From sequence record NC_052653.1: a stretch of DNA of 64,000 bases. The stretch is one strand, 5' to 3'. Origin of the DNA: Escherichia phage vB_vPM_PD06. Under the pieces are notes generated by a model, which did not search any database, was not told where the DNA came from, and worked only from the letters and a program-made list of their open reading frames with translations. Of this stretch, positions 1 to 64,000 are shown piece after piece (position 1 is the stretch's first letter; every line of letters starts with the position of its first letter). Both the position numbers and the translations under genes were made by a program.

Positions 1-9777: not shown

Positions 9778-9854
9778 ATAATAAGTACACCACTGTAAGA
9801 AGCCTCAATGTGCTATTGACAGTTAACCAAGTCTACTCCTTGGATGGTGTTATT

Positions 9855-9929
9855 TGGTGCAGAGAGATGGTAACGATCCATCCTTTCTACCTTTTCAGGG
9901 TAGCACTAATCCGTCTCAGCTATCTCTGC
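9855..9929 (-). tRNA. tRNA-Phe (anticodon GAA)
   Basis: Acceptor GCAGAGA/TCTCTGC, anticodon arm CTACC-CTGAAAA-GGTAG, non-canonical T-loop ATCGTTA, CCA encoded. Confidence 0.65.
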
Positions 9930-9934
9930 AAATT

Positions 9935-10010
9935 TGGTCAGTGCGGCAGGACTCGAACCTGCGACCTGAAGCGTCCAAGGCTCCCACGCTACCAACTGCG
10001 CTACGCACTG
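9935..10010 (-). tRNA. tRNA-Pro (anticodon TGG)
   Basis: Acceptor CAGTGCG/CGCACTG, anticodon loop CTTGGAC, T-arm GCAGG-TTCGAGT-CCTGC, CCA encoded. Confidence 0.8.
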
Positions 10011-10017
10011 TAAATCT

Positions 10018-10092
10018 TGGCTGGAGATCTAGGAATCGAACCTAGTCATCACGACTTCAAAGGCCGTTGCCTTCCCACTAGGCTAATCTCCA
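10018..10092 (-). tRNA. tRNA-Gln (anticodon TTG)
   Basis: Acceptor TGGAGAT/ATCTCCA, anticodon arm ACGGC-CTTTGAA-GTCGT, T-arm CTAGG-TTCGATT-CCTAG, CCA encoded. Confidence 0.8.
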
Positions 10093-10523
10093 ATAAATTA
10101 CTTCAGTGTTACCACAAAGTGACGAACTGCTTTTCGTGCAGCAGAAGCCAGAGGCTTAGCATACTTAAGTTCATCTTTTTCCATTATAAATTCTCTTTTA
10201 AATGAAAATGCAGGACTTATTGGCATTGCCTGCGCAAGCCCTCAAGGGGAACATAGGTTTTTGGATATTTAACGACCAGGATAACCATAAACCCGTCATC
10301 ATTCACATTCAAGAGGTACACCATAAAACTGCCGGGGTCTTAAAACTATAATGATTCGCAAATCATTAATCAGACAGTTCGATGGCTCCTCGATTTTAGC
10401 TCACACTAAGGCAGTGAATCTCCAATAAACTAAAAAATCACTTAAAAAGAACCGCTAGAGTTTGAAGGAGAAAACCATGAGCGAAAAGAGAAATTTTCTC
10501 TAGCGATTCCATTTAAATAATCT

Positions 10524-10598
10524 TGGAGCGAGTAACAGGACTTGAACCTGCACCTGGAGGGTGGAAACCTCATATGCTACCATTAACACTATACCCGC
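10524..10598 (-). tRNA. tRNA-Gly (anticodon TCC)
   Basis: Acceptor GCGGGTA/TACTCGC, anticodon loop TTTCCAC, T-arm GCAGG-TTCAAGT-CCTGT, CCA encoded. Confidence 0.75.
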
Positions 10599-10653
10599 TT
10601 AACAATATTACTCTAACATACTATTAGCCCCTTTGTCAAGAGGCTTTTGATAC

Positions 10654-10983
10654 TTATTTTAAAATAGTAGATGCACCACGTCTGTTTAGATATGCAATAG
10701 TAAAGTCCAAATCACCTATTTCTTCAGGTTCCCACTGACCTTCTAAGCCATAACAAGAACAATGATATGCGTGTACTTCATAAAACAAAGATGTTTTCAT
10801 ATCATAAAAATAAACGTGAGATTCACCTTCATAATATGCACAATCATAAGTGGCAGAAAGAATTACAATGTTATCCTTATCTAACTCTACTTCATAATAT
10901 CTTTCAACATCTTCAATATCATCAAAACCATCGAAAACATTGATATTAAAATATTTCTCTAACTCTTTTTCTGTCACATACAC
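10654..10983 (-). CDS. Hypothetical protein embedded in tRNA array
   Basis: 109-aa ORF between tRNA-Gly and tRNA-Thr; Cys/Tyr-rich; no motif recognised. Confidence 0.5.
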   Translation of the reverse strand: MYVTEKELEKYFNINVFDGFDDIEDVERYYEVELDKDNIVILSATYDCAYYEGESHVYFYDMKTSLFYEVHAYHCSCYGLEGQWEPEEIGDLDFTIAYLNRRGASTILK

Positions 10984-10990
10984 TCCTTTA

Positions 10991-11065
10991 GAGTTAAAAT
11001 TGGTGCTCCCACAAGGACTCGAACCCTGATAAGTTGCTTACAAGGCAACCGTAATAGCCGTTATA
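10991..11065 (-). tRNA. tRNA-Thr (anticodon TGT)
   Basis: Acceptor GCTCCTA/TGGGAGC, anticodon arm GTTGC-CTTGTAA-GCAAC, T-loop TTCGAGT, CCA encoded. Confidence 0.8.
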
Positions 11066-11071
11066 CGATAG

Positions 11072-11148
11072 GAGCAATACTTGGACTCGGCAGGATTCGA
11101 TACCTGCAATTCCAGAAGCCTCTTGGCGACTGGGGGTTTACCTTAACT
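11072..11148 (-). tRNA. tRNA-like element, identity undetermined
   Basis: Acceptor GGACTTG/CGAGTCC pairs well; T-arm-like GCAGG-TATCGAAT-CCTGC with 8-nt loop; no canonical anticodon arm found by hand; CCA not encoded. Confidence 0.3.
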
Positions 11149-11155
11149 CTACAAG

Positions 11156-11240
11156 TCCATAATTCTGGCGATGGATCAAGGATTTGAACCTTGCTAGAAC
11201 TTTCGTTCACGGATTAACAGTCCGTCGCCCAACCACTAGG
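11156..11240 (-). tRNA. tRNA with anticodon GTT (Asn-type) and long extra arm
   Basis: Acceptor GATGGAT/ATCCATC, anticodon arm ACGGA-CTGTTAA-TCCGT, 15-nt variable region containing hairpin GAAC-GAAA-GTTC, T-loop TTCAAAT, CCA encoded. Confidence 0.55.
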
Positions 11241-11247
11241 CCAATCC

Positions 11248-11334
11248 ATCTTTAATTTGGTGCAGGTAGTTGGACTCGAACCAACGAAGCCCCGAAGGGC
11301 AAGAGATTTACAGTCTCCAGCAATTGCCGCTATG
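11248..11334 (-). tRNA. tRNA-Tyr (anticodon GTA)
   Basis: Acceptor GTAGGTA/TACCTGC, anticodon arm GGAGA-CTGTAAA-TCTCT, long variable arm, T-loop TTCGAGT, CCA encoded. Confidence 0.8.
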
Positions 11335-11339
11335 CGATA

Positions 11340-11415
11340 CCTACGTGTTTGGTACATCGTGAAGGATTCGAACCTTCGACCTTGGAGTTAAAAGCACCTT
11401 GCTCTACCAACTAAG
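11340..11415 (-). tRNA. tRNA-Lys (anticodon TTT)
   Basis: Perfect acceptor ACATCGT/ACGATGT, D-arm GCTT-AGTTGGTA-GAGC, anticodon loop CTTTTAA (stem has two mismatches), T-arm GAAGG-TTCGAAT-CCTTC, CCA encoded. Confidence 0.6.
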
Positions 11416-11559
11416 CTAACGATGTATAAATTATCTTTAAAATAGCCAGTGTTTGCGGCACTTAGCTATGAAGTATTGGGGTATCGGTAAAGTGGTTACC
11501 GCCACTTGCCGAAAGTTTACTCTGCTAAAGTAAGATTACAAGCTACATTAAAGATAACT

Positions 11560-11645
11560 TGGCGGTAGATGTAGGACTTGAACCTACACGCCGTTTCCGA
11601 CGACAGTTTAGCAAACTGTTGTGGCTACCATTTCACCAATCTACC
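11560..11645 (-). tRNA. tRNA-Ser (anticodon GCT)
   Basis: Acceptor GGTAGAT/ATCTACC, anticodon arm ACAGT-TTGCTAA-ACTGT, long variable arm, T-loop TTCAAGT, CCA encoded. Confidence 0.8.
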
Positions 11646-11653
11646 GTTCTTAA

Positions 11654-11806
11654 TTATTCAAAACAACCGGAATCTTTTTGTTCTGCTTTTACCATACGAA
11701 TATTTTTACCATCTTCAGATTGTTGAAGATTAGAATACTCATAAACAACTTTATTATCTACAATCTTAACTCCGGTAACAACCTGTCCAATAGTTTTATA
11801 ATTCAT
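11654..11806 (-). CDS. Small hypothetical protein
   Basis: About 50-aa ORF from ATG (MNYKTIG...) with AGGAG upstream; the longer track ORF would overlap tRNA-Ser. Confidence 0.35.
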   Translation of the reverse strand: MNYKTIGQVVTGVKIVDNKVVYEYSNLQQSEDGKNIRMVKAEQKDSGCFE

Positions 11807-11824
11807 AAAGCTCCTAGTTGAATT

Positions 11825-11914
11825 TGGAGGAAGATAATGGAGTCGAACCATCACCGTATCGCTACAATGGGCCAGGGTTCAAACCTGGTTGCGCACCGCT
11901 GCGCCCTACCTTCC
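11825..11914 (-). tRNA. tRNA-Ser (anticodon TGA)
   Basis: Acceptor GGAAGGT/ATCTTCC, anticodon arm CCAGG-TTTGAAC-CCTGG, long variable arm, T-arm GATGG-TTCGACT-CCATT, CCA encoded. Confidence 0.7.
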
Positions 11915-11975
11915 CGTTATCATACTTTAAATCTAACATAAAACTATCTTGCTTGTCAAGTAGTTTTTAAAACTT

Positions 11976-12057
11976 TTTGGTCGGGGTGACAGGATTCGAA
12001 CCTGCATACTCCAATTACTCGGTTAACGCCTGATTAGAAGTCAGGTGAGATACACCC
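11976..12057 (-). tRNA. Atypical tRNA-like gene, possibly Arg (TCT)
   Basis: Perfect acceptor CGGGGTG/CACCCCG, T-arm GCAGG-TTCGAAT-CCTGT, CCA encoded, hairpin CCTGA-CTTCTAA-TCAGG; no room for a normal D-arm. Confidence 0.4.
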
Positions 12058-12239
12058 CGTTTTCACAGTAACTATAACAAAAAACTAAGTGAATGTCAAG
12101 ATATTTTTACTAAAATTATTATTTAAATTGAAGCCTAGTTATGGAATCGAACCATATTTCGTATTTAGTTAGACAAAGCGGTCTAACATATTTTTCAGGC
12201 TTTGATGGCCTCGGAATTACCAAATACCCTACTAGGCGT

Positions 12240-12325
12240 TGGTGCAAGTGGAGGGATTCGAACCCTCAATCATTTAAGCGTTGCGTTTTAAGCACAATGT
12301 GTATCACCAATTCCACCACACTTGC
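12240..12325 (-). tRNA. tRNA-Leu (anticodon TAA)
   Basis: Perfect acceptor GCAAGTG/CACTTGC, anticodon arm TTGTG-CTTAAAA-CGCAA, long variable arm, T-arm GAGGG-TTCGAAT-CCCTC, CCA encoded. Confidence 0.75.
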
Positions 12326-12356
12326 ATATAGGAGATGCATAGCATCTCCTTTTAAA

Positions 12357-12432
12357 TGGTGGTTCCCCAGGGTTACAATCCCTGCCCTCGACACTTATGA
12401 GGTGTGCGCTCTCGTCAGTGAGCTATGGAACC
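12357..12432 (-). tRNA. tRNA with CAT anticodon (Met or Ile2), non-canonical T-loop
   Basis: D-arm GCTC-ACTGACGA-GAGC, anticodon loop CTCATAA, T-arm CAGGG-ATTGTAA-CCCTG, acceptor GGTTCCA/GGGAACC, CCA encoded. Confidence 0.65.
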
Positions 12433-12439
12433 TTGAATA

Positions 12440-12706
12440 TTAAGCATACTGGGTCATTTCACCAGCTTCGCGTTTCTCCAGAAGAACTGTAATCAAAGCA
12501 ATAGCTGCTTCTTCTTCGTGAGGAAGCCCCATTTCATCCAGAAGAGCAAGGAAGTCAATTACCAAACTTTCTGTTTTAAGGCTAACGCTACCATTTTCGT
12601 TTTCAGTAAGAACTGATTCAGGTTCAAAAATAAAGATTGCTCCACCTTTATTATCAATCAATACGTGCTTCTCAATCAGTTCTTTACCATAAGTACGTTC
12701 TGTCAT
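12440..12706 (-). CDS. Hypothetical protein
   Basis: 88-aa ORF directly upstream of tRNA array on same strand. Confidence 0.5.
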   Translation of the reverse strand: MTERTYGKELIEKHVLIDNKGGAIFIFEPESVLTENENGSVSLKTESLVIDFLALLDEMGLPHEEEAAIALITVLLEKREAGEMTQYA

Positions 12707-12886
12707 AGTTTTCTCCTTTTTGTTTAACTTGGGCTTATCTTAGCAAATAACTAGCTATGTTGTCAACTAGTTTTTACAATATTTTTTCTTGATCTGTAAC
12801 CTAGTGTATAACCGCATACAAAGGATACAATAGCAATAAAAACAGATAAGCCAAAAATAATTTCTGTAGACATACTGTTTCCTTAA

Positions 12887-13108
12887 TTATGTGAAATCTA
12901 ATTCCTCCTCTGGTGCTGTGTAATTTAGAAGAAGATCAGTTACACTTTGATGTTGATAAACCCTTTCGGGACTGTCATCGAATGCCAAACTTGTACAAAT
13001 CGAGCATAGATCCGACTCTTGAATATTACCATTCCTGTCTCTACGGGAATGATTAGTCAAGTGTCTGTTACAGGCTCGGCAACGAAAATAAAAATTATGT
13101 TGTTTCAT
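12887..13108 (-). CDS. Small zinc-ribbon-like protein
   Basis: 73 aa with paired CxxC motifs (CRACN ... CSIC). Confidence 0.45.
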   Translation of the reverse strand: MKQHNFYFRCRACNRHLTNHSRRDRNGNIQESDLCSICTSLAFDDSPERVYQHQSVTDLLLNYTAPEEELDFT

Positions 13109-13179
13109 AAATCCTTCGTGAAGCCCATCCAGGGCAGTTGTAGGCTCTCCTTACCTTAATCTTATCACGAAGTTTTTAT

Positions 13180-14913
13180 TTAGTCAACCTGGATGGTTCC
13201 CATAGTACGAAGAACCTCTACATCAACACGGTTGCGGATATCAGTGAATGTTTCATCACGACCTTCTACTTGTGGTGTAATAACCTTACCATTCTTGAAG
13301 ATAACTTGTAACTCATTGTCTTCATCCTGGATATCTTTAAAAGAAAGATTATCTACAAGAGAAAGATTACCATTGGTATCATTAACAACCTTAATAAAAC
13401 CTTTTGCAGAGCGTTTACCAGGATCAGTTTTAGGCTCCTTACTTACCAAAATTTCGTGTTCACCGATGATACTACCTGTTGCTTTAACAGCAAAACCAAA
13501 AGTATCTCGTGTATTGAACTGATAAGTATAACTACCAACACCAAATACAATATTGGAAGCTGCAAAACCTTTCTTCTTCAGTCGGCGTAAGATCTCGTGT
13601 TCTCGTTCAACAGTAATAGAATCACCATAAATCATACCGATATGCTGATCAAGAACCTTGTAGCCTTTTCGGTTGATAGTACCACCAAACACTTCCCAAA
13701 GGATTTGAATAGAACCTACTGCTTCACAATAAGGAATCTCATAAGTTTCATCAATACAGTCAGCAACACTGCAATCCTGAAGAACATTGTAATACTTATT
13801 AACATCAGCCAAATGAACTACTTCAGTGGCTGTCGCAATACCATTATTTAAGAGGTCTTGATAGTTATCAAAAGATTCAACATTGTATCCTGCAACAACT
13901 TTAACCGGATCTCCTGAATCTGGACGAATAACAAGACGACCATTTCGTGACATAATGGAATCTTTCAATTCTACCAGAATGCGAGTCAATACAGCCCAAT
14001 AGTCATAAGAGTCTGCTACATATGAACAAAAACCTTCTGGAACAATTTCTTCGATATAACGACGAAGAAACTCTTTTTCTGCTACATAACGAAGCCCATC
14101 TACATCATCTTTAAGATGTGGGAAATGTTTCTTCAGATCTTCAACAATAGATCCAATGTTAGTCGTTGCTACTGAATGTTCTGTTGCCGGAATCGAACCT
14201 GCAACAAACTGATCATAATCAATACCATAATAGTCATGCACAGTTTCAATAGCCAGAATATTATCTGTTCCTGTGAACGATGCCAAGTGAGCGATACCAC
14301 TCTTATAACCATCTTCGATATTACTTAAACCACGTAGGCTAAAATCATGACACTGGAAGTTAACGTGATCAATATTATCACACGTTGCCATCGCATATGC
14401 CATAGCGATACGCTTATACTGAAAAGCTGCTGTGGCATTAGTCATTGTCTTCCAAGTTTCATCTGACAACAGTGTTTCCACATAGTTAGTTAACCAAAAG
14501 AATTTTTCTAAAGTATTATGCACAGTAAACACAGGAACACCAATAGGACACAAAACACCTTCTGGCAGAGATCGAACTTCCAGCGGAAGATAACCTAAAT
14601 CGTGCAATTCTCCCCAACATTCCGCAGAAGGAGCAGAAGCACCTAACGCATTTTTAGACATACGATAAAATTTATTTACTGCTGCACTACGAGACATTTT
14701 AAAGAAGCTATCCCACATAGTTACAAGAGCATCAGTGACTGCTCGACGAATACCTAAAACAATCACACCACGTGCTTCACGATCTGCATAGTGTGCAAAG
14801 TTTTTATCATTACGAGGAGTTAAATTAGAGAAAATAAGTTTTGTATTTTGGTTGTACATCTGCTTGTGACCAGGTTTGTACCAATCAGTAGCAAAAGGTG
14901 CAAAAATATTCAT
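13180..14913 (-). CDS. nadV: Nicotinamide phosphoribosyltransferase (NAMPT)
   Basis: 577 aa; N-terminal MNIFAPFATDWYKPGHKQMY and overall length typical of NAMPT family. Confidence 0.85.
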   Translation of the reverse strand: MNIFAPFATDWYKPGHKQMYNQNTKLIFSNLTPRNDKNFAHYADREARGVIVLGIRRAVTDALVTMWDSFFKMSRSAAVNKFYRMSKNALGASAPSAECWGELHDLGYLPLEVRSLPEGVLCPIGVPVFTVHNTLEKFFWLTNYVETLLSDETWKTMTNATAAFQYKRIAMAYAMATCDNIDHVNFQCHDFSLRGLSNIEDGYKSGIAHLASFTGTDNILAIETVHDYYGIDYDQFVAGSIPATEHSVATTNIGSIVEDLKKHFPHLKDDVDGLRYVAEKEFLRRYIEEIVPEGFCSYVADSYDYWAVLTRILVELKDSIMSRNGRLVIRPDSGDPVKVVAGYNVESFDNYQDLLNNGIATATEVVHLADVNKYYNVLQDCSVADCIDETYEIPYCEAVGSIQILWEVFGGTINRKGYKVLDQHIGMIYGDSITVEREHEILRRLKKKGFAASNIVFGVGSYTYQFNTRDTFGFAVKATGSIIGEHEILVSKEPKTDPGKRSAKGFIKVVNDTNGNLSLVDNLSFKDIQDEDNELQVIFKNGKVITPQVEGRDETFTDIRNRVDVEVLRTMGTIQVD

Positions 14914-14984
14914 AGTTATGTCTCCTTGTTTGTTAATGTGGGAGTATCTTACTAAGCATACTCCCTATTGTCAACACTTATTAT

Positions 14985-15878
14985 TTAAAAATTCCACACG
15001 TATGGAGATACAATTTGTTGTTGCAAATCTGACTGATTCTTAACAAGAACACCAGAATCTTCTTGGATGTTATCTTCCCACACATTAAGAGAATGAATGC
15101 AGTCAAAGTGCTCACTTAACTCTTTAAGACCTTTAGAAAAGATACCGTGTGTAACATATAGCTCAATCTTACCTGCGTTACGAGCACGTAGCACTTTAGC
15201 CAATTCGATAAAAGTTCTACCACCATCACAGATATCATCTACGATCATCAGGTTACGCTTATTGAAATCCTGTACAGAAATGTCTGTACGAACAATAGCA
15301 CCTGTTGCGGTATCTCTAACCTTCTCTGCACAGAACACATCTAAAGACATTTTCTTAGATAATTTAAATATTTTCTTAAGAGCACCACCATCAGGGCTAA
15401 CAAGAGCAAAATTCTCCATACGTAACTTCCACTTTAAAGTTTCGTAAGCAATCTCTTCTTGAGGCATTACACAGAGTCTGTCAAACACTGCTGGAGTAAC
15501 ATCACTATGCGGATCAGCAACGATAACACGTGAGAAATTTAATGAATTAATTATAGAAGCAAATGCTTTAACTCCGAATGCTTCCCCAGGCTCACACACT
15601 CTGTCTTGTCGTGCATACGGCACATACAACATGAGTAAATCAACACAATATGGTTTATGATATAGCATATTGTCCAATGCATTCTTAGTCATAACCAAAG
15701 TCATCAAGTCTTTAGCAGATCTTACTTCTAAAGTGAGTAAGATTCTGTCTGTAGCATGATTGAAACCTGATAGATTCGTATCTAATTGAACATGTTGTTC
15801 TCCACCAGAGAATGTAAACACTTTAACGTCTACATCAGTAACATAACAGTCAACACCATGCAGAATACTAACTTTCAT
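14985..15878 (-). CDS. prs: Ribose-phosphate pyrophosphokinase (PRPP synthetase)-like
   Basis: YARQDR motif, SPDGG, and PRPP-binding loop MIVDDICDGGRT. Confidence 0.8.
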   Translation of the reverse strand: MKVSILHGVDCYVTDVDVKVFTFSGGEQHVQLDTNLSGFNHATDRILLTLEVRSAKDLMTLVMTKNALDNMLYHKPYCVDLLMLYVPYARQDRVCEPGEAFGVKAFASIINSLNFSRVIVADPHSDVTPAVFDRLCVMPQEEIAYETLKWKLRMENFALVSPDGGALKKIFKLSKKMSLDVFCAEKVRDTATGAIVRTDISVQDFNKRNLMIVDDICDGGRTFIELAKVLRARNAGKIELYVTHGIFSKGLKELSEHFDCIHSLNVWEDNIQEDSGVLVKNQSDLQQQIVSPYVWNF

Positions 15879-15879
15879 T

Positions 15880-16298
15880 CTTTATCTCCTTAGTTGCGTT
15901 AGGACTTTATGTTCTCTACTCTACATACAGATAGATCTAAAGTCAATAGATATTTATTATTTAATTAATAATAAAATTAATAAATAATTAATAAATAATC
16001 TATTGTTAGTATAGAGCATGTATGTTAGTATTATAGATATAACATAGTGCTATATGTAGACTACTCAGTTGTCTGTTAGATCATGTATCACAAGATTAGA
16101 TAACACCCCCTCGCTGCGCTCGGCGTTTTTCGGGGGTTAGGGTAGCATACTTTTTTGCGTTTGTCAACACCTTTTTGGATTATTTTTAAGTACAACCTGA
16201 ACCTCCTAAAAACGATTGTAACGAGTTTTACTGTGAGGTAAGGTGATTGCATATCTTAGAGGCTATTAGCTCGTTACAGAGCCATACAGGAGGGAATA
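15880..16298. promoter_or_regulatory. Divergent intergenic control region
   Basis: 419-bp non-coding gap between diverging gene blocks; 50-bp pure A/T tract with reiterated TAATTAATAA units (15951-16000) and a GC-rich hairpin near 16105-16135. Confidence 0.45.
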
Positions 16299-16667
16299 AT
16301 GAGGGTCACACGTTACGTTAGAAGTGAAACAATAGATGGAGGCATAATGTATGCTTTCTACGATGATAAAACTTTTTGTTCTGCATTCTATGAAGAAGAC
16401 TTGTCTACGGAATGGCAACAAATCATCTTCTTACTTGACATTTTGAAAAGAAGAGATAACTTTGAAGGTATTGAGTGGACAGTGGGAGGCAAAGTTATCG
16501 TTGCAGGTTTAAGCAAACATGAGTTGCTTGACTTAGACTGTAAACTTTGTAATTATCAATTCTCAAAACGTTTACCATTAGAAAGACAGTTAGGAGTTGA
16601 GATTCATGTTGACTTGGGCGATGGAGTATCCTATACTCTCAACAATCATAGTGCTGACGTTAATTAG
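16299..16667 (+). CDS. Hypothetical protein
   Basis: 122-aa ORF, first gene of plus-strand block, GGAGGG upstream. Confidence 0.5.
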   Translation: MRVTRYVRSETIDGGIMYAFYDDKTFCSAFYEEDLSTEWQQIIFLLDILKRRDNFEGIEWTVGGKVIVAGLSKHELLDLDCKLCNYQFSKRLPLERQLGVEIHVDLGDGVSYTLNNHSADVN

Positions 16668-16733
16668 TGGGATCACAAAGTGCGTAACAAGCATTTGCGA
16701 TTGTTTAACACATTTTAAACAAAGGAAAAATAA

Positions 16734-16931
16734 ATGAATCAAACTATGCAAACAATCTATAGAGTAATCCTTGGTGAGTTCCATGTTGTTAAGTCAACAT
16801 TGAATTATGAAGAAGCTAAAGAGAATTTCTTGCTATGGGTTGAAGCATTCTCTGAAGTTGAAAAGGTAAGTTACAATTGTGTAACTTTAACTGCTGATCA
16901 CGTACCTGTATTGGAGTTTATTAAGAAATGA
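16734..16931 (+). CDS. Hypothetical protein
   Basis: 65-aa ORF in compact co-directional array. Confidence 0.45.
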   Translation: MNQTMQTIYRVILGEFHVVKSTLNYEEAKENFLLWVEAFSEVEKVSYNCVTLTADHVPVLEFIKK

Positions 16932-17167
16932 AAAAAGAAATTTTAACTGATGTAACATATTCTTGTATTAGCAAAGGCGGTTTATATCGTGTAGTTGGCT
17001 TTCCTAAACCAGCGGGTGTATCTAAAGTATTTGATCCTGTTGTGATCTACGAAGATGTAAGGACTGGTCAACAGTATTGGCGATTCCAGCAAGATTTCTT
17101 ACACCGCATGGAGGTTGTTGATGGCGAAAACACCGAAGAAGCGATCCGTAACAAAGCGCGCATCTAA
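16928..17167 (+). CDS. Hypothetical protein
   Basis: 79-aa ORF overlapping upstream stop (ATGA). Confidence 0.45.
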   Translation: MKKEILTDVTYSCISKGGLYRVVGFPKPAGVSKVFDPVVIYEDVRTGQQYWRFQQDFLHRMEVVDGENTEEAIRNKARI

Positions 17168-17456
17168 AGATGGGGCGGCAAAAGCCGCTCCTAAGAAACA
17201 AAAATTTGACACAGAGGCTTTTGTCTTTGATACTCCAATAGAAAAGATAGAAGAAGCTCTTGCTAAATTTGAAGAACGGGATGCAGATCCTATGGCAGAT
17301 CCTTTCACAGAAGATGAATTGTACTGGTTTGGCTGGTGGGTTTTGAATCTACCAGAAGCTAAAAAACGAGGAATGAAGTCAGTTCCTATTTGCGCAAAAG
17401 AATCGGCTGTGTTAGGTTTATACGAGAAGCCTAAAAGAAGGAGCAAAAAGAAATGA
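17121..17456 (+). CDS. Highly basic Lys/Ala-rich protein (possible DNA-binding protein)
   Basis: ATG at 17121 with GGAGG 6 nt upstream; N-terminus MAKTPKKRSVTKRASKDGAAKAAPKKQK, C-terminus KPKRRSKKK. Confidence 0.45.
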   Translation: MAKTPKKRSVTKRASKDGAAKAAPKKQKFDTEAFVFDTPIEKIEEALAKFEERDADPMADPFTEDELYWFGWWVLNLPEAKKRGMKSVPICAKESAVLGLYEKPKRRSKKK

Positions 17457-17731
17457 GAAAAACTTATCTGAAGTGTTTGTCTGTTGTGCAAAATGAATGG
17501 TATTCAGGTTTGCTGACAGCAGGTAAGAAATATGAAGTGCTCAATAAACCAGGGGCAAGATTTTCATTAATTAAGAACGACAAAGGCACTGAAATGCTTA
17601 TTTCAGTTGCAGATTCTATGTATGGTACTTTTGAGTTGGTCTATGAATATGTACCAATTATTCTTGAATACAGCGGTACAAACAAACCTTACACAGCTTT
17701 AGATGTGATCAACAACAAAAGGAATAAGTAA
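17453..17731 (+). CDS. Hypothetical protein
   Basis: 92-aa ORF, start overlaps upstream stop. Confidence 0.5.
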   Translation: MRKTYLKCLSVVQNEWYSGLLTAGKKYEVLNKPGARFSLIKNDKGTEMLISVADSMYGTFELVYEYVPIILEYSGTNKPYTALDVINNKRNK

Positions 17732-17922
17732 TGTTCCTTATTTATTCAGGTAAAGCCAAATACATGCAAGGTGTGAAGCGTGTAAAAGTAGTAGATACTG
17801 TAACTATAGGAAAATCCTTTATTCTTTATTTGTTTTATATCAATGGAGAAAGATTTGCTGTTTCTAAGAAGTTGGTAGATAATGGTAAAACTTGGAAAGA
17901 AGAGAAACAGGAAGGGGGTTGA
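17731..17922 (+). CDS. Hypothetical protein
   Basis: 63-aa ORF. Confidence 0.4.
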   Translation: MFLIYSGKAKYMQGVKRVKVVDTVTIGKSFILYLFYINGERFAVSKKLVDNGKTWKEEKQEGG

Positions 17923-17924
17923 TA

Positions 17925-18266
17925 GTGGCTAAAATTCTTTGGTTAGACGATTTAAGAGATCCTAAAGATTATGGTTATGAGGATGCCATTTGGTTAAAAT
18001 CTTTTGAGGATTGGTTATCTTTTGTTTCAGATGAAGATAATTTCAATAATATCTCAGAGATACACTTCGATAATGATCTTGGAGAAGATCAAGAAGGATA
18101 TCATGCGTTCTTAGACGTAGAATGTATGTTGTACGCGGGTGAATGGGATGCTCTTAAAACTATCTATGTTCATACATCAAATCCTTCTGCTGCTGGTAAA
18201 TATATGTTAGCCAAGGAAAATTTTATTTCATCCTATGGTGTTGAAATTAAACGTGTTAACTATTAA
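17925..18266 (+). CDS. Hypothetical protein
   Basis: GTG start preceded by GGAAGGGGG; about 113 aa. Confidence 0.45.
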   Translation: MAKILWLDDLRDPKDYGYEDAIWLKSFEDWLSFVSDEDNFNNISEIHFDNDLGEDQEGYHAFLDVECMLYAGEWDALKTIYVHTSNPSAAGKYMLAKENFISSYGVEIKRVNY

Positions 18267-18421
18267 GGAGGTGTTATGCTTTATGTTATTTGGGTAGATG
18301 AAGGGGATGGGTTTTATATATACAAACACACTAACCATTGGCCCGATGTAGAAAAAGCACTTGCAACTTTTGAAGATTGCTTTTACGATATACATACAGA
18401 CGAAGAGTATGTAGAAAATTG

Positions 18422-18781
18422 ATGTGCGCTACTAATCAACATGATATTTGTTACCAACCTCTTACTTGGATTGGTGAGGATCACTATGCTCAACGTGTTA
18501 TAGTCTGCGCTGCGAATAAGTATATTCTCAACAATGGCGAAGAGTTAATTATTCCTTGTGTTAGGCATGCAAATCCTGTACTATCTGCACAACTTAATGT
18601 TTTAAAAGATGCAGGATTGATCGATAAACTGTTTTGCTTACCTGATAATCAAGGGTTTATTGATCAATATTATAATTGGTGGAGTCGCAAAGATGCTTAT
18701 ATCATTGCAGATAACGCCAAACAAATTAACTATGAAAGAAATGGTCACGACAGTGAACTATTCAGCGAGGGATTATACTAA
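18422..18781 (+). CDS. Hypothetical protein
   Basis: ATG at 18422 (MCATNQHD...), about 119 aa. Confidence 0.45.
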   Translation: MCATNQHDICYQPLTWIGEDHYAQRVIVCAANKYILNNGEELIIPCVRHANPVLSAQLNVLKDAGLIDKLFCLPDNQGFIDQYYNWWSRKDAYIIADNAKQINYERNGHDSELFSEGLY

Positions 18782-19332
18782 TGTTTATTACAAGTGATTT
18801 GCATTTTATGCACAAACGTATTCGAGAGTTTGCTCCTGAATATCGCCCGTGGGAAGATATGGAGCATATGACAGAAGCACTGATTGAAGCATGGAATAAA
18901 TGTGCTACGAGTCCTGGTGTCAAGATGTGGCATTTGGGCGACTTCTGTTTCGGGACTGAAGAAGATACCCGTAAAATTGCTTCACGTCTTCAAGGTGATA
19001 TCACTTACTGTGTTGGGAACCATGATTACAGCAAACACCGAGAAGTGCTTGCAGAATATGGCGAGGTGGTGTATTATGACGAAGTGAAATATCAGAAACT
19101 GTTCTTCGTCTTAAGTCATTACCCTATGGCTGCTTGGAATAAACAAGGGCATGGATCAATCATGCTACACGGGCACTCTCACGGATCATTCCCTGATCAT
19201 TTGTATGGGAAAATGTTGGATGTTGGTTGGGATGCACACGGAAAAATCTTGCATTTTGACGAAATCATCTCTATTATGGATAAGCGTGATATTGTTGTTG
19301 TAGACCATCATAAGATAATCAAAGGAGATTAA
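18781..19332 (+). CDS. Calcineurin-like metallophosphoesterase
   Basis: Motifs SDLHFMH, GDFCFG, GNHD, then His-rich HGHSHG. Confidence 0.7.
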   Translation: MFITSDLHFMHKRIREFAPEYRPWEDMEHMTEALIEAWNKCATSPGVKMWHLGDFCFGTEEDTRKIASRLQGDITYCVGNHDYSKHREVLAEYGEVVYYDEVKYQKLFFVLSHYPMAAWNKQGHGSIMLHGHSHGSFPDHLYGKMLDVGWDAHGKILHFDEIISIMDKRDIVVVDHHKIIKGD

Positions 19333-19333
19333 G

Positions 19334-20266
19334 GTGGCTAAGTTCAATTGTGATGACCTGATTGCAAAAGGTTTAGTGCATAAAAAAGAAGTTAAATCTG
19401 GAGAGTATGCTGGTCTTGCTGTACTTAAATACAAAAACAATGTATTCTGGGATAACTTGTGGAACGTTGACAAACGACTCCTAGATTGTCGTGGGTTGGT
19501 TGTTGACTCAGAAGACAATGTTGTTATCTGGCCTTTTACTAAAATCTTTAATCGTTTTGAGAATGGTACAGATCTTCCAGCAGACCAGCTTGTAGATGCT
19601 GTCCGTAAAGTAAACGGTTTTATGGCATCTGTAGGTGTGTACAAAGGGCAACTTATTGTATCAACAACAGGGAGCCTAGAGTCAGATTTTGCAACTCTTG
19701 CCAAGAACCATATTGTTTCCGAGTGTGATGACATAGAATATTTCATTAAGTGGACAGAAAGTGCAAAAGCAACTTTCCTTTTTGAAATCTGTGATCCTTC
19801 TGATCCACATATTGTCGAAGAAGAACCAGGCGCATACTTAATTGGAGCAAGAATTCAAAATCTTGATGGGACAAGTTTCATGCTACCCGAAGGTGTGCTT
19901 GATGGGATTGCATCTATTACAAAATTTAAACGTCCTGAAGTTTATCCGATGATTAAATTTTCAGATGTTGTTGAAATGTCTAAACATTGTAAGCACGAAG
20001 GGTTTGTTGTTCGGGAAACAAACTATCCGTTTAACTTGCTGTTAAAGATTAAGTCACCATATTATCTTGCTAAGAAATTCCTTATGCGTGGTGGCAATAA
20101 GAAGTGGGATATGATTTGGGACAACCCAAAAAATGCTAAACAAATTGTTGACGAAGAATATTATACTTTGCTAGAATGGCTTCGAAACAACTTTACTAAG
20201 ACTCAATGGGCTGCTTTAGATCCACAAGAGCGACGTAAAGAAATAGAAAACTTCTTTGGAGGCTAA
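19334..20266 (+). CDS. Polynucleotide ligase, RNA-ligase-like
   Basis: Nucleotidyltransferase motifs: I VRKVNGF (KxNG), IV HEGFVVRE, V LLKIKSPYY; GTG start with GGAG upstream. Confidence 0.6.
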   Translation: MAKFNCDDLIAKGLVHKKEVKSGEYAGLAVLKYKNNVFWDNLWNVDKRLLDCRGLVVDSEDNVVIWPFTKIFNRFENGTDLPADQLVDAVRKVNGFMASVGVYKGQLIVSTTGSLESDFATLAKNHIVSECDDIEYFIKWTESAKATFLFEICDPSDPHIVEEEPGAYLIGARIQNLDGTSFMLPEGVLDGIASITKFKRPEVYPMIKFSDVVEMSKHCKHEGFVVRETNYPFNLLLKIKSPYYLAKKFLMRGGNKKWDMIWDNPKNAKQIVDEEYYTLLEWLRNNFTKTQWAALDPQERRKEIENFFGG

Positions 20267-20671
20267 ATGAAACAACTTATCATTTTACGTGGTGTTTCAG
20301 GTGCAGGTAAATCTACAGTAGCAGAAATTATTTCTGAAGGTTATTGGCCTATCTGTGAGGCAGATCAATATCATTACACAGAAAGTGGTGTTTACGATTG
20401 GAAGCCAGAGAATGTAGGTAAAGCACACGCATGGTGTCAGAGTATTGTTCGTGATGCTATGGTATCTAATATTAAAAAGATTATTGTCTCTAACACTTCA
20501 ACCACAGAGAAAGAACTTAAACCTTATTTAACTCTTGCTGAAGAGTTTGGTTATCAAGTTATCTCCTTAGTTGTTGAAAATAGGCACGGTAACGACTCAA
20601 TTCATGAGGTTCCACAACATACTCGTGATCAGCAAGAGAAACGTCTTCGCAGTTCACTTAAGCTACAATAA
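20267..20671 (+). CDS. P-loop kinase, polynucleotide-kinase-like
   Basis: Walker A GVSGAGKST near N-terminus; 134 aa; start abuts ligase stop. Confidence 0.6.
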   Translation: MKQLIILRGVSGAGKSTVAEIISEGYWPICEADQYHYTESGVYDWKPENVGKAHAWCQSIVRDAMVSNIKKIIVSNTSTTEKELKPYLTLAEEFGYQVISLVVENRHGNDSIHEVPQHTRDQQEKRLRSSLKLQ

Positions 20672-20680
20672 GGAGAGTGT

Positions 20681-21001
20681 ATGGAAATTTATTCTGGTGA
20701 AGGTAAGTATTTTACAGTAGTCGATAATGGTGAAATTATTATTTATCGCTACGGAAGTGAGTGGAGGAACGAGACAGGAGACGGTTATATCTTATCTTTG
20801 CTCCGTTTGATTAATGATCTTACGGAAGAACTTGAAGAAACAAAACGTTCATATGATGATCAAGTAGATTCATTAGAAAACATTATTTCAGATCTAAATG
20901 AAGAAGTTTGTTATTTGAGTGGACAAGTTTCAGAGTTAACACTGGAATGTGAAGATTTAGGTGATGTTATTGCAGATTTAAATGAACGTCTTAAGGATTA
21001 A
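20681..21001 (+). CDS. Hypothetical protein
   Basis: 106-aa ORF, acidic C-terminal half. Confidence 0.45.
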   Translation: MEIYSGEGKYFTVVDNGEIIIYRYGSEWRNETGDGYILSLLRLINDLTEELEETKRSYDDQVDSLENIISDLNEEVCYLSGQVSELTLECEDLGDVIADLNERLKD

Positions 21002-21004
21002 TAT

Positions 21005-21229
21005 ATGAGTACAGCTATCTATGTTAAAGGTGTAAGCGAAGATCAACAAATGTTATTCTCATTTGGTGAGAATACTGAAATGGAAGATATGTTTAATGAT
21101 ATCCTTGATGCCCTTTCTTCGGAAGGGTTCACAATGATTACATACTTTATGGCAACATCTTCTGAATACGTTGATACAGATCTTGAAGACTTGATGGAAG
21201 AGATTCAAACTCTTGTGTATAATTGGTAA
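21005..21229 (+). CDS. Hypothetical acidic protein
   Basis: 74-aa ORF. Confidence 0.45.
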   Translation: MSTAIYVKGVSEDQQMLFSFGENTEMEDMFNDILDALSSEGFTMITYFMATSSEYVDTDLEDLMEEIQTLVYNW

Positions 21230-21426
21230 GGGTAACTATGACATTTATTGAAGAACTAACGAGAATTGCAAACGCACCTAACAGTAGCGAAGATCCTTAC
21301 TTTATGGTGGATGATTACACTGGTGGTAATATTGATGATGCCTATGAACTAGGCAGACTACACGGTGAAATTGAAATGGCTAAATGGGTTCTTTCGCAAC
21401 TGGAGGTTAAAGATGAAACAAACTAA
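21223..21426 (+). CDS. Hypothetical protein
   Basis: 67-aa ORF. Confidence 0.4.
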   Translation: MVRVTMTFIEELTRIANAPNSSEDPYFMVDDYTGGNIDDAYELGRLHGEIEMAKWVLSQLEVKDETN

Positions 21427-22528
21427 TCCTACACTATATGGTAAAACTTCTACAGGTAAAATTAAACAGTGGTCAGTCTATACCGAAGGTAGTGTTGTAA
21501 CTGTTGCTCATGGTCAATTAGGTGGAAAGATTACTAGCAAATCTTATACAGCAGAACCTAAAAATATTGGTCGCTCAAATGAAACAACAGCAGAAGAACA
21601 AGCTGAAATAGAAGCTCTTGCCAAATGGACAAAGCAACTTAAGAATGGGTATTATAAAACAAAAGAGGAAGCTGAAAACCATGTTCCTTCCACACCCATG
21701 AAATGTCAGGATTATAAAGATTATGCTGATCGTGTTTTGTTCCCAGGTTATGCACAGTATAAATTGAATGGTCTACGTTCAATGATTAACATGCAAGGTG
21801 AATGTTTATCTAAAGCTGGGGAAGTATATAAACTTCCACCTCACTGGAAAGAAATTCCAACCTTCATTAAAGAAGTAGTTGGTCATCCTCTTGATGGTGA
21901 AGTTTTTGCTGGTTTGGGTGTTCTTAGCCTTCAGCAAATTAATAGTGCGTGGAAAAAGCATAATGCTAACACTCCGCTTCTTAAATACTATGTATATGAT
22001 GTTCCTGTGCCATCTGTACCATTTGAGAAGAGGGTTGAAGTTTTGGCTGCTCTAAAAGAAGTTGTTGAAGATAAAGGTTTAGATGAACTTATTTGTGTAG
22101 TGCATACAGAGTACATTGAAAACCAAGAGCAGTTTGATGAATTCTATGCAAAAGCTCTGCGTGAGAAAGCGGAAGGTGTGGTGTATCGTAATGCACAAGG
22201 TGTTTACGAGTTTGATAAACGTTCTTATGATGTTATTAAACGTAAACCACGGCAGACGCTTGAAGTTAAGGTGGTAAGTGCAAAACGTGATAAAAATGGT
22301 GACGGGGTATTGACAGGCGAGATGGAAAATGGTAAAGTAGTCGAATTCCTGATGCGTAAGGATTCAGATGAAACCATTAACTATCGTAAAGCAGAAAATG
22401 CCGAAATGTTAATTGGTAAATTTGTTGAGATTGAGTATGAAGAGTTTTCCGATGGTGGAATACCTACTAAACCAACAGGTGTACGTGTACGTAAGATGAT
22501 TCCAGGTACTTGGGAACCAGCAGAATAA
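21413..22528 (+). CDS. ATP-dependent polynucleotide ligase (DNA or RNA ligase)
   Basis: ATG at 21413 with GGAGG upstream; motifs I YKLNGLR, III HPLDGEVF, IV AEGVVYRN, V VIKRKP, then OB-like tail. Confidence 0.6.
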   Translation: MKQTNPTLYGKTSTGKIKQWSVYTEGSVVTVAHGQLGGKITSKSYTAEPKNIGRSNETTAEEQAEIEALAKWTKQLKNGYYKTKEEAENHVPSTPMKCQDYKDYADRVLFPGYAQYKLNGLRSMINMQGECLSKAGEVYKLPPHWKEIPTFIKEVVGHPLDGEVFAGLGVLSLQQINSAWKKHNANTPLLKYYVYDVPVPSVPFEKRVEVLAALKEVVEDKGLDELICVVHTEYIENQEQFDEFYAKALREKAEGVVYRNAQGVYEFDKRSYDVIKRKPRQTLEVKVVSAKRDKNGDGVLTGEMENGKVVEFLMRKDSDETINYRKAENAEMLIGKFVEIEYEEFSDGGIPTKPTGVRVRKMIPGTWEPAE

Positions 22529-22537
22529 GAGGTAAAT

Positions 22538-22716
22538 ATGGTATTAGCAACAGTTCTTATGATGTTAATTGCTATTGCAATTATAATGTTAGCCTCGTTT
22601 CCAGTGAACAAATGGTACTGCAATTTTTGTAGATTTGTTGTTTTCCTCTGTGCTGGGGCGTATATGGGCGAATCGGTAGTTCGCATTAGTGTTTTGTTAG
22701 AACAATATTTTAAATA
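22538..22716 (+). CDS. Small membrane protein
   Basis: 59-aa ORF with GAGG upstream; hydrophobic MVLATVLMMLIAIAIIMLASF. Confidence 0.35.
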
Positions 22717-22726
22717 AGGAGAAACA

Positions 22727-23449
22727 ATGATCGAGAATTTTTTCAAACAAGTAAAAGTGGACAATAGCTTCTTTATCAAAGCTGCCGATCAAATTGTTGC
22801 TTGGAATGCTAAGGCACGTGGTGGCGTAACTCCAGAGTTTACTCAAGAGATGTTTGAAGCTCAACTTTCTTTTGTACGAGAAGAACTAAAAGAGTTCCAA
22901 GCAGCAGCACAGGAAAATGATCACGTTGAATTACTTGATGCAGCAGCAGATATTTTTGTGGTAGCATCCTATCTGGCGTTTATGTTCTTTGGTAAAGAAG
23001 GTGTTGATAAAGCTCTGGAAATGCCGACAGGAGATGTTCTGGCAGAAAACATCTACGATGTTATCATTGAATTTGATAAAATGGTAGAAAATGACTTGCA
23101 ATTTGCCCTAATGTCTCTTACACTTACACGTATGGCACGAGATACTTTGGTGCGTTCTGTTTATAACGAGAAGAAGGTTATGCGTGAAGTGTTGAATAGC
23201 AATGAGTCCAAGTATCCTACCAAGAAGCAACTCCTGGCTATTTGGGAAACTAAGGATATTGTTGAAGCTCTTGAAAAAGAGTGTGATGCTATCGAGATGA
23301 GAAGCAAAGATCGTGCAGAAGGTTCTTATACTGGAGTACATGCTGTATATAACGAAGTTCAAAAGGTATACGTATTCTTTGATGACAAAGGTAAAATTAT
23401 GAAGCCATCTACCTTTGTTAAACCTAATATCGCAGCAATCATTGCTTAA
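22727..23449 (+). CDS. MazG-like all-alpha NTP pyrophosphohydrolase (tentative)
   Basis: Acidic helix pattern EELKEFQAAAQENDHVELLDAAADIF. Confidence 0.4.
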   Translation: MIENFFKQVKVDNSFFIKAADQIVAWNAKARGGVTPEFTQEMFEAQLSFVREELKEFQAAAQENDHVELLDAAADIFVVASYLAFMFFGKEGVDKALEMPTGDVLAENIYDVIIEFDKMVENDLQFALMSLTLTRMARDTLVRSVYNEKKVMREVLNSNESKYPTKKQLLAIWETKDIVEALEKECDAIEMRSKDRAEGSYTGVHAVYNEVQKVYVFFDDKGKIMKPSTFVKPNIAAIIA

Positions 23450-23455
23450 GAAATA

Positions 23456-23478
23456 AAGCCCCTTCGGGGGCTTATTGG
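23456..23478 (+). terminator. Rho-independent terminator (weak U-tract)
   Basis: AAGCCCC-TTCG-GGGGCTT hairpin right after stop. Confidence 0.5.
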
Positions 23479-23485
23479 AGGTATT

Positions 23486-23764
23486 ATGTTAACAGCAGAA
23501 GATATCTTTAAACACGGTTTGCGTCAGGTAATCAAATCCTTGAAGAATGCAGGTATTGAAGATATCACACAGGAAATTGTTGGTTTAGAAAAAGAAGGTA
23601 AGAGAACAGAATTTAAGTTTTACACAGAAGAACAGTGGTTGAGTAATCCGCAAAACAAAGCTAATGAGGCTGTTAGTCTGTTTGGTAAATCTTATAAAGG
23701 ATTTAAATATCCTGATCATATTGTCGAATATGATGGTGTAAAATATTTTGTAGTTGTTATTTGA
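23486..23764 (+). CDS. Hypothetical protein
   Basis: 92-aa ORF with GGAGG upstream. Confidence 0.45.
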   Translation: MLTAEDIFKHGLRQVIKSLKNAGIEDITQEIVGLEKEGKRTEFKFYTEEQWLSNPQNKANEAVSLFGKSYKGFKYPDHIVEYDGVKYFVVVI

Positions 23765-23774
23765 GGAGAAAATT

Positions 23775-24659
23775 ATGTTTGCTAAAAATTTCAAATCTTG
23801 CGTAACCCTGATTTCTGGTGATGGTCTGTCTATTTCAGCACTGAACACAGTAACAGACAAACCGCTGGATTTTGTTGTGGCACAGGGGCAACAAGCACAT
23901 ACCATTGGTCTTGTTCGTTTTGAAGATGATGGTTCCTATGTAAAAGTGTTCTCTGGTTTAGAGGTTATTAAAGTAGGGCAGTCTGTTAAGAAAGTTAACA
24001 AGAAGAAAGTTAAACGCATTCTTAATGAAAAACTCCAGGAGATGGAACAAGAGTTTATTACTGCAAATCCTACTAAAGAGTTCTTCTTGGACAAAGAAAG
24101 CAAAAAAGCAATTGAGGCTGATATTGTGTTTTCTCTGCTCCCAGAAACAGAGGCAGATGATTTCTATAACTATGTTGTTGTAGACACTGAAAACAGTATT
24201 ACCTATGTTCTTAATGGTACTAAGAAAATTAGTGAAGATATTGCTGTATTTCTTCGTGAGGTGTTGGGTACTTTCCCAGTTCTGCCGTTTAGTGTACACG
24301 AAGAAGCCATTATTAAAGGTTTTGATACCATCTTAGAAGAACATGAAGCTGAACGACTGACCCTGGGTAATTATATTAAACTTGAAGATTCGGAAGGTGT
24401 GGTTGTATGGAGTAAAGAGTCCCTTTATGAATCTCGTGCAGTAGAACTTATGGAAGATGGTAAGCACGTTGTTGCCATTGGCCTGGAATATGACGGCTTC
24501 GTTAACTTTATTGTTGATAAAGAATTTAAGTTGAGTGGTATTAAATTCCCTAAATACTTTAATGATGAAGAAGGATCTTTTGAAGCATCTGTCCTTCTGT
24601 GCTTTAACGAAATCCGTGGTATTATGCAAGACCTTATCAAGTCAACTATTCAAAAATAA
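23775..24659 (+). CDS. Hypothetical protein
   Basis: ATG at 23775 (MFAKNF...) with GAGGAG upstream; about 294 aa. Confidence 0.5.
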   Translation: MFAKNFKSCVTLISGDGLSISALNTVTDKPLDFVVAQGQQAHTIGLVRFEDDGSYVKVFSGLEVIKVGQSVKKVNKKKVKRILNEKLQEMEQEFITANPTKEFFLDKESKKAIEADIVFSLLPETEADDFYNYVVVDTENSITYVLNGTKKISEDIAVFLREVLGTFPVLPFSVHEEAIIKGFDTILEEHEAERLTLGNYIKLEDSEGVVVWSKESLYESRAVELMEDGKHVVAIGLEYDGFVNFIVDKEFKLSGIKFPKYFNDEEGSFEASVLLCFNEIRGIMQDLIKSTIQK

Positions 24660-24662
24660 TAC

Positions 24663-24692
24663 TTGACTTACTAATTTAATATGTGTTAATAT
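24663..24692 (+). promoter_or_regulatory. Sigma70-like promoter candidate
   Basis: TTGACT, 17-nt spacer, TTAATA/TAATAT. Confidence 0.4.
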
Positions 24693-24719
24693 GCCTACCT
24701 ACTTAGTTAGGTGGGCTTT
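24693..24719 (+). terminator. Hairpin plus U-tract (terminator or attenuator)
   Basis: CCTACCTA-CTTAGT-TAGGTGGG followed by CTTTT. Confidence 0.5.
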
Positions 24720-24733
24720 TAAGGAGACACACC

Positions 24734-24946
24734 ATGAAAAAACTTCTTGTCGGTTTACTTCTAGTAATCAGTTCTTATTCTTATGCTGGTCAAATAACTT
24801 TAATTAATTCTGGAGAACAAGTTTCTGGAAGTACAAAATACTGTTTTTACTCTAACGGTATGTACGACAAGGTTATAGAGGTTTCTGCAAGTCGTCAGTG
24901 TCCCTACACACGAACATTCTCAACAGAGAGTTCAGATGATGAATAG
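24734..24946 (+). CDS. Small secreted protein
   Basis: N-terminal signal peptide MKKLLVGLLLVISSYSYAG; 70 aa; two Cys; acidic C-terminus. Confidence 0.5.
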   Translation: MKKLLVGLLLVISSYSYAGQITLINSGEQVSGSTKYCFYSNGMYDKVIEVSASRQCPYTRTFSTESSDDE

Positions 24947-25038
24947 GAGGTAATATTAGCGGTTACATTTTAATCCAACCGGAAGACCTGCACAAATATG
25001 TTGACGAGAACACAATTCTTGCAATAGACTACGATCAA

Positions 25039-26073
25039 GTGGCGTTCCAAGCATCTTCGGCTTTAGAACAAAGAAAAATCCACGCTGTACACAAGGCTTC
25101 CGGTAATGTAAAAGAGTTTGAAACAAGAACAGATTTTTGGGGTAAATCTTCAAAAAATATTGGAGGATGGTTAGGAGCACTTAACGCGCAACGCGAAGCT
25201 GCTGGTAAGAAGTTGTTCTCTAGAGAAGATTTTGAAATAAAAGATGTTCAAATAGTCCCAGATAATATTTCTTTTACGTTTCAAGCTGCAAAGACAAAAA
25301 TAACCCAGATGATGGATCACCTAAAACTTCAAAAGTATTGCGGTGTCATCGGGGTAGGAAAAACCTTCCGGCATTCTTTCAAAATGCCAAAAGAATATAA
25401 ATCAGAACGATCAGATTTAAGACCAATCCATTTATCAGATACTAAAGATTATCTAGTTGAAAAACATAACGGTGACGTTGTTACTGGTATTGAGGCAGAT
25501 GATGCTTTAGAAATCTATGGATATGCAGGGTATAAAGCCTACAAGGAAACTGGTAAGTTTTCTCATATTGTAGCATCTATCGACAAAGATAGCTTGCACA
25601 CACCAAGTTTACTCTTTAACTTTTATAAAGAGGATGGTGTTTATAAAAATCCTTGTATTATTCTGATTGATGAATCTATTGGTGATATCTGGATCGTAGA
25701 AAAAGGTAAGAAAAAAGAAATTAAGGGTTGGGGTAGTTACTGGTTAGCTTATCAAATGCTAATGGGTGATAAGACAGATAGTATTCGACCTTACCAAGAT
25801 TTCGATGTTAAGTTTGGAGATATTACTTGCTTTAATCTTATTTCCAAATGTAAAACACAGGCTGAACTTTTTCAGACAGTTAAAGATCAGTATTATGAAT
25901 GGTTCCCAGATGGCGTTAAATTTACTTCTTGGGATGGTGAAGAAGTAGAGATGACAACTGACGAATGGATAGAGACAATTTTTCAGTTGGTATATATGAA
26001 ACGTTGGGCGAATGATGAAACAACTTTTGAAAGTATGCTACAAGCATATATTTCAGAGCAGGAGGAACATTGA
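25039..26073 (+). CDS. 5'-3' exonuclease / flap endonuclease
   Basis: Motifs GIEADDALEIYG and SIDKD; upstream frame stays open back to 24943 with no ATG, so true start is probably a non-ATG codon near 24955 just after AGGAGG. Confidence 0.6.
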   Translation: MAFQASSALEQRKIHAVHKASGNVKEFETRTDFWGKSSKNIGGWLGALNAQREAAGKKLFSREDFEIKDVQIVPDNISFTFQAAKTKITQMMDHLKLQKYCGVIGVGKTFRHSFKMPKEYKSERSDLRPIHLSDTKDYLVEKHNGDVVTGIEADDALEIYGYAGYKAYKETGKFSHIVASIDKDSLHTPSLLFNFYKEDGVYKNPCIILIDESIGDIWIVEKGKKKEIKGWGSYWLAYQMLMGDKTDSIRPYQDFDVKFGDITCFNLISKCKTQAELFQTVKDQYYEWFPDGVKFTSWDGEEVEMTTDEWIETIFQLVYMKRWANDETTFESMLQAYISEQEEH

Positions 26074-27032
26074 GTAAATTAACAGACGAACAGAAAGCCT
26101 TGATTGTATCTATGAAAGCACAAGGTTATTCTTCGCGTAAGATTGCACAAGAGGTGTTGGGAAGTTCTACTAAGAAGAGCACAGTAAATGATTACTTAGC
26201 TCGTGTAAATTCACCACATCGCGGTGCTCCGCAAGATAAAGGTGGGCCAGTAATTAAAATTATTGACGTAGAGACAGCACCTGAGATTGTGTATAGCTTC
26301 TCACGTTTCAAAGCCTTTATTGCACCTGAACAAGTTATTCGTCGAGGTTACTTGCTTTCCTATTCATCTGCTGATTTAGAAACAGGAGAAGTAGAAGGTA
26401 AGAACCTTAGCAATTACCCTCTGTTTGACATAGATCATACAGATGATTGGGAATTATGTCAAGATCTGTGGCACTTGCTTGACGATGCAGATATTGTGAT
26501 CGCGCACAACGGTATTAAGTTTGATAAGGCTTATATTAACCAACGTTTTGCTTTTCACGGTATGGAGCCACCATCACACTATGTTGTAATTGATACACTC
26601 AAGGTAGCTAAGAAGCAGTTTGCACTACCTTCTAATGCGCTTAAAGAAATGTGTTTGTATTTTGATACAGAAAACTTTAAACTTGATAATGAAGGTTTTC
26701 CTTTGTGGAAAGCATGTTGTGAAGGAGACAGACACGCCTTCTTCCGTATGCAAACATACAACGATGGTGATGTTGTTTCTCTCAGAGATCTTTACATCAA
26801 ACTTCGTGCGTGGATTCCACAACATCCTAACGTATCTGCATTCTATGACGATGAAAAACTTCGTTGTCCTCGTTGCGGTAAAGAGCACCTTGAAGTTGTT
26901 CCTGGTAAGGTTTACACAACAGCGGTTAGTACATTCCAAGTGCTAAGATGCACATCATGTAATAGCCTGTCTCGTGGACGTGTTAATTTGCGTAGCAAAG
27001 AGAAGCGTGTAAACACTGTTATTGGAATTTAA
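26070..27032 (+). CDS. HTH domain fused to DnaQ-like 3'-5' exonuclease with C-terminal zinc ribbon
   Basis: N-terminal HTH-like SSRKIAQEV; exonuclease motifs IDVETAPE and IAHNGIKFD; C-terminal CPRCG...CTSCN. Confidence 0.5.
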   Translation: MSKLTDEQKALIVSMKAQGYSSRKIAQEVLGSSTKKSTVNDYLARVNSPHRGAPQDKGGPVIKIIDVETAPEIVYSFSRFKAFIAPEQVIRRGYLLSYSSADLETGEVEGKNLSNYPLFDIDHTDDWELCQDLWHLLDDADIVIAHNGIKFDKAYINQRFAFHGMEPPSHYVVIDTLKVAKKQFALPSNALKEMCLYFDTENFKLDNEGFPLWKACCEGDRHAFFRMQTYNDGDVVSLRDLYIKLRAWIPQHPNVSAFYDDEKLRCPRCGKEHLEVVPGKVYTTAVSTFQVLRCTSCNSLSRGRVNLRSKEKRVNTVIGI

Positions 27033-27035
27033 TAA

Positions 27036-27062
27036 AAAGGGGCGAAAGCCCCTTTATTTTTG
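27036..27062 (+). terminator. Rho-independent terminator
   Basis: AAAGGGGC-GAAA-GCCCCTTT followed by ATTTTT. Confidence 0.7.
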
Positions 27063-27070
27063 GAGGATTT

Positions 27071-27472
27071 ATGACTACAGCACTGGATATTCAAATTGAT
27101 GGTGATCACTACAAACGTATGCGTATGCAACCTTTGGAACTTGCATATCTAATTGGTGCAACTCCTTGTTTCACTAAGTTAGCTAAGTATGCTTGTCGAA
27201 ACAAAGGTGATCGTGTGATCAACCTAAACAAAGCGATTCACGTTATTCATATTGAAAAAGAATTGAGTGATAAATATTACAATATGTTGTATGAAGCCTA
27301 CCCTAACTTAAAAAATCCTGTAAAAATTGAGTTAGCTAATCAGCTAATTGATTTATACACAGACGATGATCTTGTTCGTAAGGCTTTAAAAGCAATGTAT
27401 AAAGGTAAGTATATTGAAGCAGCAGATGCTATTGAACAATTGAAGGAGAGTGTAGATGGCTTCTCACGGTAA
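27071..27472 (+). CDS. Hypothetical protein
   Basis: 133-aa ORF. Confidence 0.5.
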   Translation: MTTALDIQIDGDHYKRMRMQPLELAYLIGATPCFTKLAKYACRNKGDRVINLNKAIHVIHIEKELSDKYYNMLYEAYPNLKNPVKIELANQLIDLYTDDDLVRKALKAMYKGKYIEAADAIEQLKESVDGFSR

Positions 27473-27650
27473 ACAATACGGAGAGGGTGAAGTATATAAA
27501 ATATACAATAAACGTGGAGATAAACTCCTATATACAATCACAATCCCAGAAAACATGTGTAAGGCTGGTTTAGACCGTATGCTTTTCTTTAAATATAACA
27601 TTCCACCTGGAGATTATGTAGCTAAAAAGGTGAGCACTATTGGAAAATAA
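27456..27650 (+). CDS. Hypothetical protein
   Basis: 64-aa ORF. Confidence 0.4.
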   Translation: MASHGKQYGEGEVYKIYNKRGDKLLYTITIPENMCKAGLDRMLFFKYNIPPGDYVAKKVSTIGK

Positions 27651-28215
27651 AGAACCTAAAGTTATTTGGGGAGATGGAACACCTTGGAAAACTCAAGCAG
27701 CCTTTTATACATATTTAAGGGGTTGCTTAAGGAAAGCATGGGTGAGACACCCGAATAAGATAAAAAAGATCCAATCTGTACGATTTAAAGCCGATAGATT
27801 GGATAAAGACGGCAATGTAGTTTTAGATAAGAAAACAGGCAAACCGAAACAGGTTTGGAATTGTCAATGTGAATTGTGTGGACATACAGGAGGTATGAAA
27901 GACTTTCAAGTAGACCATATTAATGCAGCAGGTACATTAACCTGTTATGAAGATATCCCAAGTTTTGTTTTACGCCTATTGTATGTAACAGAAGACGACC
28001 TGCGTGTAGTTTGTAAGCAGTGTAACGCTATCCTAGCTTATGCTGACAAGCACGATATGACATTCAGGGAAGCAAAAGCGGAGAAGGAAGCGATAGCTTT
28101 ATGCCAGTCTAAAAAGGATAAAAATTGGCTAACGAAGCGCGGAATTTCACCAGAAAGTACAGTAAGTAAGCGAAGAAAACAAATAGTAAAAATTCTTCTT
28201 GACGAAGAGAAATAA
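27640..28215 (+). CDS. HNH endonuclease-like protein
   Basis: CQCELCGH ... DHINAAG ... CKQCN arrangement. Confidence 0.5.
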   Translation: MENKEPKVIWGDGTPWKTQAAFYTYLRGCLRKAWVRHPNKIKKIQSVRFKADRLDKDGNVVLDKKTGKPKQVWNCQCELCGHTGGMKDFQVDHINAAGTLTCYEDIPSFVLRLLYVTEDDLRVVCKQCNAILAYADKHDMTFREAKAEKEAIALCQSKKDKNWLTKRGISPESTVSKRRKQIVKILLDEEK

Positions 28216-28260
28216 TAAAATATTATCGCTCCCACAAACGGGAGCGTTAGAGGAGAAAAT

Positions 28261-28824
28261 ATGGCTAAACTTTATTTCCGATATAGTCCGATGAACAGTG
28301 GTAAAAGCACACATCTTCTACAAACAGCTTGGAACTATAAAGAAAGAAATATGAAAGTTCTTCTTTTAACTTCAGCTTTAGATACCAGATCTGGTGGTGC
28401 TATTGCTTCTAGGATAGGTATTAAAGAGGAAGCAAAACCAGTTAAAACAAAAGAAGATATGCTGGAAATTTATACACAACTTAAAGAGAATCCAGTAGAT
28501 GCAGTATTTGTGGATGAATCACAATTCCTAACTAAAGATATGGTTGACATTCTTGGAGATGTGGTAGACAATTACGATATTCCTGTATTCTGCTATGGAC
28601 TTAAAACAGATTTTGCTACAGAATTGTTTGAAGGTTCTGAACGGTTATTAGCCATAGCAGATTCAATTACAGAATTGAAAAGCATTTGTAAATGTGGAAG
28701 AAAAGCTATTTTCAATGCTAGACTTATCGACTCTAAAGAACAGATTGTTATTGGAGGAGAAGACATTTACGAAACAATGTGTAGAAAATGTTATAACAGG
28801 AGAAATAATGCGTCTAGTATGTGA
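28261..28824 (+). CDS. tdk: Thymidine kinase
   Basis: P-loop YSPMNSGKSTHLLQTA, VFVDESQFL, C-terminal zinc site CKCGRKA ... CRKCY. Confidence 0.9.
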   Translation: MAKLYFRYSPMNSGKSTHLLQTAWNYKERNMKVLLLTSALDTRSGGAIASRIGIKEEAKPVKTKEDMLEIYTQLKENPVDAVFVDESQFLTKDMVDILGDVVDNYDIPVFCYGLKTDFATELFEGSERLLAIADSITELKSICKCGRKAIFNARLIDSKEQIVIGGEDIYETMCRKCYNRRNNASSM

Positions 28825-29398
28825 TTGGGATTTAGTAATAGCTCCAGCGGATATAGAATGGTTAAATTGGTTAAATGCGGTAAGTAGATCTAATATCAAA
28901 TTTGATAAGACACATAAAACTGTGCACTATGATATTACGAAATATTTCCCTGATTTTAAAAAGCAATTTGGTGTAGATCCTTACTCTTTTTGGGATAACC
29001 AACATCTATATGATACTATGGGAGTAGTACCTAATAGTACAGATGTTGTTCATCGTATAATTGCAAATGGATCTAATATATCTATAGCGAGCCACACTAA
29101 AGGTGGACACCTTAGTTCTAAATATAGACACGTAACACGATCTTTAGATAAAGTGGATTTTAGTAGAACATCTGGTAATGGTTTTTTCGCAACAAAAGAA
29201 AAATACTTATTACCTTGCGATGTAACTATTGACGATAGGGCTGAAAATCTTGTCCTGTTTCCAGATGAAACGTTGAAAATATATTTCAACACTATTTACG
29301 AAGATCCATATTTGGAAGAGTTAAAGAAACTTCCTAATGTAATTATCACTGGTTTAGACAATCAGTGGGAAGAAATTGAAAGTATTTTACTACCTTAA
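28808..29398 (+). CDS. HAD-like phosphatase, possible deoxyribonucleotidase
   Basis: ATG at 28808 with AGGAG upstream; N-terminal DxD-type motif VCDWDLVI; sits between tdk and thyX. Confidence 0.4.
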   Translation: MRLVCDWDLVIAPADIEWLNWLNAVSRSNIKFDKTHKTVHYDITKYFPDFKKQFGVDPYSFWDNQHLYDTMGVVPNSTDVVHRIIANGSNISIASHTKGGHLSSKYRHVTRSLDKVDFSRTSGNGFFATKEKYLLPCDVTIDDRAENLVLFPDETLKIYFNTIYEDPYLEELKKLPNVIITGLDNQWEEIESILLP

Positions 29399-29407
29399 GG
29401 AGAAATA

Positions 29408-30379
29408 ATGACAAATTCTATTTCAGCAAAAATTATTGCACACTCTCAAACATCCGAAGGTAAGGATATTGTTACCTTTGAACTTGAATATCCTCGAATC
29501 ATTCACTCTGAATTGATGACGCATCGTTTGTTTTCTCGTAATGCAGCATCAAGTCGAGCTATCCCTGTTAAAACTCTAATTGAAATGGTACGGCAATCTC
29601 CAGCACGTCCTTATCGTTTTGGTGCTAACCAACCAGGTATGCAAGATAAAGGCACAGATCACGATGCCCTGATTGATGCAGGTTACACTGCAAAAGAATG
29701 GTGGGACTTGGCTGCTCTAAGTGCTGCACGTTTTGCAGAAGAGTTTGCCCTTGCTGGTTATCATAAACAGGTTGCAAACCGCCTACTAGAACCATTTCAG
29801 CGTATGAAGACTGTAGTAACCACTACAGAACTAGAAAACTTCTTGTGGTTGCGCGTAGATGCTGATGCAGATCCTACTATTGAGGCTCTTGCTAAAGAAA
29901 TTAAAAAACTGTATGAATCTTCTGAACCATATCTTCTTTTCCCAGGAGAATGGCATACACCTTACGTTAATCGTGATCGAGATCCAGAAACTGGTATGAT
30001 CCGTTATTTCTTGGGTGAAACCTTCTCCAACGAGAAAATGTTGACAGAAGACGAAGCAAAAGCTATTTCAGCTTCTTGTTGCGCTCAGGTAAGTTATCGT
30101 AAGTTGAATGATACTAAAGATAAAGCATTGGATATCTATTCTCGTTTGCTGTCTGGACAAAAGGTACATGCATCTCCGTTTGAACACCAGGCAACGCCAA
30201 TGAAAGAAATGGATTTGTCAGGATTAAAACAACAGAAAGGTGGTATTAATATTCCTCCGTTCCCTTCCTCTTGGGAAGAAGGTATTACACACATGGATCG
30301 TAAACATCGTTTGTGGAGTGGAAACTTCTGTGGTTGGATTCAACATCGTCAACTTTTGACAAACCATACAAAATGGTGA
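29408..30379 (+). CDS. thyX: Flavin-dependent thymidylate synthase ThyX
   Basis: ThyX signature RHRLFSRNAASSRA; 323 aa. Confidence 0.9.
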   Translation: MTNSISAKIIAHSQTSEGKDIVTFELEYPRIIHSELMTHRLFSRNAASSRAIPVKTLIEMVRQSPARPYRFGANQPGMQDKGTDHDALIDAGYTAKEWWDLAALSAARFAEEFALAGYHKQVANRLLEPFQRMKTVVTTTELENFLWLRVDADADPTIEALAKEIKKLYESSEPYLLFPGEWHTPYVNRDRDPETGMIRYFLGETFSNEKMLTEDEAKAISASCCAQVSYRKLNDTKDKALDIYSRLLSGQKVHASPFEHQATPMKEMDLSGLKQQKGGINIPPFPSSWEEGITHMDRKHRLWSGNFCGWIQHRQLLTNHTKW

Positions 30380-30396
30380 TCAACTTAAAATTATAG

Positions 30397-30425
30397 TTGA
30401 CTTTTAATTGAGATTCGTGTAGTAT
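30397..30425 (+). promoter_or_regulatory. Sigma70-like promoter candidate
   Basis: TTGACT, 17-nt spacer, TAGTAT; followed by hairpin GGAGAGC-TAT-GCTCTCC in leader. Confidence 0.4.
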
Positions 30426-30476
30426 AGGCTAACGTTAGGAGAGCTATGCTCTCCTTAAAAGAGAGAAGGAGAATTT

Positions 30477-30887
30477 ATGTCACTAATTAATACAACCATT
30501 TGGGCGACCGTAAGTATGTCTACCATTAAGGCTACACCGATCTGGAAAGAAATGGCTAAAAAGCACGGAGGAAAAATTCCTCACGAGTATCATAACACTA
30601 CATTGCGAGCAGCATTAGTAATGCTTGGTATGTCTACCGATGGACATTATACAGTAGAACGTGGTGTTAATATTCGTAGTAACAACAATCGACGTGTGGT
30701 GTTTGCAAATACTACATTGTATACTTTCCCAGTTCGACAAGACTATAAATATAAGCGAATCTATCAAGGTGTAGATATTTTGCACTTTGGAGAAGAAGAT
30801 TTTACAGGTTGGGGTAGCTCTCATATCAAAATGGAAGACTTCGGAAATGAACATGATCCATCACGAGATGATGATTCTGAATTCTAA
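30477..30887 (+). CDS. Hypothetical protein
   Basis: 136-aa ORF with AAGGAG upstream. Confidence 0.5.
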   Translation: MSLINTTIWATVSMSTIKATPIWKEMAKKHGGKIPHEYHNTTLRAALVMLGMSTDGHYTVERGVNIRSNNNRRVVFANTTLYTFPVRQDYKYKRIYQGVDILHFGEEDFTGWGSSHIKMEDFGNEHDPSRDDDSEF

Positions 30888-30899
30888 TTGAGAGGCTAA

Positions 30900-31148
30900 A
30901 TGACAGAAAGTAATAAATATGAAGGCTGTGAAATTGAAGTCTATTTTGATGAAACATTAGGTTGCAATGTAACAGTTATCCTTGATACATCTAAAAGATT
31001 ATCCCCAAAAAGACAAGAAGCAGACCGCAAAGCAAAGGCAAAAGGTTTTGAAGGTATAGATCATTTTGAAGGTTTTCTATACGCAAATGGCTTATATAAT
31101 GAGATGCGTGGCGGTTATGATGTAGATGTTCTAAACATGCACAATTAA
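30900..31148 (+). CDS. Hypothetical protein
   Basis: 82-aa ORF. Confidence 0.45.
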   Translation: MTESNKYEGCEIEVYFDETLGCNVTVILDTSKRLSPKRQEADRKAKAKGFEGIDHFEGFLYANGLYNEMRGGYDVDVLNMHN

Positions 31149-31159
31149 TAGGAGAGGAA

Positions 31160-33421
31160 GTGACTCAGTATCTAAGCAAATCTATCCGTTATGTAACAAA
31201 AACAAACGGCAAGAAAGAAGAATTTAATCCAGAAAAACTTCGTAAATGGTCAGAGTTTGCTGCTGGTAAATTAAATTGGTCTGAAATTGAACTTGAAGCT
31301 GTTAAACGTTGTTACGACGGTGTGCCTACTCGTGATTTACATAAAGCTATGATAGCAGCATGTATTGATAAGAAAGATCAGGCATACAGTGATATGGCAG
31401 GTCGGTTACTTCTTGGTATGATTTATAAACAGGCTCATGGGGGATATCACAATATCCCCTCCCTCCTGGATTTCTACAATATGTCTGTAAGTAAAGGCTA
31501 TTGGGGAAAAATGGATTATACAGAAGAAGAAATTATTGAGATTGGTAAGATTGTCAATCACGATAAAAACCTAACTTATGGTTATTCCGTACTGCGCCAG
31601 ATGGTTGATAAGTATCTTGTGAAAGATGCGATCAATGATGTTGTTTTTGAATCACCACAGTTTTTATTTATTGGTGTAGCAATGAAGGTAATGGAAATCC
31701 AACCAAAAGATCGCAGAGTAGAAGACATTAAACGTCTATATACCTACGTAAGTGATCTTAAGATTAATTTACCATCGCCTTATTTAACAACTTTGCGTAC
31801 TAAGATTAAAGGTAGTGCTTCTTGTTGTCTGTTTAGAGCAGATGATACAGCAGAATCTTTAGCAATTGCTAACTATCTTGCGCATGAATATACATTGAAT
31901 AATGCAGGTATTGGTGTTAACCTTCAAACCCGTGCCACAGGACAAGGTGTTAAGAACAACCGTATCGTTCACGGTGGTCTTTTACCATATCTGAAATGGA
32001 TGGAGACAAGTGTTGGAGCATCAAAACAAGCAAGTCGTGGTGGAAGTGCAACAGTAACGTTTACAATACTAGAACCTGATTTTGAAGATCTGGTACGTTT
32101 GAAAAACCCAACTACTGTTAGTGAAAAACGAGTAGATAAACTTGATTACTCTATCGTAGTAAACAATGCTTTCCTGCGCCGTGCAGCAAAAGGTAAAGAT
32201 TGGATGCTAGTTAGTTATGACGAAGCACCAGAACTCTATGAGGCGCTTTATAAAAGCGAGGAAGAGTTTGAAGAAGTATATGAAAAAGTTAGTCGCAAAC
32301 GTATTAAGAAGAAGTTTGTAAAAGCACGAGATCTTCTGGCAGAAATTATTACACAAAGAGCAGAGACAGGACGTATTTATATGTTCTTTGCGGATAATGC
32401 TAATAGGCATACTCCGTTTAAGGATGTTATTTATCAGTCAAACTTGTGCCAAGAAATTTTCTTACCTACGAAAGCATTTCACAATATGACTGATCTTTTC
32501 ACAGGTGAGAATACAGAAGATCAAGAATTGGCATTATGCTTCCTGTCTTCTATTGTAGCTGGTCGTGTTACACCAGAAGAATATGAAGATGTTGCATATT
32601 ATACAGTTCTAACTATTGATAATGTTATTGAAACAATGCAGTATCCGTTTAAACATAACGAAATCACTGCTAAAGCACGTAGGTCTATCGGTGTAGGTAT
32701 TACAAACCTTGCACATTATCTGGCAAGTAATTTTGTTACTTATTCAGATCCTTACGGCAAAAAACTAATTCACGAATTAGCAGAAAGGCATTATTACTGG
32801 TTAGCAAGAGCTTCTCTTCGTTTGGCAAAAGAGAAGGGTAATGCACAATGGATGCATAAAACCAAATGGCCTGAAGGATGGTTGCCTATTGACACCTACG
32901 CTAAAGCTGTAGACGATATTGGCAATTTTAAACTTAAAATGGATTGGGAAGGTTTACGACAAGATATCATTGCACAAGGTGGTATCCGAAATAGTGTATT
33001 AGCAGCTATTGCTCCAAATGAGTCCAGTAGTCTTGTAAGTAATACGACTAACTCTGTGTATCCTGTACGTGATACTATAGTTTATAAACAAAGCCAAAAA
33101 GGTAATGTTCTGTTTATTGTGCCAGATTACGATAAACTAAAAGATATTTACCAATCGGCTTGGGATACACCAGATAAAGATATGGCTGAAGCATATGGAC
33201 TGTTGACTAAATTCTTAGATCAAGGTGCATCATGTGATAAGTGGATTGACTATTCTAAGATGGAAGGTGGTCGTTTATCCATTAAATCAGAAATGCAATA
33301 TATTCTTCAGTTTGCAAAACTTGGTGGTAAATCTTTGTACTATCTAAATAGCAGAACAAAATCGGCAACCTCACTCGCTCAAGAGGATGAAGAATCCGGT
33401 TGTGAGTCTTGTAAGATGTAA
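31160..33421 (+). CDS. nrdA: Ribonucleotide reductase large subunit (class I, NrdA-type)
   Basis: Active-site NLCQEI, C-terminal CESCKM redox pair, 753 aa; GTG start with GGAGAGG upstream. Confidence 0.9.
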   Translation: MTQYLSKSIRYVTKTNGKKEEFNPEKLRKWSEFAAGKLNWSEIELEAVKRCYDGVPTRDLHKAMIAACIDKKDQAYSDMAGRLLLGMIYKQAHGGYHNIPSLLDFYNMSVSKGYWGKMDYTEEEIIEIGKIVNHDKNLTYGYSVLRQMVDKYLVKDAINDVVFESPQFLFIGVAMKVMEIQPKDRRVEDIKRLYTYVSDLKINLPSPYLTTLRTKIKGSASCCLFRADDTAESLAIANYLAHEYTLNNAGIGVNLQTRATGQGVKNNRIVHGGLLPYLKWMETSVGASKQASRGGSATVTFTILEPDFEDLVRLKNPTTVSEKRVDKLDYSIVVNNAFLRRAAKGKDWMLVSYDEAPELYEALYKSEEEFEEVYEKVSRKRIKKKFVKARDLLAEIITQRAETGRIYMFFADNANRHTPFKDVIYQSNLCQEIFLPTKAFHNMTDLFTGENTEDQELALCFLSSIVAGRVTPEEYEDVAYYTVLTIDNVIETMQYPFKHNEITAKARRSIGVGITNLAHYLASNFVTYSDPYGKKLIHELAERHYYWLARASLRLAKEKGNAQWMHKTKWPEGWLPIDTYAKAVDDIGNFKLKMDWEGLRQDIIAQGGIRNSVLAAIAPNESSSLVSNTTNSVYPVRDTIVYKQSQKGNVLFIVPDYDKLKDIYQSAWDTPDKDMAEAYGLLTKFLDQGASCDKWIDYSKMEGGRLSIKSEMQYILQFAKLGGKSLYYLNSRTKSATSLAQEDEESGCESCKM

Positions 33422-33429
33422 TGAAACTA

Positions 33430-33450
33430 GGGGGCTTTGTCCCCCTTTCT
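33430..33450 (+). terminator. Rho-independent terminator
   Basis: GGGGG-CTTTGT-CCCCC followed by TTTCTT. Confidence 0.65.
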
Positions 33451-33461
33451 TAAGGAGGAAT

Positions 33462-33797
33462 ATGCCTACATTAGTTGTATTACCTGGGGCAACACCACAA
33501 AGACGCTGGGGAAATTATACACTGGTAGATAGTAAAGATTTTACATTCGATTGGTGTTGTCATTATATTGCAGGTTTTCAATTTTCCAGTGTTGAAATAT
33601 GGGCTTCCAATGATCCCATAGCTACCTGGTATGCTTTAACCAGAGCAAGGTATGAGGGAGAGGTTACTATACTACTCACAAAGAGTGTATGGGACGCATT
33701 AGAGAAGGCTTACATAGAGAATGGTATGGAGAGAAAACACATTGATACAATAAAAGCAATGTGTGATATCGTGGAGGATTTAAATGGCAGCGATTAA
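33462..33797 (+). CDS. Hypothetical protein
   Basis: ATG at 33462 with AGGAGG upstream; about 111 aa. Confidence 0.4.
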   Translation: MPTLVVLPGATPQRRWGNYTLVDSKDFTFDWCCHYIAGFQFSSVEIWASNDPIATWYALTRARYEGEVTILLTKSVWDALEKAYIENGMERKHIDTIKAMCDIVEDLNGSD

Positions 33798-34869
33798 TTT
33801 ATACAACGACACTTACAAAGAAGGTTTCTACCCTGTATTTTTGGGAGAACAGTTAGGTATTTTTGATTCTATTAATGTAACATACCCAGAAATGCATCGT
33901 CTGTACAAACTACAAAAACAGCAAGATTGGGATGAAAACGAAGTAAACTTAGATCAGACACGAAAAGATTTCGTAGCTTGTTCTAAAAGCAACTACGATG
34001 TTATGATCAAAAACCTATCCTTCCAATGGGAAAATGATTCACTTGCTAAATCAATCATCACTTTGTTTGCACCATTTTTAAGCAACAACGAAGCATGTGC
34101 AATGATGATGAAGCAATCAGAAATGGAAGTTCTACACGCTTTGACATATTCTGAAATTATTCGTCAGTGTATCCCTAATCCAAATGAAGTTATCGATCAG
34201 ATTATGGAGAACGAAAGAATCTTCCAGAGGATGGGTATAGTTGAAGAGGTAATGAGTGATCTGGCAGAGGCAGGACATAAATATGCTCTAGGTCTGATTG
34301 AGAAGGATGATAACCTTCGTCTACTGATCCTGAAAGGAATGATTGCACTTATCGGTCTGGAAGGCATTCAATTCATATCCTCTTTTGCTGCAACATTTGC
34401 CTTAGCAGAGCAGCAACTGTTTGTAGGTGCAGCTAAACTCATTCAAAAAATTATGTTGGATGAACTATTGCACGTTAAAATGGATTATGCTATTATTGAT
34501 GCACTGCTGAAAGATCCTGTTTGGAGAAAAGTATACGAAGATAATATCGACGTTCTGACAGAAATTCTTGACACGGTAGTTGGACAAGAGGAAGATTGGT
34601 GTGACTATCTGTTTAGTGAAGGAAGGGTTATCGTTGGTGGTAACGCAGAGTTGTTCAAACTTTGGGTTTACTTCAATGCTGCGCCTATCTATCGCAGACT
34701 GAAAATGAAACACAAATTCCGTGCACCGAAGAAAAGTCCACTGCCTTGGATGGATGTTTGGTTAAATCCAGATCAAATTCAAGCAGCAGCACAGGAGATC
34801 CAAATTACAGCTTACAAACTGAATTCAGCAAATAAAGATGTAAGTGATGACGAGGAGTTAGACTTCTAA
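33784..34869 (+). CDS. nrdB: Ribonucleotide reductase small subunit (NrdB-type)
   Basis: Di-iron ligand segments EMEVLHALTYSE and GLEGIQFISSFA; acidic C-terminal tail DDEELDF. Confidence 0.85.
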   Translation: MAAINLYNDTYKEGFYPVFLGEQLGIFDSINVTYPEMHRLYKLQKQQDWDENEVNLDQTRKDFVACSKSNYDVMIKNLSFQWENDSLAKSIITLFAPFLSNNEACAMMMKQSEMEVLHALTYSEIIRQCIPNPNEVIDQIMENERIFQRMGIVEEVMSDLAEAGHKYALGLIEKDDNLRLLILKGMIALIGLEGIQFISSFAATFALAEQQLFVGAAKLIQKIMLDELLHVKMDYAIIDALLKDPVWRKVYEDNIDVLTEILDTVVGQEEDWCDYLFSEGRVIVGGNAELFKLWVYFNAAPIYRRLKMKHKFRAPKKSPLPWMDVWLNPDQIQAAAQEIQITAYKLNSANKDVSDDEELDF

Positions 34870-35087
34870 TGAAACTACTTTGTGTTGGATTAATTTCTGA
34901 CTTCAAAGACGTTTTCGAAAAGGGAGCCTCTTACGAGGCTTCCGAATTACAGAATGGTTTCTGTGATGTTTACGGCAAACGTTTAAAAAAGAATGGTGAT
35001 CATTGGCTAGGAGTTATGTCTTGCGGTCATATTATAGTTAATGGTGTAGCCAAGTTTGAAATTATCAAAGGAGAAAAAGATGATTGA
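34869..35087 (+). CDS. Hypothetical protein
   Basis: 72-aa ORF abutting nrdB stop. Confidence 0.4.
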   Translation: MKLLCVGLISDFKDVFEKGASYEASELQNGFCDVYGKRLKKNGDHWLGVMSCGHIIVNGVAKFEIIKGEKDD

Positions 35088-35262
35088 TTTTGTTGATGTA
35101 GATATTAATTCTGACTTAACAGAAGATGAAGGTGGTGCTTTTGTATGTTCAGATGGAGAGAAATGTTTTACTCTGATGGTAGAGACTTATGATGGTATCA
35201 CAGAAATTCTATTAACAGAGAATGAGTTAAAACAGATGTTAGAAAAGATTGAGGAGCTTTAA
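35080..35262 (+). CDS. Hypothetical acidic protein
   Basis: ATG at 35080 with AAAGGAG upstream. Confidence 0.4.
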   Translation: MIDFVDVDINSDLTEDEGGAFVCSDGEKCFTLMVETYDGITEILLTENELKQMLEKIEEL

Positions 35263-35265
35263 TAA

Positions 35266-35409
35266 TGGACGATGTAAGTATTTGTCCTATCTGCGGTGGT
35301 ACTGGGAATTTTATTGTTAGTATGGAACAATTTATTCCTTGTTGGAATTGTAACGGCTTAGGTTTCGTTCATACAGAAGAAAAAGAAGAGGAGGAAGATA
35401 GTGGGGGTT
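35266..35409 (+). CDS. Small zinc-finger protein
   Basis: 47 aa with CPICGGTG and CWNCNGLG repeats. Confidence 0.35.
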
Positions 35410-35727
35410 GATATTGCATGGCGTATGTTACAGGGTGCACCTTTTAATAAATGGGAAGAGGCTGTAGGAGAAGATCCTAGAATTGAAGAAGAATTTGATG
35501 GAGATTTTAATTGGTTCTTACAAGAAGGTCTTGATTTAAGCCGTATCTCTCCTTTCTATGATGCTGATGAATCTTATTGCATATATGGCATTTATTTAGA
35601 AGGTGGCGAAGGAAGTGTAGCTGTAGATCTTGAGCAACTAAATAAGAATGCAAAAGAAGCCTATGCACAACTTCTTGAAAAATATAACATTGAAACGGAA
35701 ACTATTATTTCTCAACACGTTTGGTAA
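35401..35727 (+). CDS. Hypothetical protein
   Basis: GTG start after GAGGAGGAAG; 108 aa. Confidence 0.45.
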   Translation: MGVDIAWRMLQGAPFNKWEEAVGEDPRIEEEFDGDFNWFLQEGLDLSRISPFYDADESYCIYGIYLEGGEGSVAVDLEQLNKNAKEAYAQLLEKYNIETETIISQHVW

Positions 35728-35740
35728 GGAGGATAGTAGA

Positions 35741-35938
35741 ATGATGCTAGATCAACTGATCAATGCTCCTCGCGTAACAGTAAGTCCAAAAACATTTGCA
35801 TCACTTTTAGAAGATGCTAGAGAGGTTTATAACTTTACTGAAGAAGAGCTTCCTGTTCCTGTTGAAAAAGGTTCCAGATGGTTGTTTTATGAAGGTATTA
35901 TTTTTACTGAAGGGAATAATTGGAAGGAGACTAAATGA
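35741..35938 (+). CDS. Hypothetical protein
   Basis: ATG at 35741 with GGAGGA upstream; 65 aa. Confidence 0.4.
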   Translation: MMLDQLINAPRVTVSPKTFASLLEDAREVYNFTEEELPVPVEKGSRWLFYEGIIFTEGNNWKETK

Positions 35939-36924
35939 AATACTTAGTAACAGGTGGTTTAGGCTTTATTGGAAGTGCGGTAGTTCGTTTCCTAGCTAAA
36001 AATACTAAGAATGATATTTACGTTATAGATAAATGGGGTTACGCTTCAGACCCTAGAAATTTATCAGAAACACCTAATGTAAAGTTTTGTCGTGTTGACT
36101 TGACAAATGCTCAGTTAACTGCTAAGATTGTGGCAGATGTTAACCCAGATTATATAATGCATCTTGCAGCAGAAAGTCACGTAGATAATTCAATAGCATC
36201 ACCGAGTGTTTTTATAAATTCAAATATTGTTGGAACATTTAATCTTCTAGAAGCTGTTCGTTTAATGGGAGATAAATCAAATCTTAAAATGTTTCATCAT
36301 ATTTCAACAGATGAAGTGTATGGTGATATGGAAGAAGGGGATTATCCGTTTACAGAACAGAATCCTTATAAACCAAGTAGTCCATATGCTGCATCTAAAG
36401 CTGCAAGCGATCATTTGGTAAGAGCGTGGCATCGTACTTATGGTATTCCGACAGTTATAACAAATTGTTCAAATAATTTTGGAGCGTATCATCATCCAGA
36501 AAAACTAATACCTAAAACGATAACAAATATCTTGATGCATAAACCAATCCCTGTTTATGGCAATGGTCTTCAAGTAAGAGACTGGCTATACGTTGACGAT
36601 CACGCAGAAGCATTACACCTAGTAGTAACTAAAGGCAAATCTGGAGAAACATATAATATTGGGAGCAGAAACCCTAGAACTAATATTGATGTAATCTATA
36701 TGATTTGTGATTATATGGATGCGGTATATCCATCTGAAACAGATGCTTGTAGCCTCATTGAGATGGTTACAGATAGGCCTGGGCATGATCTAAGATATGA
36801 AGTGAATCCTTATAAGATTGAAAAGGAATTAGGGTGGAAAGCTAAAGGCACATTTGAAGAAAAACTTTATTCAACCATTGATTGGTATGTAGATAACAAA
36901 GAGTGGTGGGAAAATAAAGTTTAA
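35935..36924 (+). CDS. rmlB: dTDP-glucose 4,6-dehydratase
   Basis: N-terminal TGGLGFIGS Rossmann motif, catalytic YAASK, STDEVYG. Confidence 0.85.
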
Positions 36925-36932
36925 GGAGGAGT

Positions 36933-37802
36933 ATGAAAGGTATTATCTTAGCAGGTGGTAGTGGAACAAGACTTTACCCAGTTACTAAAGGGGTTAGTAA
37001 ACAACTATTACCAATTTATGATAAGCCTATGATTTATTATCCACTCTCTGTCCTAATGCTTTCTGGAATTAGGGAAATACTAATAATTACAACACCAGAA
37101 GATCAAATTAATTTTGTAAATCTTCTAGGTGATGGTTCTTCTTTTGGTATTTCCCTACAGTATGCAATACAGGATAGTCCAAGAGGTTTAGCAGAAGCGT
37201 TTATTATTGGTGAGAACTTTATTGGTGAAGATTCTGTAGCACTTGTGCTAGGTGATAATTTATTCTTTGGTCAGAGTTTTGGTAGCATTTTAGATTCTGC
37301 TAAAGAACATATTGAAAAGAATGGTGGAGCTAATATTTTTGGGTATCACGTAAATGATCCTGAAAGATTTGGTGTTGTTGAGTTTGATTCTGAAGGTACA
37401 GTGGTAAGTATTGAAGAAAAACCAAAAGCACCAAAAAGCAACTATGCAATTACAGGCTTGTACTTTTACGATAATTCTGTTATACAGAAAGCTAAAAGCG
37501 TTAAGCCTTCTGCTAGAGGGGAGTTAGAGATTACAGATATAAATGAGATGTACTGGAAAGAAAAGGCTTTACGTGTCTGTAAGCTAGGAAGAGGTTTCAC
37601 TTGGCTGGATACAGGAACACATGAAAGTCTTATGGAAGCATCTCAATTTGTTCATGCAATAGAAAAGCAACAAGGTATGAAGGTTGCATGCCTAGAAGAG
37701 ATTGCTTTTAAAAATGAATGGATTACTTTAGATTCTGTAAAAAGTTCTGGAGAGGTTTTAAGTAAAACAGACTACGGCAAGTATTTACTTAAATTAAAAT
37801 AA
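36933..37802 (+). CDS. rmlA: Glucose-1-phosphate thymidylyltransferase
   Basis: N-terminal [16 protein letters not shown] and [18 protein letters not shown]. Confidence 0.9.
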
Positions 37803-37814
37803 GGGGGAGATTAA

Positions 37815-38369
37815 ATGATTCAAGCAACAAAAATCGAAGATTTGTTGATCATTCAACCTGACGTTTACGGGGATGAACGTGGTTTTTTCTTAGAAAGTTT
37901 TAATCAGGCTTTATATGATCAATACATAGGTAAACAAAACTTTGTCCAAGATAACCATTCACGTTCTATTCGAGGAGTTCTACGTGGGCTTCATTTTCAA
38001 AAGAAAAACCCACAAGGGAAGTTAGTACGTTGTGTTCGTGGTGAAGTTTATGATGTTGCTGTAGATATTAGGGTTGGTAGTCCAACATTTGGAGAATGGG
38101 TAGGTGTTCTTTTATCTGAAAAGAATAAAACACAATTTTGGATTCCTCCTGGTTTCGCTCATGGCTTTGTTGTGATTAGCGACATTGCTGATTTTGAATA
38201 TAAATGTACAGAATATTACGATCCGACTTCAGAGTGTAGTCTTGCGTGGAATGATCCAGATATCAATATAGATTGGGGTTTTGATTTAATCTTTAATGAT
38301 ATTAATTTTAAACCTATCTTGTCACAAAAAGATCAGGAAGCCAAAACACTAAAGGAGATCATATTTTGA
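37815..38369 (+). CDS. rmlC: dTDP-4-dehydrorhamnose 3,5-epimerase
   Basis: DERGFFLESF, RGLHFQ, WIPPGFAHGF cupin motifs; 184 aa. Confidence 0.85.
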   Translation: MIQATKIEDLLIIQPDVYGDERGFFLESFNQALYDQYIGKQNFVQDNHSRSIRGVLRGLHFQKKNPQGKLVRCVRGEVYDVAVDIRVGSPTFGEWVGVLLSEKNKTQFWIPPGFAHGFVVISDIADFEYKCTEYYDPTSECSLAWNDPDINIDWGFDLIFNDINFKPILSQKDQEAKTLKEIIF

Positions 38370-39196
38370 CAAAATTTTTAATCTTTGGTTCAAAAGGTCA
38401 ATTAGGACAATCTTTGGCAAAAGTTGCACCAGAAGATGTTATTTTGATTGAAGCAAGTGATATAGACATTACCAACTTTAAAGATGTTATGAATAGTCTT
38501 GTACAGCACGTGCCTGATGTTGTTGTGAATTGTGCGGCTTACACGGCAGTAGATAAAGCTGAAGAAGATGTTAACACCTGTATAAATGTTAATGCATACG
38601 GTGCAACAAACATTGCCAAAGCATGTAATGATTTACTGATACAGTTTGTACATATTTCAACAGACTATGTTTTTGATGGACATGTTGCTGGCACAGAAGA
38701 GAGTAAAACAAACCCCTTGAACACCTACGGTTACAGTAAACAATTAGGTGAAACTTTAGTACAAGCAGTTTGTCCTACAGCACTTATTATCAGAACAGCT
38801 TCTGTTTATAGTGAATTTGGACATAACTTTTTGAAAACTATGTTGGAACGCTACAACGGTGGTCAAAAAGAATTTAATGTAGTATGTGATCATTTATCAT
38901 GTCCTACTTATGCACCTGATCTTGCAGAAACAATTTTTAAACTTGTAAAAGATGGTGTAAATAGTAAAATTGTACACTATGCAGGTGCAGATTATATTTC
39001 TTGGTATGATTTTGCACGTAAGATATTTCTTGTTATAGATTTGTCTGTTACAGTTAATCCTGTATCTGCTTCAACCTATAATTCTAAAGCAGTCAGACCA
39101 GCAACATCTTATTTAAAAACAGATCCTACTTTAAATCCGCGAAGTGTTGATAGCGGTATTGTAAGAACTTTAACTATACTTTTAAACAAGGAGTGA
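38366..39196 (+). CDS. rmlD: dTDP-4-dehydrorhamnose reductase
   Basis: N-terminal LIFGSKGQLGQ, NCAAYTAVDKAE, STDYVFDG; TTG start overlapping rmlC stop. Confidence 0.8.
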   Translation: MTKFLIFGSKGQLGQSLAKVAPEDVILIEASDIDITNFKDVMNSLVQHVPDVVVNCAAYTAVDKAEEDVNTCINVNAYGATNIAKACNDLLIQFVHISTDYVFDGHVAGTEESKTNPLNTYGYSKQLGETLVQAVCPTALIIRTASVYSEFGHNFLKTMLERYNGGQKEFNVVCDHLSCPTYAPDLAETIFKLVKDGVNSKIVHYAGADYISWYDFARKIFLVIDLSVTVNPVSASTYNSKAVRPATSYLKTDPTLNPRSVDSGIVRTLTILLNKE

Positions 39197-39198
39197 AA

Positions 39199-39459
39199 AT
39201 GAATTTTATTATCTACGGTAAACCAAATTGTCCTTTCTGCACTAACGCTAAGACTCTACTGGAACAGCGTGAACAGGATTTTAAATATCTTACCTTAGAT
39301 GAAGACTATTCTTTAGATCAGATTCAGAATCTGGTTTTAGAGAAAACAGGTGTTCTGCCACGTACCTTTCCTCAAATTTTTGTGGAAGATGGTGAACATC
39401 TAACCCACGTAGGAGGTTTTTCTGAACTACGTGAATTCATGGCTCAGATTGCGGAGTAA
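39199..39459 (+). CDS. Glutaredoxin-like protein (NrdH/Grx-type)
   Basis: CPFC active site in MNFIIYGKPNCPFCTNAK; AAGGAG 5 nt upstream. Confidence 0.75.
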   Translation: MNFIIYGKPNCPFCTNAKTLLEQREQDFKYLTLDEDYSLDQIQNLVLEKTGVLPRTFPQIFVEDGEHLTHVGGFSELREFMAQIAE

Positions 39460-39473
39460 CAATATGAAAGGTA

Positions 39474-39608
39474 AACAGAAACGTAAGATCTTTTCTCGTG
39501 CTTTGGCAACAGAGCTTAAGTCCCAAACTAAAAAGACGAAGCCTAAACGTGAAATGTCTCCTGAACACCTACTGTTTCAAGAGCTAGATCATGGGGAGGG
39601 CGACTAAT
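39474..39608 (+). CDS. Small basic protein
   Basis: 45-aa Lys/Arg-rich ORF; weak RBS. Confidence 0.3.
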
Positions 39609-39619
39609 ATAAGGAAAAC

Positions 39620-40120
39620 ATGGCTAAAGTAGTTGATGTGTTTGATATGTTACGTTTTGATGAAGGACTAAAGCTAACTGTATATACTGATACCGAAGGG
39701 TATTGGACAGTTGGTATTGGACACCTTCTGACAAAACTCAAAGATAAAGCAGAAGCTATACGCATTCTTGATAACTTAGTAGGTAGAAAAACCAATGGGG
39801 TTATTACTGAAGCGGAAGCTAGAAGAATCTTTGAGAGTGACGTAAAGAAAGCGATACAACAAATCCATTCAAGCACCATATTATCTCCTATTTACGATAA
39901 AGTAAGCCCTAATCGTAAAATGGCTATTATTAATATGGTATTTCAAATGGGATTGAAAGGTGCAGAATCTTTCAAAAATAGCTTAACTTTAGTGAGTAAT
40001 TCATATTATACTCAAGCCTCTATAAATTTACGTAAAAGTAAATGGTATCGCCAAACGCCTAATCGCGCAGAGCGTGTAATTCAGGTGCTTAAAACTGGAA
40101 CATTAGACGCTTATAACTAA
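39620..40120 (+). CDS. Endolysin, T4 lysozyme (e)-type
   Basis: MLRFDEGLKLTVYTDTEGYWTVGIGHLLT matches T4 lysozyme catalytic Glu/Asp/Thr region; C-terminal SKWYRQTPNRAERVI. Confidence 0.9.
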   Translation: MAKVVDVFDMLRFDEGLKLTVYTDTEGYWTVGIGHLLTKLKDKAEAIRILDNLVGRKTNGVITEAEARRIFESDVKKAIQQIHSSTILSPIYDKVSPNRKMAIINMVFQMGLKGAESFKNSLTLVSNSYYTQASINLRKSKWYRQTPNRAERVIQVLKTGTLDAYN

Positions 40121-40122
40121 AC

Positions 40123-40146
40123 AAAGGGGCGAAAGCCCCTTTTATA
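40123..40146 (+). terminator. Rho-independent terminator
   Basis: AAAGGGGC-GAAA-GCCCCTTT followed by TA-rich U tract. Confidence 0.7.
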
Positions 40147-40158
40147 AGGAGTGCAAAC

Positions 40159-40911
40159 ATGGGAAATAAAACCGCAAAGGCTCGTCGTCAATCAGCAGCC
40201 AATGATGACAAACGTGCCAGTCGTTATGCGGCTAAAGCAGTAGGAAATGATGATTACCGTCTTGATGAATTTACCCCTGTTGGGAATCAAGAAGCTATTG
40301 TAAGAAGCATGGTTTGGAATGATTTAACCATTGTTAATGCCCCAGCAGGAACAGGAAAAACGACAACAGCACTATGGAAAGCATTGCAAATGCTTAAAGC
40401 TGGTGACTTCAGAAAGTTGATTTTCCTTAAAAACCCGACAGAAGTAGGTGATGACCAAATTGGTTTCTTATCTGGAGATAAGACTGATAAACTAGCAGCA
40501 CACTACGAGTCAACTAAAAGAATTTTCCAACAGTTTATGACTGCAAATAAATTGGAAAACGATATTGCAAGTGGCAAAATTGAACTTAATATTCCGAACT
40601 ATGCACTAGGTGCTACGTGGGATAACAGCATTATTCTTATTGATGAAGTTCAACTTATGTCACCAAACACAGTAAAACTTCTCCTTGAGCGAGCAGGTCT
40701 TAATACACGTATTGTCATTATGGGCGATGTTAATCAAACATATGCAATTAAACGAAGAGCTAACGGGTTAGGTGATTTGTTAGATCGTGTTGTTCCTATT
40801 AACGAAGAAGGAGAAAGGGAAGCTATTGTAGATTTTATTGGTTATGTTGAAATGACAACTGCTGATAACCAACGTTCCCGTTTGTCTCAGTTCATCACGG
40901 AAGTATATTAA
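40159..40911 (+). CDS. phoH: PhoH-like ATPase
   Basis: Walker A NAPAGTGKTTTAL; 250 aa. Confidence 0.85.
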   Translation: MGNKTAKARRQSAANDDKRASRYAAKAVGNDDYRLDEFTPVGNQEAIVRSMVWNDLTIVNAPAGTGKTTTALWKALQMLKAGDFRKLIFLKNPTEVGDDQIGFLSGDKTDKLAAHYESTKRIFQQFMTANKLENDIASGKIELNIPNYALGATWDNSIILIDEVQLMSPNTVKLLLERAGLNTRIVIMGDVNQTYAIKRRANGLGDLLDRVVPINEEGEREAIVDFIGYVEMTTADNQRSRLSQFITEVY

Positions 40912-40947
40912 TAATTACAAGGCAAGGATGCCTATTATGGAGGTTAA

Positions 40948-41442
40948 ATGACGCTAATTGAGATTGATCGCAATGGTATTGATGAATGCTATCAAGCTGG
41001 CTTAGTTAAGCCGAATGAGTTTAGACAGATTTATATTGACAAGATTGAAAAAGAAATATCTCTTCGTTTAGAGAACATGACAACTTTGCAAAAAGTTCAG
41101 ATGTTTTTTAGTTGGTTAAAAGGAGAGGATTGGCTAACTAAATATTACCAGGAATTATCTGATAGTCAAGAAGGCTTGTTTGAGTGTATAATAAATGTAG
41201 CTGGGTCTAATTCAGAATTACTCCTGATTGATGAAGAAGATTCTAAACTTCTTTTTCTTAGCAGTATCTTTCACAAGAAATCTATGTTAGTAAGAAATTG
41301 CAGTGATTTACTAAATCATCCACTAACAAGAACCAATAAAATTCTTGTGGATAAAGAAACACTAAGAGCTATTGATTACCTACGTAAGTATGTAAGCGGT
41401 GGTAAAGCAGTCCTTAAAACACTACAGGAGGAAGTACAATGA
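40948..41442 (+). CDS. Hypothetical protein, translationally coupled to HslV-like gene
   Basis: 164-aa ORF; stop overlaps downstream start (ATGA). Confidence 0.5.
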   Translation: MTLIEIDRNGIDECYQAGLVKPNEFRQIYIDKIEKEISLRLENMTTLQKVQMFFSWLKGEDWLTKYYQELSDSQEGLFECIINVAGSNSELLLIDEEDSKLLFLSSIFHKKSMLVRNCSDLLNHPLTRTNKILVDKETLRAIDYLRKYVSGGKAVLKTLQEEVQ

Positions 41443-42092
41443 CAACAATTATTGCAACACATAACAAAATTCTATCTGACGGTAAAGTAACAGTAGGTAA
41501 TCGAGTAGACACTTTAAATTTCAAGAAAGTGCGTAAAATTGGGGATTACCTTGTTGGTGGTGCAGGACGTCTGTCTTCTATCCTGACTTTCTTTTCTTGG
41601 TTTGAACAAAACTTACAGTGCCAGGCAGCACAAGAGACAATCCCAGGTTTGGTGATCCAATCAGACCCTGATAAAGAAGATGAAGAGTTTGTGGCATTGG
41701 TTGTTCACCCAGACGGTAAAATTTATATGCACGAGGGTAATAATCCAACGCGAGCATATCCTTTAACTGAAGATTACTATGCTGTTGGTAGTGGGGCAGA
41801 TTTTGCTTTAGCAGCTTTAGACGCTGGGGCAACCCCAGAAGAAGCGATGGAAGTTGCAAAACTACGAGATGCTTTTTCAGGCGGTGAAACTTTTGTTGAA
41901 GAGATCGAAGAACAACTGGAGCTAACAGCGGAAGATATTCTGAACTTCAGCAAGGAGCAACTAATTAGTATGCTGTTGACTGGTGATCCTGATAGTGATG
42001 AAGCTGAAAGTATTTTAGCAGAAATGAAAGAATCACAAGAAAAAGTATTGACAGTCTCTGAAAAACTTGATAAAGTATCCTCTGATAATTAA
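41439..42092 (+). CDS. HslV / proteasome beta-subunit-like Ntn peptidase
   Basis: N-terminus MTTIIATHN with Thr at position 2; GGAGRLS; GSGADFALAALDAG matches HslV GSG motif; acidic C-terminal extension. Confidence 0.65.
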   Translation: MTTIIATHNKILSDGKVTVGNRVDTLNFKKVRKIGDYLVGGAGRLSSILTFFSWFEQNLQCQAAQETIPGLVIQSDPDKEDEEFVALVVHPDGKIYMHEGNNPTRAYPLTEDYYAVGSGADFALAALDAGATPEEAMEVAKLRDAFSGGETFVEEIEEQLELTAEDILNFSKEQLISMLLTGDPDSDEAESILAEMKESQEKVLTVSEKLDKVSSDN

Positions 42093-42102
42093 TCTAACAT
42101 AA

Positions 42103-42123
42103 ACCCCCTCACGGGGGTTATTA
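42103..42123 (+). terminator. Rho-independent terminator (weak U-tract)
   Basis: AACCCCC-TCAC-GGGGGTT hairpin. Confidence 0.5.
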
Positions 42124-42132
42124 GGAGGAGAT

Positions 42133-42564
42133 ATGTTACCAGTACCTGTAATCTTTGTAGAAAAAGCCTACTACTACTCTTTAGAACAAAACTGTAAAAG
42201 GGCTAAAAATTTTATTGAAAGTTTAGCAGAACAGCGTTACACTGTATCTAAAAAGGGATGGTTCAGAACTTCAAAATATCTAGTCAACCCTTTCGGAGAA
42301 GTTCGTGTGTTGTACGGCAACACAGAAAATATCTTAGAAAGAATGTTAGAACTAGATAGGATCTCCTCCTGTGATTATCAACTGTTGAAATTTTACGATG
42401 TGTCAGAAAGCGTTAAAAACTTTCTTGACGACTTATGTAAACGAAAAACAGAAGAAGATACAATACCAGTATCTATGGAAGAATTAACGTTCTTAAGAGA
42501 TATTATGGTTTTTGAAGAAAACCCTGAAATCACAAAAGAGGAGATTTTAAGTAGTGGCAAATAA
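42133..42564 (+). CDS. Hypothetical protein
   Basis: 143-aa ORF. Confidence 0.5.
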   Translation: MLPVPVIFVEKAYYYSLEQNCKRAKNFIESLAEQRYTVSKKGWFRTSKYLVNPFGEVRVLYGNTENILERMLELDRISSCDYQLLKFYDVSESVKNFLDDLCKRKTEEDTIPVSMEELTFLRDIMVFEENPEITKEEILSSGK

Positions 42565-43063
42565 GTATGATCGTCCACCAACTGATTACTATCCTACTCC
42601 ACAAAAATGTATAAATGCATTATTTAGTGTAATAGATTTTAATAACCTTAAAGAAGAAGGTTTTATTTTTGCAGAACCGTGTAAAGGCGCTGCTGCTGCA
42701 ATTTATCAACACTTTCCAGAAGGATCAGAATATTGTGAGTTAGAAGAAGGGAAGGATTATTTTAACCACGAATGGCATACTAAGCCGGATATTATAATCA
42801 CAAATCCACCATTCAGACTTGCACTTGAGTTCTTGCAAAAGAGCTTAAAAGAAGCAGACGTTTGCATATACTTGTTGCGTCTTGGGTTCCTAGAGTCTAT
42901 TAAACGAAGGGAATTCCATAAACAGAATCCACCAACAAATTTGATTGTTCTTTCTGAACGACCATCTTTTGTTGCAGGTGGTACTGATAAGACAGCATAT
43001 GCTTGGTACGTCTACGACCCAAAAAACAGGCTGGGTTTAACTCAACCTTTCTATTTTGTTTAA
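42554..43063 (+). CDS. Minimal N6-adenine methyltransferase-like protein
   Basis: Motif order YYPTP, FAEPCKGAAAA, IIITNPPF; only 169 aa so no target-recognition domain. Confidence 0.45.
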   Translation: MANKYDRPPTDYYPTPQKCINALFSVIDFNNLKEEGFIFAEPCKGAAAAIYQHFPEGSEYCELEEGKDYFNHEWHTKPDIIITNPPFRLALEFLQKSLKEADVCIYLLRLGFLESIKRREFHKQNPPTNLIVLSERPSFVAGGTDKTAYAWYVYDPKNRLGLTQPFYFV

Positions 43064-43076
43064 GAGGAGCATTTTT

Positions 43077-43307
43077 ATGACCGAGAAATTTATTGTTACT
43101 ATGGAACTCACCTTTGATGAAGAAGATTTTGATCTTCACGTATCAACTAAAGCAGATAACATTCACACGACACAGAGTGTTGCAATCGCTATGTTCTTTA
43201 AGCAAGCAATTGCAAAACAAGCTGAAGTGTGTGCTGGTTTAGCTGTAGAGTACGCAGAAGTTGTCAAGGTTCTTGAAAGTGCTCGCAACAACGATTGGGA
43301 TGAATAA
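43077..43307 (+). CDS. Hypothetical protein
   Basis: ATG at 43077 with GAGGAG upstream. Confidence 0.4.
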   Translation: MTEKFIVTMELTFDEEDFDLHVSTKADNIHTTQSVAIAMFFKQAIAKQAEVCAGLAVEYAEVVKVLESARNNDWDE

Positions 43308-43510
43308 TGGCATACAATTACTATCTGGTATATTTTAACGAAACTAAGAAAAAAGACACAGGAACTAATGTTTATGCGGAATCCGAAGAACACGCAAAAG
43401 CTATTGGTTCAGTGCTTCTTTCTAGAATAGCAGGTGAAGAAATTCCTGTAGAGGCTATCTTTGCAGAAGTTGACCCTGGTATTCAAGAAGATGATATTAC
43501 CACTACTTAA
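43307..43510 (+). CDS. Hypothetical protein
   Basis: 67-aa ORF. Confidence 0.4.
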   Translation: MAYNYYLVYFNETKKKDTGTNVYAESEEHAKAIGSVLLSRIAGEEIPVEAIFAEVDPGIQEDDITTT

Positions 43511-43567
43511 CTGTTGACTTTAACATTAAGGTAGTGCATACTTCCTGCAACAGAACAGGAGGGTATT

Positions 43568-44230
43568 ATGAAGTTTGTACTGTATCATCGACTTTCTAAG
43601 AAGAAACAACAAGGCAACCAGTATGGTATAGAATCACAGGAAGCAGATATCCAACGCTTCCTGGATTCACAAGAAAACTATACTATTGTAGGTAGCTTTG
43701 CAGAGTTTTATTCTGGTAAAGGCGATTGGAAGCAACGTAGAGAGCTTGTAAAAGCTGTTAATCTTTGCAAAGAAACAGGTGCTACACTTGTTGTTGCTAA
43801 GGTTGACCGTCTTGGACGTAACACAGCTTCTGTTGCAACCTTGTTAGAGATGATTAATGTACGGATAGCAACTATGCCCTCCGCTGAAAATATGATAATA
43901 AATATTTTAGCAGTTCTGGCAGAAGAAGAGGCTCGTGCAATATCTGATCGTGTTAAGAAGAGCCTTAAGGTAGCAAAAGCGAAGGGAACGCTTCTTGGTG
44001 CAGCAAACCCTAAATACAAAAGAACAGATTATACGAAAACGGAAGAAGCAAAACGCTCAAAAGAGTTTGCGCTTTCTTTAAAAGATTCTTTAGTTGCATA
44101 CAGAGCTTGTAAAACGCCATATATGACGATTGCAAAGCATCTGAATGAATCAGGAAAGAGAACTATTCGTGGGAGTTTGTTCGATGCCAAAGCGGTACAA
44201 CGTCTTTGTGCAAAATTGAATATTAAATAA
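43568..44230 (+). CDS. Serine recombinase (resolvase/invertase family)
   Basis: Catalytic region YHRLSKKKQQGNQYGIESQ, LVVAKVDRLGRN, C-terminal HTH-like tail; 220 aa. Confidence 0.75.
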   Translation: MKFVLYHRLSKKKQQGNQYGIESQEADIQRFLDSQENYTIVGSFAEFYSGKGDWKQRRELVKAVNLCKETGATLVVAKVDRLGRNTASVATLLEMINVRIATMPSAENMIINILAVLAEEEARAISDRVKKSLKVAKAKGTLLGAANPKYKRTDYTKTEEAKRSKEFALSLKDSLVAYRACKTPYMTIAKHLNESGKRTIRGSLFDAKAVQRLCAKLNIK

Positions 44231-44239
44231 GGAGGAAAC

Positions 44240-44443
44240 ATGGCAGTTCAATCTTTTGAGGAGACTGTTAAAAAACAATTCCTATCGAAGCGAGCGATGG
44301 TTGAATTTTTGCATTTTCTCGAAGTAGATAGGGTACTTATTGAGACTACACCAGATGGTAACTGGCAAGTCTCGTATATTGCCACCAGGCATATCGTAGA
44401 CAGTACGAAAGAAGAAAGTTCGGAAGTTACGGTTGCTAGTTAA
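44240..44443 (+). CDS. Hypothetical protein
   Basis: 67-aa ORF with GGAGGA upstream. Confidence 0.4.
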   Translation: MAVQSFEETVKKQFLSKRAMVEFLHFLEVDRVLIETTPDGNWQVSYIATRHIVDSTKEESSEVTVAS

Positions 44444-44454
44444 AGGAGTTAAAT

Positions 44455-45027
44455 ATGCGTTTAGCTTTTAACGGGAAGATAAGCACAGCAAACATATTGT
44501 CAGCAGTAGGATTATTAGGTAAAAAATTTACACCTTTCAGTTTACCAGTTTGTGTAGATTTTGATCATGTGTTCGATATTAATAATCCTTCACGTTGTAT
44601 CGCCAGAAGTAATATTGATAACCCAAGTGAAAATCTGTTTTATATTACTAAACCATCCCAGGCAATTTTGAATCAATGGGAAGCAGGTCTGATTAAACCA
44701 GGTAAATATTTTGCATTACTACCTTGTAAATCATTGGCTATAGAGGACAGTCTAAACTATGCAAACAATCTTGTTGTTACAGCATTCATTGTCTCAGAAA
44801 AAGAAGAAACTGCGGCACTTGCAAATACTGTTAAATCTTTGTATGATGCTTTGGGTGTTACTTACACTACATTCGTTTGTGAAGATATTCCACATTGCGT
44901 TGAATTTGTAGTAAATGGTGTAACTGTATGTCGTGTAGAAACAACGCAAGATGAGGACGTTTTTATTACTGTAGCCGATGTAATATCTGAACCTGTGTTT
45001 AGTTACGCAGTTTCATTAACACATTAA
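44455..45027 (+). CDS. Hypothetical protein
   Basis: 190-aa ORF. Confidence 0.5.
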   Translation: MRLAFNGKISTANILSAVGLLGKKFTPFSLPVCVDFDHVFDINNPSRCIARSNIDNPSENLFYITKPSQAILNQWEAGLIKPGKYFALLPCKSLAIEDSLNYANNLVVTAFIVSEKEETAALANTVKSLYDALGVTYTTFVCEDIPHCVEFVVNGVTVCRVETTQDEDVFITVADVISEPVFSYAVSLTH

Positions 45028-45037
45028 GGAGAAGGGG

Positions 45038-45364
45038 ATGAAAATAACGACAGAACAGGCTTTAATAGACAAAGGAAGGGAAATCTTAGAAAGTCATTTG
45101 GAGGATATTCAAAGGACTCCAGGGTATCTCGGCTGGCGTATACAAGAAGCCGTCGATTTTCTACCCCGCAAAAATAAAGAGATTGAGGTAAGATCTCTAT
45201 TCCTCCTTGTTAAAGTAGATGGTGACGCTATATATAAAGATGTAGCGTCTCACATTGAACAAATAGAAGAAAAAGCCTACAAAGAATTTGCAGATCTTGT
45301 TGTAGAACATAATATAGAAGGTAAAGTTAATATCTTTATACTTATGGATTTTGAGGAGATTTGA
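45038..45364 (+). CDS. Hypothetical protein
   Basis: 108-aa ORF. Confidence 0.45.
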   Translation: MKITTEQALIDKGREILESHLEDIQRTPGYLGWRIQEAVDFLPRKNKEIEVRSLFLLVKVDGDAIYKDVASHIEQIEEKAYKEFADLVVEHNIEGKVNIFILMDFEEI

Positions 45365-46107
45365 TGCTAGTATATCAAGAAATTAGTGTAAAAGATGATC
45401 AAGACCTGTTTATTATTGGTGATTTACATGGTTGCTTTGATTTATACCAGAAAGGTGTTAATACTTTAGGTATCCGAGATCAAGATGTTGTTGTATCTTT
45501 AGGAGATCTTACAGATCGCGGCAAGCAGAATTTTCGTTGTACCGTTGAATTCACCAGAAAACTAAATCGCTATGCTATTCGTGGAAATCACGAAGATATG
45601 ATGATTAAAGGGTTGCTAGAAGGTGATAGGCGATATTACGAATGTTGGTTTCAGAACGGAGGCCATACAGTTCTAAACGAGTGTGGAGAAGAAGGTGCAA
45701 CTGCTCTTGCTTTGATGCTAGAAGACTTACCTGTTGTACTTGTTGTCAATTATCGTAATATGAAACTAGGCTTTATTCACGGTGGATATCCTTCAGTTTT
45801 GGAACATTTACCAGTGACAGAAGTTTTGCCATTTTGTTTGAATATGGATAAAGAGCAAGTTTCTCGATTCACAGAATCTTTAATGTGGGATCGTGATATG
45901 ATAGATTGCGCACTTGAAGGGATTCTTCTTCCTAGAGTTTCAGGAGTAGATTATGTATTTCACGGGCATTCTTATGTTCCTAAACCTGTAATTAGCAGTA
46001 ATAGGGTATATATGGATACTGGGTCTGTGTTCAATGGTAATTTAACCTTTGCATATTTTGATGATTCAAATACGTTACAATTTTATTCTACTTTAGAGGA
46101 GGACTAA
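45364..46107 (+). CDS. Ser/Thr protein phosphatase-type metallophosphatase
   Basis: GDLHGCFD, GDLTDRG, RGNHE motifs. Confidence 0.7.
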   Translation: MLVYQEISVKDDQDLFIIGDLHGCFDLYQKGVNTLGIRDQDVVVSLGDLTDRGKQNFRCTVEFTRKLNRYAIRGNHEDMMIKGLLEGDRRYYECWFQNGGHTVLNECGEEGATALALMLEDLPVVLVVNYRNMKLGFIHGGYPSVLEHLPVTEVLPFCLNMDKEQVSRFTESLMWDRDMIDCALEGILLPRVSGVDYVFHGHSYVPKPVISSNRVYMDTGSVFNGNLTFAYFDDSNTLQFYSTLEED

Positions 46108-46415
46108 TGTATAAAGTCACAATTAAAGAGACGGTAGGGAATATTACGAAAGAAACTACTATTGAAACGGAAGACGTTGAGTTAGTCAAAGAGCTTTTAT
46201 TTCCAAAATCAGAAATAAAAGATAATGACGAACAGTTGGATGAAGATAACGATACAGCAAGGGATAAATGGAAGAAACAACTAGCGGAGATTTGGAAAAA
46301 GCCTCAAGTAACGCCTCCATTTGATCCTCGTACACCTTATAACCCTTGGGAAATTGGAAGCCCTTGGTATACGTATCCTATTAATCCAATTGTTACTCCC
46401 AGTATTACTTGTTAA
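46107..46415 (+). CDS. Hypothetical protein
   Basis: 102-aa ORF. Confidence 0.4.
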   Translation: MYKVTIKETVGNITKETTIETEDVELVKELLFPKSEIKDNDEQLDEDNDTARDKWKKQLAEIWKKPQVTPPFDPRTPYNPWEIGSPWYTYPINPIVTPSITC

Positions 46416-46425
46416 GGAGAAAACC

Positions 46426-47004
46426 ATGAGCGATTTATTCTACACAGGTGTTGGTAGCAGAGATATTACAGACGAAGAATGGGACACTATGGTAGCTGTT
46501 GCAAAATGGTTATCTACATGGTTCATTTTGCGATCTGGTAAAGCAGAAGGTGCAGATTCCGCATTTGAATGCGGGGTATATGATAGTGGAAATAATACAA
46601 AGAAAGAAATATACATTCCTTGGCCTTCGTTTAAAGGTAATGAGATAGAGGGAGAGGTTATTGTTCTTGACAGACCAGATAGTGTAAACTATGCTCTAAC
46701 CTTGCAATATGCAAAAGAATTGCATCCGGCTTGGGACAGATTATCTCAAGGTGCTAAAAAATTACATCAAAGGAATATCCACCAAGTTCTTGGCAAAGAT
46801 CTTGAGAATCCAAAACCGTCTTGTTTTCTTTTAGCTTGTGCAAATACAGATAAAAATGGAGATCCTTTGGGTGGTACAAGAACAGCTTGGATGTTGGCTA
46901 AAAAGTTTAATGTTCCTTGTTTTAATATTCGAGGTAAAAGTAAAAAACAAATCTTTGAATTTATTAAACCTATTTTAGAGGAGAATGGTCTTGTCCAGAA
47001 ATAA
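46426..47004 (+). CDS. DprA/Smf-like (SLOG superfamily) protein, tentative
   Basis: ATG at 46426 with AAGGAG upstream; YTGVGSRD and RSGKAEGADSAFECG resemble DprA/LOG nucleotide-binding motifs. Confidence 0.4.
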   Translation: MSDLFYTGVGSRDITDEEWDTMVAVAKWLSTWFILRSGKAEGADSAFECGVYDSGNNTKKEIYIPWPSFKGNEIEGEVIVLDRPDSVNYALTLQYAKELHPAWDRLSQGAKKLHQRNIHQVLGKDLENPKPSCFLLACANTDKNGDPLGGTRTAWMLAKKFNVPCFNIRGKSKKQIFEFIKPILEENGLVQK

Positions 47005-47509
47005 TATAAGCGTCATCAAAGATAGCTTTATTGATGTAACAAACGATATTGTACCTACAATACAATATATAGTGGAGGCACAAGGTTTAAACTTCATACG
47101 TGATAAAGTTAAGATTGTTTTTCATAACACTCCAGGTTTTGTAACAGTAGGTTCAACAAAAACGCCGTGCACTACAGATCTGATTACTTTAGACAAAAAC
47201 TTAACACAAGAAGAAGTAGAAATTCTTAACCTCTATTGGTTAGGTTTTAAAAGATACGAGGATACAGCTTTATCCCGAATGTCAACTATTTTAGCTAATA
47301 TTCTGGTTCGGAAAATTTCTAAAATATGGGATGAAGAAAACCCAGATGAAATAGTTTTACACTTTGCTAAACCGGAAGATGGGGCATACGATATAGACAC
47401 ATCTGAAATGGCTTATGGGTTTATTATTTCTGGTAATGTCTTACAGATGGAATCTTTATTGTATGTTGAGACAGTAAAACACAATAACAATTACGAGGAG
47501 GTTGTATGA
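46985..47509 (+). CDS. Hypothetical protein
   Basis: 174-aa ORF. Confidence 0.45.
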   Translation: MVLSRNNISVIKDSFIDVTNDIVPTIQYIVEAQGLNFIRDKVKIVFHNTPGFVTVGSTKTPCTTDLITLDKNLTQEEVEILNLYWLGFKRYEDTALSRMSTILANILVRKISKIWDEENPDEIVLHFAKPEDGAYDIDTSEMAYGFIISGNVLQMESLLYVETVKHNNNYEEVV

Positions 47510-47763
47510 AAGGTTTAGAGTTTAACTTTGTAGATGCGTGGGAAGGATGGGATGAACTAGGAGTAGGGGATTTATGTTTTTATGATGTTACCTTGAAGGA
47601 AGAATACAAACATCTGGCTCCTAGTGAAGATTGCGATGTGATTCTATCTATTCTATTAAGTCAGTCTATAGTGCAATTCGATTTCTTAAAAGGTAGTGAA
47701 TGTATTGAAAGTAAAGCATTCCGTTTGGAAGTTTCTCTTGGTGAAGAAATTCCTGTAGAATAA
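47506..47763 (+). CDS. Hypothetical protein
   Basis: 85-aa ORF. Confidence 0.4.
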   Translation: MKGLEFNFVDAWEGWDELGVGDLCFYDVTLKEEYKHLAPSEDCDVILSILLSQSIVQFDFLKGSECIESKAFRLEVSLGEEIPVE

Positions 47764-47767
47764 TATA

Positions 47768-47790
47768 AACCCGCTTCGGCGGGTTTTTTG
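47768..47790 (+). terminator. Rho-independent terminator
   Basis: AAACCCGC-TTCG-GCGGGTTT followed by TTTTG. Confidence 0.8.
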
Positions 47791-47846
47791 TTGACAACAC
47801 CAGTTTTTTTCGAATAAACTACACAAAAACAGAAGAGGAGATTAGC

Positions 47847-48260
47847 ATGTATTATAGTGACTATTTTGTAAACCCAACAAAAGAACAACTTCAATCAGCA
47901 GTGGATAAGATGCAGATTGTAGTTAAAGAATGTGAGAAAATAAAAAAACAACTACAAGAAGAGACTGTTGTTGTTAGTAAATGGTTTGGTCTTAGAAAGA
48001 AGGTTGTTAGTAAACACAATATCATCCTGGAAAAAGCAAAAACGACAGGAACTAGTTACGCCTTACAAGGTTGGTTGCTAAATTACATTGATATAGAACA
48101 ACATTCTCTTCTGCACTGTTGGCTTCACAGTCCTAGTATTGAGGATCTCTTGTTCTGGTTATCGTGTGAATCTGTACTTTTAAATGAAAATGAGGCTTAC
48201 CGTTTAAACTTCTGCCTCAAGGCAGAATTACCAGCTAGTGTTAAGGAGAAGAAGCAATAA
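47847..48260 (+). CDS. Hypothetical protein
   Basis: 137-aa ORF with GGAG upstream. Confidence 0.45.
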   Translation: MYYSDYFVNPTKEQLQSAVDKMQIVVKECEKIKKQLQEETVVVSKWFGLRKKVVSKHNIILEKAKTTGTSYALQGWLLNYIDIEQHSLLHCWLHSPSIEDLLFWLSCESVLLNENEAYRLNFCLKAELPASVKEKKQ

Positions 48261-49249
48261 TGAAAGTTTTAAGTCTTTTTGATGGTATGTCAGGAGGAAT
48301 GCTTGCGCTAAAAAGTGCAGGTATTGAAGTAGATACATATTATGCTTCAGAATTAGACAAATTCGCCATAGCTGAAAGCCAAGCAAATTTTCCAGATATT
48401 ATTCAGTTAGGTGATGTTACAAAATGGAGAGAATGGGATATTCCGTGGGGAGAAATTGATCTTTTGTTAGGTGGTAGTCCGTGTCAAGGCTTCTCTTCTT
48501 CTGGTAAGGGTTTGAACTTTCAAGATCCGCGATCTAAACTGTTCTTTGAATATGTTGAAATTCTTGAACATATTAAAAAGTTTAACCCTAATGTTAAGTT
48601 CATGCTTGAAAACGTTAAGATGAAGGTGGAGTGGGAAAACGTGATCACAAGTTACTTAGGTGTTGATCCCGTATTCATTAACTCCGCAGATTTCACGGCA
48701 CAGAATAGACAACGTTTATACTGGTGCAATTGGGAAATAAAACCCTGGGCTATTACCAATGAAGTATTGCAAGATATTATCGAAGATGATAGTATTGTAG
48801 ACAGAGATAAGGCGTATTGCATAGATGCAAATTATGCTAAAGGTGGTAATATAGAACAGTATTTTGAAAAGAGTCGTAGACAACTAGCTTTTTATCCGGC
48901 AGCAATATATGGGCGTAGAATTAATGAAAATGGCAAACGTAGTACATCTAAAGCTGATCGTTTGGTACATTGCTTGGAAGTTCAGGACAGTGAAAAAACT
49001 CGTTGCCTCACGACTGTGCCGAAAGACGTACTATTAGCTTACATTCCACCTGGAAGATATCTGGATGCCTTTGAAAAATTGAGTGAAGGTGTGCATTATA
49101 GAAAGTTAACGGTTAAAGAGTGTTGCCGCTTACAAGGTGTTCCAGATGATTACTTTAAAGTGAGTAGTAACACACAAGCCTATAAGATGTTAGGTAATGG
49201 TTGGACTATACCTGTCATTGCACATATTCTTAAGTGTATGGAGGAATGA
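48260..49249 (+). CDS. dcm: DNA cytosine-5 methyltransferase
   Basis: Motif I LFDGMSGG, motif IV GGSPCQGFS, motif VI ENV; 329 aa. Confidence 0.8.
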   Translation: MKVLSLFDGMSGGMLALKSAGIEVDTYYASELDKFAIAESQANFPDIIQLGDVTKWREWDIPWGEIDLLLGGSPCQGFSSSGKGLNFQDPRSKLFFEYVEILEHIKKFNPNVKFMLENVKMKVEWENVITSYLGVDPVFINSADFTAQNRQRLYWCNWEIKPWAITNEVLQDIIEDDSIVDRDKAYCIDANYAKGGNIEQYFEKSRRQLAFYPAAIYGRRINENGKRSTSKADRLVHCLEVQDSEKTRCLTTVPKDVLLAYIPPGRYLDAFEKLSEGVHYRKLTVKECCRLQGVPDDYFKVSSNTQAYKMLGNGWTIPVIAHILKCMEE

Positions 49250-49372
49250 TGGAAACATTGTGGAAAGGCTGGAAGACTGCTCTGATAGCTTTTATAATTC
49301 CATTAACTTTTCTTGGTTGGTGTTTTTGGGAATTTATCTTTTGGTTAATTTCCCATATACATTGGGGGTAAT
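49247..49372 (+). CDS. Small membrane protein
   Basis: 41-aa hydrophobic ORF with GGAGGAA upstream. Confidence 0.35.
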
Positions 49373-49984
49373 ATGACTCAAAAAGTTGCATATCAAGTAG
49401 ATCGTGAAGATGGTGAAGGTAGTGTTGTAGTTTTTGATACACATGGTCTTGCAGCAAGACGCAAAGGCGCTTGTATGCTGGACATTGGTGGTGAAGATGA
49501 ATACTGCACTGTACGTAGAGTAAAAGAATTTGATCAATACGCTGAAAAAGGTTTTGTACCTGCGAAAGCACTATTAGAAGCTGGATGGTGGATACCTAGC
49601 GCACATGATTATGATATTTTGGAATCAGATACAGACGATTTTAACAGTGAGAATTTTGTTTTTTCTCTGGATGAAAAATGCGTTTGGAAAGATTGGGATG
49701 AAATGGAACGCCATGCTTATTTTATAAACGAAGCATTAGATCGTAAAACTTGGTTTGAGAATACAGTTAAAGCAGCGTATCCTCAATTTACTTTTACAGA
49801 ATTTTGGGGTGGCCCACACCATATTACTCATGTGGCATACTTCGAGTTCCCAGGCTCACGCTATAAAGGTACTGTCTATTGGGATTGGGACGAGGACAAA
49901 GAACCTTCTGCTCAAGACTTCCGTTGCTATGTTTGTCAAGGTGATCAAGAAGCCCTTGACAAGTACCTTAAAAGTCTGGTATAA
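49373..49984 (+). CDS. Hypothetical protein
   Basis: 203-aa ORF. Confidence 0.5.
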   Translation: MTQKVAYQVDREDGEGSVVVFDTHGLAARRKGACMLDIGGEDEYCTVRRVKEFDQYAEKGFVPAKALLEAGWWIPSAHDYDILESDTDDFNSENFVFSLDEKCVWKDWDEMERHAYFINEALDRKTWFENTVKAAYPQFTFTEFWGGPHHITHVAYFEFPGSRYKGTVYWDWDEDKEPSAQDFRCYVCQGDQEALDKYLKSLV

Positions 49985-50001
49985 TCCGTAAAACTTAACC
50001 A

Positions 50002-50026
50002 AAGCCCCAAGCAGGGGCTTTATTTG
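50002..50026 (+). terminator. Rho-independent terminator
   Basis: AAGCCCC-AAGC-AGGGGCTT followed by TATTTG. Confidence 0.65.
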
Positions 50027-50038
50027 TCTGGAGGATAT

Positions 50039-50569
50039 ATGGGTTTTGATGACATGTTATTATATGAGGAGGCTTGTGTGAAAGAAGCTATGGCTTTACC
50101 AGTTTTATCTATTGATATTACAACAGTAGACACTTTTTCAGATTGTGAAACGTGTGGATCGTATTCGTCTATTGTACATGAAGTTAGTGGGGATTTAGGC
50201 ACTTACGAAGATGGAGATTATGCAAGTTGTTTAGGTGATAATCGAGATGGTGAAGTGGCGAATGTTGCAAACTGGATTGCTTCTAAGTTAAAAGAAAGAA
50301 ATCGTCCGTTCCCTAATCTTCTTACACCAGAAGCTATGCTTAAAGCTGAACAAGAGATGTATGATTATGGTCATAAAGTAGATTATGACTATAATGATCC
50401 TAAATATAAAAAATTGAGTGACAAGTATTGGGAACTAGCTAATGCTTATGATAAATACTACTCTACAGAAAACATTGTTAAATTGTTTTTAGATTTTGGA
50501 GTAGAAATTAATTGGGATTTCGAAGAGGAAGAGCGTTACGACGCATCTTCTTGGGATGATGATTACTAA
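50039..50569 (+). CDS. Hypothetical acidic protein
   Basis: ATG at 50039 with GGAGGA upstream; Asp/Glu/Tyr-rich. Confidence 0.45.
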   Translation: MGFDDMLLYEEACVKEAMALPVLSIDITTVDTFSDCETCGSYSSIVHEVSGDLGTYEDGDYASCLGDNRDGEVANVANWIASKLKERNRPFPNLLTPEAMLKAEQEMYDYGHKVDYDYNDPKYKKLSDKYWELANAYDKYYSTENIVKLFLDFGVEINWDFEEEERYDASSWDDDY

Positions 50570-50580
50570 GAGGATATTGA

Positions 50581-51393
50581 ATGCGAAGAGTAATTTTTGT
50601 TAGTGGCGCAGGTTTAAGTGCAGACAGTGGGATTCGAACGTTCCGAACAGACACAGATAGTGGTCGTGCCTTATGGGAAGAATATGACTTAGAAGAGGTC
50701 TGCGATATTGGAGCTTTCCAAGCAGGTTATCGTGTGAGAACATCTCCAGATCTTCCAGTGGTCGGTGGTGTAGACGAGAACGGTATGGACTTATATGCCA
50801 AAACACACGAATTTTATAACAAAAGACGTGTTGAGCTTAAAGATGTACAACCTAATGCTGCACATATTCAAATAGCAAAGTGGTTTAAGGAATATCCTAA
50901 CCAAGTAGTAAACTTGACAACAAACGTCGATGATCTACTAGAGCGAGCAGGTGTGGACAGGGATTCTGTTATTCACGTGCACGGGTATCTCCCTGAAGTA
51001 GTTTACCGTATGCATCCTGGAGATTACAAAACACTGGTAGACATTGGTTACAATAGTATAAACATAGATGATTATAACTGGGTGAAGCCTAATGTTGTAT
51101 TTTTTGGTGAGGCTGCACCTTTGTATGCAGATATGGCTCACTTGTTTGATACTTTGACCATGCAAGATTTGGTTGTTGTAGTAGGATGTTCAAACCAAGT
51201 TATCAATTTTAATTGGGAATTATTCCCTGCACTTACTATGGGTACAAAAATGATTGTTGTTAACCCAGGAATTAATTACGAAGAAACTCTTCTTTACGAA
51301 GATAGAGGAGTCTTTGTTTATAGAGAAAAGGCAGCAGATGCTTTTAGCAATCCTGCTTTCATAAAAATGATAGAAGATCATTTGACTAAGTAA
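50581..51393 (+). CDS. Sir2 (sirtuin) family NAD+-dependent enzyme
   Basis: VIFVSGAGLSADSGIRTFR, TTNVDDLLERAG, HVHG, VVFFGE, VVVVGCS; no CxxC zinc module seen. Confidence 0.8.
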   Translation: MRRVIFVSGAGLSADSGIRTFRTDTDSGRALWEEYDLEEVCDIGAFQAGYRVRTSPDLPVVGGVDENGMDLYAKTHEFYNKRRVELKDVQPNAAHIQIAKWFKEYPNQVVNLTTNVDDLLERAGVDRDSVIHVHGYLPEVVYRMHPGDYKTLVDIGYNSINIDDYNWVKPNVVFFGEAAPLYADMAHLFDTLTMQDLVVVVGCSNQVINFNWELFPALTMGTKMIVVNPGINYEETLLYEDRGVFVYREKAADAFSNPAFIKMIEDHLTK

Positions 51394-51400
51394 CTTGACC

Positions 51401-51423
51401 AAGGGGCGAAAGCCCCTTTTCTT
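51401..51423 (+). terminator. Rho-independent terminator
   Basis: AAGGGGC-GAAA-GCCCCTTTT. Confidence 0.7.
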
Positions 51424-51436
51424 ATAGGAGAATATT

Positions 51437-51694
51437 ATGACCACAGAACAAATCGTTAAAGACCATTTTATGATGCACTACGTTTATTACTTCAATAATA
51501 ATCAACAGAAAGGTGAGGGATTTTGTTATCTATCCGCACAACAAGGTTTTGGTATCCGTCAAGCAGATATTAACGGAGCAGTGGCTGGAATTACAAAAGG
51601 CTTGGTTGCAAACCTTAAAGATAATGTTGTTGTTGTCCCAACGTGCATCTCTTATCTCTCAACCTGCCCTGAAGAAGATTTTATGCATTCCTAA
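51437..51694 (+). CDS. Hypothetical protein
   Basis: 85-aa ORF, last gene of plus-strand block. Confidence 0.4.
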   Translation: MTTEQIVKDHFMMHYVYYFNNNQQKGEGFCYLSAQQGFGIRQADINGAVAGITKGLVANLKDNVVVVPTCISYLSTCPEEDFMHS

Positions 51695-51760
51695 AACCTC
51701 CTGTAACGCATTCTAACGCACTTTTTATTTTAGTAATACGTTTCCCTATCTAATGCAAAC

Positions 51761-51797
51761 AAAAGCCCCTAGAAGTGATTCTAGGGGCTTTATTTTA
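51761..51797. terminator. Bidirectional rho-independent terminator between convergent blocks
   Basis: AGCCCCTAG-AAGTGATT-CTAGGGGCT flanked by A-run upstream and T-run downstream. Confidence 0.7.
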
Positions 51798-51869
51798 GTC
51801 TTCTGTAAAATATCCTATGACAACAATGATAAAGATGATTAACACTACGATACTCTCTAGTAAAGTCAT

Positions 51870-52091
51870 CTATAGATCTCGTTCATATAGTTCAATTATC
51901 AATTCATCCTCTGCTGTTATCGTACCAATTTGCCAAGTGTGAAGATAAACCTCTGTATAAGAGTGTATCTTACTATCTAACAAACACAGCCACGTATTGT
52001 TGCTTACCTTTTCTTGAATATGAACCTTAACCACGAAAGGGTGAGGGTTATCTACTAAGAAACCAATACTACCTTCTACAACTACAGACAT
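51870..52091 (-). CDS. Hypothetical protein
   Basis: 73-aa ORF, last gene of minus-strand early array. Confidence 0.4.
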   Translation of the reverse strand: MSVVVEGSIGFLVDNPHPFVVKVHIQEKVSNNTWLCLLDSKIHSYTEVYLHTWQIGTITAEDELIIELYERDL

Positions 52092-52144
52092 AATACCTCC
52101 TATTGTTTATGGTAAAAGTGTTTATAACAGATAAAGAGCGTATA

Positions 52145-52171
52145 TACAAGAAAACCCGCCGAAGCGGGTTT
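52145..52171 (-). terminator. Rho-independent terminator
   Basis: AAACCCGC-CGAA-GCGGGTTT hairpin with T-run following in minus sense. Confidence 0.65.
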
Positions 52172-52176
52172 ATGTG

Positions 52177-52500
52177 TTACACAATGTGTTTTGTTTTAAC
52201 GTGCGAAGATTTAAAAATCTTATTATGTGATGAAATACAACTATCACGGAACACATAATAGTTAACAACATCGGGCTTATCAACACAGAGTGTAACCACA
52301 ACTTTCATAGGTATAGATACATTCTCACGAAGAGTAACACTACCTTTCAAACGTTCAGATGAAATGTGAATCAAACCTTCTTTTTCATCAATGATAACTT
52401 CTTTAACATTTTTGAAATTATAACAAGAGTTATCAACATAAGATACCCTTGCTTTTGTTTGCTTCTGTTTAGGACGAGAACCAGTATTTATTTTTTGCAT
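52177..52500 (-). CDS. Hypothetical protein
   Basis: 107-aa ORF. Confidence 0.45.
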   Translation of the reverse strand: MQKINTGSRPKQKQTKARVSYVDNSCYNFKNVKEVIIDEKEGLIHISSERLKGSVTLRENVSIPMKVVVTLCVDKPDVVNYYVFRDSCISSHNKIFKSSHVKTKHIV

Positions 52501-52508
52501 AGTTTTCC

Positions 52509-52796
52509 TTATTTGCTTTCACGAGCAAAATAATAATTTTCATATTCATTACGTGTAACGATTTCTGGATGATCAGGTTCACCGTAACTAAGTTTAACTT
52601 CAGGATACACTTTGGTGTTGAACAGACACGTAACACCTCTCATATAATATCCTGTAGGACTTAAAACAACATCGTCTTCACTTACACTTGAGAATTTTAT
52701 TTCACCATTAGTATCTTTGACGACAATAAGAGCATGTTCAGGCCAATCAAGATTCTCTTCTTTTAGTTTTTCATAAACTTCTTGTACTAGTTCCAT
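52509..52796 (-). CDS. Hypothetical protein
   Basis: 95-aa ORF. Confidence 0.45.
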   Translation of the reverse strand: MELVQEVYEKLKEENLDWPEHALIVVKDTNGEIKFSSVSEDDVVLSPTGYYMRGVTCLFNTKVYPEVKLSYGEPDHPEIVTRNEYENYYFARESK

Positions 52797-52805
52797 ATTG
52801 CCTCC

Positions 52806-52979
52806 TCAGATTACAAATTTTTCTTCTTCTGGTTTCTCGTAGTTGGGAGAATAAACGTGGGATGGATTAAAACCTTTAAAGCTACCTCGCCCTTTTCGTG
52901 GACAATTGAACGTCTTAGCTTGGTGATCACCAAAAGATTTACCACAATGTACACATTTATAATTGGTATCTTTGAACAT
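52806..52979 (-). CDS. Small zinc-ribbon protein
   Basis: 57-aa ORF MFKDTNYKCVHCGKSF...FNCPRKGRG with GGAGAG upstream; chosen over the track ORF 52811-53008, which lies in another frame. Confidence 0.4.
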   Translation of the reverse strand: MFKDTNYKCVHCGKSFGDHQAKTFNCPRKGRGSFKGFNPSHVYSPNYEKPEEEKFVI

Positions 52980-53135
52980 TTTACTCTCCTTTGAAAGATA
53001 GGCTGCACAATAGTACAGCCTTTTAGAAAATTAGTGTTTAAATTTTTCGATTACTTCGTCAACTTTAGCGATGATAACATCCTGATACTTGTGACCAAAA
53101 TAACCAACAACAACACCAACAATAAACGTCATCAT

Positions 53136-53735
53136 TTACTTCTCCTTTTTAACTATAATGGCTTCTTCATTCAGAGTAAACAGCAAGGAAGATGTATCAC
53201 CAACACACCTTGCACCTGGAATGAGTTCTAAAATTTTAGAGGATATAGCAATAGTATCTTCATCCAGTACGTATTCCCCAGGTAACAATCTTAATGTTAT
53301 TGGAAAATCTACAGATGCCAAACCAGAGAACATCCCATCATTCAGAAGAATAACTTCTAAACTGCTATCTTCTTGTTGTGCATTATGCACTTTTTCAGGT
53401 AAGAAGTCAATACATTGATTTAAAATTTCTACATCTAATTCTACACCAGTCCTAGCCTTATAAACTCTAGCCAAATCTATGATCCGAGAATCAATGCTGG
53501 CGTAAGGAGATTCCAAGTGTTTTGGGTCAATAGGAGCAACGCGCAATTTACTATCGAGAGATATCCACGTTACAATCCACATTTCACCAACCCCAGGTTG
53601 ATCTCGCGCAGTAAGGAATTCTACTAATGCTCCAGGATTAGGCATTATGTAATCTTGTGTGATCAACATGTTCTTTACTCGCAAAAGCATTCCTGGCTTT
53701 AGCAAGCCCTTCTCACCACTCCAATATTCTTTCAT
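53136..53735 (-). CDS. Hypothetical protein
   Basis: 199-aa ORF. Confidence 0.5.
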   Translation of the reverse strand: MKEYWSGEKGLLKPGMLLRVKNMLITQDYIMPNPGALVEFLTARDQPGVGEMWIVTWISLDSKLRVAPIDPKHLESPYASIDSRIIDLARVYKARTGVELDVEILNQCIDFLPEKVHNAQQEDSSLEVILLNDGMFSGLASVDFPITLRLLPGEYVLDEDTIAISSKILELIPGARCVGDTSSLLFTLNEEAIIVKKEK

Positions 53736-53749
53736 TTTTACTCCTGATT

Positions 53750-54022
53750 TTAATGTCGTAGTTCACTAAACTTACAAACAAAGTGAACGTTAAGAAAAGT
53801 TAGTTTTCGATCTGGTGTAAACTCTGTTACTGTTTTATACACCTGGGCAATACCGAACCTGTTGACAGCAGGTACTGACAATTGGCTTATACATTTCATA
53901 GCTGATAGTTTTGCCTCTTCTTCAGATGCAAAATAAGTAAACATACCTTCTTCGTCAACTATAATTTCTTGTGTAACACAATCTACAAAACAAAAGAAAA
54001 CATTAGGTAAGTTTTCCGACAT
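53750..54022 (-). CDS. Hypothetical protein
   Basis: 90-aa ORF. Confidence 0.45.
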   Translation of the reverse strand: MSENLPNVFFCFVDCVTQEIIVDEEGMFTYFASEEEAKLSAMKCISQLSVPAVNRFGIAQVYKTVTEFTPDRKLTFLNVHFVCKFSELRH

Positions 54023-54023
54023 A

Positions 54024-54236
54024 TTAGTTGTTCCTGTACTTAGAGAACAAAGTATTGATTAACCAATCAGCAAACAATAGTCCAAGTGTACCAATACCGT
54101 AACCGATAAGCATAATGTAAGGCACTGCCTTATTTTCATTACCTGTCATCACTTCAGGAAAAATCAAAAATACAATACCGTTACCAACGATAATCCAGAA
54201 CATAAGAAACACAAAAACACGAAGCAACATTCCCAT
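54024..54236 (-). CDS. Small membrane protein
   Basis: 70 aa with two hydrophobic segments. Confidence 0.45.
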   Translation of the reverse strand: MGMLLRVFVFLMFWIIVGNGIVFLIFPEVMTGNENKAVPYIMLIGYGIGTLGLLFADWLINTLFSKYRNN

Positions 54237-54237
54237 A

Positions 54238-54420
54238 TTATTCTTCCTCCTTCACTTCTTCAACTTTACGAAGCATACGTTTATCAAATGTAGCTTTCTG
54301 TAGTTGCTCATTAACATCAAACCACACCACTTCGCAAGTATCGTAAGTAGATACCATTACAGTCATTAACATTTCTTCGCTGGCAAGACGTACAATATCA
54401 CCTGTTTTAATATTTACCAT
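54238..54420 (-). CDS. Hypothetical protein
   Basis: 60-aa ORF. Confidence 0.4.
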   Translation of the reverse strand: MVNIKTGDIVRLASEEMLMTVMVSTYDTCEVVWFDVNEQLQKATFDKRMLRKVEEVKEEE

Positions 54421-54824
54421 AACTCCTCCAGAAGTTTACCAAGTTTAGTTTTAAATTCATTATCCCACGCTATGCTAACTATGTCAAGATCACCTTGTGA
54501 ATTACGTTTTGTCTCTAAATAGTAGCCACCACGCTCATATCGGTGTTTTATATGCTCGATCAGACGTTCTTTATCACTCTTAGATAAATAATCATCAAAC
54601 TCCCCATTGAAAAGATCTAAGATTGTTTGTCTATTATCTCCTAATTGAGTGATTCTAAAGCTAATCAGACACCCCTGTAAACCTATATCTGTTTGTTTAA
54701 GAGAAAACCCATGACCAAAGCCGCCTGTGACTATAACAAGCGGTTTTCCTGTGATAGAGCTTTTAATAACATCTTGCTTAGGTTCTGCCAAAGATGTTAG
54801 AAACCCTTTTAACCATTTGAACAT
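54414..54824 (-). CDS. Hypothetical protein
   Basis: 136-aa ORF. Confidence 0.5.
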   Translation of the reverse strand: MFKWLKGFLTSLAEPKQDVIKSSITGKPLVIVTGGFGHGFSLKQTDIGLQGCLISFRITQLGDNRQTILDLFNGEFDDYLSKSDKERLIEHIKHRYERGGYYLETKRNSQGDLDIVSIAWDNEFKTKLGKLLEELW

Positions 54825-54929
54825 AAACCCTCCTGTGTGGCGTGGCTTTGCCTAAGCGCCGAAGGCGCGGATCAAATATAAGCTGAATTTATTACGCCCA
54901 GGTAGCCAGGGCGCATAAATATCAGAAAT

Positions 54930-55178
54930 TTACCATCGAATAACTATTCGAGTAAAGTTTTCATCGTAATGAGATGTTTCTGTATCAATAAAAGTTGAAA
55001 AACCTTCAGCATCCAAGTTAACTTTTACAAAAGTTGGATAAAGCGTGTATATAGCAACTTCTCTGTCTCCATCTTTAGCTGCTCTCTCAATATACGAGTA
55101 GATATTTTGTAGACTATCCTTTGCTTTGTTAAGTTCTGCGTTTTCTGCCAGTTCTCTCATTTTATCTGCTACAGTCAT
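54930..55178 (-). CDS. Hypothetical protein
   Basis: 82-aa ORF. Confidence 0.45.
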   Translation of the reverse strand: MTVADKMRELAENAELNKAKDSLQNIYSYIERAAKDGDREVAIYTLYPTFVKVNLDAEGFSTFIDTETSHYDENFTRIVIRW

Positions 55179-55447
55179 TTGTCAGTATCCTTTTCAATAA
55201 ATCCTGTGGTTTTACAAGGCACACATTCGTACATTTGCCCAACATCTGCAACCACCCAACCCATTCCACTGCAATAAGGGCAGATTGTTTTGTTCTCTTT
55301 AGCATACACAGCCAGAAGTCTTTCTTCTAGCTTATTGTAATCAGCAAGAAGAACATAATCCCCTTCTGGATCTGGTACAATATCACATTGACCAGCAGCA
55401 CCTTGGCTGTACACCTCTAAGTCATATCGTGTAACCATTATTCCCAC
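55175..55447 (-). CDS. Small zinc-ribbon-like protein
   Basis: CPYCSGMG ... CVPCKTTG paired CxxC motifs. Confidence 0.45.
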   Translation of the reverse strand: MGIMVTRYDLEVYSQGAAGQCDIVPDPEGDYVLLADYNKLEERLLAVYAKENKTICPYCSGMGWVVADVGQMYECVPCKTTGFIEKDTDK

Positions 55448-55656
55448 TCCGCAATCAGTTTTGGATTTTCTGCACGAGAATAGAATGTTGTAATGTCACC
55501 GTAAGTGTACTCTTGTTCCGACAGTTTTACAAGAGAGATCATTTCACGATCTGGAGTACCGGAGATCCAATCGAACACAGCAACACCACGAGGTGTTACA
55601 TAGAAACCAGATGTATTACCAGTAAACTTATCTTTTGCTTTATATAATTTGTACAC
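55438..55656 (-). CDS. Hypothetical protein
   Basis: 72-aa ORF. Confidence 0.4.
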   Translation of the reverse strand: MYKLYKAKDKFTGNTSGFYVTPRGVAVFDWISGTPDREMISLVKLSEQEYTYGDITTFYSRAENPKLIAEWE

Positions 55657-55863
55657 TTTCTACTCCTCATAGATAAAATCTATTAAAAACCTGCTATCAA
55701 TCGGTACAAACAGTTTTACTTTTCGTAAAAAACATGCTACCCTAATCTTATATACCGAGCGATAGCGAGGTAGAGAATATTCCATGTTATACATGGAAAG
55801 AGTATATGTAATGTTACTAACTCTATAACTAACTATATACTCTTTATATCTTACTTACTACTC

Positions 55864-56127
55864 TTATTGAAGTTCAAAGATATCTCCATCTCCATCATAT
55901 CCATACTCTAACTCTCCTGTATCATATAATACAATAAAGTCTGTATCATCTTCAATAAAAGATTTAGCATAATCTGCTAACTCTTCATTATCTTCATAAC
56001 CTTCCAGGTACTCAATACGACCATTGATACACTTAGCTGCAACAACTCCTGGGCCATTGCTTGGAGTCCACTCACTGTATACTCGCATGCCTAATTCTTT
56101 AATCATTGTTTGTCTCCTCATAATCAA
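55864..56127 (-). CDS. Hypothetical acidic protein
   Basis: 87-aa ORF. Confidence 0.45.
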   Translation of the reverse strand: MIMRRQTMIKELGMRVYSEWTPSNGPGVVAAKCINGRIEYLEGYEDNEELADYAKSFIEDDTDFIVLYDTGELEYGYDGDGDIFELQ

Positions 56128-56323
56128 TGTAGTTGTAACATTTATTCTTTAAGAAATCTTCTGCTTGTTTATTGTGTTTTAGAATGGTGCACTTCTCTAT
56201 ATTATGTTCTACATTGTTGTGTAGATTGTATAAATTAGATGCACCATACAGGATACCAATTAACAAAAGCAAAAAGATTGCTGTTGATAACAAAAATTGT
56301 TGCAACTTGTTTACAGACTTCAT
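56099..56323 (-). CDS. Small membrane protein, paralog of 61109-61348
   Basis: N-terminal TM segment; shares C..KH...AE.FL...C..Y..Y pattern with 61109-61348. Confidence 0.45.
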   Translation of the reverse strand: MKSVNKLQQFLLSTAIFLLLLIGILYGASNLYNLHNNVEHNIEKCTILKHNKQAEDFLKNKCYNYIDYEETNND

Positions 56324-56376
56324 AAACCCTCCTTATCGTTAGTACACATTGATACTAACAAGAAGTTAAGATCGTG

Positions 56377-56550
56377 TCAACATCTTTGTGTTAATTTTAT
56401 CCACTGTTCACATTCTTCTTTTGTGTCATACTCTACAGGCTTTCCTGTATCATTTCCACAACCATCTCCGAATGTAGCCCACCAGGAGAATAGAAAACAA
56501 GTTTCTCTTACTCTCCACTTATTGGCATAAGGTACAACATAATAACTCAT
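56377..56550 (-). CDS. Small Cys/Trp-rich protein
   Basis: 57-aa ORF not in track; fills gap in gene array. Confidence 0.3.
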   Translation of the reverse strand: MSYYVVPYANKWRVRETCFLFSWWATFGDGCGNDTGKPVEYDTKEECEQWIKLTQRC

Positions 56551-56798
56551 AGGATTGTGATCCTTAGTTCATTTTCTAAAGTATGTCTCACACATTCTTT
56601 GAAATTGTTATCAATATAAACCACACGTACCCCATGAGGTGTTTCTTTACATTCAAACACATTATATACAGTGTCAGATAAGACATGTTGTACGTTTACT
56701 TGTCCAATACCATTTTTAACCACAACCATTACTTTCAGTAAACTTGTATGGTTTTTAACTTCATCTTCTACGTATGCGACAACATCTTTGATATTCAT
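56547..56798 (-). CDS. Hypothetical protein, paralog of N-terminal domain of 62832-63293
   Basis: VKNHTSLLKV...GIGQVNVQHVLSDTVYNVFECK aligns with VKEHSSLLDV...VGIVCVRHILSETRYEVFRAK. Confidence 0.5.
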   Translation of the reverse strand: MNIKDVVAYVEDEVKNHTSLLKVMVVVKNGIGQVNVQHVLSDTVYNVFECKETPHGVRVVYIDNNFKECVRHTLENELRITIL

Positions 56799-57094
56799 CG
56801 TTTCTCCTGTTTAAGTACGATATAAGATTGACGAGATTTCCATCTCCCTATCTTAACAAGGCAAATAATGCCCCTCTTTAACAGATATTTCATATCTTCG
56901 TCATAAGCTGTTTGCAATTGCCACTTACTGTTAACAGGAAGCGAACCATGTACCCTTAAATGAGCTAACAAATACTTTCTTCGCTCCTTTCCATAAGGCA
57001 GGTATTGCCATTCTTTCTTTGATACAGGTTCATGTACTTTACGATGCCAGTAAGTAAGGTGTCTTCTTTTATGTAAACCCCTGTTCCTTACCAT
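56795..57094 (-). CDS. Hypothetical basic protein
   Basis: 99-aa ORF, Arg/Lys-rich. Confidence 0.45.
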   Translation of the reverse strand: MVRNRGLHKRRHLTYWHRKVHEPVSKKEWQYLPYGKERRKYLLAHLRVHGSLPVNSKWQLQTAYDEDMKYLLKRGIICLVKIGRWKSRQSYIVLKQEKR

Positions 57095-57333
57095 TGTACC
57101 TCTACCTCCGTTACCCCAGGATCTCTAGTCCAGGTGTAGTAGAGCACACCATCTTCTTTCAGTGCAATGCGATCACTTTCGTCTCGAAGATATAGGTCAC
57201 ATACTACGCGCAGTTGCGGATCTGATCCTAGTAGTTCTGAAACAATAAAGTCATCATCACTCATACGAGCAACAATCACTGCATATTGACCAGTATCTTC
57301 ATCAAAAATTGGTTGTCCGATGTTTAATTGCAT
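57088..57333 (-). CDS. Hypothetical protein
   Basis: 81-aa ORF. Confidence 0.45.
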   Translation of the reverse strand: MQLNIGQPIFDEDTGQYAVIVARMSDDDFIVSELLGSDPQLRVVCDLYLRDESDRIALKEDGVLYYTWTRDPGVTEVEVQW

Positions 57334-57518
57334 TGTGTTGTCTCCTTATTCAGTACGTTGTTTTGTGCTGCGCACCAGCACTCATAAAAACCTTGGGTTA
57401 ATGGCATAGTGTAGTTTCCAGAAGGATCTCTTTCGAGATCCCCGTCTGCATAACAACCACTACCTAAGAACCATTTTTCAAAATCGGATAAATCATCCCA
57501 GTATACGCTATTTTTCAT
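57324..57518 (-). CDS. Hypothetical protein
   Basis: ATG at 57518 two nt after upstream stop; about 64 aa. Confidence 0.4.
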   Translation of the reverse strand: MKNSVYWDDLSDFEKWFLGSGCYADGDLERDPSGNYTMPLTQGFYECWCAAQNNVLNKETTQCN

Positions 57519-57519
57519 A

Positions 57520-58011
57520 TTATACCGTCTTATACCCGACAATAGCAACCTGATTCGTAGGCTTCCAACGACCAATAATCTCACCAGAAATCTCTGTGCT
57601 ACTGTTTATGTATTGGTAATGGGTATCATCATGATTAACCCACGCCATAACGTCAAGGGTAGGGGTTTTGACGTGTACCAGTAGTGTAGCCCATTCTGGA
57701 GCTTCTTTAATATCCACAGAATCTTGCCAATCTTCTTCGATGTGCCAAGTAGGTTCACCATCAACATCTGTAACGAAGAAACGAGCTTTCATACGTTTAA
57801 AGAACATTGGTGTATACCCATGATCGCACTCTGGGATAAAATCATCCATCGTTTCGTCATAGGTGAAATATTGTCCATCTTTATAATGAAAAGATGCACA
57901 AAACAGTTCATTACGAGCAGGAACATGCCATACAGCTACAAAACTACGACCATGTGGATAATGTTTAACCTCTTGCATAGTTTTCTCCTTATTTTTCTTC
58001 AAAAGAATCAA
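57520..58011 (-). CDS. Hypothetical protein
   Basis: 163-aa ORF. Confidence 0.5.
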   Translation of the reverse strand: MILLKKNKEKTMQEVKHYPHGRSFVAVWHVPARNELFCASFHYKDGQYFTYDETMDDFIPECDHGYTPMFFKRMKARFFVTDVDGEPTWHIEEDWQDSVDIKEAPEWATLLVHVKTPTLDVMAWVNHDDTHYQYINSSTEISGEIIGRWKPTNQVAIVGYKTV

Positions 58012-58341
58012 TTCTGTTTTGTTCTATGTCAATTGCAGCATCTAGAATAAGTTTTAATGCTTCCAATTGCAAGTCTTCTTCTAAAGAGAAGACATATAAA
58101 ACAACGGACTCCAAGTAAGACAGCACCCCAAGACTAAGAGTTGCAATCTCTACTCCTGCATCGGAGAAGCCTGTTTGCAAAACTTCTTTGAAGAAACGTT
58201 GTTTATCAACAATAGCAGATAAAATAAGCGTTTTACGCTCCTCTGCTGATCGCACTGTGCAGTATATGTTGCTAAAAGAATCCAGCCACATCTTGATCAT
58301 ACCTTGTCGGTACATAAGGATTTCAATATCAGCCAACATAT
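57989..58341 (-). CDS. Hypothetical protein
   Basis: ATG at 58339-58341 (MLADIEIL...) with GAGGAG upstream. Confidence 0.45.
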
Positions 58342-58507
58342 TATTTCTCCTCTGGAGAGAGATTTGGATTAATTTGATAGTAAAAATCAAAATCCTTGTG
58401 TTGATCGCACCATTCTTGAGCCTCTTTAAATGACGCAAATTGCATAGTGAATGTTGCCATCCACGTGTTCATATTTTTGTTGAACTTGTCGATAAAAAAT
58501 GTTTGCA
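58341..58507 (-). CDS. Small hypothetical protein
   Basis: ATG (MQTFFIDKF...) with GGGAGGAG upstream; about 55 aa. Confidence 0.35.
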
Positions 58508-58741
58508 TTACTCCTCCCATTTTATCCAAAGGCAGTATTCTGGAACATAAACCTCCTTCCCTTTGTTATTCACAAAGGTGTACTCCACAAATTCTGCTTT
58601 ATATGTTTTGTTATATTCCTGTGCTGCTGGCACAGGACATTTTGTAATGCGCGTTTCAGTCCAACGGCGGTGTATAACCGCCTTGTTCTTTGGATCAAAC
58701 GGATGTATAAAGTGCGTTTTACTCATGTGCCATTTCCACAA
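58508..58741 (-). CDS. Hypothetical protein
   Basis: 77-aa ORF. Confidence 0.4.
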   Translation of the reverse strand: MWKWHMSKTHFIHPFDPKNKAVIHRRWTETRITKCPVPAAQEYNKTYKAEFVEYTFVNNKGKEVYVPEYCLWIKWEE

Positions 58742-59123
58742 GATTTTTAATCATAGTTTCTCGACAGAGATTCCACATATCTGAAGCAACCATAGAAGCA
58801 TATTCATCGGGGTTGGATTCTGGTAAAATCTCTTTAACTGCTTCTGGTGTCGGGTTGCACATAGCAGGTAGTGCTTTAAGTGCATCTTCAATAGAGAGCT
58901 TCTTACCTTCACTGTAAATAACTTCGTAACCATAGTCATTTACATCTTCTGGAATATCCCGATCCAGGAAACGCACAGTAGAATTATGCATTTTGTTCAT
59001 AGCTTCACTAACACCAGCGCCACAAAGCTGTGCAACTTCTTTAGAGATACAGTCACAAATAACAACTTCGTAAGGTTTTCCACCATAATACTGCGCATTA
59101 TATTTGATTTTAACAGACCACAT
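58719..59123 (-). CDS. Hypothetical protein
   Basis: 134-aa ORF. Confidence 0.5.
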   Translation of the reverse strand: MWSVKIKYNAQYYGGKPYEVVICDCISKEVAQLCGAGVSEAMNKMHNSTVRFLDRDIPEDVNDYGYEVIYSEGKKLSIEDALKALPAMCNPTPEAVKEILPESNPDEYASMVASDMWNLCRETMIKNLVEMAHE

Positions 59124-59133
59124 CTTACTCTCC

Positions 59134-59817
59134 TTATTTAACGTGTTTTAGCAATTCAATGTTAGCAGAATAGTTTTCACCACAATTAGTAACGCTCAAC
59201 AGTGACCATTTGCAAGAGAATACACCTTTTAGATGATCTGGAACACACATTAGCGGAACATAAACTGTTTCTGAATCTTCTGTTTGCTCTGTTTTGTTAA
59301 CATTGCAACAGAATGGCAATACATCATCATGAATCATTTTACATTCACTCAAATTATCTAACATATGTGAAACTTGCTCTGAAGTTTCAAACATTTGTGC
59401 TTCACAAGCCAGTGCACCAACCACTTGATAAGCCTCTCCACACAAATCTTCTAGTTCTAAAATACGTTCAGACATAGCTTCAATGATTGCTGATCGTGCT
59501 TTCACCTTAGTTTCTGCTTCTTTAATTTTCTTCTCAAGTTCTGCAATGTACTTCAGTAGTGCACTAACAACATCTGGAGTATTTTCTTCATTATCTTGGG
59601 AAATTTTTACCAAAGAAGAAGCTGCTCTGCAACGGACTTTAGGTTCTACGTAGCCAAAAGTCATATTTTCAGAAGAAGATTGTTGTGAAAACCAATGTTT
59701 GTTCGAAAACACAGGTTCATCTTCAAACCAGAACACATCTCCAGTGATGTCACGAGCCATAAAATTTGCATTGTCTGGAACTTCGTAACGATGACCTTCA
59801 AACATAGTCTCTTTCAT
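59134..59817 (-). CDS. Hypothetical protein
   Basis: 227-aa ORF with central coiled-coil-like segment. Confidence 0.5.
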   Translation of the reverse strand: MKETMFEGHRYEVPDNANFMARDITGDVFWFEDEPVFSNKHWFSQQSSSENMTFGYVEPKVRCRAASSLVKISQDNEENTPDVVSALLKYIAELEKKIKEAETKVKARSAIIEAMSERILELEDLCGEAYQVVGALACEAQMFETSEQVSHMLDNLSECKMIHDDVLPFCCNVNKTEQTEDSETVYVPLMCVPDHLKGVFSCKWSLLSVTNCGENYSANIELLKHVK

Positions 59818-60401
59818 TACACATCCTCCATTTGGAACATCTCTTTGTGGTTAGAATAGATCTGTTTGAAAATCTTGTCAAGACGTTCATATGATTCTTT
59901 ATGCTCTTGTTTCCATCCTTGATTTCGGATTTTATCTGCCAGATCATAAACCTCGCATAAAACTTTGGCAAAGTTGGTATTATCTATAGCACAAGCCTCA
60001 AAACCTTGAACTAAACCCTCTACATCGTACCACGTATAGTCAGAGTCACTAGGAGTCTTTCCTGCATCGGCTAAACGTTGCCTTACCCATTCAATACGTT
60101 TTTCATTCAAATGGCACTTACCTTCTCTACACTCTTGTTCTAATTCTTCTTTAGATTCGTTGAATGGGTGAAGGACAGGAAGTTCTGCTTTTTGCAATTG
60201 CTCCAGGTATTCACCTACAATGCGCATAGCTTCACTGTGTGTACACTTTCTGCCTGTGTGCCAATAACGGAAGATACTTTCCGTTAAACAGATGCTTTTA
60301 CTAAACATCGCATTGTCTTTAACATTCGATCTAGTAACCCAGTCTAAGTAATATACATAAAACTGCAATAATTCATAACTGCTTGGTATAATTTTACTCA
60401 T
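59817..60401 (-). CDS. Hypothetical protein, paralog of 61311-61679
   Basis: Shares LLQFY, LHPFN and HLN(E/K)(K/E)R..WV..R blocks with 61311-61679. Confidence 0.5.
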   Translation of the reverse strand: MSKIIPSSYELLQFYVYYLDWVTRSNVKDNAMFSKSICLTESIFRYWHTGRKCTHSEAMRIVGEYLEQLQKAELPVLHPFNESKEELEQECREGKCHLNEKRIEWVRQRLADAGKTPSDSDYTWYDVEGLVQGFEACAIDNTNFAKVLCEVYDLADKIRNQGWKQEHKESYERLDKIFKQIYSNHKEMFQMEDV

Positions 60402-60579
60402 AACCTCTCCTTAATTGTGAAAAATGTTATCAATCAATATGACTAATAATACAAGGATAGAAGGGAGTAGGAACAGAAATCTTAACATTATGTGATGCGT
60501 GTGAGAAGCGGCTTTAGCGCCAGCCGCCAATAAGCCTACTAGTCCTACAATAAAGAGCAGTTGTTCAGGGACACCCATA

Positions 60580-60804
60580 TTATGGAACACTTGGATACTC
60601 CGTAAGTTCGGCTAACAATTGAATATGTGGACACGTGAATTGTTGTCCTGGATAGCGTGAGCTAATATCCTCCAGCAAAGCAATCACAGCATTATGCAAT
60701 GCTTCGTAATCTTCATAATACACCATTTCTCCATTAGGATCTTCCACAATATCGCAGTGGCAAGCGTGAGCAGTACACGCATCCCATTCCAGACGTTTTA
60801 CCAT
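60580..60804 (-). CDS. Hypothetical protein
   Basis: 74-aa ORF, Cys/His-rich. Confidence 0.45.
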   Translation of the reverse strand: MVKRLEWDACTAHACHCDIVEDPNGEMVYYEDYEALHNAVIALLEDISSRYPGQQFTCPHIQLLAELTEYPSVP

Positions 60805-60850
60805 AAACCCTCCTATTTATATATCAAGAAACACAAAAGAATAACATCTA

Positions 60851-61099
60851 TCACCAAACCGTTACTACTCCGGTACGTAGCGTCTCTTCATGTCCCCAAA
60901 TATCCGCTTCAATTGTAATTACAACCCACTCCGTGCTCCACTGAATACCAGTGATCTCTGTGAGATGTGCAGCTTCACGTTGTAGTGAGGCTGTGTCTGT
61001 AAGAGACGCACGTAAAGCATCCAATTCTTGTTCAATTTTGGTACGTTCTTCTTCGGTAATCGGTGTACCAACACGATCAAAGGTAAAAATATCTAACAT
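60851..61099 (-). CDS. Hypothetical protein
   Basis: 82-aa ORF. Confidence 0.45.
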   Translation of the reverse strand: MLDIFTFDRVGTPITEEERTKIEQELDALRASLTDTASLQREAAHLTEITGIQWSTEWVVITIEADIWGHEETLRTGVVTVW

Positions 61100-61108
61100 A
61101 CTTCCCTC

Positions 61109-61348
61109 CTAATTATAATTCACATAGCGCCCACAATCCTGTTCAAGAAATTTTTCAGCATCCCTTTGATGCTTGAACACAATACACTGTTCTTTTTTAG
61201 CTTCACTTTCACGAGCTTCTCTTGCCATATAATCACCTAAACGAATGATACCAGAGAATAACACGTATGCAAGAATAAGACAAACAGAGATTGCACAGAA
61301 AGTTTTAAACTTAACCATTGTATTCCTCCATATCACGAATACGATCAA
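61109..61348 (-). CDS. Small membrane protein, paralog of 56099-56323
   Basis: TM segment plus conserved C-terminal Cys/His pattern shared with 56099-56323. Confidence 0.4.
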   Translation of the reverse strand: MIVFVIWRNTMVKFKTFCAISVCLILAYVLFSGIIRLGDYMAREARESEAKKEQCIVFKHQRDAEKFLEQDCGRYVNYN

Positions 61349-61679
61349 TCACCCATTGTACACGTTCTTTGTTAAGGTGTGCAATGCCTAACTCTGTCTC
61401 CGTAAAGTAGTGTGAGAAATCTGTATTAAATGGATGTAAATGGTTCAAACCCGCTTTCTTAAACTGTTCCTTCATTTCCTCTCGTACAGAGGCTTGAAGG
61501 TTTGCTACATTCTCAACGTCTTTTATCCAAGCAATATTGTATAAGAAGTCTACAAGACACGTGCAAAGACCATAATGCTTTTTGCTAAAGTTTGTATCTT
61601 CTTGTTCTAACCACCACTCATAAAATTGTAGCAAATAGGGGCTGCTTTTCATGTTACACACTTTATTATTCTCTTGCAT
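61311..61679 (-). CDS. Hypothetical protein, paralog of 59817-60401
   Basis: Shared sequence blocks with 59817-60401. Confidence 0.45.
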   Translation of the reverse strand: MQENNKVCNMKSSPYLLQFYEWWLEQEDTNFSKKHYGLCTCLVDFLYNIAWIKDVENVANLQASVREEMKEQFKKAGLNHLHPFNTDFSHYFTETELGIAHLNKERVQWVIDRIRDMEEYNG

Positions 61680-61688
61680 GATCTATCC

Positions 61689-61988
61689 TTAATGCCAGTC
61701 TACGATCACTGAATCTACAAAACCCTCTTTGGTATTTAAAGCATACACCTTACTAAGACCACGCTCTCGCAGTGCTTCCATAGCAAGATCAATCAAATCC
61801 ACTTGGCGTTTCCTTGCTTGTTCATTTGTCGGATAGTCATCCAAACCGAAAACAGATGGTTTAAATGCTTTGGAGTATTTGCCAGTTTTTGCCTGATCAT
61901 AACAGTCCTGAATAACTTCATCAATAGGAAACCACAAGCCTTCTCCACTTTGCTTTGCAATACAGCGCAGTTTTTCTGTAACAGTCAT
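61689..61988 (-). CDS. Hypothetical protein
   Basis: 99-aa ORF. Confidence 0.45.
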   Translation of the reverse strand: MTVTEKLRCIAKQSGEGLWFPIDEVIQDCYDQAKTGKYSKAFKPSVFGLDDYPTNEQARKRQVDLIDLAMEALRERGLSKVYALNTKEGFVDSVIVDWH

Positions 61989-62206
61989 TCTTCCTCTCCT
62001 TTCAATTTACACTCAAAGATACCATTCTTAATGTTATCTGTCAAATAAAGACTATCTTCTATCTCTTCTTTTGTATACACATAAGCCTCCTTTTCCACGT
62101 CTGTCAGACCTTGCATCGGAGCTAGTAGCCACCAGCCCCGCCAGTCAAACATTGGAGACTTATCAGATACACGAAGAATGTATCTATCATTACACATATT
62201 ATACAA
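61985..62206 (-). CDS. Hypothetical protein
   Basis: 73-aa ORF. Confidence 0.4.
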   Translation of the reverse strand: MYNMCNDRYILRVSDKSPMFDWRGWWLLAPMQGLTDVEKEAYVYTKEEIEDSLYLTDNIKNGIFECKLKGEEE

Positions 62207-62651
62207 TGTTCACATGAATATCTGCAACACCAATAAGAGAATATACTTCAACTACACTCTGTGTACGATCCAGTTTGTAACGTTTTGCCTCTTTTTCAAC
62301 TTCCTCACGGTAGATGGTTTCCACGATTGGAACTCCGTCCACTACTAGCAGGTATTTCTCTTCACGTTTACTTTTTGGTGCTTCCTCTAATACTTCTACA
62401 AAGTATTCAAACTCACTTTTTGCAAGCAACGTGTAACACTGAAGAAAGTCTCCTTCATTTTGAGCGATAATTTCTTGTTCTCCTGCTAAGGATTGCAAAG
62501 CAGTGACACCATACCAGTCATCCACATCTAATACACGAAAATAGGAATCACCTAAGAAAGAAGCAATCTTGCTATTGCACTCAGACACATTAGCAAACTT
62601 ACGGATATAAGATGCGTTCTTAAAACGATATACTTTACCAATTTCAAACAT
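62199..62651 (-). CDS. Hypothetical protein
   Basis: 150-aa ORF. Confidence 0.5.
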   Translation of the reverse strand: MFEIGKVYRFKNASYIRKFANVSECNSKIASFLGDSYFRVLDVDDWYGVTALQSLAGEQEIIAQNEGDFLQCYTLLAKSEFEYFVEVLEEAPKSKREEKYLLVVDGVPIVETIYREEVEKEAKRYKLDRTQSVVEVYSLIGVADIHVNIV

Positions 62652-62659
62652 TACACAAC

Positions 62660-62839
62660 TCCTTATTGTTCAAGAGTAAAAGGAATGATCTCACCATAGC
62701 TGTATTGCATGGCATTCACTTCTGCTTCTGCACGTTGTGCTAGTTCTAATGTTGCACAGATCTTATAAGGAACAGTGCTGCATTGGCTCCAGCCTGGGGT
62801 ATTCTTTGTTACTAAGTACACAGTAGTTTCTTTATTCAT
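62660..62839 (-). CDS. Small hypothetical protein
   Basis: 59-aa ORF from ATG with GGAGAGG upstream; not in track. Confidence 0.3.
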
Positions 62840-63293
62840 AACTTTCCTCTCCTAGTTCATCATACCATTTCAAAGCATCTTTTGGAAGCATACCAAAATC
62901 TTCTTTCAGTTCTTTTTCAATCTCTTCTTTCAGTTCATTCAACACTTGCAGTTGGCGTATTTTCTTCCGTAACAAAGTTTCCCGCTCATTGTTGCTTGGT
63001 GTTACTTCATTTGCTGCTATCATCACATATCCGGTCGGAGAGCAAGGAAGATAATCATCAATATTTTCTAAAGCATAACGAAAATTGGAATCCAAGAAGT
63101 TTACATGCACTTGATCACATCCAAACAACTTGGCACGAAATACTTCATAACGAGTTTCAGATAAGATATGTCGCACACAGACAATACCTACATCATTTTG
63201 CACTGCACAGGTTACATCTAACAAACTTGAGTGTTCTTTGACATAATCTGCAACACATTGCACATGTGCTTCCAGTATAGATAGTTGTCTCAT
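62832..63293 (-). CDS. Hypothetical protein, first gene of minus-strand early array
   Basis: 153-aa ORF; N-terminal domain paralogous to 56547-56798; acidic coiled-coil-like C-terminus. Confidence 0.5.
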   Translation of the reverse strand: MRQLSILEAHVQCVADYVKEHSSLLDVTCAVQNDVGIVCVRHILSETRYEVFRAKLFGCDQVHVNFLDSNFRYALENIDDYLPCSPTGYVMIAANEVTPSNNERETLLRKKIRQLQVLNELKEEIEKELKEDFGMLPKDALKWYDELGEESYE

Positions 63294-63360
63294 TTTCTAC
63301 CTCCTCATAATGCTAACATTTTATTGAAAATGGAAACGCGTCGTGCGCGGTATGCAAACC

Positions 63361-63388
63361 ACTATACAGACATTTTTATTCAATGCAA
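63361..63388 (-). promoter_or_regulatory. Sigma70-like promoter candidate for minus-strand early array
   Basis: In minus sense TTGCAT, 16-nt spacer, TATAGT, about 70 nt upstream of ATG at 63293. Confidence 0.4.
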
Positions 63389-63720
63389 GCATTATTTGCA
63401 TCTTCGATTCTGTCTTTCACCCGCTGCAATAATGAAGGATTTAGTATAGGAATTAGTATAGGTATTCCCTATCAATTATTCTATATATACCTATTATTTT
63501 TAACACACCCTTTGTACATAATATAGACAAATAAATATCTATGCCACAAAAATTTTCCGGTATACCCGATTTATTTCGACACACCCCGTTTTCATAAGCG
63601 TAAAGTCAATAATATCAATAACTTGCCGCAAAATACTGCTCGCTTGCGAGAGGTGCTTAACGCGATTTTCAGCGCCCCCCGATTTCTGCCGACCGTCCCC
63701 CTCAAATATCAATGAGAATT

Positions 63721-63734
63721 ATTATCATTTGCAT
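63721..63734. repeat. 14-mer ATTATCATTTGCAT, copy 1
   Basis: Exact 14-nt match to 63916-63929; related ATTATTTGCAT at 63391-63401. Confidence 0.6.
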
Positions 63735-63915
63735 TATCATTCAATGACTTATAAGATTTTTGATTATTTTCTGAGCAAGAAAGGCATTACTCACAACAAA
63801 ACAGATAAATTCTAAGTAAATCAATGGCTTGGCATTTCTAAACATCTATATACACCTTGCCAAATGAAATGATCCTGCGTGAAATAGTGCCACCCGTGGA
63901 AGATAGCTGATAATG

Positions 63916-63929
63916 ATTATCATTTGCAT
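63916..63929. repeat. 14-mer ATTATCATTTGCAT, copy 2
   Basis: Exact 14-nt match to 63721-63734. Confidence 0.6.
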
Positions 63930-64000
63930 ATTTTCTATACTATAAAACGCCCTAAAAATCAAGATAATTCTGATTTATTGCGCTTTTAAGAAAGTAGGCT

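What the first reader, a model, noticed from the sequence alone, without database searches (positions are those of the whole stretch)
26070..27032. HTH - DnaQ-like exonuclease - zinc-ribbon fusion protein
A single 320-aa ORF combines an N-terminal helix-turn-helix-like segment, a DEDD-type exonuclease core (IDVETAPE, IAHNGIKFD) and a C-terminal CxxC...CxxC ribbon. This is not a standard proofreading subunit; it could be a targeted nuclease degrading host nucleic acids or signalling nucleotides.
Basis: inference. Interest (0 to 1): 0.5.

Follow-up and report, generated by a model that had tools for sequence, protein, structure and literature searches.

The report
Stand-alone phage 3'-5' DNA exonuclease
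This gene of a phi92-like E. coli phage encodes a DNA-binding helix-turn-helix, a polymerase-B-type 3'-5' exonuclease and a zinc ribbon in one protein; it belongs to a very large, already catalogued phage family whose exact job has never been tested experimentally.

Summary
ORF 26070-27032 (+, TTG start, 320 aa) has three parts: an N-terminal three-helix HTH, a DEDD exonuclease core with every catalytic residue, and a C-terminal CxxC...CxxC zinc ribbon.

It is not new. The window is a Justusliebigvirus (phi92-like) coliphage, and the gene is more than 99% identical to genes annotated in over 20 GenBank phages as "DnaQ-like 3'-5' exonuclease" or "DNA polymerase exonuclease subunit". It matches PHROG 403 over its full length (E=4e-108) and passes Pfam PF13482. 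The family has about 3,000 clusters at 50% identity.

Three refinements:
- The zinc ribbon is integral to the family. The HTH is an optional DNA-binding add-on, replaced by HTH_23 or NUMOD1 in relatives and absent in the ~255-aa forms.
- A related phage's own PolA keeps its Exo I-III motifs, so a missing proofreader is not being supplied.

The gene is translationally coupled to a FEN 5'-3' exonuclease. In 30 of 80 viral loci it sits in the order PolA, FEN, EndoVII/HNH, Exo.

Most likely it is a polymerase-independent 3'-5' DNA exonuclease for phage DNA processing or salvage. Degradation of signalling nucleotides has no support. Interest is low to moderate.

The parts
26060..26065 (+). Shine-Dalgarno AGGAGG, 4 nt upstream of the TTG start
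   Evidence: Read directly from the sequence.
26070..27032 (+). Complete CDS, 320 aa plus stop: HTH, DEDDy exonuclease and Zn ribbon
   Evidence: ORF list. PHROG 403 over the full length, E=3.8e-108. Annotated at the same coordinates in near-identical phages.
26070..26210 (+). N-terminal three-helix HTH DNA-binding domain (aa 1-47)
   Evidence: AF2 helices at 6-17, 22-30 and 33-47 with pLDDT 88-96. Weak hits to HTH_38 and DUF7626. The profile hits resolvase, NarL and SB-transposase HTH domains. Absent in ~255-aa homologues. Replaced by HTH_23 or NUMOD1 in others.
26211..26249 (+). Flexible linker (aa 48-60)
   Evidence: pLDDT below 50 at residues 51-54, and variable in the alignment.
26250..26819 (+). 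DEDDy 3'-5' exonuclease core (aa 61-250). Exo I is D66/E68 (26265-26273), Exo II is H146-D152 (26505-26525), and Exo III is Y230-D234 (26757-26771)
26847..26990 (+). C-terminal zinc ribbon (aa 260-307) with C266, C269, C294, C297 and conserved R302
   Evidence: The cysteines and R302 are at least 90% conserved. AF2 strands at 274-283, 288-294 and 300-306. Weak Zn-ribbon family hits.
27036..27065 (+). Terminator-like hairpin AAAGGGGC-GAAA-GCCCCTTT followed by a T-run, 4 nt after the stop
   Evidence: Consensus scan. The phiTE homologue is likewise followed by an annotated terminator.
25039..26073 (+). Upstream FEN-type 5'-3' exonuclease, translationally coupled by the TTGA overlap
   Evidence: PHROG 107 E=3e-54. 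A family profile hits the Taq 5'-nuclease domain (5e-9) and T5 exonuclease 1exn (2e-3).
27640..28215 (+). Downstream HNH / endonuclease VII-like nuclease. In other phages the counterpart lies between FEN and the exonuclease
   Evidence: PHROG 1985 HNH E=3e-66, plus a weak EndoVII PHROG 1035 hit. Synteny survey.

Best explanation
The gene encodes an active, metal-dependent 3'-5' exonuclease that works on DNA independently of a polymerase.

- **Catalytic core:** a DEDDy domain with the fold of the proofreading domain of family-B DNA polymerases. Exo I D66/E68, Exo II D152 and Exo III D234 would hold two Mg2+/Mn2+ ions. Y230 would position the attacking water, and nucleotides would be removed one at a time from a 3'-OH end. 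This chemistry is inferred from the DEDD family.
- **Zn ribbon:** the C-terminal Cys4 ribbon is part of the family's conserved core. It probably grips the nucleic acid or a partner protein (inferred).
- **HTH:** the N-terminal HTH is an optional, flexibly tethered DNA-binding module. It most likely anchors the enzyme on duplex DNA (inferred).
- **Expression:** the gene closes a transcription unit and is translationally coupled to a FEN 5'-3' exonuclease.
- **Proposed role:** with FEN and an HNH/EndoVII-type nuclease it supplies the opposite-polarity end trimming. That means removing 3' flaps and overhangs, and resecting nicked or cut DNA. This is needed to mature branched replication and recombination intermediates. 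The same activity could help convert cut host DNA into nucleotides for the adjacent salvage genes (Tk, ThyX, RNR).

The architecture, catalytic residues, fold, family size and synteny are shown. The substrate, polarity and biological role are inferred.
For: - **Catalytic residues:** all DEDDy residues are invariant across homologues down to 27% identity.
- **DNA-binding accessory modules:** these are HTH here, HTH_23 or NUMOD1 in relatives.
- **Neighbours in the window:** a 4-nt start/stop overlap with a FEN-type 5'-3' exonuclease. An RdgC-like protein and a MazG-like (PRA-PH) pyrophosphatase lie upstream. The near-identical phages also annotate a DNA ligase upstream and Tk, ThyX and RNR genes downstream.
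- **Conserved gene order:** in 30 of 80 IMG/VR loci a FEN lies upstream on the same strand. In 28 of these an EndoVII/HNH also lies upstream, and 21 have a PolA further upstream. The same order is seen in phiKMV-like Paidla, phiTE, Mangalyan and HP1.
- **Importance of Exo II:** inteins sit exactly inside the Exo II motif in four homologues. Such insertions are typical of conserved sites in replication and repair proteins.
- **One experimental hint:** overexpression of the distant homologue Girr gp37 is moderately toxic to M. smegmatis (PMC11075535).
Against: - No enzymatic or genetic data for any close family member were found in the literature searches.
- 50 of 80 loci lack the FEN/EndoVII context. 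There the commonest neighbours are endolysin-type peptidases, so the synteny is lineage-dependent.
- The roles of the Zn ribbon and the HTH are pure inference. The model's domain geometry could not be inspected.
Confidence: 0.55

Rival explanations
1. Nucleotide scavenger, a functional analogue of T4 exonuclease A (DexA). Its main role would be to digest host chromosome fragments, made by phage endonucleases, down to dNMPs that feed phage DNA synthesis.
For: - It sits just upstream of genes annotated as thymidine kinase, thymidylate synthase (ThyX type) and class I RNR, and downstream of a MazG-like (PRA-PH) pyrophosphatase.
- FEN plus EndoVII/HNH plus a 3'-5' exonuclease resembles the endonuclease-plus-exonuclease logic of T7 genes 3 and 6 (established knowledge; synteny).
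- Overexpressed Girr gp37 is toxic to the host.
Against: - The family also occurs in temperate actinophages such as Girr, next to lysis genes, where wholesale host DNA degradation is not expected.
- An HTH and a Zn ribbon are not obviously needed for bulk degradation.
- No host-DNA-degradation data exist for phi92-like phages in the papers searched.
Confidence: 0.22
2. Trans-acting proofreading subunit, as the database name 'DNA polymerase exonuclease subunit' implies. It would dock on the phage PolA, or on host Pol III, and edit misincorporated 3' nucleotides.
For: - The core has the fold of polymerase proofreading domains.
- In 21 of 80 viral loci, and in phiKMV-like phages, it shares an operon with PolA.
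- The annotated Paidla PolA starts after the Exo I motif.
Against: - The PolA of the 99%-identical phage JohannJBalmer keeps FDIES, HNIINFD and YxxxD aligned to T7 gp5 D5/E7/D65/D174, and lies ~85 kb away on the opposite strand.
- 13 of the 16 polymerases aligned from loci or phages carrying the family keep an Exo I D-x-E. The exceptions are Paidla, whose annotated start lies after the motif, Jaek and L059.
- Jaek Pol I has a Pfam-detected exonuclease domain.
- No DNA polymerase is annotated in the part of Girr examined.
- Epsilon-specific features are absent: Tyr instead of His, and NCBIfam scores far below cut-off.
Confidence: 0.1
3. Counter-defence nuclease. It would destroy a host immune molecule: cyclic or linear oligonucleotide signals, or defence-made ssDNA or cDNA such as retron msDNA or DRT products.
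For: - There is a weak partial hit to the candidate defence family PDC-S48 (E=2e-5, residues 129-202 only).
- The genome carries other metabolic counter-measure-like genes, such as the NAD salvage genes.
Against: - No known anti-defence family matched.
- The PADLOC hit covers only the generic Exo II region.
- The family is core-like, with 3,070 clusters at E<=1e-30, and is syntenic with replication nucleases. It is not in the variable accessory regions typical of anti-defence genes.
- Its accessory domains bind DNA.
- The literature search found nothing.
Confidence: 0.06
4. RNA 3'-5' exonuclease, RNase D- or RNase T-like. It would trim phage tRNA precursors or decay host or phage RNA.
For: - The phage carries 15 tRNA genes, and the near-identical phages annotate an RNA ligase and a polynucleotide kinase upstream.
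Against: - In the small phage genomes surveyed the gene travels with DNA nucleases, not with RNA-processing genes.
Confidence: 0.05

Closest known systems
PHROG 403 'DNA polymerase exonuclease subunit', also labelled SEA-PHAGES 'DnaQ-like exonuclease' and UniProt 'YprB RNase H-like domain protein' (e.g. Pseudomonas phage LKA1 Q0E5Y0, ICP1 gp189, JG068 gp24, JohannJBalmer bas62_0225)
   Same: Same family and same full-length architecture. The PHROG match covers residues 5-319 of 320. It is 99.7% nt identical to ECGD1 and PHB05. The BFVD top hit is LKA1, at E 3e-30 and TM 0.76.
   Different: Nothing of substance differs. The family name implies a polymerase subunit role, which the evidence here does not support for this phage.
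3'-5' proofreading exonuclease domain of family-B DNA polymerases (archaeal PolB, Pol epsilon, E. coli Pol II, RB69/T4 gp43)
   Different: It has no palm, fingers or thumb domains, so it is a stand-alone 320-aa protein. It carries an HTH and a Zn ribbon instead. Sequence identity is only 15-18%.
E. coli DnaQ (Pol III epsilon) and the PolC exonuclease domain
   Same: Same DEDD superfamily. The Exo II region aligns (profile E 4e-6 to 5e-5). This similarity is the source of the 'DnaQ-like' annotations.
   Different: Epsilon is DEDDh (His-x4-Asp), whereas this protein has Tyr230-x3-Asp234. The epsilon equivalog models score 28 bits against a 196-bit cut-off. It has no epsilon C-terminal alpha-binding tail, and a Zn ribbon takes its place.
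Bacillus subtilis MrfB (YprB), the characterised member of Pfam PF13482
   Same: Same Pfam family. The profile hits PDB 8un9 at E=0.0036 over the exonuclease core. Both are stand-alone repair-type 3'-5' DNA exonucleases (PMC11194089).
   Different: MrfB is described as DEDDh and works with the MrfA helicase (PMC11194089, abstract). The phage protein is DEDDy, has an HTH and a Zn ribbon, and is linked to FEN and EndoVII rather than to a YprA-type helicase.
Phage T4 exonuclease A (DexA)
   Same: A possible functional analogue: a phage-encoded stand-alone 3'-5' DNA exonuclease outside the replisome (my own knowledge, not tested here).
   Different: Sequence or structural relatedness was not examined here. 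To my knowledge DexA has no HTH or Zn ribbon.

Membership tests
DEDD (DnaQ-like) 3'-5' exonuclease superfamily | Exo I motif D-x-E | tested here: met
   D66 and E68 are invariant in 41 sequences.
DEDD (DnaQ-like) 3'-5' exonuclease superfamily | Exo II acidic residue (N-x2-3-F/Y-D) | tested here: met
   H146-N147-G-I-K-F151-D152. D152 is invariant and N147 is at least 90% conserved.
DEDD (DnaQ-like) 3'-5' exonuclease superfamily | Exo III Y/H-x3-4-D | tested here: met
   Y230-N-D-G-D234, with both Y230 and D234 invariant. This places it in the DEDDy subclass.
DEDD (DnaQ-like) 3'-5' exonuclease superfamily | RNase H-like alpha/beta fold | tested here: met
DEDD (DnaQ-like) 3'-5' exonuclease superfamily | Metal-dependent 3'-5' exonuclease activity | not testable with these tools
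   Needs a biochemical assay.
DnaQ / Pol III epsilon proofreading subunit (strict sense) | DEDDh signature (His in Exo III) | tested here: not met
   Tyr230 is invariant at that position.
DnaQ / Pol III epsilon proofreading subunit (strict sense) | Passes the curated equivalog models | tested here: not met
   NF004316 scores 28.4 bits against a 196 cut-off. TIGR01406 scores 22.3 against 222.7.
DnaQ / Pol III epsilon proofreading subunit (strict sense) | Partner polymerase that lacks its own editing site | tested here: not met
   The PolA of the 99%-identical phage JohannJBalmer keeps Exo I, II and III residues aligned to T7 gp5.
Pfam PF13482 RNase_H_2 (YprB/MrfB-like) | Score above the gathering threshold | tested here: met
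   28.4 bits against a cut-off of 22, E=1.8e-6, residues 110-245. Precomputed PF13482 is present on nearly all homologues.
PHROG 403 | Full-length profile match | tested here: met
   E=3.8e-108, residues 5-319 on profile positions 3-319 of 321.
Family-B DNA polymerase | Exonuclease domain of PolB type | tested here: met
Family-B DNA polymerase | Polymerase palm, fingers and thumb domains | tested here: not met
   The protein ends 70 residues after Exo III with a Zn ribbon. It gives no polymerase-domain hit.
MrfB-type repair exonuclease | DEDDh core and a cognate MrfA (YprA) helicase partner | tested here: not met
   The core is DEDDy. No YprA-type helicase is annotated within 12 kb. The relation is only distant (E=0.0036).
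Cys4 zinc ribbon | Two CxxC knuckles on a beta-hairpin/three-strand ribbon | tested here: met
   C266-x2-C269 and C294-x2-C297 are at least 90% conserved. Strands at 274-283, 288-294 and 300-306. Metal binding itself is not testable here.
Known anti-defence or defence nucleases (PADLOC-DB) | Significant full-length match to a defence-system protein | tested here: not met
   Only PDC-S48 matched, at E=2e-5, and only over residues 129-202, the generic Exo II region.

The most novel reading that the evidence does not exclude
The PHROG 403 family could be an uncharacterised, polymerase-independent third nuclease of a conserved phage 'FEN - EndoVII/HNH - 3'-5' Exo' DNA-maturation module. It would have been built by capturing a PolB-type proofreading domain and fusing it to a Zn ribbon, plus an HTH in large myoviruses. 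The fused domains would give it site- or structure-specific targeting. Possible targets are 3' flaps at branch points before packaging, or defence-made ssDNA. On this reading the widespread database label 'DNA polymerase exonuclease subunit' would be wrong for thousands of phage genes.
Probability: 0.2. Interest if true: 0.5.

Novelty: already known. Interest (0 to 1): 0.27.

Why it matters
The gene itself is ordinary and already annotated. The family is nonetheless very large: about 3,000 clusters at 50% identity, found in phi92-like, rV5-like, phiKMV-like, ICP1-like and PAK_P1-like phages, Zobellviridae and many actinophages. It carries inteins in its catalytic motif, and no experimentally defined function turned up in the literature searched.

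[quoted passage not shown] It is DEDDy and PolB-like, and it co-exists with polymerases that keep their own editing motifs. One biochemical and genetic study, for example in BASEL phage Bas62 or LUZ19, would fix the annotation of thousands of phage genes. It would also clarify how phages process 3' ends during replication, recombination and host-DNA recycling.

Tried and rejected
1. **Missing-proofreader hypothesis.** I located the DNA polymerase in the 99%-identical phage JohannJBalmer. Aligned to T7 gp5 it keeps Exo I, II and III, so the idea was rejected for this phage. phmmer of the polymerase N-terminus against the PDB found nothing, so the motif alignment was used instead.
2. **An apparent exception.** The annotated Paidla (phiKMV-like) PolA seemed to lack Exo I. 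Nine related viral-contig polymerases do carry D-x-E when read stop-to-stop. I therefore treat the Paidla case as an annotation or start-site issue, not as evidence.
3. **Defence or anti-defence link.** PADLOC gave only a partial generic hit. Literature searches for DnaQ-like or DEDDy phage anti-defence enzymes found nothing relevant.
4. **Serine-integrase directionality factors.** The 'editing exonuclease' there is Bxb1 gp47, which has a calcineurin-like fold and is unrelated.
5. **Characterised homologues.** Searches on phi92, phAPEC8, phiKMV and mycobacteriophages gave only annotations and one overexpression-toxicity screen.
6. **Iterated profiles for FEN and EndoVII.** They did not raise the synteny count beyond 30 of 80 loci. 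The other 50 loci have different neighbours, often endolysins.
7. **Similarity of the Zn ribbon to Lar restriction-alleviation proteins.** The E-values were 0.001-0.06. I judged this to be generic CxxC...CxxC resemblance.
8. **Things that could not be done.** The afdb50 fold library was unavailable. phmmer of the FEN and HNH neighbours against the PDB found nothing. A family profile then identified the FEN.
Full report
**What is there**

The ORF is exactly as described: 26070..27032 on the + strand, 320 codons, with a TTG start. An AGGAGG ribosome-binding site lies 4 nt upstream. The TTG overlaps the TGA stop of the preceding 344-aa ORF (TTGA), the classic arrangement for translational coupling. 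Four nucleotides after the stop there is a GC-rich hairpin followed by a T-run (27036-27055 plus tail). The gene therefore appears to close a transcription unit. Its homologue in Pectobacterium phage phiTE is also followed by an annotated terminator.

**Where the window comes from**

The gene is 99.2-99.7% identical at the nucleotide level to more than 20 GenBank phages of the genus Justusliebigvirus (phi92-like, Stephanstirmvirinae), including ECGD1, PHB05, muut and JohannJBalmer. In those records it is already annotated as 'DnaQ-like 3'-5' exonuclease', 'DNA polymerase exonuclease subunit', 'exonuclease' or 'putative DNA polymerase'. By tblastn, 1,584 phage records carry a relative. These include rV5-like and phiTE-like myoviruses, ICP1 (gp189), PAK_P1-like phages, phiKMV-like podoviruses, Zobellviridae and hundreds of actinophages.

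A profile search of 1.84 billion cluster representatives found 8,250 hits at E<=1e-3, 4,994 at E<=1e-10 and 3,070 at E<=1e-30. The protein matches PHROG 403 from end to end (E=3.8e-108) and passes the gathering threshold of Pfam PF13482. PF13482 is the RNase_H_2 family, which contains B. subtilis YprB/MrfB. The finding is real, but it is a member of a large, catalogued family.

**Anatomy**

I aligned 41 homologues spanning 27-80% identity.
- D66 and E68 (Exo I), D152 (Exo II, HNGxxFD), and Y230 and D234 (Exo III, YNxxD) are invariant. D175, W213, M227 and N254 are also invariant.
- The four cysteines (C266, C269, C294, C297) and R302 are at least 90% conserved. The zinc ribbon is therefore part of the family's core.
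- The first ~60 residues are present only in the ~320-aa forms and missing in the ~255-aa forms, which are phiKMV-like phages, Zobellviridae and actinophages.

AlphaFold2 on this alignment gave a confident model (mean pLDDT 93.1, pTM 0.78). It has a three-helix bundle (6-17, 22-30, 33-47), a disordered linker (51-54), an alpha/beta core, and a three-stranded C-terminal ribbon.

The N-terminal bundle looks like resolvase, LuxR or transposase HTH domains. In other family members the same position holds HTH_23 or NUMOD1 modules. Whatever sits at the N-terminus is a DNA-binding module.

**Which kind of exonuclease**

The Exo III tyrosine makes this a DEDDy enzyme, like the editing domains of PolA, PolB and RNase D. 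It is not a DEDDh enzyme like epsilon, RNase T or MrfB.

Structure comparison agrees:
- The Foldseek top 50 in the PDB are nearly all family-B polymerases, aligned on their exonuclease domains (E about 2e-7).

NCBIfam epsilon models score about 28 bits against cut-offs near 200. 'DnaQ-like' is therefore correct only at superfamily level.

**Is it a polymerase subunit?**

The window contains no DNA polymerase. In the 99%-identical phage JohannJBalmer, the only annotated DNA polymerase found is a T7-like PolA of 859 aa. It lies about 85 kb away on the opposite strand.

The N-terminus of that PolA aligns to the T7 gp5 exonuclease domain, with FDIES matching D5/E7, HNIINFD matching D65, and YYCIYD matching the YNVQD motif (D174). 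The phage's replicase thus appears to have its own editing site.

More broadly:
- 13 of the 16 polymerases aligned from loci or phages carrying the family keep a D-x-E Exo I. The exceptions are Paidla, whose annotated start lies after the motif, Jaek and L059.
- Arthrobacter phage Jaek has a Pfam-detected exonuclease domain in its Pol I.
- The temperate mycobacteriophage Girr carries a distant homologue (gp37). No DNA polymerase is annotated in genes 31-103, the region examined.

The name 'DNA polymerase exonuclease subunit' is therefore not supported for this phage.

**Context**

The upstream, translationally coupled gene is a FEN-type 5'-3' exonuclease. It matches PHROG 107, and its family profile hits the Taq 5'-nuclease domain and T5 exonuclease. 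Further upstream in the window are an RdgC-like protein and a MazG-like (PRA-PH) pyrophosphatase. The near-identical phages also annotate an ATP-dependent DNA ligase there. Downstream are two small unknown ORFs and an HNH/EndoVII-like nuclease, then genes annotated as thymidine kinase, thymidylate synthase and class I RNR.

I surveyed 80 IMG/VR loci that encode relatives.
- 30 have a FEN upstream on the same strand.
- 28 of these also have an EndoVII/HNH upstream.
- 21 have a PolA further upstream.

The same order, PolA then FEN then EndoVII then Exo, is annotated in Paidla, phiTE, Mangalyan and Pseudoalteromonas phage HP1. The other 50 loci lack this context, and their commonest neighbours are endolysin-type peptidases. 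That matches the position after the lysis genes seen in Girr and Jaek. The gene thus tends to sit at a module boundary.

**A further sign of importance**

Four ~575-aa homologues carry a ~250-aa insertion exactly inside the Exo II motif (AHN | C ... HN | C-x-x-FD). The insertion has a LAGLIDADG-like block and the canonical Cys1 / His-Asn / Cys+1 splice-junction residues, so it is an intein (weak Pfam support). Inteins typically lodge in the most conserved catalytic sites of replication and repair proteins.

**Experimental knowledge**

Searches of 8 million full-text papers found no biochemical or genetic characterisation of this family. They found only annotations, for example JG068 gp24 called 'DNA exonuclease' from an HHpred hit to epsilon. 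There is also one overexpression screen, in which Girr gp37 was moderately toxic to M. smegmatis. The characterised PF13482 member MrfB is described as a DEDDh repair exonuclease that works with a helicase. It is only distantly related (E=0.0036).

**Interpretation**

The best-supported reading is a polymerase-independent, metal-dependent 3'-5' DNA exonuclease. Its captured PolB-type editing domain is equipped with a family-wide Zn ribbon and, in the large myoviruses, a tethered HTH for DNA binding.

It is made together with a FEN of opposite polarity and lies near a structure-specific endonuclease, ligase and RdgC-like protein. It most plausibly trims 3' ends and flaps while branched replication and recombination intermediates are matured. 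It may also help turn cut host DNA into nucleotides for the adjacent salvage enzymes.

- **Shown:** the architecture, catalytic residues, fold, family size and synteny.
- **Inferred:** the substrate, polarity and biological role.

Rivals, in decreasing order of likelihood:
1. A mainly host-DNA-scavenging role.
2. Trans-proofreading.
3. Nothing positive was found for it, and the DNA-binding accessory domains argue against it.
4. RNA 3' trimming.

**Verdict**

The feature is an already-known, already-annotated kind of gene, so novelty is low. The residual interest is that a very large phage family carries a probably misleading functional label and still lacks any experimental study.

Noticed in passing
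Homologues P0128, P0191, P0212 and P0221 (aligned to window 26505-26525): Four ~575-aa family members carry a ~250-aa intein inserted exactly within the catalytic Exo II motif (AHN|C...HN|C-x-x-FD). The insertion has Cys1, a LAGLIDADG-like block, a terminal His-Asn and a +1 Cys.
   Followed up: partly
window 9377-12432 (- strand): A cluster of 15 tRNA genes: Ile, Met x2, Leu x2, Phe, Pro, Gln, Gly, Thr, Asn, Tyr, Lys, Ser x2.
   Followed up: no
window 13180-14913 and 14985-15878 (- strand): Two ORFs that correspond, by size and by position relative to the exonuclease gene, to the nicotinamide phosphoribosyltransferase and ribose-phosphate pyrophosphokinase genes of the near-identical phages. 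This is an NAD+ salvage pair of the kind discussed as a counter to NAD-depleting defences. The window ORFs themselves were not scanned.
   Followed up: no
window 18781-20700 (+ strand): Phosphoesterase, RNA ligase and polynucleotide kinase genes lie in a row, by the annotation of the near-identical phages. This looks like a tRNA or RNA repair set, a few kb upstream of the DNA ligase and nuclease block.
   Followed up: no
window 35935-39196 (+ strand): Four consecutive genes of a dTDP-rhamnose pathway, by the annotation of the near-identical phages: dTDP-glucose 4,6-dehydratase, glucose-1-phosphate thymidylyltransferase, 3,5-epimerase and reductase. This is an unusual cargo for a phage, and its target is unknown; it could be DNA or a surface glycan.
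   Followed up: no
window 27640-28215 (+ strand): A 191-aa HNH / endonuclease VII-like protein (PHROG 1985 E=3e-66) lies two small ORFs downstream of the exonuclease. In other lineages the EndoVII lies between FEN and the exonuclease, so the order differs here.
   Followed up: partly
L005 1727-3844 (Pseudomonas phage Paidla DNA polymerase): The annotated PolA starts after the Exo I motif, whereas related viral-contig polymerases read stop-to-stop carry D-x-E. This is probably a mis-called start or a split gene rather than an exonuclease-less polymerase.
   Followed up: partly
L015-L091 (the 50 IMG/VR loci without FEN): In loci lacking the FEN/EndoVII context, the commonest neighbours of the exonuclease are endolysin-type enzymes: Peptidase_M15_4 in 8 ORFs, VanY in 6, plus SLT and Amidase_2. 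This echoes its placement next to lysis genes in Girr, Jaek and Paidla. It is unexplained and may only reflect a module boundary.
   Followed up: partly
L004 15272-18046 (JohannJBalmer, outside the window): The same phage lineage carries an intein-containing UvrD/Rep helicase and a class III anaerobic RNR, by annotation.
   Followed up: no
window 23456-23481: Overlapping terminator-like hairpins on both strands lie between the MazG-like gene and the RdgC-like gene. This is a possible bidirectional terminator.
   Followed up: no

Follow-up and report, generated by a model that had tools for sequence, protein, structure and literature searches.

The rml genes and their surroundings

The four genes of a dTDP-L-rhamnose pathway are located on the plus strand of the window, as the whole 64-kb stretch of DNA analysed here is called. 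The first of them, rmlB (35935..36924, 329 aa), encodes a dTDP-D-glucose 4,6-dehydratase and is followed by rmlA (36933..37802, 289 aa), encoding a glucose-1-phosphate thymidylyltransferase, and by rmlC (37815..38369, 184 aa), encoding a dTDP-4-dehydrorhamnose 3,5-epimerase. The last gene, rmlD (38366..39196, 276 aa), encodes a dTDP-4-dehydrorhamnose reductase and begins with a TTG start that overlaps the rmlC stop by 4 nt. The GC content of the rml genes (0.345–0.354) is near that of the remaining window.

According to the annotation of relatives, the upstream edge of the slot occupied by these genes is nrdB (33784..34869, plus strand), the small subunit of ribonucleoside-diphosphate reductase, preceded on the same strand by nrdA (31160..33421), the large subunit of ribonucleotide reductase. 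The downstream edge is a glutaredoxin gene (39193/39199..39459, plus strand; Pfam Glutaredoxin, 49.2 bits), with a start that in GenBank relatives is the ATG equivalent to 39199; this gene is part of the ribonucleotide-reductase module and is separate from the sugar pathway. Further upstream, a thymidine kinase (28261..28824), a divergent ThyX-like gene (29408..30379), and an NT5C-like nucleotidase (within 28261..30379; annotation and a weak Pfam NT5C match), all annotated in relatives and all on the plus strand, form a block that is co-directional with rml and gives it a context of dTTP supply. Against TIGR02170, with its cut-off of 87.9 bits, the ThyX-like protein reaches only 35.8 bits. A scan of the region from 27 to 41 kb for sigma-70 promoters and terminators gave a number of sites not above that in shuffled sequence, and the rV5 'late promoter-like' motif TGGTAAAATA was found 18 times against 10.4 ± 3.2 expected, with no clear enrichment and no positional pattern.

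Membership of each protein in its Rml family was judged by the curated equivalog cut-offs of NCBIfam, all of which are exceeded (E-values 1e-76 to 4e-142): RmlB scores 441.7 bits against TIGR01181 (cut-off 365.1), RmlA 472.5 bits against TIGR01207 (360.65), RmlC 259.8 bits against TIGR01221 (155.75), and RmlD 254.3 bits against TIGR01214 (224.05). The Pfam assignments are consistent with these matches. In the alignment with the solved structure of Salmonella RmlB (1g1a, ~60% identity), the catalytic TDE triad and the YxxxK motif (YAASK) are kept in the phage enzyme, which also has the NAD-binding GxxGxxG. Phage RmlA is ~70% identical over its full length to Salmonella RmlA (1iim), contains the nucleotide-binding loop GGSGTRL (GGSGTRLYP), and has the length of the short form (~290 aa). 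RmlC is ~65% identical to 1dzr, with His63, Lys73, and Tyr133 (1dzr numbering) all kept. The best solved relatives of RmlD are 1vl0 from Clostridium and 3sc6 from Bacillus, at ~40% identity, and compared with these its motifs GxxGxxG, STDYVFDG, and YGYSK are intact. The comparisons thus confirm the four ORFs as true RmlABCD orthologues with intact catalytic residues. The margin of RmlD over its cut-off is only 30 bits, so that, judged by sequence, its product may also be 6-deoxy-L-talose, the C4 epimer. The preliminary description of this DNA had reported all four dTDP-L-rhamnose enzymes between ribonucleotide reductase and a glutaredoxin, co-directional with tdk and thyX; both the flanks and the profile search of the four proteins agree with it.

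Phage origin and conservation of the cluster

The window belongs to a phi92-like coliphage (Justusliebigvirus) and represents another isolate of a known genus, being 98.5–99% identical in nucleotide sequence to published genomes already annotated with rml. At least 80% of the query is covered in 51 phage records, identity is 95–99% in 53, and phi92 has a 100% identical RmlC. Among 5,426 complete E. coli genomes, the best match covers at most 52% of the query and is ~65% identical to it in nucleotides; the gene order differs as well, being rfbBDAC in the host and BACD in the phage. Host DNA or contamination is ruled out by this low identity, the different order, and the near-identical phage records. 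The genes are therefore phage-encoded, as first proposed, rather than host DNA flanked by phage sequence, a reading with which their synteny in phAPEC8 also agrees. In that phage, which belongs to another genus (Phapecoctavirus), the same slot between nrdB and the glutaredoxin gene (grx) holds the genes in the same order, rmlBACD. The glutaredoxin gene directly follows rmlD both there and in Klebsiella phage FKP3. Identity of nrdB is 84% in phAPEC8 and 89% in FKP3, that of nrdA is 86.5% in phAPEC8, and the Rml proteins of the two genera are 54–72% identical. Between the window and the genome of phage muut, 33 of the codon differences in rml are synonymous and 8 are non-synonymous. Such comparisons show long vertical retention of the rml genes under purifying selection. 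The rml cluster of 'Acinetobacter phage MD-2021a' was rejected as a further phage example, its record being an ordinary bacterial chromosome.

The presence of the pathway in this phage group is already known, as is the idea of DNA glycosylation: Olsen 2020 (PMC7552041) termed the pathway "peculiar" and proposed that idea, and according to Maffei 2021 the pathway confers no restriction resistance. In the literature searched, no functional study of phage rml genes was found.

Glycosyltransferases outside the window and the proposed use of the donor

Neither annotation nor searches reveal a glycosyltransferase in the window, so the initial observation that none is visible stands for these 64 kb. 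It does not extend to the genome, since in the near-identical genomes of muut and vB_Eco_J-01 a run of four glycosyltransferase genes lies ~70 kb from rml; the apparent lack arises because the window boundary excludes this cassette. In muut, the transferases gp047, gp046, gp045, and gp044 are located directly upstream of the primase/helicase and DNA polymerase. Both loci are found among replication and nucleotide-metabolism genes and not among late structural genes.

Of the transferases, two are small enzymes of the GT-A type that contain DxD motifs, and the other two are paralogous GT4-like GT-B enzymes; all are soluble, with no TM segment detected in any of the four (maximum KD19 1.21), and three are acidic (pI 5.1–5.6). 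They match PHROG glycosyltransferase families with E-values of 1e-79 to 1e-149, and an NCBIfam scan of the four gave zero matches. AF2 models (pLDDT 89.6 and 94.3) predict one GT-A and one GT-B/GT4-like fold. A Foldseek search of the PDB and BFVD with the gp046 model returned only a generic minimal GT-A fold (STIV A197), with unnamed best viral matches, and thus does not indicate the acceptor, and a sequence search of PDB chains with gp046 gave nothing meaningful. The gp044 model is likewise a generic GT4-like GT-B, resembling BshA, MshA, PglA, GtfC, and SdgB, with TarM among the matches.

RmlC and the transferases have a common distribution over ~129 Stephanstirmvirinae genomes, with record counts of 52+77 for RmlC, 52+77 for gp047, 53+71 for gp046, and 51+74 for gp044, and a tblastn search gave no sign of rml or of these transferases in rV5-like phages. 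This distribution shows the rml genes to be co-inherited with the transferases.

In the mechanism that we propose, phage RmlABCD would convert Glc-1-P and dTTP to dTDP-Glc and then, by way of dTDP-4-keto-6-deoxy-Glc and dTDP-4-keto-L-rhamnose, to dTDP-L-rhamnose. Co-transcription of the pathway with the phage dNTP-supply genes would assure the donor in any host, regardless of its O-antigen genes and also in the face of host shut-off. The four soluble glycosyltransferases of the phage would consume dTDP-rhamnose and together assemble, in the cytoplasm, an oligosaccharide that contains rhamnose. Such use of dTDP-rhamnose is most likely, although the distance of ~70 kb between the two loci counts against it and donor specificity is not readable from sequence, and the chances that a functional, phage-owned rml pathway feeds a rhamnose donor to the phage's own transferases seem to us evenly balanced.

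Natural variants bear on this proposal. In FKP3, the nrdB–grx slot holds only rmlC and rmlD, while orthologues of gp047 and gp045 are found in the same transferase cassette before the primase/helicase. This combination suggests that the conserved core consists of the last two steps together with the transferases. Host enzymes of the RffG/RffH type, matched in every E. coli genome, can supply the intermediate for RmlC and RmlD. In two more distant, metagenomic relatives, L008 and L022, the transferase cassette itself contains one SDR dehydratase/epimerase of a different kind. FKP3, L008, and L022 resemble the present phage in the cassette before the primase/helicase and in the nrdB–grx slot, and the different sugar-nucleotide enzymes found by lineage suggest a lineage-specific sugar.

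A rival reading is a metabolic role without any glycan, in which the pathway is a sink for dTTP or Glc-1-P, or RmlC and RmlD drain the ECA precursor dTDP-4-keto-6-deoxyglucose and so leave less ECA receptor. The rml genes do adjoin those for dTTP supply, FKP3 keeps exactly the two enzymes that act on the ECA branch-point intermediate, and relatives have been called bona fide ECA-targeting phages (PMC8594841). A dTTP sink, however, requires RmlA, whereas FKP3 dispenses with precisely RmlA and RmlB, and in the coliphages these two enzymes would enlarge the pool of dTDP-4-keto-6-deoxyglucose rather than drain it. With the co-occurrence of rml and four transferases over ~129 genomes, and a sugar-nucleotide enzyme embedded in the transferase cassette of other lineages, such a role is highly improbable.

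Candidate acceptors and comparison with known systems

For the proposed use of the donor by the phage transferases, the preliminary description had named three acceptors: DNA, a virion protein, and host envelope glycans. Remodelling of the envelope would consist in adding rhamnose to undecaprenyl-linked intermediates of O antigen, ECA, or capsule, and the changed envelope or tied-up lipid carrier would lead to superinfection exclusion or to fewer progeny lost on cell debris. Rhamnose in Enterobacterales is chiefly an O-antigen sugar, and the closest cellular relatives of RmlA, RmlB, and RmlC are those of host rfb. Soluble enzymes resembling GT4 and GT2 typically take part in the assembly of O antigen, teichoic acid, and N-glycans, and the fold matches include PglA and TarM; deoxysugar clusters occur in cyanophages, and several fibres of these phages recognise surface glycans (PMC8594841). 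The phage, however, is strictly lytic, and the annotation of the complete muut genome lists no GtrA/GtrB/GtrC-type flippase, bactoprenol glycosyltransferase, serotype-specific membrane transferase, or any other membrane component, the transferases themselves having no TM segment. A new glycan would need host Wzx, Wzy, and WaaL inside one latent period, and the rml genes are kept in phages grown on K-12, a host without O antigen. On balance, the envelope is an unlikely acceptor.

Hypermodification of DNA would place rhamnose, globally or at specific sites, on a hydroxylated pyrimidine, possibly by C5-methylation, oxidation, and glycosylation as in TET-phage systems. The location of rml in a nucleotide-metabolism operon and of the transferases next to the primase/helicase and DNA polymerase is in line with this, as is the C5-cytosine methyltransferase encoded by the phage (48260-49249). 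A match of gp046 to the TET-associated glycosyltransferase PF20691 (E 1.6e-4) covers only the DxD region and, at 22.1 bits, is below the cut-off of 27.5; that to phrog_842, the T-even beta-glucosyl-HMC alpha-glucosyltransferase, is also weak (E 4.5e-5). Published precedent exists for phage sugar-nucleotide genes and several transferases acting on DNA (PMC13326640; bioRxiv 10.1101/2023.12.21.572611), in addition to the proposal of Olsen 2020. Against this, a Pfam scan of 37 ORFs without a secure assignment, taken from the window and muut, which could miss very divergent hydroxylases, gave no match to TET/JBP, a 2OG oxygenase, or a ThyA-type hydroxylase. The sole thymidylate-synthase homologue is of the ThyX type and is annotated as common to rV5 and PVP-SE1, and tblastn gave no sign of rml or the transferases in rV5-like phages. 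The C5-methyltransferase is missing from FKP3, although RmlCD and transferases are kept there; the GT-B models resemble GT4, with neither the T4 alpha- nor beta-glucosyltransferase among the top 50 PDB matches; and all transferases but one are acidic. In addition, phi92-like phages, when challenged with a set of RM systems, proved 'exceptionally susceptible' (PMC8594841). Bulk DNA is disfavoured as acceptor because the scan yielded no base hydroxylase and because the phages are sensitive to restriction, and hypermodification, the least favoured of the three acceptors, is quite unlikely. Sparse or site-specific rhamnosylation, dependent on a base-activating enzyme that has diverged beyond recognition by Pfam, would fit the sensitivity to restriction observed in laboratory work and would add to the known DNA modifications a new one, a rhamnosylated nucleobase; we regard it as very unlikely. 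Candidates for such an enzyme are some unassigned ORF or the atypical ThyX-like protein.

The acceptor that we tentatively propose for the phage transferases is a protein, most likely a component of the virion. A lead in this direction is a distant homologue of gp047 (34% identity) positioned between the terminase and portal/major capsid genes, with a GT2, a polysaccharide deacetylase, and two Methyltransf_24 genes as neighbours, together with homologues of gp046 in mycobacteriophages that are annotated as glycosyltransferases (25–30% identity); both may point to a protein or virion acceptor. Against this, neither the rml genes nor the transferases lie among late structural genes, gp046 has the weak, sub-threshold similarity to DNA glycosyltransferase families noted above, and in blastp gp047, gp046, gp045, and gp044 have no detectable similarity to the three glycosyltransferase genes of Che8, gp108-110 (best E 0.35). 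The cryo-EM paper on phi92 (3–3.9 Å; PMC13450770) does not mention glycan, glycosyl, sugar, 'extra density', or 'unassigned', which is a mere non-mention.

The four donor genes and four transferases constitute a conserved eight-gene module, for which the comparative pattern offers concrete genes and natural variants, namely the RmlCD-only arrangement and the lineage-specific sugar enzymes in the cassette. These phages, which therapy collections make use of, infect a very broad range of E. coli and Salmonella hosts, both smooth and encapsulated. If the acceptor is the virion, this would be the first case of virion glycosylation in a Gram-negative phage, with a bearing on immune recognition and pharmacokinetics; if it is DNA, the modification would be new; and if it is the host surface, a lytic-phage mechanism would exist for rewriting it.

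Compared with rfbBDAC of E. coli and Salmonella, the phage cluster has the same four families, chemistry, and catalytic residues, with RmlA, RmlB, and RmlC 60–70% identical to those of Salmonella, whereas its RmlD is closer to Firmicute-type enzymes. Unlike bacterial rfb, it lacks neighbouring wzx, wzy, and O-antigen transferase genes and is embedded in a ribonucleotide reductase operon. With the T4 alpha/beta-glucosyltransferases, the arabinosyl-5hoC system of RB69/DLP3, and the TET systems it shares a lytic phage, sugar-nucleotide synthesis, and several soluble transferases near replication genes; those systems, however, are defined by a hydroxylated-base enzyme, which was not found in this phage, a member of a restriction-sensitive group. 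Virion glycosylation by virus-encoded enzymes is similar in that the transferases belong to the virus. Mycobacteriophages of the Che8 type reportedly glycosylate their capsid and tail, whereas no evidence of virion glycans was found here. Chlorovirus and mimivirus have capsid or fibril glycans that contain rhamnose, and giant viruses, like this phage, also own their rhamnose donor independently of the host; theirs is UDP-L-rhamnose or GDP-D-rhamnose, in contrast to the bacterial dTDP route followed here. The closest counterpart is the rml cluster of phAPEC8 and phi92 (Stephanstirmvirinae; GenBank, Olsen 2020, Maffei 2021), which comprises the same genes and from which the present one differs in nothing material.

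Identity and setting of the rml genes

The four ORFs that the preliminary description had assigned to dTDP-L-rhamnose synthesis (35935–39196, +) lie at the positions proposed for them, on one strand and tightly packed, the first three being separated by 8 and 12 nt and the last two overlapping by 4 nt. With the curated NCBIfam equivalog cut-offs taken as the threshold for assignment, all four proteins pass: RmlB with 441.7 bits (cut-off 365.1), RmlA with 472.5 bits (360.65), RmlC with 259.8 bits (155.75), and RmlD with 254.3 bits (224.05). The Pfam assignments are consistent with these. In alignments to structures, RmlB is ~60% identical to its Salmonella counterpart (1g1a), with TDE and YxxxK kept, RmlA ~70% to Salmonella RmlA (1iim), with GGSGTRL kept, and RmlC ~65% to Salmonella RmlC (1dzr), with His63, Lys73, and Tyr133 kept, while RmlD is ~40% identical to the Clostridium (1vl0) and Bacillus (3sc6) enzymes and keeps the SDR Thr and YxxxK. 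Profile searches and structure alignments together establish the four proteins as the RmlABCD orthologs that they had been taken for.

The neighborhood is also as first described, with a glutaredoxin gene on the 3′ side of the block and nrdA, nrdB, a ThyX-like gene, and the thymidine kinase gene (tdk) upstream in the same orientation. The ThyX-like gene (29408–30379, +) is an atypical one: it encodes 323 residues and scores 35.8 bits against an NCBIfam thyX cut-off of 87.9, the match being confined to residues 22–175. The annotation of phAPEC8, from the sister genus Phapecoctavirus, notes its similarity to rV5 and PVP-SE1. Beside tdk and the ThyX-like gene, a further putative pyrimidine-pool enzyme is encoded by an ORF that overlaps the tdk 3′ end (28694–29398, +) and weakly matches the deoxypyrimidine 5′-nucleotidase family NT5C (E 7.9e-5; 23.0 bits, cut-off 24.8).

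Elsewhere, the window carries a cluster of 15 tRNA genes (9377–12432, −; Ile, two Met, two Leu, Phe, Pro, Gln, Gly, Thr, Asn, Tyr, Lys, and two Ser) and a C-5 cytosine DNA methyltransferase gene (48260–49249, +; Pfam DNA_methylase, E 1.3e-43). Further putative DNA methyltransferases include one at 42554–43063 and, as an N6/N4 methylase, gp036 of muut, a near-identical complete Justusliebigvirus genome. Genes for nicotinamide phosphoribosyltransferase (13180–14913, −) and ribose-phosphate pyrophosphokinase (14985–15878, −), both named from the annotation of relatives, and a Sir2-family gene (50581–51393, +), taken with the Macro-domain and NADAR-domain proteins that muut encodes outside the window, look like an NAD+/ADP-ribose toolkit, possibly serving counter-defence.

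Transferase genes in complete relatives

No glycosyltransferase is annotated or detectable within the 64-kb window, and to that extent the earlier remark that none was visible stands. It fails for the complete genome of muut, in which four consecutive genes (107413–110589) are annotated as glycosyltransferases, and the most striking aspect of the locus, a sugar donor without a transferase, is an artefact of the window edge. These genes, gp047 (187 aa), gp046 (228 aa), gp045 (324 aa), and gp044 (314 aa), lie ~70 kb from the rml genes, past the endolysin gene and immediately upstream of a small conserved ORF, the primase/helicase, and the DNA polymerase, and they are also present in vB_Eco_J-01, the closest relative of the window. 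Their products match PHROG glycosyltransferase families strongly and Pfam ones weakly. DxD motifs are found in gp047 (RDIDTMF) and gp046 (FDDDCYP), and gp045 and gp044 are paralogues with 41% identity. The AlphaFold model of a gp046 orthologue (77% identical; pLDDT 89.6) shows a minimal GT-A fold, with STIV A197 as the top PDB match. The model of gp044 (pLDDT 94.3) is of the GT-B type, like the GT4 enzymes BshA, MshA, PglA, GtfC/Gtf3, SdgB, and TarM, and its top 50 PDB matches do not include the T4 DNA glucosyltransferases. None of the four proteins has a transmembrane-like segment, and three are acidic, gp045 having a pI of 8.2.

Immediately upstream of the endolysin gene and the cassette, muut carries a tellurite-resistance-like module (37167–46508 in record L003) consisting of a HAD hydrolase, a ComF-like PRTase, a Macro domain, TerC, TelA, a vWA-TerF-like protein, and TerD, with synteny conserved in the distant relatives L009 and L022. 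The small ORF gp043 (6589–6858 in muut record L006), whose 89-aa product is very acidic (pI 4.1), is always located between the last transferase and the primase/helicase and is ~50% identical in relatives resembling Klebsiella phage FKP3; it could belong either to the transferase module or to the replication-side module.

In a tblastn search of 50,697 phage records, the donor genes and TRANSFERASES have nearly one distribution. RmlC and gp047 each match 52 records at identities of at least 95% and 77 at 60–80%, the corresponding numbers being 53 and 71 for gp046 and 51 and 74 for gp044; the organism names of the few remaining weaker matches per query give no sign of the rV5-like Vequintavirus genomes, which are numerous. 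Five of the records, MG065639, MG065645, MG065656, MG065689, and MG065650, are named 'Campylobacter phage' with C. jejuni as host. Over the rml and transferase genes they share 98.8% identity with E. coli Justusliebigvirus (B15 being Phapecoctavirus-like), and they are probably coliphage contaminants or mislabelled. 'Acinetobacter phage MD-2021a' (CAKLQH020000002.1, 254 kb) was rejected as an example of phage rml genes, being bacterial chromosomal sequence in which an ordinary rffG-rmlD-rfbA-rmlC cluster occurs together with glnE, ilvE, aspS, and a cobalamin transporter gene.

In FKP3, a more distantly related member whose whole genome was searched locally, the nrdB–grx slot holds only RmlC (78% identical) and RmlD (62%), and RmlA, RmlB, gp044, and the C5-methyltransferase are absent. 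Retained are gp047 (75%), gp045 (65%, with a frameshift in the sequence as deposited), and the small pre-primase ORF, with a gp046-like gene elsewhere, which points to a conserved core made up of one GT-A, one GT-B, and the two final steps of the pathway. The FKP3 counterpart of the GT-B gene gp045 (1794–2744 in record L016) aligns as three pieces in differing frames, its annotated product having 230 aa; the gene is a pseudogene, or else the frameshift arose in sequencing. Every one of 5,426 complete E. coli genomes matches the rml query, through what we take to be the ECA paralogues rffG and rffH, so that dTDP-4-keto-6-deoxyglucose can be supplied by the host. The cassette of L008 and L022, two metagenomic relatives, runs from a gp047-like gene through an SDR dehydratase/epimerase (354–355 aa), a gp046-like gene, a GT-B, and the small ORF to primase and PolA, an order that places a sugar-nucleotide enzyme, one that varies with the lineage, inside the transferase cassette. 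Jointly, the distribution and the FKP3 and L008/L022 patterns support the view that the pathway end product, rather than dTTP consumption, is what matters, and that the phage transferases would be its consumers.

Candidate acceptors of the proposed glycan

We infer the link between donor and transferases from their shared inheritance and from the way the cassette is built in relatives. A phage-owned dTDP-L-rhamnose supply line, presumably co-transcribed with dTTP-producing genes, would feed the four soluble transferases of the phage's own cassette, and these would build a rhamnose-containing glycan in the cytoplasm, most likely on a protein. The acceptor itself is a guess, and a protein, probably of the virion, is a tentative choice in which our confidence is less than even. 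One distant gp047 homologue sits between the terminase and the portal/major capsid genes, together with a GT2 gene, one for a polysaccharide deacetylase, and two of the Methyltransf_24 family. Another belongs to a large phage glycan cluster with aminotransferase, SDR enzyme, methyltransferase, and Stealth-like genes, and gp046 homologues are present in mycobacteriophages. Giant viruses encoding rhamnose synthesis put rhamnose on capsid or fibril glycans. Counted against a protein acceptor are a word search of the phi92 cryo-EM paper (3–3.9 Å), in which glycan, glycosyl, sugar, "extra density", and "unassigned" were not found, and the lack of any similarity found between gp044–gp047 and the Che8 transferases.

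The transferase enzyme types would also be compatible with a glycan of the host envelope as the acceptor, but these phages are lytic, no membrane component is annotated, and time for such remodelling is short; we consider it rather unlikely. For glycosylation of DNA speak the genomic neighborhood of the genes, good precedents, the C5-methyltransferase at 48260–49249, and gp046, which weakly resembles TET-associated and T-even DNA glycosyltransferases at scores below threshold. However, a Pfam search of 37 ORFs found no enzyme making a hydroxylated base, the sole thymidylate-synthase homologue is of the ThyX type and annotated as common to rV5 and PVP-SE1, and FKP3 does without the C5-methyltransferase. 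Moreover, these phages are restriction-sensitive, Maffei et al. (2021) describing phi92-like phages as "exceptionally susceptible" to RM systems, their putative dTDP glycosylation machinery notwithstanding (PMC8594841). DNA appears quite unlikely, and the remainder of our estimates goes to other targets. The acceptor of this conserved eight-gene module, in phages used therapeutically, is a directly testable question, sharpened by the RmlCD-only variant, by cassettes that include a sugar enzyme particular to their lineage, and by the failure to find a hydroxylase.

The rml block in its phage lineage

The rml region has 98.5–99% nucleotide identity to ~50 published E. coli Justusliebigvirus myophages (phi92-like, Stephanstirmvirinae), most of whose records already carry the dTDP-rhamnose annotation, and its RmlC matches the phi92 protein at 100% identity. 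The feature is already in the literature: Olsen et al. (2020, PMC7552041) called the pathway "peculiar" and put forward glycosylation of DNA, and Vitt et al. (2024) restate the points of both Olsen and Maffei; no functional study of phage rml genes was found in the literature searched. The feature is genuine, yet previously annotated and published, and the window represents a further isolate of a known genus.

phAPEC8 has the same order as the window (nrdA, nrdB, small ORFs, rmlBACD, grx, lysozyme, phoH), and between the two genera the Rml proteins are 54–72% identical, compared to 84–87% for NrdA/NrdB. Codon differences between the rml genes of the window and muut are mostly synonymous (33, with 8 non-synonymous). 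Together, these comparisons indicate that the block is an old possession of the lineage and evolves under purifying selection. That the genes are phage-encoded rather than host DNA, as originally proposed, is confirmed by GC content, by the E. coli genome search, and by gene order. Their GC content (0.345–0.354) is like that of the remainder of the window, and the best match among the 5,426 complete E. coli genomes has ~65% nucleotide identity over no more than 52% of the block. In the E. coli host the order is rfbB-D-A-C, whereas in the phage it is B-A-C-D.

What the first reader, a model, noticed from the sequence alone, without database searches (positions are those of the whole stretch)
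40948..42092. Phage-encoded HslV / proteasome-beta-like peptidase translationally coupled to an unknown partner
The 41439-42092 ORF starts MTTIIATHN (Thr directly after the initiator Met, as in Ntn-hydrolase proteases) and carries a GSGADFALAALDAG segment resembling the HslV GSG motif, followed by an acidic tail absent from HslV. Its start overlaps the stop of a 164-aa unknown ORF (ATGA), suggesting a two-gene unit. No AAA+ HslU-like unfoldase is nearby, so it may recruit host HslU or ClpX, or act alone.
Basis: partly seen in the sequence, partly recalled or inferred. Interest (0 to 1): 0.7.

Follow-up and report, generated by a model that had tools for sequence, protein, structure and literature searches.

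The report
Phage proteasome-like peptidase in a PhoH module
A phi92-like coliphage carries an already-annotated but never-studied proteasome/HslV-like peptidase; its conserved neighbours (a PhoH ATPase and a small helical protein) are followed in related phages by an unrelated ClpP-type peptidase bearing the same tail motif, pointing to a conserved PhoH-linked proteolysis module.

Summary
ORF 41439-42092 (217 aa, MTTIIAT..., GSGAD) overlaps the stop of ORF 40948-41442 (164 aa) by ATGA. The window is a phi92-like coliphage (Justusliebigvirus) and the gene is Phi92_gp058, already labelled 'HslV family peptidase' or '20S proteasome' in GenBank and PHROG 1040. It has the full Thr1/Asp/Lys/Gly/Ser catalytic set and a confident Ntn/proteasome-beta fold. 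It is not an orthodox HslV: it fails the HslV equivalog models, lacks helix H2 as reported for the phage 'PPH' type (Fuchs et al. 2021), and carries a 62-aa acidic tail.

Context analysis added three results not found in the literature searched:
- The 164-aa partner (a tiny family with no known fold match) always precedes a chambered peptidase. This is usually the HslV-like one, but in two divergent metagenomic phages it is a ClpP-fold peptidase.
- A PhoH-like ATPase sits just upstream in all these phages. PhoH followed by a ClpP-like gene, often with overlapping stop/start, recurs across diverse phages.
- HslV-like and ClpP-like slot occupants share the same post-core tail motif, shown by reciprocal HMM tests.

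The head module has its own S78 prohead protease. Best reading: the terminal gene of a PhoH-partner-peptidase unit for intracellular proteolysis during infection. Function remains untested.

The parts
40123..40142 (+). GC-rich hairpin (AAAGGGGC-GAAA-GCCCCUUU) followed by UUAU, lying between the lysozyme gene and PhoH. It is terminator-like and marks the upstream boundary of the unit.
   Evidence: -14.9 kcal/mol, z = -3.4, 0 of 200 shuffles fold as well. Also listed. Its role as a unit boundary is inferred.
40159..40911 (+). PhoH-like P-loop ATPase (250 aa) with Walker A (APAGTGKT) and Walker B (IDEVQ). First gene of the unit.
   Evidence: Pfam PF02562, 123 bits; phrog_170; PDB 3b85, E = 1.6e-14. 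Lies upstream of the partner and peptidase in all phi92-like, phAPEC8-like and Klebsiella relatives. PhoH followed by a ClpP-like gene recurs widely.
40948..41442 (+). 164-aa all-alpha partner protein (phrog_14834; Phi92_gp059). Conserved motifs are GLVKPNEF near the N-terminus and VDKETLRAIxYL near the C-terminus.
   Evidence: phrog_14834, E = 2e-103. No Pfam or NCBIfam hit. AF2 pLDDT 94.1, pTM 0.85. No PDB fold match (best E = 0.22). Only 13 clusters at 50% identity among 1.84 billion proteins. A chambered-peptidase gene follows within two genes in every locus examined where downstream sequence was available.
41426..41432 (+). Shine-Dalgarno sequence AGGAGGA for the peptidase gene, lying inside the 3' end of the partner ORF.
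   Evidence: Read directly from the sequence; 6-nt spacer to the ATG at 41439.
41439..41903 (+). Catalytic core of the HslV/proteasome-beta-like Ntn peptidase (residues 1-155). Key residues are Thr2 (Thr1 after Met removal), Asp14, Lys30, Gly41/Gly43 and Gly117-Ser118-Gly119. It has a single long helix H1 (45-67) followed by an acidic loop (68-84) where HslV has H2.
   Evidence: phrog_1040, E = 1.5e-62. Pfam PF00227, 24.4 bits against a cut-off of 22.4. PDB HslV matches at E = 2e-7 to 6e-6, with Asp17/Lys33/Ser124 aligned. Invariant columns in A1. AF2 model. Foldseek top hits are HslV, BPH and 20S beta, probability 1.0.
41904..42092 (+). C-terminal acidic helical tail (residues 156-217) plus the stop codon. 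It contains the conserved post-core motif LTAEDILNFSKEQLISMLLTG (residues about 161-182; nt 41919-41984), which is shared with the ClpP-like peptidases that occupy the same genomic slot in other phages.
   Evidence: Composition. Motif conserved across 36 HslV-like tails. HMM of HslV-like tails hits ClpP-like tails first among 5371 ORFs (E = 3e-8 and 0.0035). The reciprocal HMM hits HslV-like tails as the top 10 of 4405 ORFs (best 8.5e-7; this protein 0.29). No Pfam domain.
42102..42119 (+). Conserved GC hairpin (AACCCCC-UCAC-GGGGGUU) directly after the peptidase stop codon. Downstream boundary of the unit.
   Evidence: -13.7 kcal/mol for the 48-nt stretch, z = -1.7, so weak on its own; the stem is kept with compensatory changes in L003 (GCCTC/GAGGC), phAPEC8 and L007 (GCCCC/GGGGC).

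Best explanation
ORF 41439-42092 encodes a catalytically competent N-terminal-threonine peptidase of the proteasome-beta/HslV superfamily. It is of the compact, H2-less type carried by phages (PHROG 1040; PPH-like in the sense of Fuchs et al. 2021) and is extended by a 62-aa acidic helical tail. Host methionine aminopeptidase would expose Thr1, as happens for E. coli HslV, which also begins MTT (established knowledge). The gene is the last of a three-gene unit, PhoH-like ATPase > 164-aa all-alpha partner > peptidase, which is bracketed by hairpins and sits among nucleotide-metabolism genes rather than in the structural module.

The slot is defined by function, not by fold. In divergent relatives the same PhoH and the same partner family are followed by a ClpP-fold serine peptidase, and long forms of both peptidase types carry the same post-core tail motif. 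I therefore read the unit as a PhoH-linked chambered-peptidase module that carries out regulated intracellular proteolysis of host or phage proteins during infection. In this reading the tail and the 164-aa protein act as lineage-specific docking or regulatory elements, and the peptidase core is interchangeable.

Shown here: fold, catalytic residues, synteny, the ClpP/HslV-like swap, the shared tail motif, and a separate prohead protease. Inferred: ring assembly, proteolytic activity, co-transcription, physical interaction with the partner or PhoH, and the substrates.
For: Identity and fold: searches give phrog_1040 at E = 1.5e-62, invariant T2/D14/K30/G41/G43/G117-S118-G119, an AF2 core with pLDDT mostly 85-98, and Foldseek HslV/BPH/20S-beta hits at probability 1.0.

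H2-less architecture as described for PPH/RPC: one search compared.

Partner-peptidase linkage: adjacency is kept from 99% down to about 30% partner identity, with 1- or 4-nt overlaps or short gaps.

Fold swap: the partner homologues P0125 and P0126 (phrog_14834, E about 1e-13; A2 HMM, E = 1e-26) are followed by ClpP-family genes (Pfam PF00574 at 43.8 and 33.9 bits against a cut-off of 20.2; phrog_1827 at E = 1e-50 to 1e-53) in the same lysozyme/PhoH context.

PhoH linkage: PhoH lies <=2.8 kb upstream on the same strand in 14 of 23 (70% identity) or 11 of 14 (50% identity) ClpP-like clusters, with 1- or 4-nt overlaps in at least 8 loci. Reciprocally, all 7 evaluable loci whose PhoH is >=43% identical to this one carry a chambered peptidase within about 2.5 kb. 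The same order is seen in the cultured phages SSE121 (Vequintavirinae), JSF2 (ICP1-like) and Vibrio phage 1.170.O.

Shared tail: reciprocal HMM tests.

Not head maturation: window ORF 3534-4025 (minus strand), between portal and scaffold, is a Peptidase_S78_2/XkdF prohead protease.

Unit boundaries: hairpins.
Against: No experiment exists for any member. Synteny among related large myoviruses can persist by descent without any functional coupling, and the ClpP-like loci were sampled starting from PhoH-linked seeds, so the frequencies are biased upward. Most distant phage PhoH genes (15 of 18) and most distant PPH-type proteasome homologues (L021-L056 except L020 and L048) show no such linkage. 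The tail motif is short and acidic, this window's own tail scores only E = 0.29 in the reciprocal test, and the short ClpP-like forms next to the partner (L057, L059) lack the motif. Known PhoH biochemistry is RNA-directed, not proteolytic. One phage record (P0043) carries a deletion that removes most of the trio, so the module is dispensable at least in culture. Ring assembly could not be modelled, and loss of H2 might alter or abolish it.
Confidence: 0.6

Rival explanations
1. One reading: the phage peptidase is an HslV surrogate that docks onto the host HslU (or another host AAA+ unfoldase such as ClpX) to form a hybrid ATP-dependent protease.
For: HslV is the closest solved relative by sequence and by fold. 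The host, E. coli, has HslU (established knowledge). No phage AAA+ unfoldase was found in the window.
Against: Identity to HslV is only 21-27%. The HslV equivalog models fail by about 100 bits. Helix H2 is replaced by an acidic loop. In relatives the same slot holds a ClpP-fold peptidase, which would need a different host unfoldase, whereas the phage-encoded PhoH and partner stay constant. HslU-docking residues were not tested.
Confidence: 0.15
2. A stand-alone, ATPase-independent peptidase (as proposed for BPH or Anbu). On this view the neighbours PhoH and the 164-aa protein are merely co-inherited or co-regulated early genes with no physical or functional tie to the peptidase.
For: The loop replacing H2 is acidic (6 D/E in 17 residues). 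Fuchs et al. note that a long acidic pore loop in BPH goes with the absence of an unfoldase. Start/stop overlaps are common in this genome. Most distant phage proteasome homologues and most distant PhoH genes are not linked.
Against: The partner family has never been seen without a chambered peptidase just downstream, and it keeps that association across a change of peptidase fold. The order PhoH-then-peptidase survives to about 30% ClpP identity across several phage subfamilies, with variable inserts in between.
Confidence: 0.2
3. A morphogenetic (prohead-maturation or virion-associated) protease whose C-terminal tail targets it into the procapsid. This would explain why two different peptidase folds keep the same tail.
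For: ClpP-fold phage proteins are homologous to head-maturation proteases (phrog_1684, phrog_94 and others). Prohead proteases commonly use C-terminal targeting tails (established knowledge for HK97). The phi92 RefSeq record annotates no prohead protease.
Against: The head module does encode a canonical protease in the canonical position: window 3534-4025 (minus strand), Pfam Peptidase_S78_2 at 44 bits against a cut-off of 24, plus head-maturation PHROGs. The HslV-like gene lies about 36 kb away on the other strand, among lysozyme, PhoH, nucleotide-metabolism and methyltransferase genes. The best PHROG for the ClpP-like versions is the non-structural family phrog_1827.
Confidence: 0.05
4. A non-proteolytic Ntn enzyme, for example a transpeptidase or ligase like the archaeal connectase, or an amidohydrolase.
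For: The proteasome-like superfamily includes connectase, a ligase. Activity has never been tested for the phage family.
Against: The full proteasome-type Thr/Asp/Lys/Gly/Ser set is conserved. There is no connectase-type S3/S4 insertion in the model. Replacement by a ClpP-fold serine peptidase in the same slot argues that the selected activity is peptide-bond hydrolysis.
Confidence: 0.04

Closest known systems
[quoted passage not shown]
   Same: Phage-borne. Compact core without a propeptide. Thr1/Asp/Lys/Gly catalytic set. The second flanking helix H2 is missing in the model. Carries a C-terminal extension, as RPC does.
   Different: The core is about 155 aa rather than about 140. RPC was reported only from Proteobacteria, not from phages. 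The paper does not describe the PhoH/partner context, the ClpP swap or the shared tail.
Bacterial HslV (ClpQ), the peptidase of the HslUV ATP-dependent protease
   Same: N-terminus MTTI.... Asp17, Lys33 and Ser124-Gly align. Best sequence and fold match among solved structures.
   Different: 21-27% identity. Fails the NCBIfam equivalog cut-offs. Has a 3-residue shorter N-terminal hairpin, no H2, and an extra 62-aa acidic tail. There is no hslU neighbour; a PhoH-like ATPase and a novel 164-aa protein are present instead.
Stand-alone phage ClpP-like 'ATP-dependent protease' (PHROG 1827; Pfam PF00574), e.g. in Vequintavirinae (SSE121), ICP1-like Vibrio phages (JSF2) and many metagenomic phages
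   Same: Occupies the same genomic slot (downstream of lysozyme and PhoH, sometimes behind the same 164-aa partner family). Long forms share the post-core tail motif and a similar C-terminal end.
   Different: Unrelated fold and chemistry: a Ser-His(-Asp) ClpP fold against an Ntn threonine peptidase. This is analogy through non-orthologous displacement, not homology of the catalytic domain.
BPH (beta-proteobacterial proteasome homologue)
   Same: High-ranking fold match. Acidic loop at the pore-loop position. No dedicated AAA+ partner is known.
   Different: 18-19% identity. BPH keeps H2 and forms heptameric double rings. BPH is bacterial, not phage-borne.

Membership tests
Proteasome-beta / Ntn-hydrolase superfamily (Pfam PF00227, clan level) | Alpha-beta-beta-alpha Ntn fold | tested here: met
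   AF2 model with mean pLDDT 82.8 and a core mostly above 85. Foldseek against the PDB gave 924 hits at E <= 1e-3, all top hits being HslV, BPH or 20S beta at probability 1.0. Pfam PF00227 scored 24.4 bits against a cut-off of 22.4, covering residues 11-63 only.
Proteasome-beta / Ntn-hydrolase superfamily | N-terminal nucleophile Thr exposed at position 1, plus Asp17, Lys33, the Gly47 oxyanion hole and the Ser129/Ser124-Gly motif | tested here: met
   T2, D14, K30, G41/G43 and G117-S118-G119 are invariant in 33 sequences and align to HslV D17, K33 and S124. Exposure of Thr by Met removal is inferred from the known specificity of methionine aminopeptidase.
Bacterial HslV (NCBIfam TIGR03692 / NF003964 equivalogs) | Score above the curated equivalog cut-off | tested here: not met
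   34.5 bits against 137, and 32.2 bits against 157.75.
Bacterial HslV | [quoted passage not shown] | tested here: not met
   The model has H1 (45-67) followed by a 17-residue loop (68-84), then H3 and H4; there is no H2. This rests on a predicted structure, not a solved one.
Bacterial HslV | Genetic or physical partnership with the AAA+ unfoldase HslU | tested here: not met
   No HslU or other AAA+ unfoldase was found among the window ORFs scanned or in the +/-20 kb annotated in PaulScherrer. Physical use of host HslU cannot be tested with these tools.
PHROG 1040 'peptidase HslV family' | Significant full-length match to the family profile | tested here: met
   E = 1.5e-62, 212.7 bits, residues 1-212.
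PPH (Fuchs et al. 2021) | Compact phage-borne proteasome homologue without a propeptide and lacking helix H2 | tested here: met
   Phage origin. Begins M-T-T with no propeptide. H2 is absent in the model. The core is about 155 aa against the reported figure of about 140.
PPH (Fuchs et al. 2021) | Clusters with the PPH representative (WP_042125023.1) rather than with the AAH, CPH or RPC representatives | not testable with these tools
   The representative sequences could not be retrieved, and the paper's held supplement contains no sequences.
Self-compartmentalising (ring-forming) peptidase | Assembly into stacked hexameric or heptameric rings that enclose the active sites | not testable with these tools
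   Only monomer prediction was available. Loss of H2 may affect ring contacts (notes that the quaternary structures of the new homologues are unknown).
Prohead (head-maturation) protease | Encoded in the head module between portal and scaffold or capsid genes, as the only such protease in the genome | tested here: not met
   That position is held by a Peptidase_S78_2/XkdF ORF at window 3534-4025 on the minus strand. The HslV-like gene lies in a non-structural block.
phrog_14834 (the 164-aa partner) | Full-length profile match | tested here: met
   E = 2.3e-103. The family has no known function, no Pfam or NCBIfam hit and no PDB fold match.
PhoH family (Pfam PF02562) for ORF 40159-40911 | PhoH domain above the gathering score, with Walker A and Walker B motifs | tested here: met
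   123.1 bits against a cut-off of 27. GTGKT and DE(V/A)Q are conserved. It falls below the equivalog cut-offs for E. coli PhoH and for PhoH2, so it is a family member but not an orthologue.

The most novel reading that the evidence does not exclude
The PhoH-like ATPase is the dedicated nucleotide-driven partner of the chambered peptidase, whether ClpP-fold or HslV-fold, with the 164-aa protein and the shared tail acting as coupling elements. This would make the module a previously unrecognised, non-AAA+ type of phage ATP-dependent protease, or a machine that remodels and degrades ribonucleoprotein complexes. It would give a concrete function to at least one subfamily of the enigmatic phage phoH genes that are widely used as markers in viral ecology.
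Probability: 0.15. Interest if true: 0.9.

Novelty: new variant of a known kind. Interest (0 to 1): 0.62.

Why it matters
Phage-encoded proteasome homologues have been catalogued but never characterised, and the role of phage PhoH is a long-standing open question. This locus offers a tractable system, because phi92-like phages such as PaulScherrer (BASEL collection) grow on E. coli K-12.

It also yields three testable predictions from comparative genomics:
- The peptidase, the 164-aa protein and PhoH act together.
- The peptidase core is interchangeable between the ClpP and HslV-like folds.
- The conserved tail is the docking element.

A confirmed case of non-orthologous displacement between the two great families of chambered peptidases within one module would be a clean natural experiment on what such machines need from their partners. 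It could also reveal a new route by which phages remodel the host proteome.

Tried and rejected
- **HeH/SAP/Rho_N idea for the tails.** I suspected from memory that the peptidase tails are HeH/SAP/Rho_N-like nucleic-acid-binding motifs. Pfam scans of ten tail segments at E <= 10 found nothing of the kind, so I dropped the idea.
- **Partner homology in Vequintavirinae.** I tested whether the 163-aa protein upstream of the SSE121 ClpP-like gene is homologous to the partner. The single-sequence hhalign result was negligible. The profile-profile comparison gave a full-length collinear alignment with matching signature motifs, but only E = 0.008 and probability 4.8%. This is suggestive only and is not claimed.
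- **Tail versus intervening gene.** The presence of the tail does not correlate with the presence of an intervening gene: the tail-less ClpP-likes in L057 and L059 still follow the partner.
- **Promoter and terminator scan.** The consensus scan showed no enrichment over shuffles (15 against 12.9; 3 against 2.7).
- **Technical failures.** The PhoH alignment A5 was too diverse for locus retrieval. The PhoH2 paper PMC7096712 is not held, so the oligomeric state of PhoH was not established.
- **Literature.** Searches for phi92 plus proteasome, and for any PhoH-protease link, found nothing.
- **ATGA overlap.** As evidence of coupling it was down-weighted after start/stop overlaps proved common in this genome.
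Full report
**1. Observation**

ORF 40948..41442 encodes 164 aa. ORF 41439..42092 encodes 217 aa beginning MTTIIATHN, with GSGADFALAALDAG at residues 117-130. The start ATG (41439-41441) overlaps the upstream stop TGA (41440-41442). A strong Shine-Dalgarno sequence (AGGAGGA, 41426-41432) precedes the start. The last 62 residues are acidic, with 17 D+E against 5 K+R.

Both are real, conserved genes. The peptidase has 82 relatives in a collection of 5.8 billion proteins, and the upstream ORF has 34.

The window is a phi92-like E. coli myovirus (Stephanstirmvirinae, Justusliebigvirus). It is 99.5% identical to vB_vPM_PD114 and 98.4% identical to phi92, where the two genes are Phi92_gp059 and gp058.

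**2. What the 217-aa protein is**

- It matches PHROG 1040 'peptidase HslV family' at E = 1.5e-62.
- It matches Pfam Proteasome just above the cut-off, over residues 11-63.
- It matches solved HslV chains at E = 2e-7 to 6e-6. In those alignments Asp14, Lys30 and Ser118 fall on HslV Asp17, Lys33 and Ser124.
- In an alignment of 33 relatives down to 41% identity, T2, T3, D14, K30, G41, G43 and G117-S118-G119 are invariant.
- An AlphaFold2 model (mean pLDDT 82.8, core mostly above 85) has the Ntn sandwich.
- Foldseek against the PDB returns HslV, BPH and 20S beta subunits at probability 1.0.

It is nevertheless not an orthodox HslV:

- The NCBIfam HslV equivalogs score 34.5 and 32.2 bits against cut-offs of 137 and 158.
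- Identity to HslV is 21-27%.
- The model shows one long helix H1 (45-67) followed by an acidic 17-residue loop where HslV has helix H2.
- Three extra helices (164-213) follow the core.

**3. Prior knowledge**

The gene is already annotated as 'HslV family peptidase', 'putative 20S proteasome' or 'putative proteasome component' in many GenBank and RefSeq records.

Fuchs, Alva & Lupas (2021; PMC8665760) catalogued phage proteasome homologues. They describe PPH as about 140 residues, found in Caudovirales, without a propeptide and lacking H2. They describe RPC as related to PPH but with a C-terminal extension. The architecture seen here fits that description.

BFVD holds 47 viral structure clusters with this fold. 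I found no experimental work on any phage member. As an entity, the finding is therefore known but uncharacterised.

**4. The upstream partner**

The 164-aa protein (phrog_14834) has no Pfam or NCBIfam hit. It gives a very confident all-alpha model (pLDDT 94.1, pTM 0.85) with no significant PDB fold match (best E = 0.22). An exhaustive profile search of 1.84 billion representatives found only 13 clusters, all stand-alone proteins of about 155-182 aa.

The ATGA overlap is weak evidence by itself, because 16 of 102 same-strand neighbour pairs in this window overlap by 1 or 4 nt. The adjacency, however, is conserved throughout the family:

- phi92-like and phAPEC8-like phages, and the Klebsiella phages FBKp34 and KP13-16, where the peptidase is 304 aa;
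- the metagenomic loci L018, L019 and L060, which have a 1-nt overlap;
- L061, where two small genes are inserted between partner and peptidase.

**5. A change of peptidase fold in the same slot**

The two most divergent partner homologues with usable context are P0125 and P0126. They match phrog_14834 at E about 1e-13 and the family HMM at E about 1e-26. They lie in the same lysozyme/PhoH context, but a ClpP-family gene follows them immediately instead of the HslV-like gene. This is seen in L057 at 4486-5124 and in L059 at 4528-5091. Both ClpP-family genes exceed the Pfam PF00574 cut-off, match phrog_1827 at E = 1e-50 to 1e-53, and retain Ser and His in the expected motifs.

This is non-orthologous displacement of one chambered peptidase by another beside the same partner. 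It argues that the selected function is proteolysis and that the partner is tied to the peptidase regardless of its fold.

**6. PhoH**

A PhoH-like P-loop ATPase (40159-40911; Pfam, 123 bits) precedes the partner in every one of these phages. Looking outward:

- SSE121 (Vequintavirinae) has endolysin - PhoH - ... - a 163-aa ORF - ClpP-like - methyltransferase.
- JSF2 (ICP1-like) has lysozyme - PhoH - two ORFs - ClpP-like.
- Vibrio phage 1.170.O has a 466-aa 'PIN domain-like' protein that matches my PhoH HMM, then a 59-aa ORF, then ClpP-like.

Among 80 ClpP-like loci from IMG/VR, PhoH lies <=2.8 kb upstream on the same strand in 14 of 23 clusters at 70% identity, and in 11 of 14 at 50%. In at least eight loci the PhoH stop and the ClpP start overlap by 1 or 4 nt.

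In the reciprocal direction, 10 of 25 evaluable PhoH loci have a chambered peptidase within about 2.5 kb. This includes all 7 loci whose PhoH is >=43% identical to this one, but only 3 of 18 among the more distant ones.

Two distant HslV-like genes are also PhoH-linked in different arrangements: L048 has overlapping genes, and L020 has PhoH 0.7 kb downstream.

Caveats apply. The sampling started from PhoH-linked seeds, the phages may share deep ancestry, and most PPH-type homologues and most distant PhoH genes are unlinked. I found no report of this linkage. A comparative review of jumbo phages treats phage ClpP as probably anti-host and calls PhoH 'enigmatic'.

**7. A shared tail**

All HslV-like proteins of this clade carry a conserved motif straight after the core. 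In this protein it is LTAEDILNFSKEQLISMLLTG, at residues about 161-182.

- An HMM built only from the 36 HslV-like tails was searched against 5371 ORFs from the ClpP-like loci. Its best hits were the ClpP-like proteins of L068 (E = 3.1e-8) and L067/L069 (E = 0.0035), each immediately after the ClpP core. The next best hit scored 0.057.
- An HMM of the last 75 residues of long HslV-like forms ranked the extreme C-terminus of the JSF2-type ClpP-like protein first (E = 0.0066; the next hit 0.53).
- In the reciprocal test, an HMM built from two ClpP-like tails was searched against 4405 ORFs. All ten top hits were HslV-like peptidases, at residues about 158-190. The best was 8.5e-7, and this window's protein scored 0.29.

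The tails match no Pfam domain. The simplest evolutionary reading is that the catalytic core was replaced in situ while the tail was retained. That implies the tail serves a fold-independent role such as docking or targeting. Short ClpP-like forms lack the tail, so it is not obligatory.

**8. Not a head protease**

Because ClpP-fold phage proteins are often prohead proteases, and a shared tail could be a capsid-targeting signal, I checked the head module. In this window it lies on the minus strand: major capsid protein 982-1983, decoration protein 2005-2397, scaffold-like protein 2416-3531, a 163-aa ORF at 3534-4025, and portal 4110-5678. The 163-aa ORF is a Peptidase_S78_2/XkdF prohead protease (44 bits against a cut-off of 24) and also matches head-maturation PHROGs. 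The HslV-like gene is therefore not needed for head maturation, and it lies in a non-structural block.

**9. Unit boundaries and dispensability**

A strong terminator-like hairpin precedes PhoH (40123-40142; -14.9 kcal/mol, z = -3.4). A GC hairpin follows the peptidase stop (42102-42119) and is conserved with compensatory changes in diverged relatives.

One database protein from a phage VEcB record (P0043) is an in-frame fusion of PhoH residues 1-113 to the peptidase from about residue 66, across an 'AA' microhomology. It deletes the rest of PhoH, all of the partner and the catalytic N-terminus of the peptidase. Whether this is a genuine variant or an assembly artefact, it suggests the trio can be lost as a block.

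**10. Verdict**

The 'HslV plus host HslU' mechanism is not favoured.

The best-supported explanation is a three-gene module, PhoH - partner - chambered peptidase, for intracellular proteolysis during infection. In this module the peptidase core has been swapped between ClpP-like and HslV-like folds and a common tail was kept. Activity, assembly, interactions and substrates are all inferred.

The most novel reading not excluded is that PhoH itself powers or gates the peptidase. I put that at roughly 15%.

Noticed in passing
window 3534-4025 (- strand): The 163-aa ORF between the portal and scaffold-like genes matches Pfam Peptidase_S78_2/XkdF (44 bits against a cut-off of 24) and head-maturation protease PHROGs. 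Its phi92 RefSeq counterpart (gp121) is labelled 'DNA methyltransferase' through phrog_1530, which is probably a mis-annotation of the prohead protease.
   Followed up: partly
P0043 (protein from a phage VEcB record); corresponds to window about 40159-40497 joined to about 41634-42092: A 267-aa in-frame fusion of PhoH residues 1-113 to the HslV-like peptidase from about residue 66, across an 'AA' microhomology. It deletes the PhoH C-terminus, the whole 164-aa partner and the catalytic Thr. It is either a natural deletion mutant or an assembly artefact. Another VEcB record (OZ035773) has the intact region.
   Followed up: partly
window 13180-14913 (-) and 14985-15878 (-): A NAPRTase-family protein (577 aa) lies next to a PRPP-synthetase-like phosphoribosyltransferase (297 aa). 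From memory, this pair resembles the phage NAD+ reconstitution (anti-defence) pathways. I did not test this.
   Followed up: no
window 18781-20671 (+): A metallophosphoesterase-like ORF, a T4 Rnl1-type RNA ligase (310 aa) and a 134-aa P-loop kinase-like ORF (AAA_33) lie in a row. This looks like an RNA-repair cassette.
   Followed up: no
GenBank MG065639, MG065645, MG065656, MG065689 ('Campylobacter phage' A150, A145, C3, A110a): These unannotated records attributed to Campylobacter jejuni hosts are 98.3% identical to this coliphage region. Contamination or mislabelling of the host seems likely.
   Followed up: no
L066 2894-3385 (Salmonella phage SSE121) compared with window 40948-41442: The 163-aa protein immediately upstream of the Vequintavirinae ClpP-like gene aligns collinearly over its full length with the 164-aa partner family, and the signature motifs coincide (GVVEPEFF/GLVKPNEF; VDDDTGFNIDWL/VDKETLRAIEYL). 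Support is only hhalign E = 0.008, probability 4.8%. It may be a remote homologue.
   Followed up: partly
L048 4318-5533 and L020 6001-8017: Two distantly related phage proteasome homologues (159 and 193 aa) are also next to PhoH, without the 164-aa partner. In L048 the PhoH 3' end overlaps the peptidase start and a glutaredoxin gene follows. In L020, PhoH lies 0.7 kb downstream, after two small ORFs that appear to encode membrane or coiled-coil proteins.
   Followed up: partly
window 35935-39196 (+): The phage encodes a complete four-gene dTDP-rhamnose pathway (RmlB, RmlA, RmlC, RmlD homologues), followed by a glutaredoxin gene (39193-39459), according to the PaulScherrer annotation.
   Followed up: no
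window 5776-7860 (- strand): The N-terminal region (residues 23-133) of the large terminase subunit matches a PHROG annotated 'PhoH-like' (phrog_32482, E = 6e-15). This is probably generic P-loop similarity or a mislabelled PHROG.
   Followed up: no

What the first reader, a model, noticed from the sequence alone, without database searches (positions are those of the whole stretch)
42554..43063. Minimal gamma-class N6-adenine methyltransferase-like protein lacking a target-recognition domain
Only 169 aa but carries YYPTP, an AdoMet-binding-like FAEPCKGAAAA and the catalytic IIITNPPF in gamma-class order. A methyltransferase this small must either borrow specificity from a partner, methylate promiscuously, or act on RNA or protein instead.
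Basis: inference. Interest (0 to 1): 0.45.

Follow-up and report, generated by a model that had tools for sequence, protein, structure and literature searches.

The report
Compact phage DNA adenine methyltransferase
This 169-residue gene of a phi92-like E. coli phage is a real but already annotated DNA adenine methyltransferase whose 47%-identical relative in phage Bas51 was shown in 2025 to put m6A on GATC sites, so it is ordinary in function, though it is unusual in being sequence-specific without a separate DNA-recognition domain.

Summary
ORF 42554..43063 (+, GTG start, 169 aa) carries YYPTP, FAEPCKGAAAA and IIITNPPF in that order.

- **Source:** the window is a phi92-like E. coli myovirus (Justusliebigvirus). 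The gene is phi92 gene 056, already annotated "DNA methyltransferase" (PHROG 799, E=1.7e-56).
- **Fold:** AlphaFold (pLDDT 90.9) gives a class I Rossmann amino-methyltransferase core. It is closest to gamma-type DNA enzymes (MmeI, M.TaqI, BseCI, HsdM) and about equally to rRNA m6A enzymes (METTL5, Erm), so fold alone cannot name the substrate.
- **Published experiment:** the 177-aa homolog in phage Bas51 (47% identity, E=8e-46) is required for m6A at GATC in phage DNA. High-confidence GATC sites fall from 1405 to 35 in a T83P mutant. It triggers a retron when expressed alone. The loss-of-function residues D69, D79 and T83 are conserved here.
- **No partner:** no neighbouring gene recurs across 84 loci.
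- **No variable segment:** no hypervariable TRD-like block exists.

GATC specificity for this particular enzyme is inferred, not shown (about 0.55). The family is large, absent from Pfam and structurally unsolved. How it reads four bases is open.

The parts
42554..43063 (+). Gene for the 169-aa compact N6-adenine DNA methyltransferase (ortholog of phi92 gene 056 and PaulScherrer bas60_0202)
   Evidence: ORF. 99.4% aa identity to phi92 gene_056 annotated 'DNA methyltransferase'. PHROG 799 E=1.7e-56. AF2 model pLDDT 90.9 with a Rossmann methyltransferase fold. 47% identity to the experimentally characterised Bas51 enzyme.
42536..42543 (+). Shine-Dalgarno sequence (aagaggag), 10 nt upstream of the GTG start. 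The start overlaps the stop of the upstream ORF.
   Evidence: Read directly from the sequence. phi92 annotates an AGGAG ribosome-binding site at the equivalent position.
42584..42601 (+). Motif X-like DxYxTP (D11-P16, DYYPTP), predicted to close the AdoMet pocket
   Evidence: T15 is invariant and D11, Y13 and P16 are at least 90% conserved. It aligns with the 'YFTP' motif of the HsdM StySJI M protein. The role is inferred by analogy with gamma-class enzymes.
42668..42700 (+). Motif I, AdoMet-binding loop FAEPCKGAAAA (residues 39-49)
   Evidence: E41, P42, C43 and G45 are 89-100% conserved. It aligns with 'DPACGTG' of HsdM. It follows strand beta1, residues 39-41, in the model.
42737..42760 (+). 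Motif II/III acidic residues E62 and D68-Y69, inferred to contact the AdoMet ribose and adenine
   Evidence: E62 is 86% and D68 92% conserved. D68 aligns with Bas51 D69, whose D69G change abolishes retron triggering.
42788..42814 (+). Motif IV catalytic loop D79-IIITNPPF (residues 79-87)
   Evidence: N84, P85 and P86 are 100% conserved, and TNPPF/TNPPY occurs in 233 of 249 family members. D79 and T83 align with Bas51 D79 and T83. D79G and T83P abolish retron triggering, and T83P removes GATC methylation.
42878..42907 (+). Conserved RLxFLxSxxR segment (R109-R118) after beta5, a candidate DNA-contact element
   Evidence: R118 is 100%, R109 93% and S115 87% conserved. The DNA-contact role is inferred only.
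42959..43018 (+). C-terminal conserved block RPSF...GTD...YAWYVYD (R136-D155), spanning the beta6-beta7 loop. It is a candidate motif VIII and 'mini-TRD'.
   Evidence: R136, P137 and F139 are 100%, D145 99%, Y149 98% and W151 97% conserved. In 34 of 249 family members a 25-35-aa Lys/Arg-rich four-cysteine insertion sits in exactly this loop. The DNA-reading role is inferred.

Best explanation
The gene encodes an orphan, phage-encoded, SAM-dependent DNA N6-adenine methyltransferase. It consists of nothing but a trimmed gamma-type Rossmann catalytic core. The predicted parts are motif X DYYPTP, motif I EPCKG, acidic residues E62 and D68, motif IV TNPPF, and a conserved C-terminal RPxF...GTD...YAW block. 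The gene lies in a same-strand run of tightly packed or overlapping genes for replication and nucleotide-metabolism functions. The enzyme is expected to methylate replicating phage DNA on its own, without a specificity subunit or a restriction partner. By homology with the Bas51 enzyme the target is most likely GATC. The inferred purpose is to keep phage DNA fully Dam-type methylated when host Dam cannot keep up. That would protect against GATC-directed restriction. It also creates a liability, because methylation of retron msDNA can trigger abortive infection. Sequence reading is inferred to be done by conserved loops of the catalytic domain itself (R109-R118 and the R136-D145 loop), possibly as a dimer, rather than by a TRD. 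Shown here: the ORF, the fold, family membership and conservation of the residues whose mutation inactivates the Bas51 enzyme. Shown by others for a 47% homolog: dependence of GATC m6A on the enzyme, activity without other phage proteins, and toxicity. Inferred: GATC specificity of this particular protein (about 0.55), the reading mechanism, and the biological role.
Against: No methylation data exist for this phage or any phi92-like phage. At 47% identity, specificity need not be conserved. phi92-like phages also carry a beta-class PF01555 methyltransferase labelled 'Dam-like', closest to M2.HpyAVI and CcrM, whose target is unknown and could itself be GATC. Fold neighbours include rRNA m6A enzymes at equal Z (METTL5 13.2, PH1948 13.3, ErmC' 11.9). 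No Pfam or NCBIfam model reaches threshold. In Bas51, 'other' m6A sites also drop from 576 to 349 and the enzyme is toxic, so specificity may be looser than strict GATC. The loop-reading and dimer ideas rest on conservation, one tandem-fusion protein and an insertion variant only.
Confidence: 0.72

Rival explanations
1. It is a DNA N6-adenine methyltransferase of the same family, but in phi92-like phages it has a different or much looser target than GATC. For example, the co-resident beta-class enzyme could cover GATC, or this TRD-less enzyme could methylate a degenerate 2-3 base motif.
For: Identity to the characterised enzyme is only 47%. phi92-like phages have an additional PF01555 adenine/N4-cytosine methyltransferase with no counterpart above 60% identity outside the 53 phi92-like records. 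Bas51 'other' sites fall by 40% in the mutant and the enzyme is toxic in a dam+ host, which hints at off-target activity. There is no TRD.
Against: All family-wide invariant residues outside the SAM pocket (R118, R136, P137, F139, D145, Y149, W151) are shared with the Bas51 enzyme. The family shows no variable segment of the kind that usually accompanies divergent specificities. The Bas51 logo is a clean GATC. GATC is not avoided in the window.
Confidence: 0.25
2. It is an RNA (rRNA or tRNA) N6-adenine methyltransferase, METTL5/Erm/KsgA-like, that modifies host or phage RNA. This would fit the phage's tRNA genes and tRNA-synthetase-like genes.
Against: The homolog's mutant specifically loses DNA GATC m6A. 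No rRNA-methyltransferase Pfam family matches. The weak Pfam matches are to DNA enzymes: EcoRI_methylase in 35 of 45 members, then Eco57I, N6_Mtase and Dam. The profile aligns best with HsdM and DpnA-type DNA methyltransferases.
Confidence: 0.04
3. It is a catalytic subunit that needs a separate specificity partner, either a phage or host protein analogous to HsdS, to find its sites.
For: There is no TRD. The start codon overlaps the stop of the upstream ORF 42133..42564, which suggests translational coupling. HsdM-type relatives do use a separate S subunit.
Against: The upstream and downstream ORFs have no homologs next to the gene in rV5-like or metagenomic phage loci. No gene family recurs beside it in 80 bacterial loci. 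The Bas51 enzyme alone, expressed from a plasmid, triggers the retron in Serratia and is toxic in E. coli. A conserved host partner is not excluded.
Confidence: 0.06
4. It is a protein (glutamine or lysine) methyltransferase of the HemK/PrmC/Mtq2 type, which share the NPPY/F motif.
Against: These structural scores are clearly lower than those of the nucleic-acid enzymes. The homolog's DNA phenotype argues against it. No PrmC/HemK family match was found.
Confidence: 0.02

Closest known systems
Bas51 (Escherichia phage WalterGehring) N6 adenine methyltransferase, bas51_0176 / QXV85686 (PMC12548924)
   Same: It belongs to the same family: 47% identity over 161 residues, E=8e-46. It has a similar size (177 vs 169 aa), the same motifs, and the functionally tested residues D69, D79 and T83 are conserved as D68, D79 and T83. 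The genomic slot is similar, downstream of a PhoH-like ATPase and a protease gene.
   Different: It comes from a different phage subfamily (Vequintavirinae vs Stephanstirmvirinae). It has NPPY instead of NPPF. Its immediate neighbours are unrelated (ClpP-like vs HslV-like protease). Activity and GATC specificity were measured only for Bas51.
Gamma-class DNA amino-methyltransferases (M.TaqI, MmeI, BseCI, HsdM of type I systems; Pfam Eco57I, N6_Mtase, EcoRI_methylase)
   Different: It has no C-terminal TRD and no S subunit. No Pfam model reaches its threshold (best E=0.049 for the query). TM-scores are only about 0.5. It is roughly half the size of the catalytic-plus-recognition unit of those enzymes.
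Canonical phage and bacterial Dam (alpha class: EcoDam, T4 Dam, DpnM)
   Same: It has the probable target GATC, the orphan status, and the role as a phage-borne enzyme that supplements host Dam (inferred).
Small beta-class enzymes described as minimal (M2.HpyAVI, 232-240 aa) and non-specific phage adenine methyltransferases (Hia5, Hin1523; PMC3299994)
   Same: They are small phage or orphan adenine methyltransferases with reduced or divergent recognition regions.
   Different: They have the beta (permuted) or alpha topology with DPPY and are 230-280 aa. Hia5 still has a region of about 90 residues in the TRD position and is non-specific. The present family is 60-110 residues shorter, and its Bas51 member is GATC-directed.
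METTL5 / PH1948 / Erm / KsgA rRNA N6-adenine methyltransferases
   Different: They have no sequence-family match, and the homolog's substrate is DNA.

Membership tests
PHROG 799 'DNA methyltransferase' / Bas51-type compact phage adenine methyltransferases | Significant full-length sequence similarity to family members | tested here: met
   phrog_799 matches at E=1.7e-56 over residues 2-163. Identity to bas51_0176 is 47%, E=8e-46. There are 7,637 representatives at E<=1e-10.
PHROG 799 'DNA methyltransferase' / Bas51-type compact phage adenine methyltransferases | Conservation of residues whose mutation inactivates the characterised member (D69, D79, T83) | tested here: met
   They align with D68, D79 and T83 of the window protein. 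These are 92%, 88% and 94% conserved family-wide.
PHROG 799 'DNA methyltransferase' / Bas51-type compact phage adenine methyltransferases | m6A formation at GATC in DNA | not testable with these tools
   This is shown only for Bas51. No methylome exists for phi92-like phages.
Gamma-class DNA amino-methyltransferases (TaqI / Eco57I / N6_Mtase type) | Linear motif order X, I, II, III, IV with (N/D)PP(Y/F) as motif IV | tested here: met
   DYYPTP at 11-16, EPCKG at 41-45, E62, D68 and NPPF at 84-87. The alignment to HsdM is collinear.
Gamma-class DNA amino-methyltransferases (TaqI / Eco57I / N6_Mtase type) | Target-recognition domain C-terminal to motif VIII (or a separate S subunit) | tested here: not met
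   The protein ends 14 residues after the last conserved block. The model is one domain. There is no variable block and no recurrent neighbour.
Gamma-class DNA amino-methyltransferases (TaqI / Eco57I / N6_Mtase type) | Match to a curated family model above its threshold | tested here: not met
   EcoRI_methylase gives E=0.049 and 13.4 bits against a cutoff of 26.4. Eco57I and N6_Mtase match only weakly, in 8 and 5 of 45 members.
Canonical Dam (alpha class, MethyltransfD12) | DPPY motif, TRD inserted between motifs III and IV, and a Pfam PF02086 match | tested here: not met
   It has NPPF. Only about 10 residues lie between D68-Y69 and D79. There is no PF02086 hit.
Pfam PF05869 'Dam' (small phage N6-adenine methyltransferases) | Match to the family model | tested here: not met
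   The query has no hit. Seven of 45 family members hit weakly, best E=0.0059, below the gathering score.
Type II restriction-modification system | A cognate restriction endonuclease gene adjacent to the methyltransferase | tested here: not met
   Neighbours are phage genes of unrelated or unknown function. No gene family recurs across 84 loci.
rRNA N6-adenine methyltransferases (METTL5, Erm/KsgA) | Fold similarity | tested here: met
rRNA N6-adenine methyltransferases (METTL5, Erm/KsgA) | Sequence-family membership and an RNA substrate | tested here: not met
   There is no RrnaAD or related Pfam match. PDB profile hits to METTL5 and ErmC' have E of 0.06-1.5. The homolog acts on DNA. The RNA substrate itself is not testable here.

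The most novel reading that the evidence does not exclude
This family may be the smallest autonomous sequence-specific DNA methyltransferase architecture. It would be a 170-residue gamma-type catalytic core that reads a four-base site (GATC) with loops of the catalytic domain itself. The candidate elements are R109-R118 and the R136-D145 beta6-beta7 loop, which in 14% of members carries a four-cysteine, Lys/Arg-rich insertion. It may work as a dimer, as hinted by one natural tandem fusion. That would be a structurally new solution to DNA sequence recognition by methyltransferases, in a Pfam-less family with thousands of members in phages and some bacterial chromosomes.
Probability: 0.4. Interest if true: 0.6.

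Novelty: new member of a known kind. Interest (0 to 1): 0.35.

Why it matters
For annotation, this gene can be named with confidence as an orphan phage DNA N6-adenine methyltransferase. It can be linked to a published phenotype, because enzymes of this family are triggers of at least two retron defence systems. phi92-like therapeutic phages may therefore be sensitive to such retrons, and loss-of-function mutations at D68, D79 or T83 would be the expected escape route.

For enzymology, the family is worth a structure. If a protein of about 170 residues really recognises GATC alone, it is the most compact sequence-specific DNA methyltransferase I am aware of (my own knowledge, not tested). It could serve as a very small fusion partner for DamID-type or footprinting tools.

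For databases, a family with more than 7,000 cluster representatives at E<=1e-10 has no Pfam or NCBIfam model.

Tried and rejected
- **Curated sequence libraries.** Pfam, NCBIfam and PDB sequence searches with the single protein gave nothing above threshold. A family profile against PDB gave only weak motif-level hits.
- **Structure library.** The afdb50 library was not available.
- **Partner hypothesis.** The upstream ORF 42133..42564 showed no similarity to any flanking ORF of the rV5-like locus. One comparison failed on my frame error and was replaced by the all-vs-all test. Clustering all ORFs within 3 kb in 80 bacterial loci found only antisense shadow ORFs and lineage-specific synteny.
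- **A second GATC enzyme.** I asked whether a canonical Dam elsewhere in the genome would make GATC redundant. The gene labelled 'Dam-like' is a beta-class PF01555 enzyme of unknown target, so this was not decisive.
- **Literature on virion DNA methylation.** Searches for restriction or methylome data on rV5-like and phi92-like virion DNA found nothing usable. The BASEL paper gives no statement on methyltransferases of these phages.
- **Earlier descriptions of TRD-less phage Dam enzymes.** A search gave nothing directly relevant.
- **GATC frequency.** GATC is simply not avoided in the window. That is compatible with, but does not prove, GATC methylation.
- **Further modelling.** I did not use the second structure job. 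The tool returns no coordinates, so loop-to-active-site geometry and dimer packing could not be examined.

Full report
**1. The observation**

The ORF exists as described: 42554..43063 on the + strand, GTG start, 169 aa. A Shine-Dalgarno sequence aagaggag lies 10 nt upstream, and the start codon overlaps the stop of the preceding ORF 42133..42564. YYPTP is at residues 12-16, FAEPCKGAAAA at 39-49 and IIITNPPF at 80-87.

The window is a phi92-like E. coli myovirus (Justusliebigvirus, Stephanstirmvirinae). A 4-kb stretch around the gene is 99.7% identical to phage vB_vPM_PD114 and 95-99.7% identical in 53 records. The protein is 99.4% identical to phi92 gene 056, which GenBank already annotates as 'DNA methyltransferase'. 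Other records call it 'DNA N-6-adenine methyltransferase' or 'hypothetical protein'.

**2. Family**

The protein matches PHROG 799 ('DNA methyltransferase') at E=1.7e-56. No Pfam, NCBIfam or PDB sequence reaches threshold.

The word-indexed search found 237 relatives, nearly all 150-200 aa, and none has a precomputed Pfam domain. The exhaustive profile search found 14,736 cluster representatives at E<=1e-3, 7,637 at E<=1e-10 and 499 at E<=1e-30. Of the 150 best, all but one are 128-259 aa.

tblastn finds the family in 492 phage records. These include phi92-like phages, phAPEC8-like phages (about 87% identity), rV5-like Vequintavirinae (about 47%), and Cronobacter, Klebsiella, Vibrio and Aeromonas phages.

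In a 45-sequence alignment the invariant residues are T15, I81, T83, N84, P85, P86, F93, L107, R118, R136, P137, F139 and D145. Near-invariant residues include D11, Y13, P16, E41, P42, C43, G45, E62, D68, Y69, D79, Y149, W151 and D155.

**3. Fold**

- DNA enzymes: MmeI (13.0), M.TaqI (12.8), BseCI (12.1), a type I HsdM (12.0), CamA (11.8).
- Uncharacterised: lmo1582 (13.1).

Foldseek puts M.TaqI first (E=1.6e-4) but with TM of only about 0.5. No solved structure is close.

The family profile aligns collinearly with the HsdM StySJI M protein through 'YFTP', 'DPACGTG' and 'NPPF'. The weak Pfam hits of family members are to DNA enzymes: EcoRI_methylase in 35 of 45 members, MTS in 18, Eco57I in 8, Dam PF05869 in 7 and N6_Mtase in 5.

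The gamma-type label is therefore reasonable. Without a TRD, however, the alpha and gamma classes have the same motif order, so the label rests on NPPF and on fold neighbours. Fold alone cannot separate DNA from rRNA as the substrate.

**4. Experimental evidence from a homolog**

Nakamura et al. (PLoS Biol 2025, PMC12548924) found that all phage Bas51 escapers of Retron-Asa1 and Retron-Squ1 carried mutations in the phage's 'N6 adenine methyltransferase'. The engineered D69G, D79G and T83P mutants abolished defence. Nanopore sequencing showed a GATC logo for m6A sites in wild-type phage DNA, and this was nearly lost in T83P.

Their source data, for sites above 60% methylated:

| Phage | GATC | GTAC | other |
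|---|---|---|---|
| Bas51 wild type | 1405 | 509 | 576 |
| Bas51 T83P | 35 | 511 | 349 |

The enzyme alone, expressed from a plasmid, was toxic in E. coli. It caused retron-dependent growth arrest in Serratia quinivorans.

I checked that this is the same family. Bas51 is phage WalterGehring, MZ501111. Its gene bas51_0176 encodes a 177-aa protein with D69 (in VDY), D79 and T83 (in D-CIITNPPY) exactly at the published numbers. It is 47% identical to the window protein over 161 residues (E=8e-46). D69, D79 and T83 align with D68, D79 and T83. The same holds for Bas49 EmilHeitz.

By analogy with M.TaqI (my own knowledge), these three positions are the motif III aspartate that contacts the AdoMet adenine, the start of strand beta4, and the residue before the catalytic NPPF. 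That fits loss of catalysis.

**5. Partner, promiscuity or RNA?**

*Partner.* The two flanking ORFs have no Pfam family. In an all-vs-all comparison of ORFs within 3 kb in the window, an rV5-like phage and two metagenomic phage contigs, only the methyltransferase is shared by all four loci. A PhoH-like ATPase is shared between the two related phage groups. In 80 bacterial and archaeal genome loci nothing recurs except antisense shadow ORFs and the synteny of one gut Alphaproteobacteria lineage. There is no endonuclease and no S subunit. Together with the plasmid-only activity of the Bas51 enzyme, this argues against an obligate phage-encoded partner.

*Variable region.* Across 249 family sequences there is no hypervariable block. 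Residues 101-155 are as conserved as the SAM-binding half. R118, R136, P137 and F139 are 100% conserved and D145 is 99% conserved. The variable parts are residues 21-40, 51-60, 70-78 and the last 14 residues. Insertions cluster after residues 8 and 55, and in the 140-143 loop.

*Loop insertion.* In 34 of 249 members that loop carries a 25-35-residue, Lys/Arg/Gly-rich insertion with four cysteines, which looks like a zinc ribbon. This suggests the loop faces the nucleic acid.

*Tandem fusion.* One natural protein (P0225, 560 aa) is a tandem of two modules that are 62% identical to each other, one with NPPH and one with NPPY. This is a weak hint of dimeric function.

*Promiscuity.* The clean GATC logo argues against a non-specific enzyme. 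The 40% drop in 'other' sites and the toxicity in a dam+ host leave room for relaxed specificity.

**6. Transferring GATC to this phage**

This step is inference. In its favour are the family-wide conservation of the non-SAM residues and the fact that GATC is not avoided in the window. GATC occurs 255 times with observed/expected 0.94, while GGCC (0.35), CATG (0.48) and CCGG (0.53) are depleted.

Against it, identity is only 47%. phi92-like phages also carry two more methyltransferases. One is a Dcm-like C5 enzyme inside the window at 48260..49249 (PF00145, E=1.3e-43). The other lies outside the window and is a 243-aa gene labelled 'Dam-like'. It is in fact a beta-class PF01555 enzyme, closest to M2.HpyAVI (E=1.4e-28) and CcrM, with unknown target. 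No methylome of a phi92-like phage was found.

I put GATC at about 0.55 and a DNA m6A methyltransferase acting alone at about 0.8.

**7. Comparison with what is known, and novelty**

In function this is a phage orphan adenine methyltransferase, a well-known kind. The gene is already annotated as such, and a family member has been characterised.

It is not a member of any curated methyltransferase family. It fails the TRD criterion of gamma-class enzymes, the DPPY and inserted-TRD criteria of Dam, and the model thresholds of PF05869, Eco57I and N6_Mtase.

What remains open is how a protein of about 170 residues with no recognition domain reads GATC. The retron paper never mentions Dam (the word does not occur in it) and, in the parts I read, does not comment on the enzyme's size or lack of a recognition domain.

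I rate the finding as a new member of a known kind with modest interest (0.35). The more novel reading, a new minimal architecture for sequence-specific DNA methylation, has a probability of about 0.4.

Noticed in passing
window 48260-49249 (+): This is a 329-aa Dcm-like C5-cytosine DNA methyltransferase (PF00145, E=1.3e-43), about 5.2 kb downstream of the small adenine enzyme. It is the ortholog of phi92 gene 043. Its target is unknown.
   Followed up: partly
whole window 1-64000: Several four-base palindromes are strongly under-represented relative to a Markov expectation: GGCC 0.35, CATG 0.48, CCGG 0.53, CTAG 0.66 and GTAC 0.72. GATC (0.94), TGCA (0.95) and GCGC (1.09) are not. This may reflect restriction avoidance for sites the phage's methyltransferases do not cover.
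   Followed up: no
L091:38298-39029 (PaulScherrer bas60_0039; outside the window): The gene annotated 'Dam-like N6-adenine methyltransferase' in phi92-like phages is a beta-class PF01555 enzyme. It is closest to M2.HpyAVI (5hek, E=1.4e-28) and CcrM, not to canonical Dam. At 95% identity or more it occurs only in the 53 phi92-like records. Its specificity is unknown and bears on the target of the small enzyme.
   Followed up: partly
Bas51 data in PMC12548924, Fig 4f source data: About 510 GTAC m6A sites in Bas51 are unaffected by the T83P mutation. A second, unidentified adenine methyltransferase activity must therefore act on GTAC in that phage.
   Followed up: no
family members P0057, P0061, P0073, P0088, P0106 and others (34 of 249): A 25-35-residue Lys/Arg/Gly-rich insertion with four cysteines, resembling a zinc ribbon, is inserted exactly in the loop between F139 and D145 of the compact methyltransferase.
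   Followed up: partly
P0225 (560 aa): This is a natural tandem fusion of two compact methyltransferase modules that are 62% identical to each other. The first has a degenerate NPPH and the second an intact NPPY. Both follow a signal-peptide-like N-terminus and a low-complexity region. It hints at dimeric function, and its source organism is unknown.
   Followed up: partly
L024-L057 (about 19 gut Alphaproteobacteria MAG loci, e.g. L057 = Proteobacteria bacterium CAG:495): A roughly 30%-identical family member sits in conserved, apparently chromosomal synteny. A pyruvate:ferredoxin-oxidoreductase-like ORF lies upstream in many of these loci. A histidine-phosphatase-like ORF lies downstream, with an Era-like GTPase further downstream in a few loci. 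These labels are my reading of the translated ORFs and were not tested. This suggests a cellular, non-prophage version of the enzyme.
   Followed up: no
window 40159-43063 compared with L002:572-3468: The gene order PhoH-like ATPase, small ORF, protease, methyltransferase is kept between phi92-like and rV5-like phages. The protease slot, however, holds unrelated enzymes: an HslV/20S-proteasome-like peptidase (window 41439..42092) versus a ClpP-like protease.
   Followed up: no
phage records (e.g. MG065656 Campylobacter phage C3, OK210077 Serratia phage KKP_3264): Four records named 'Campylobacter phage', with host given as C. jejuni, are 95-99% identical in DNA to this E. coli phi92-like phage across the 4-kb query. 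Their host labels look doubtful.
   Followed up: no
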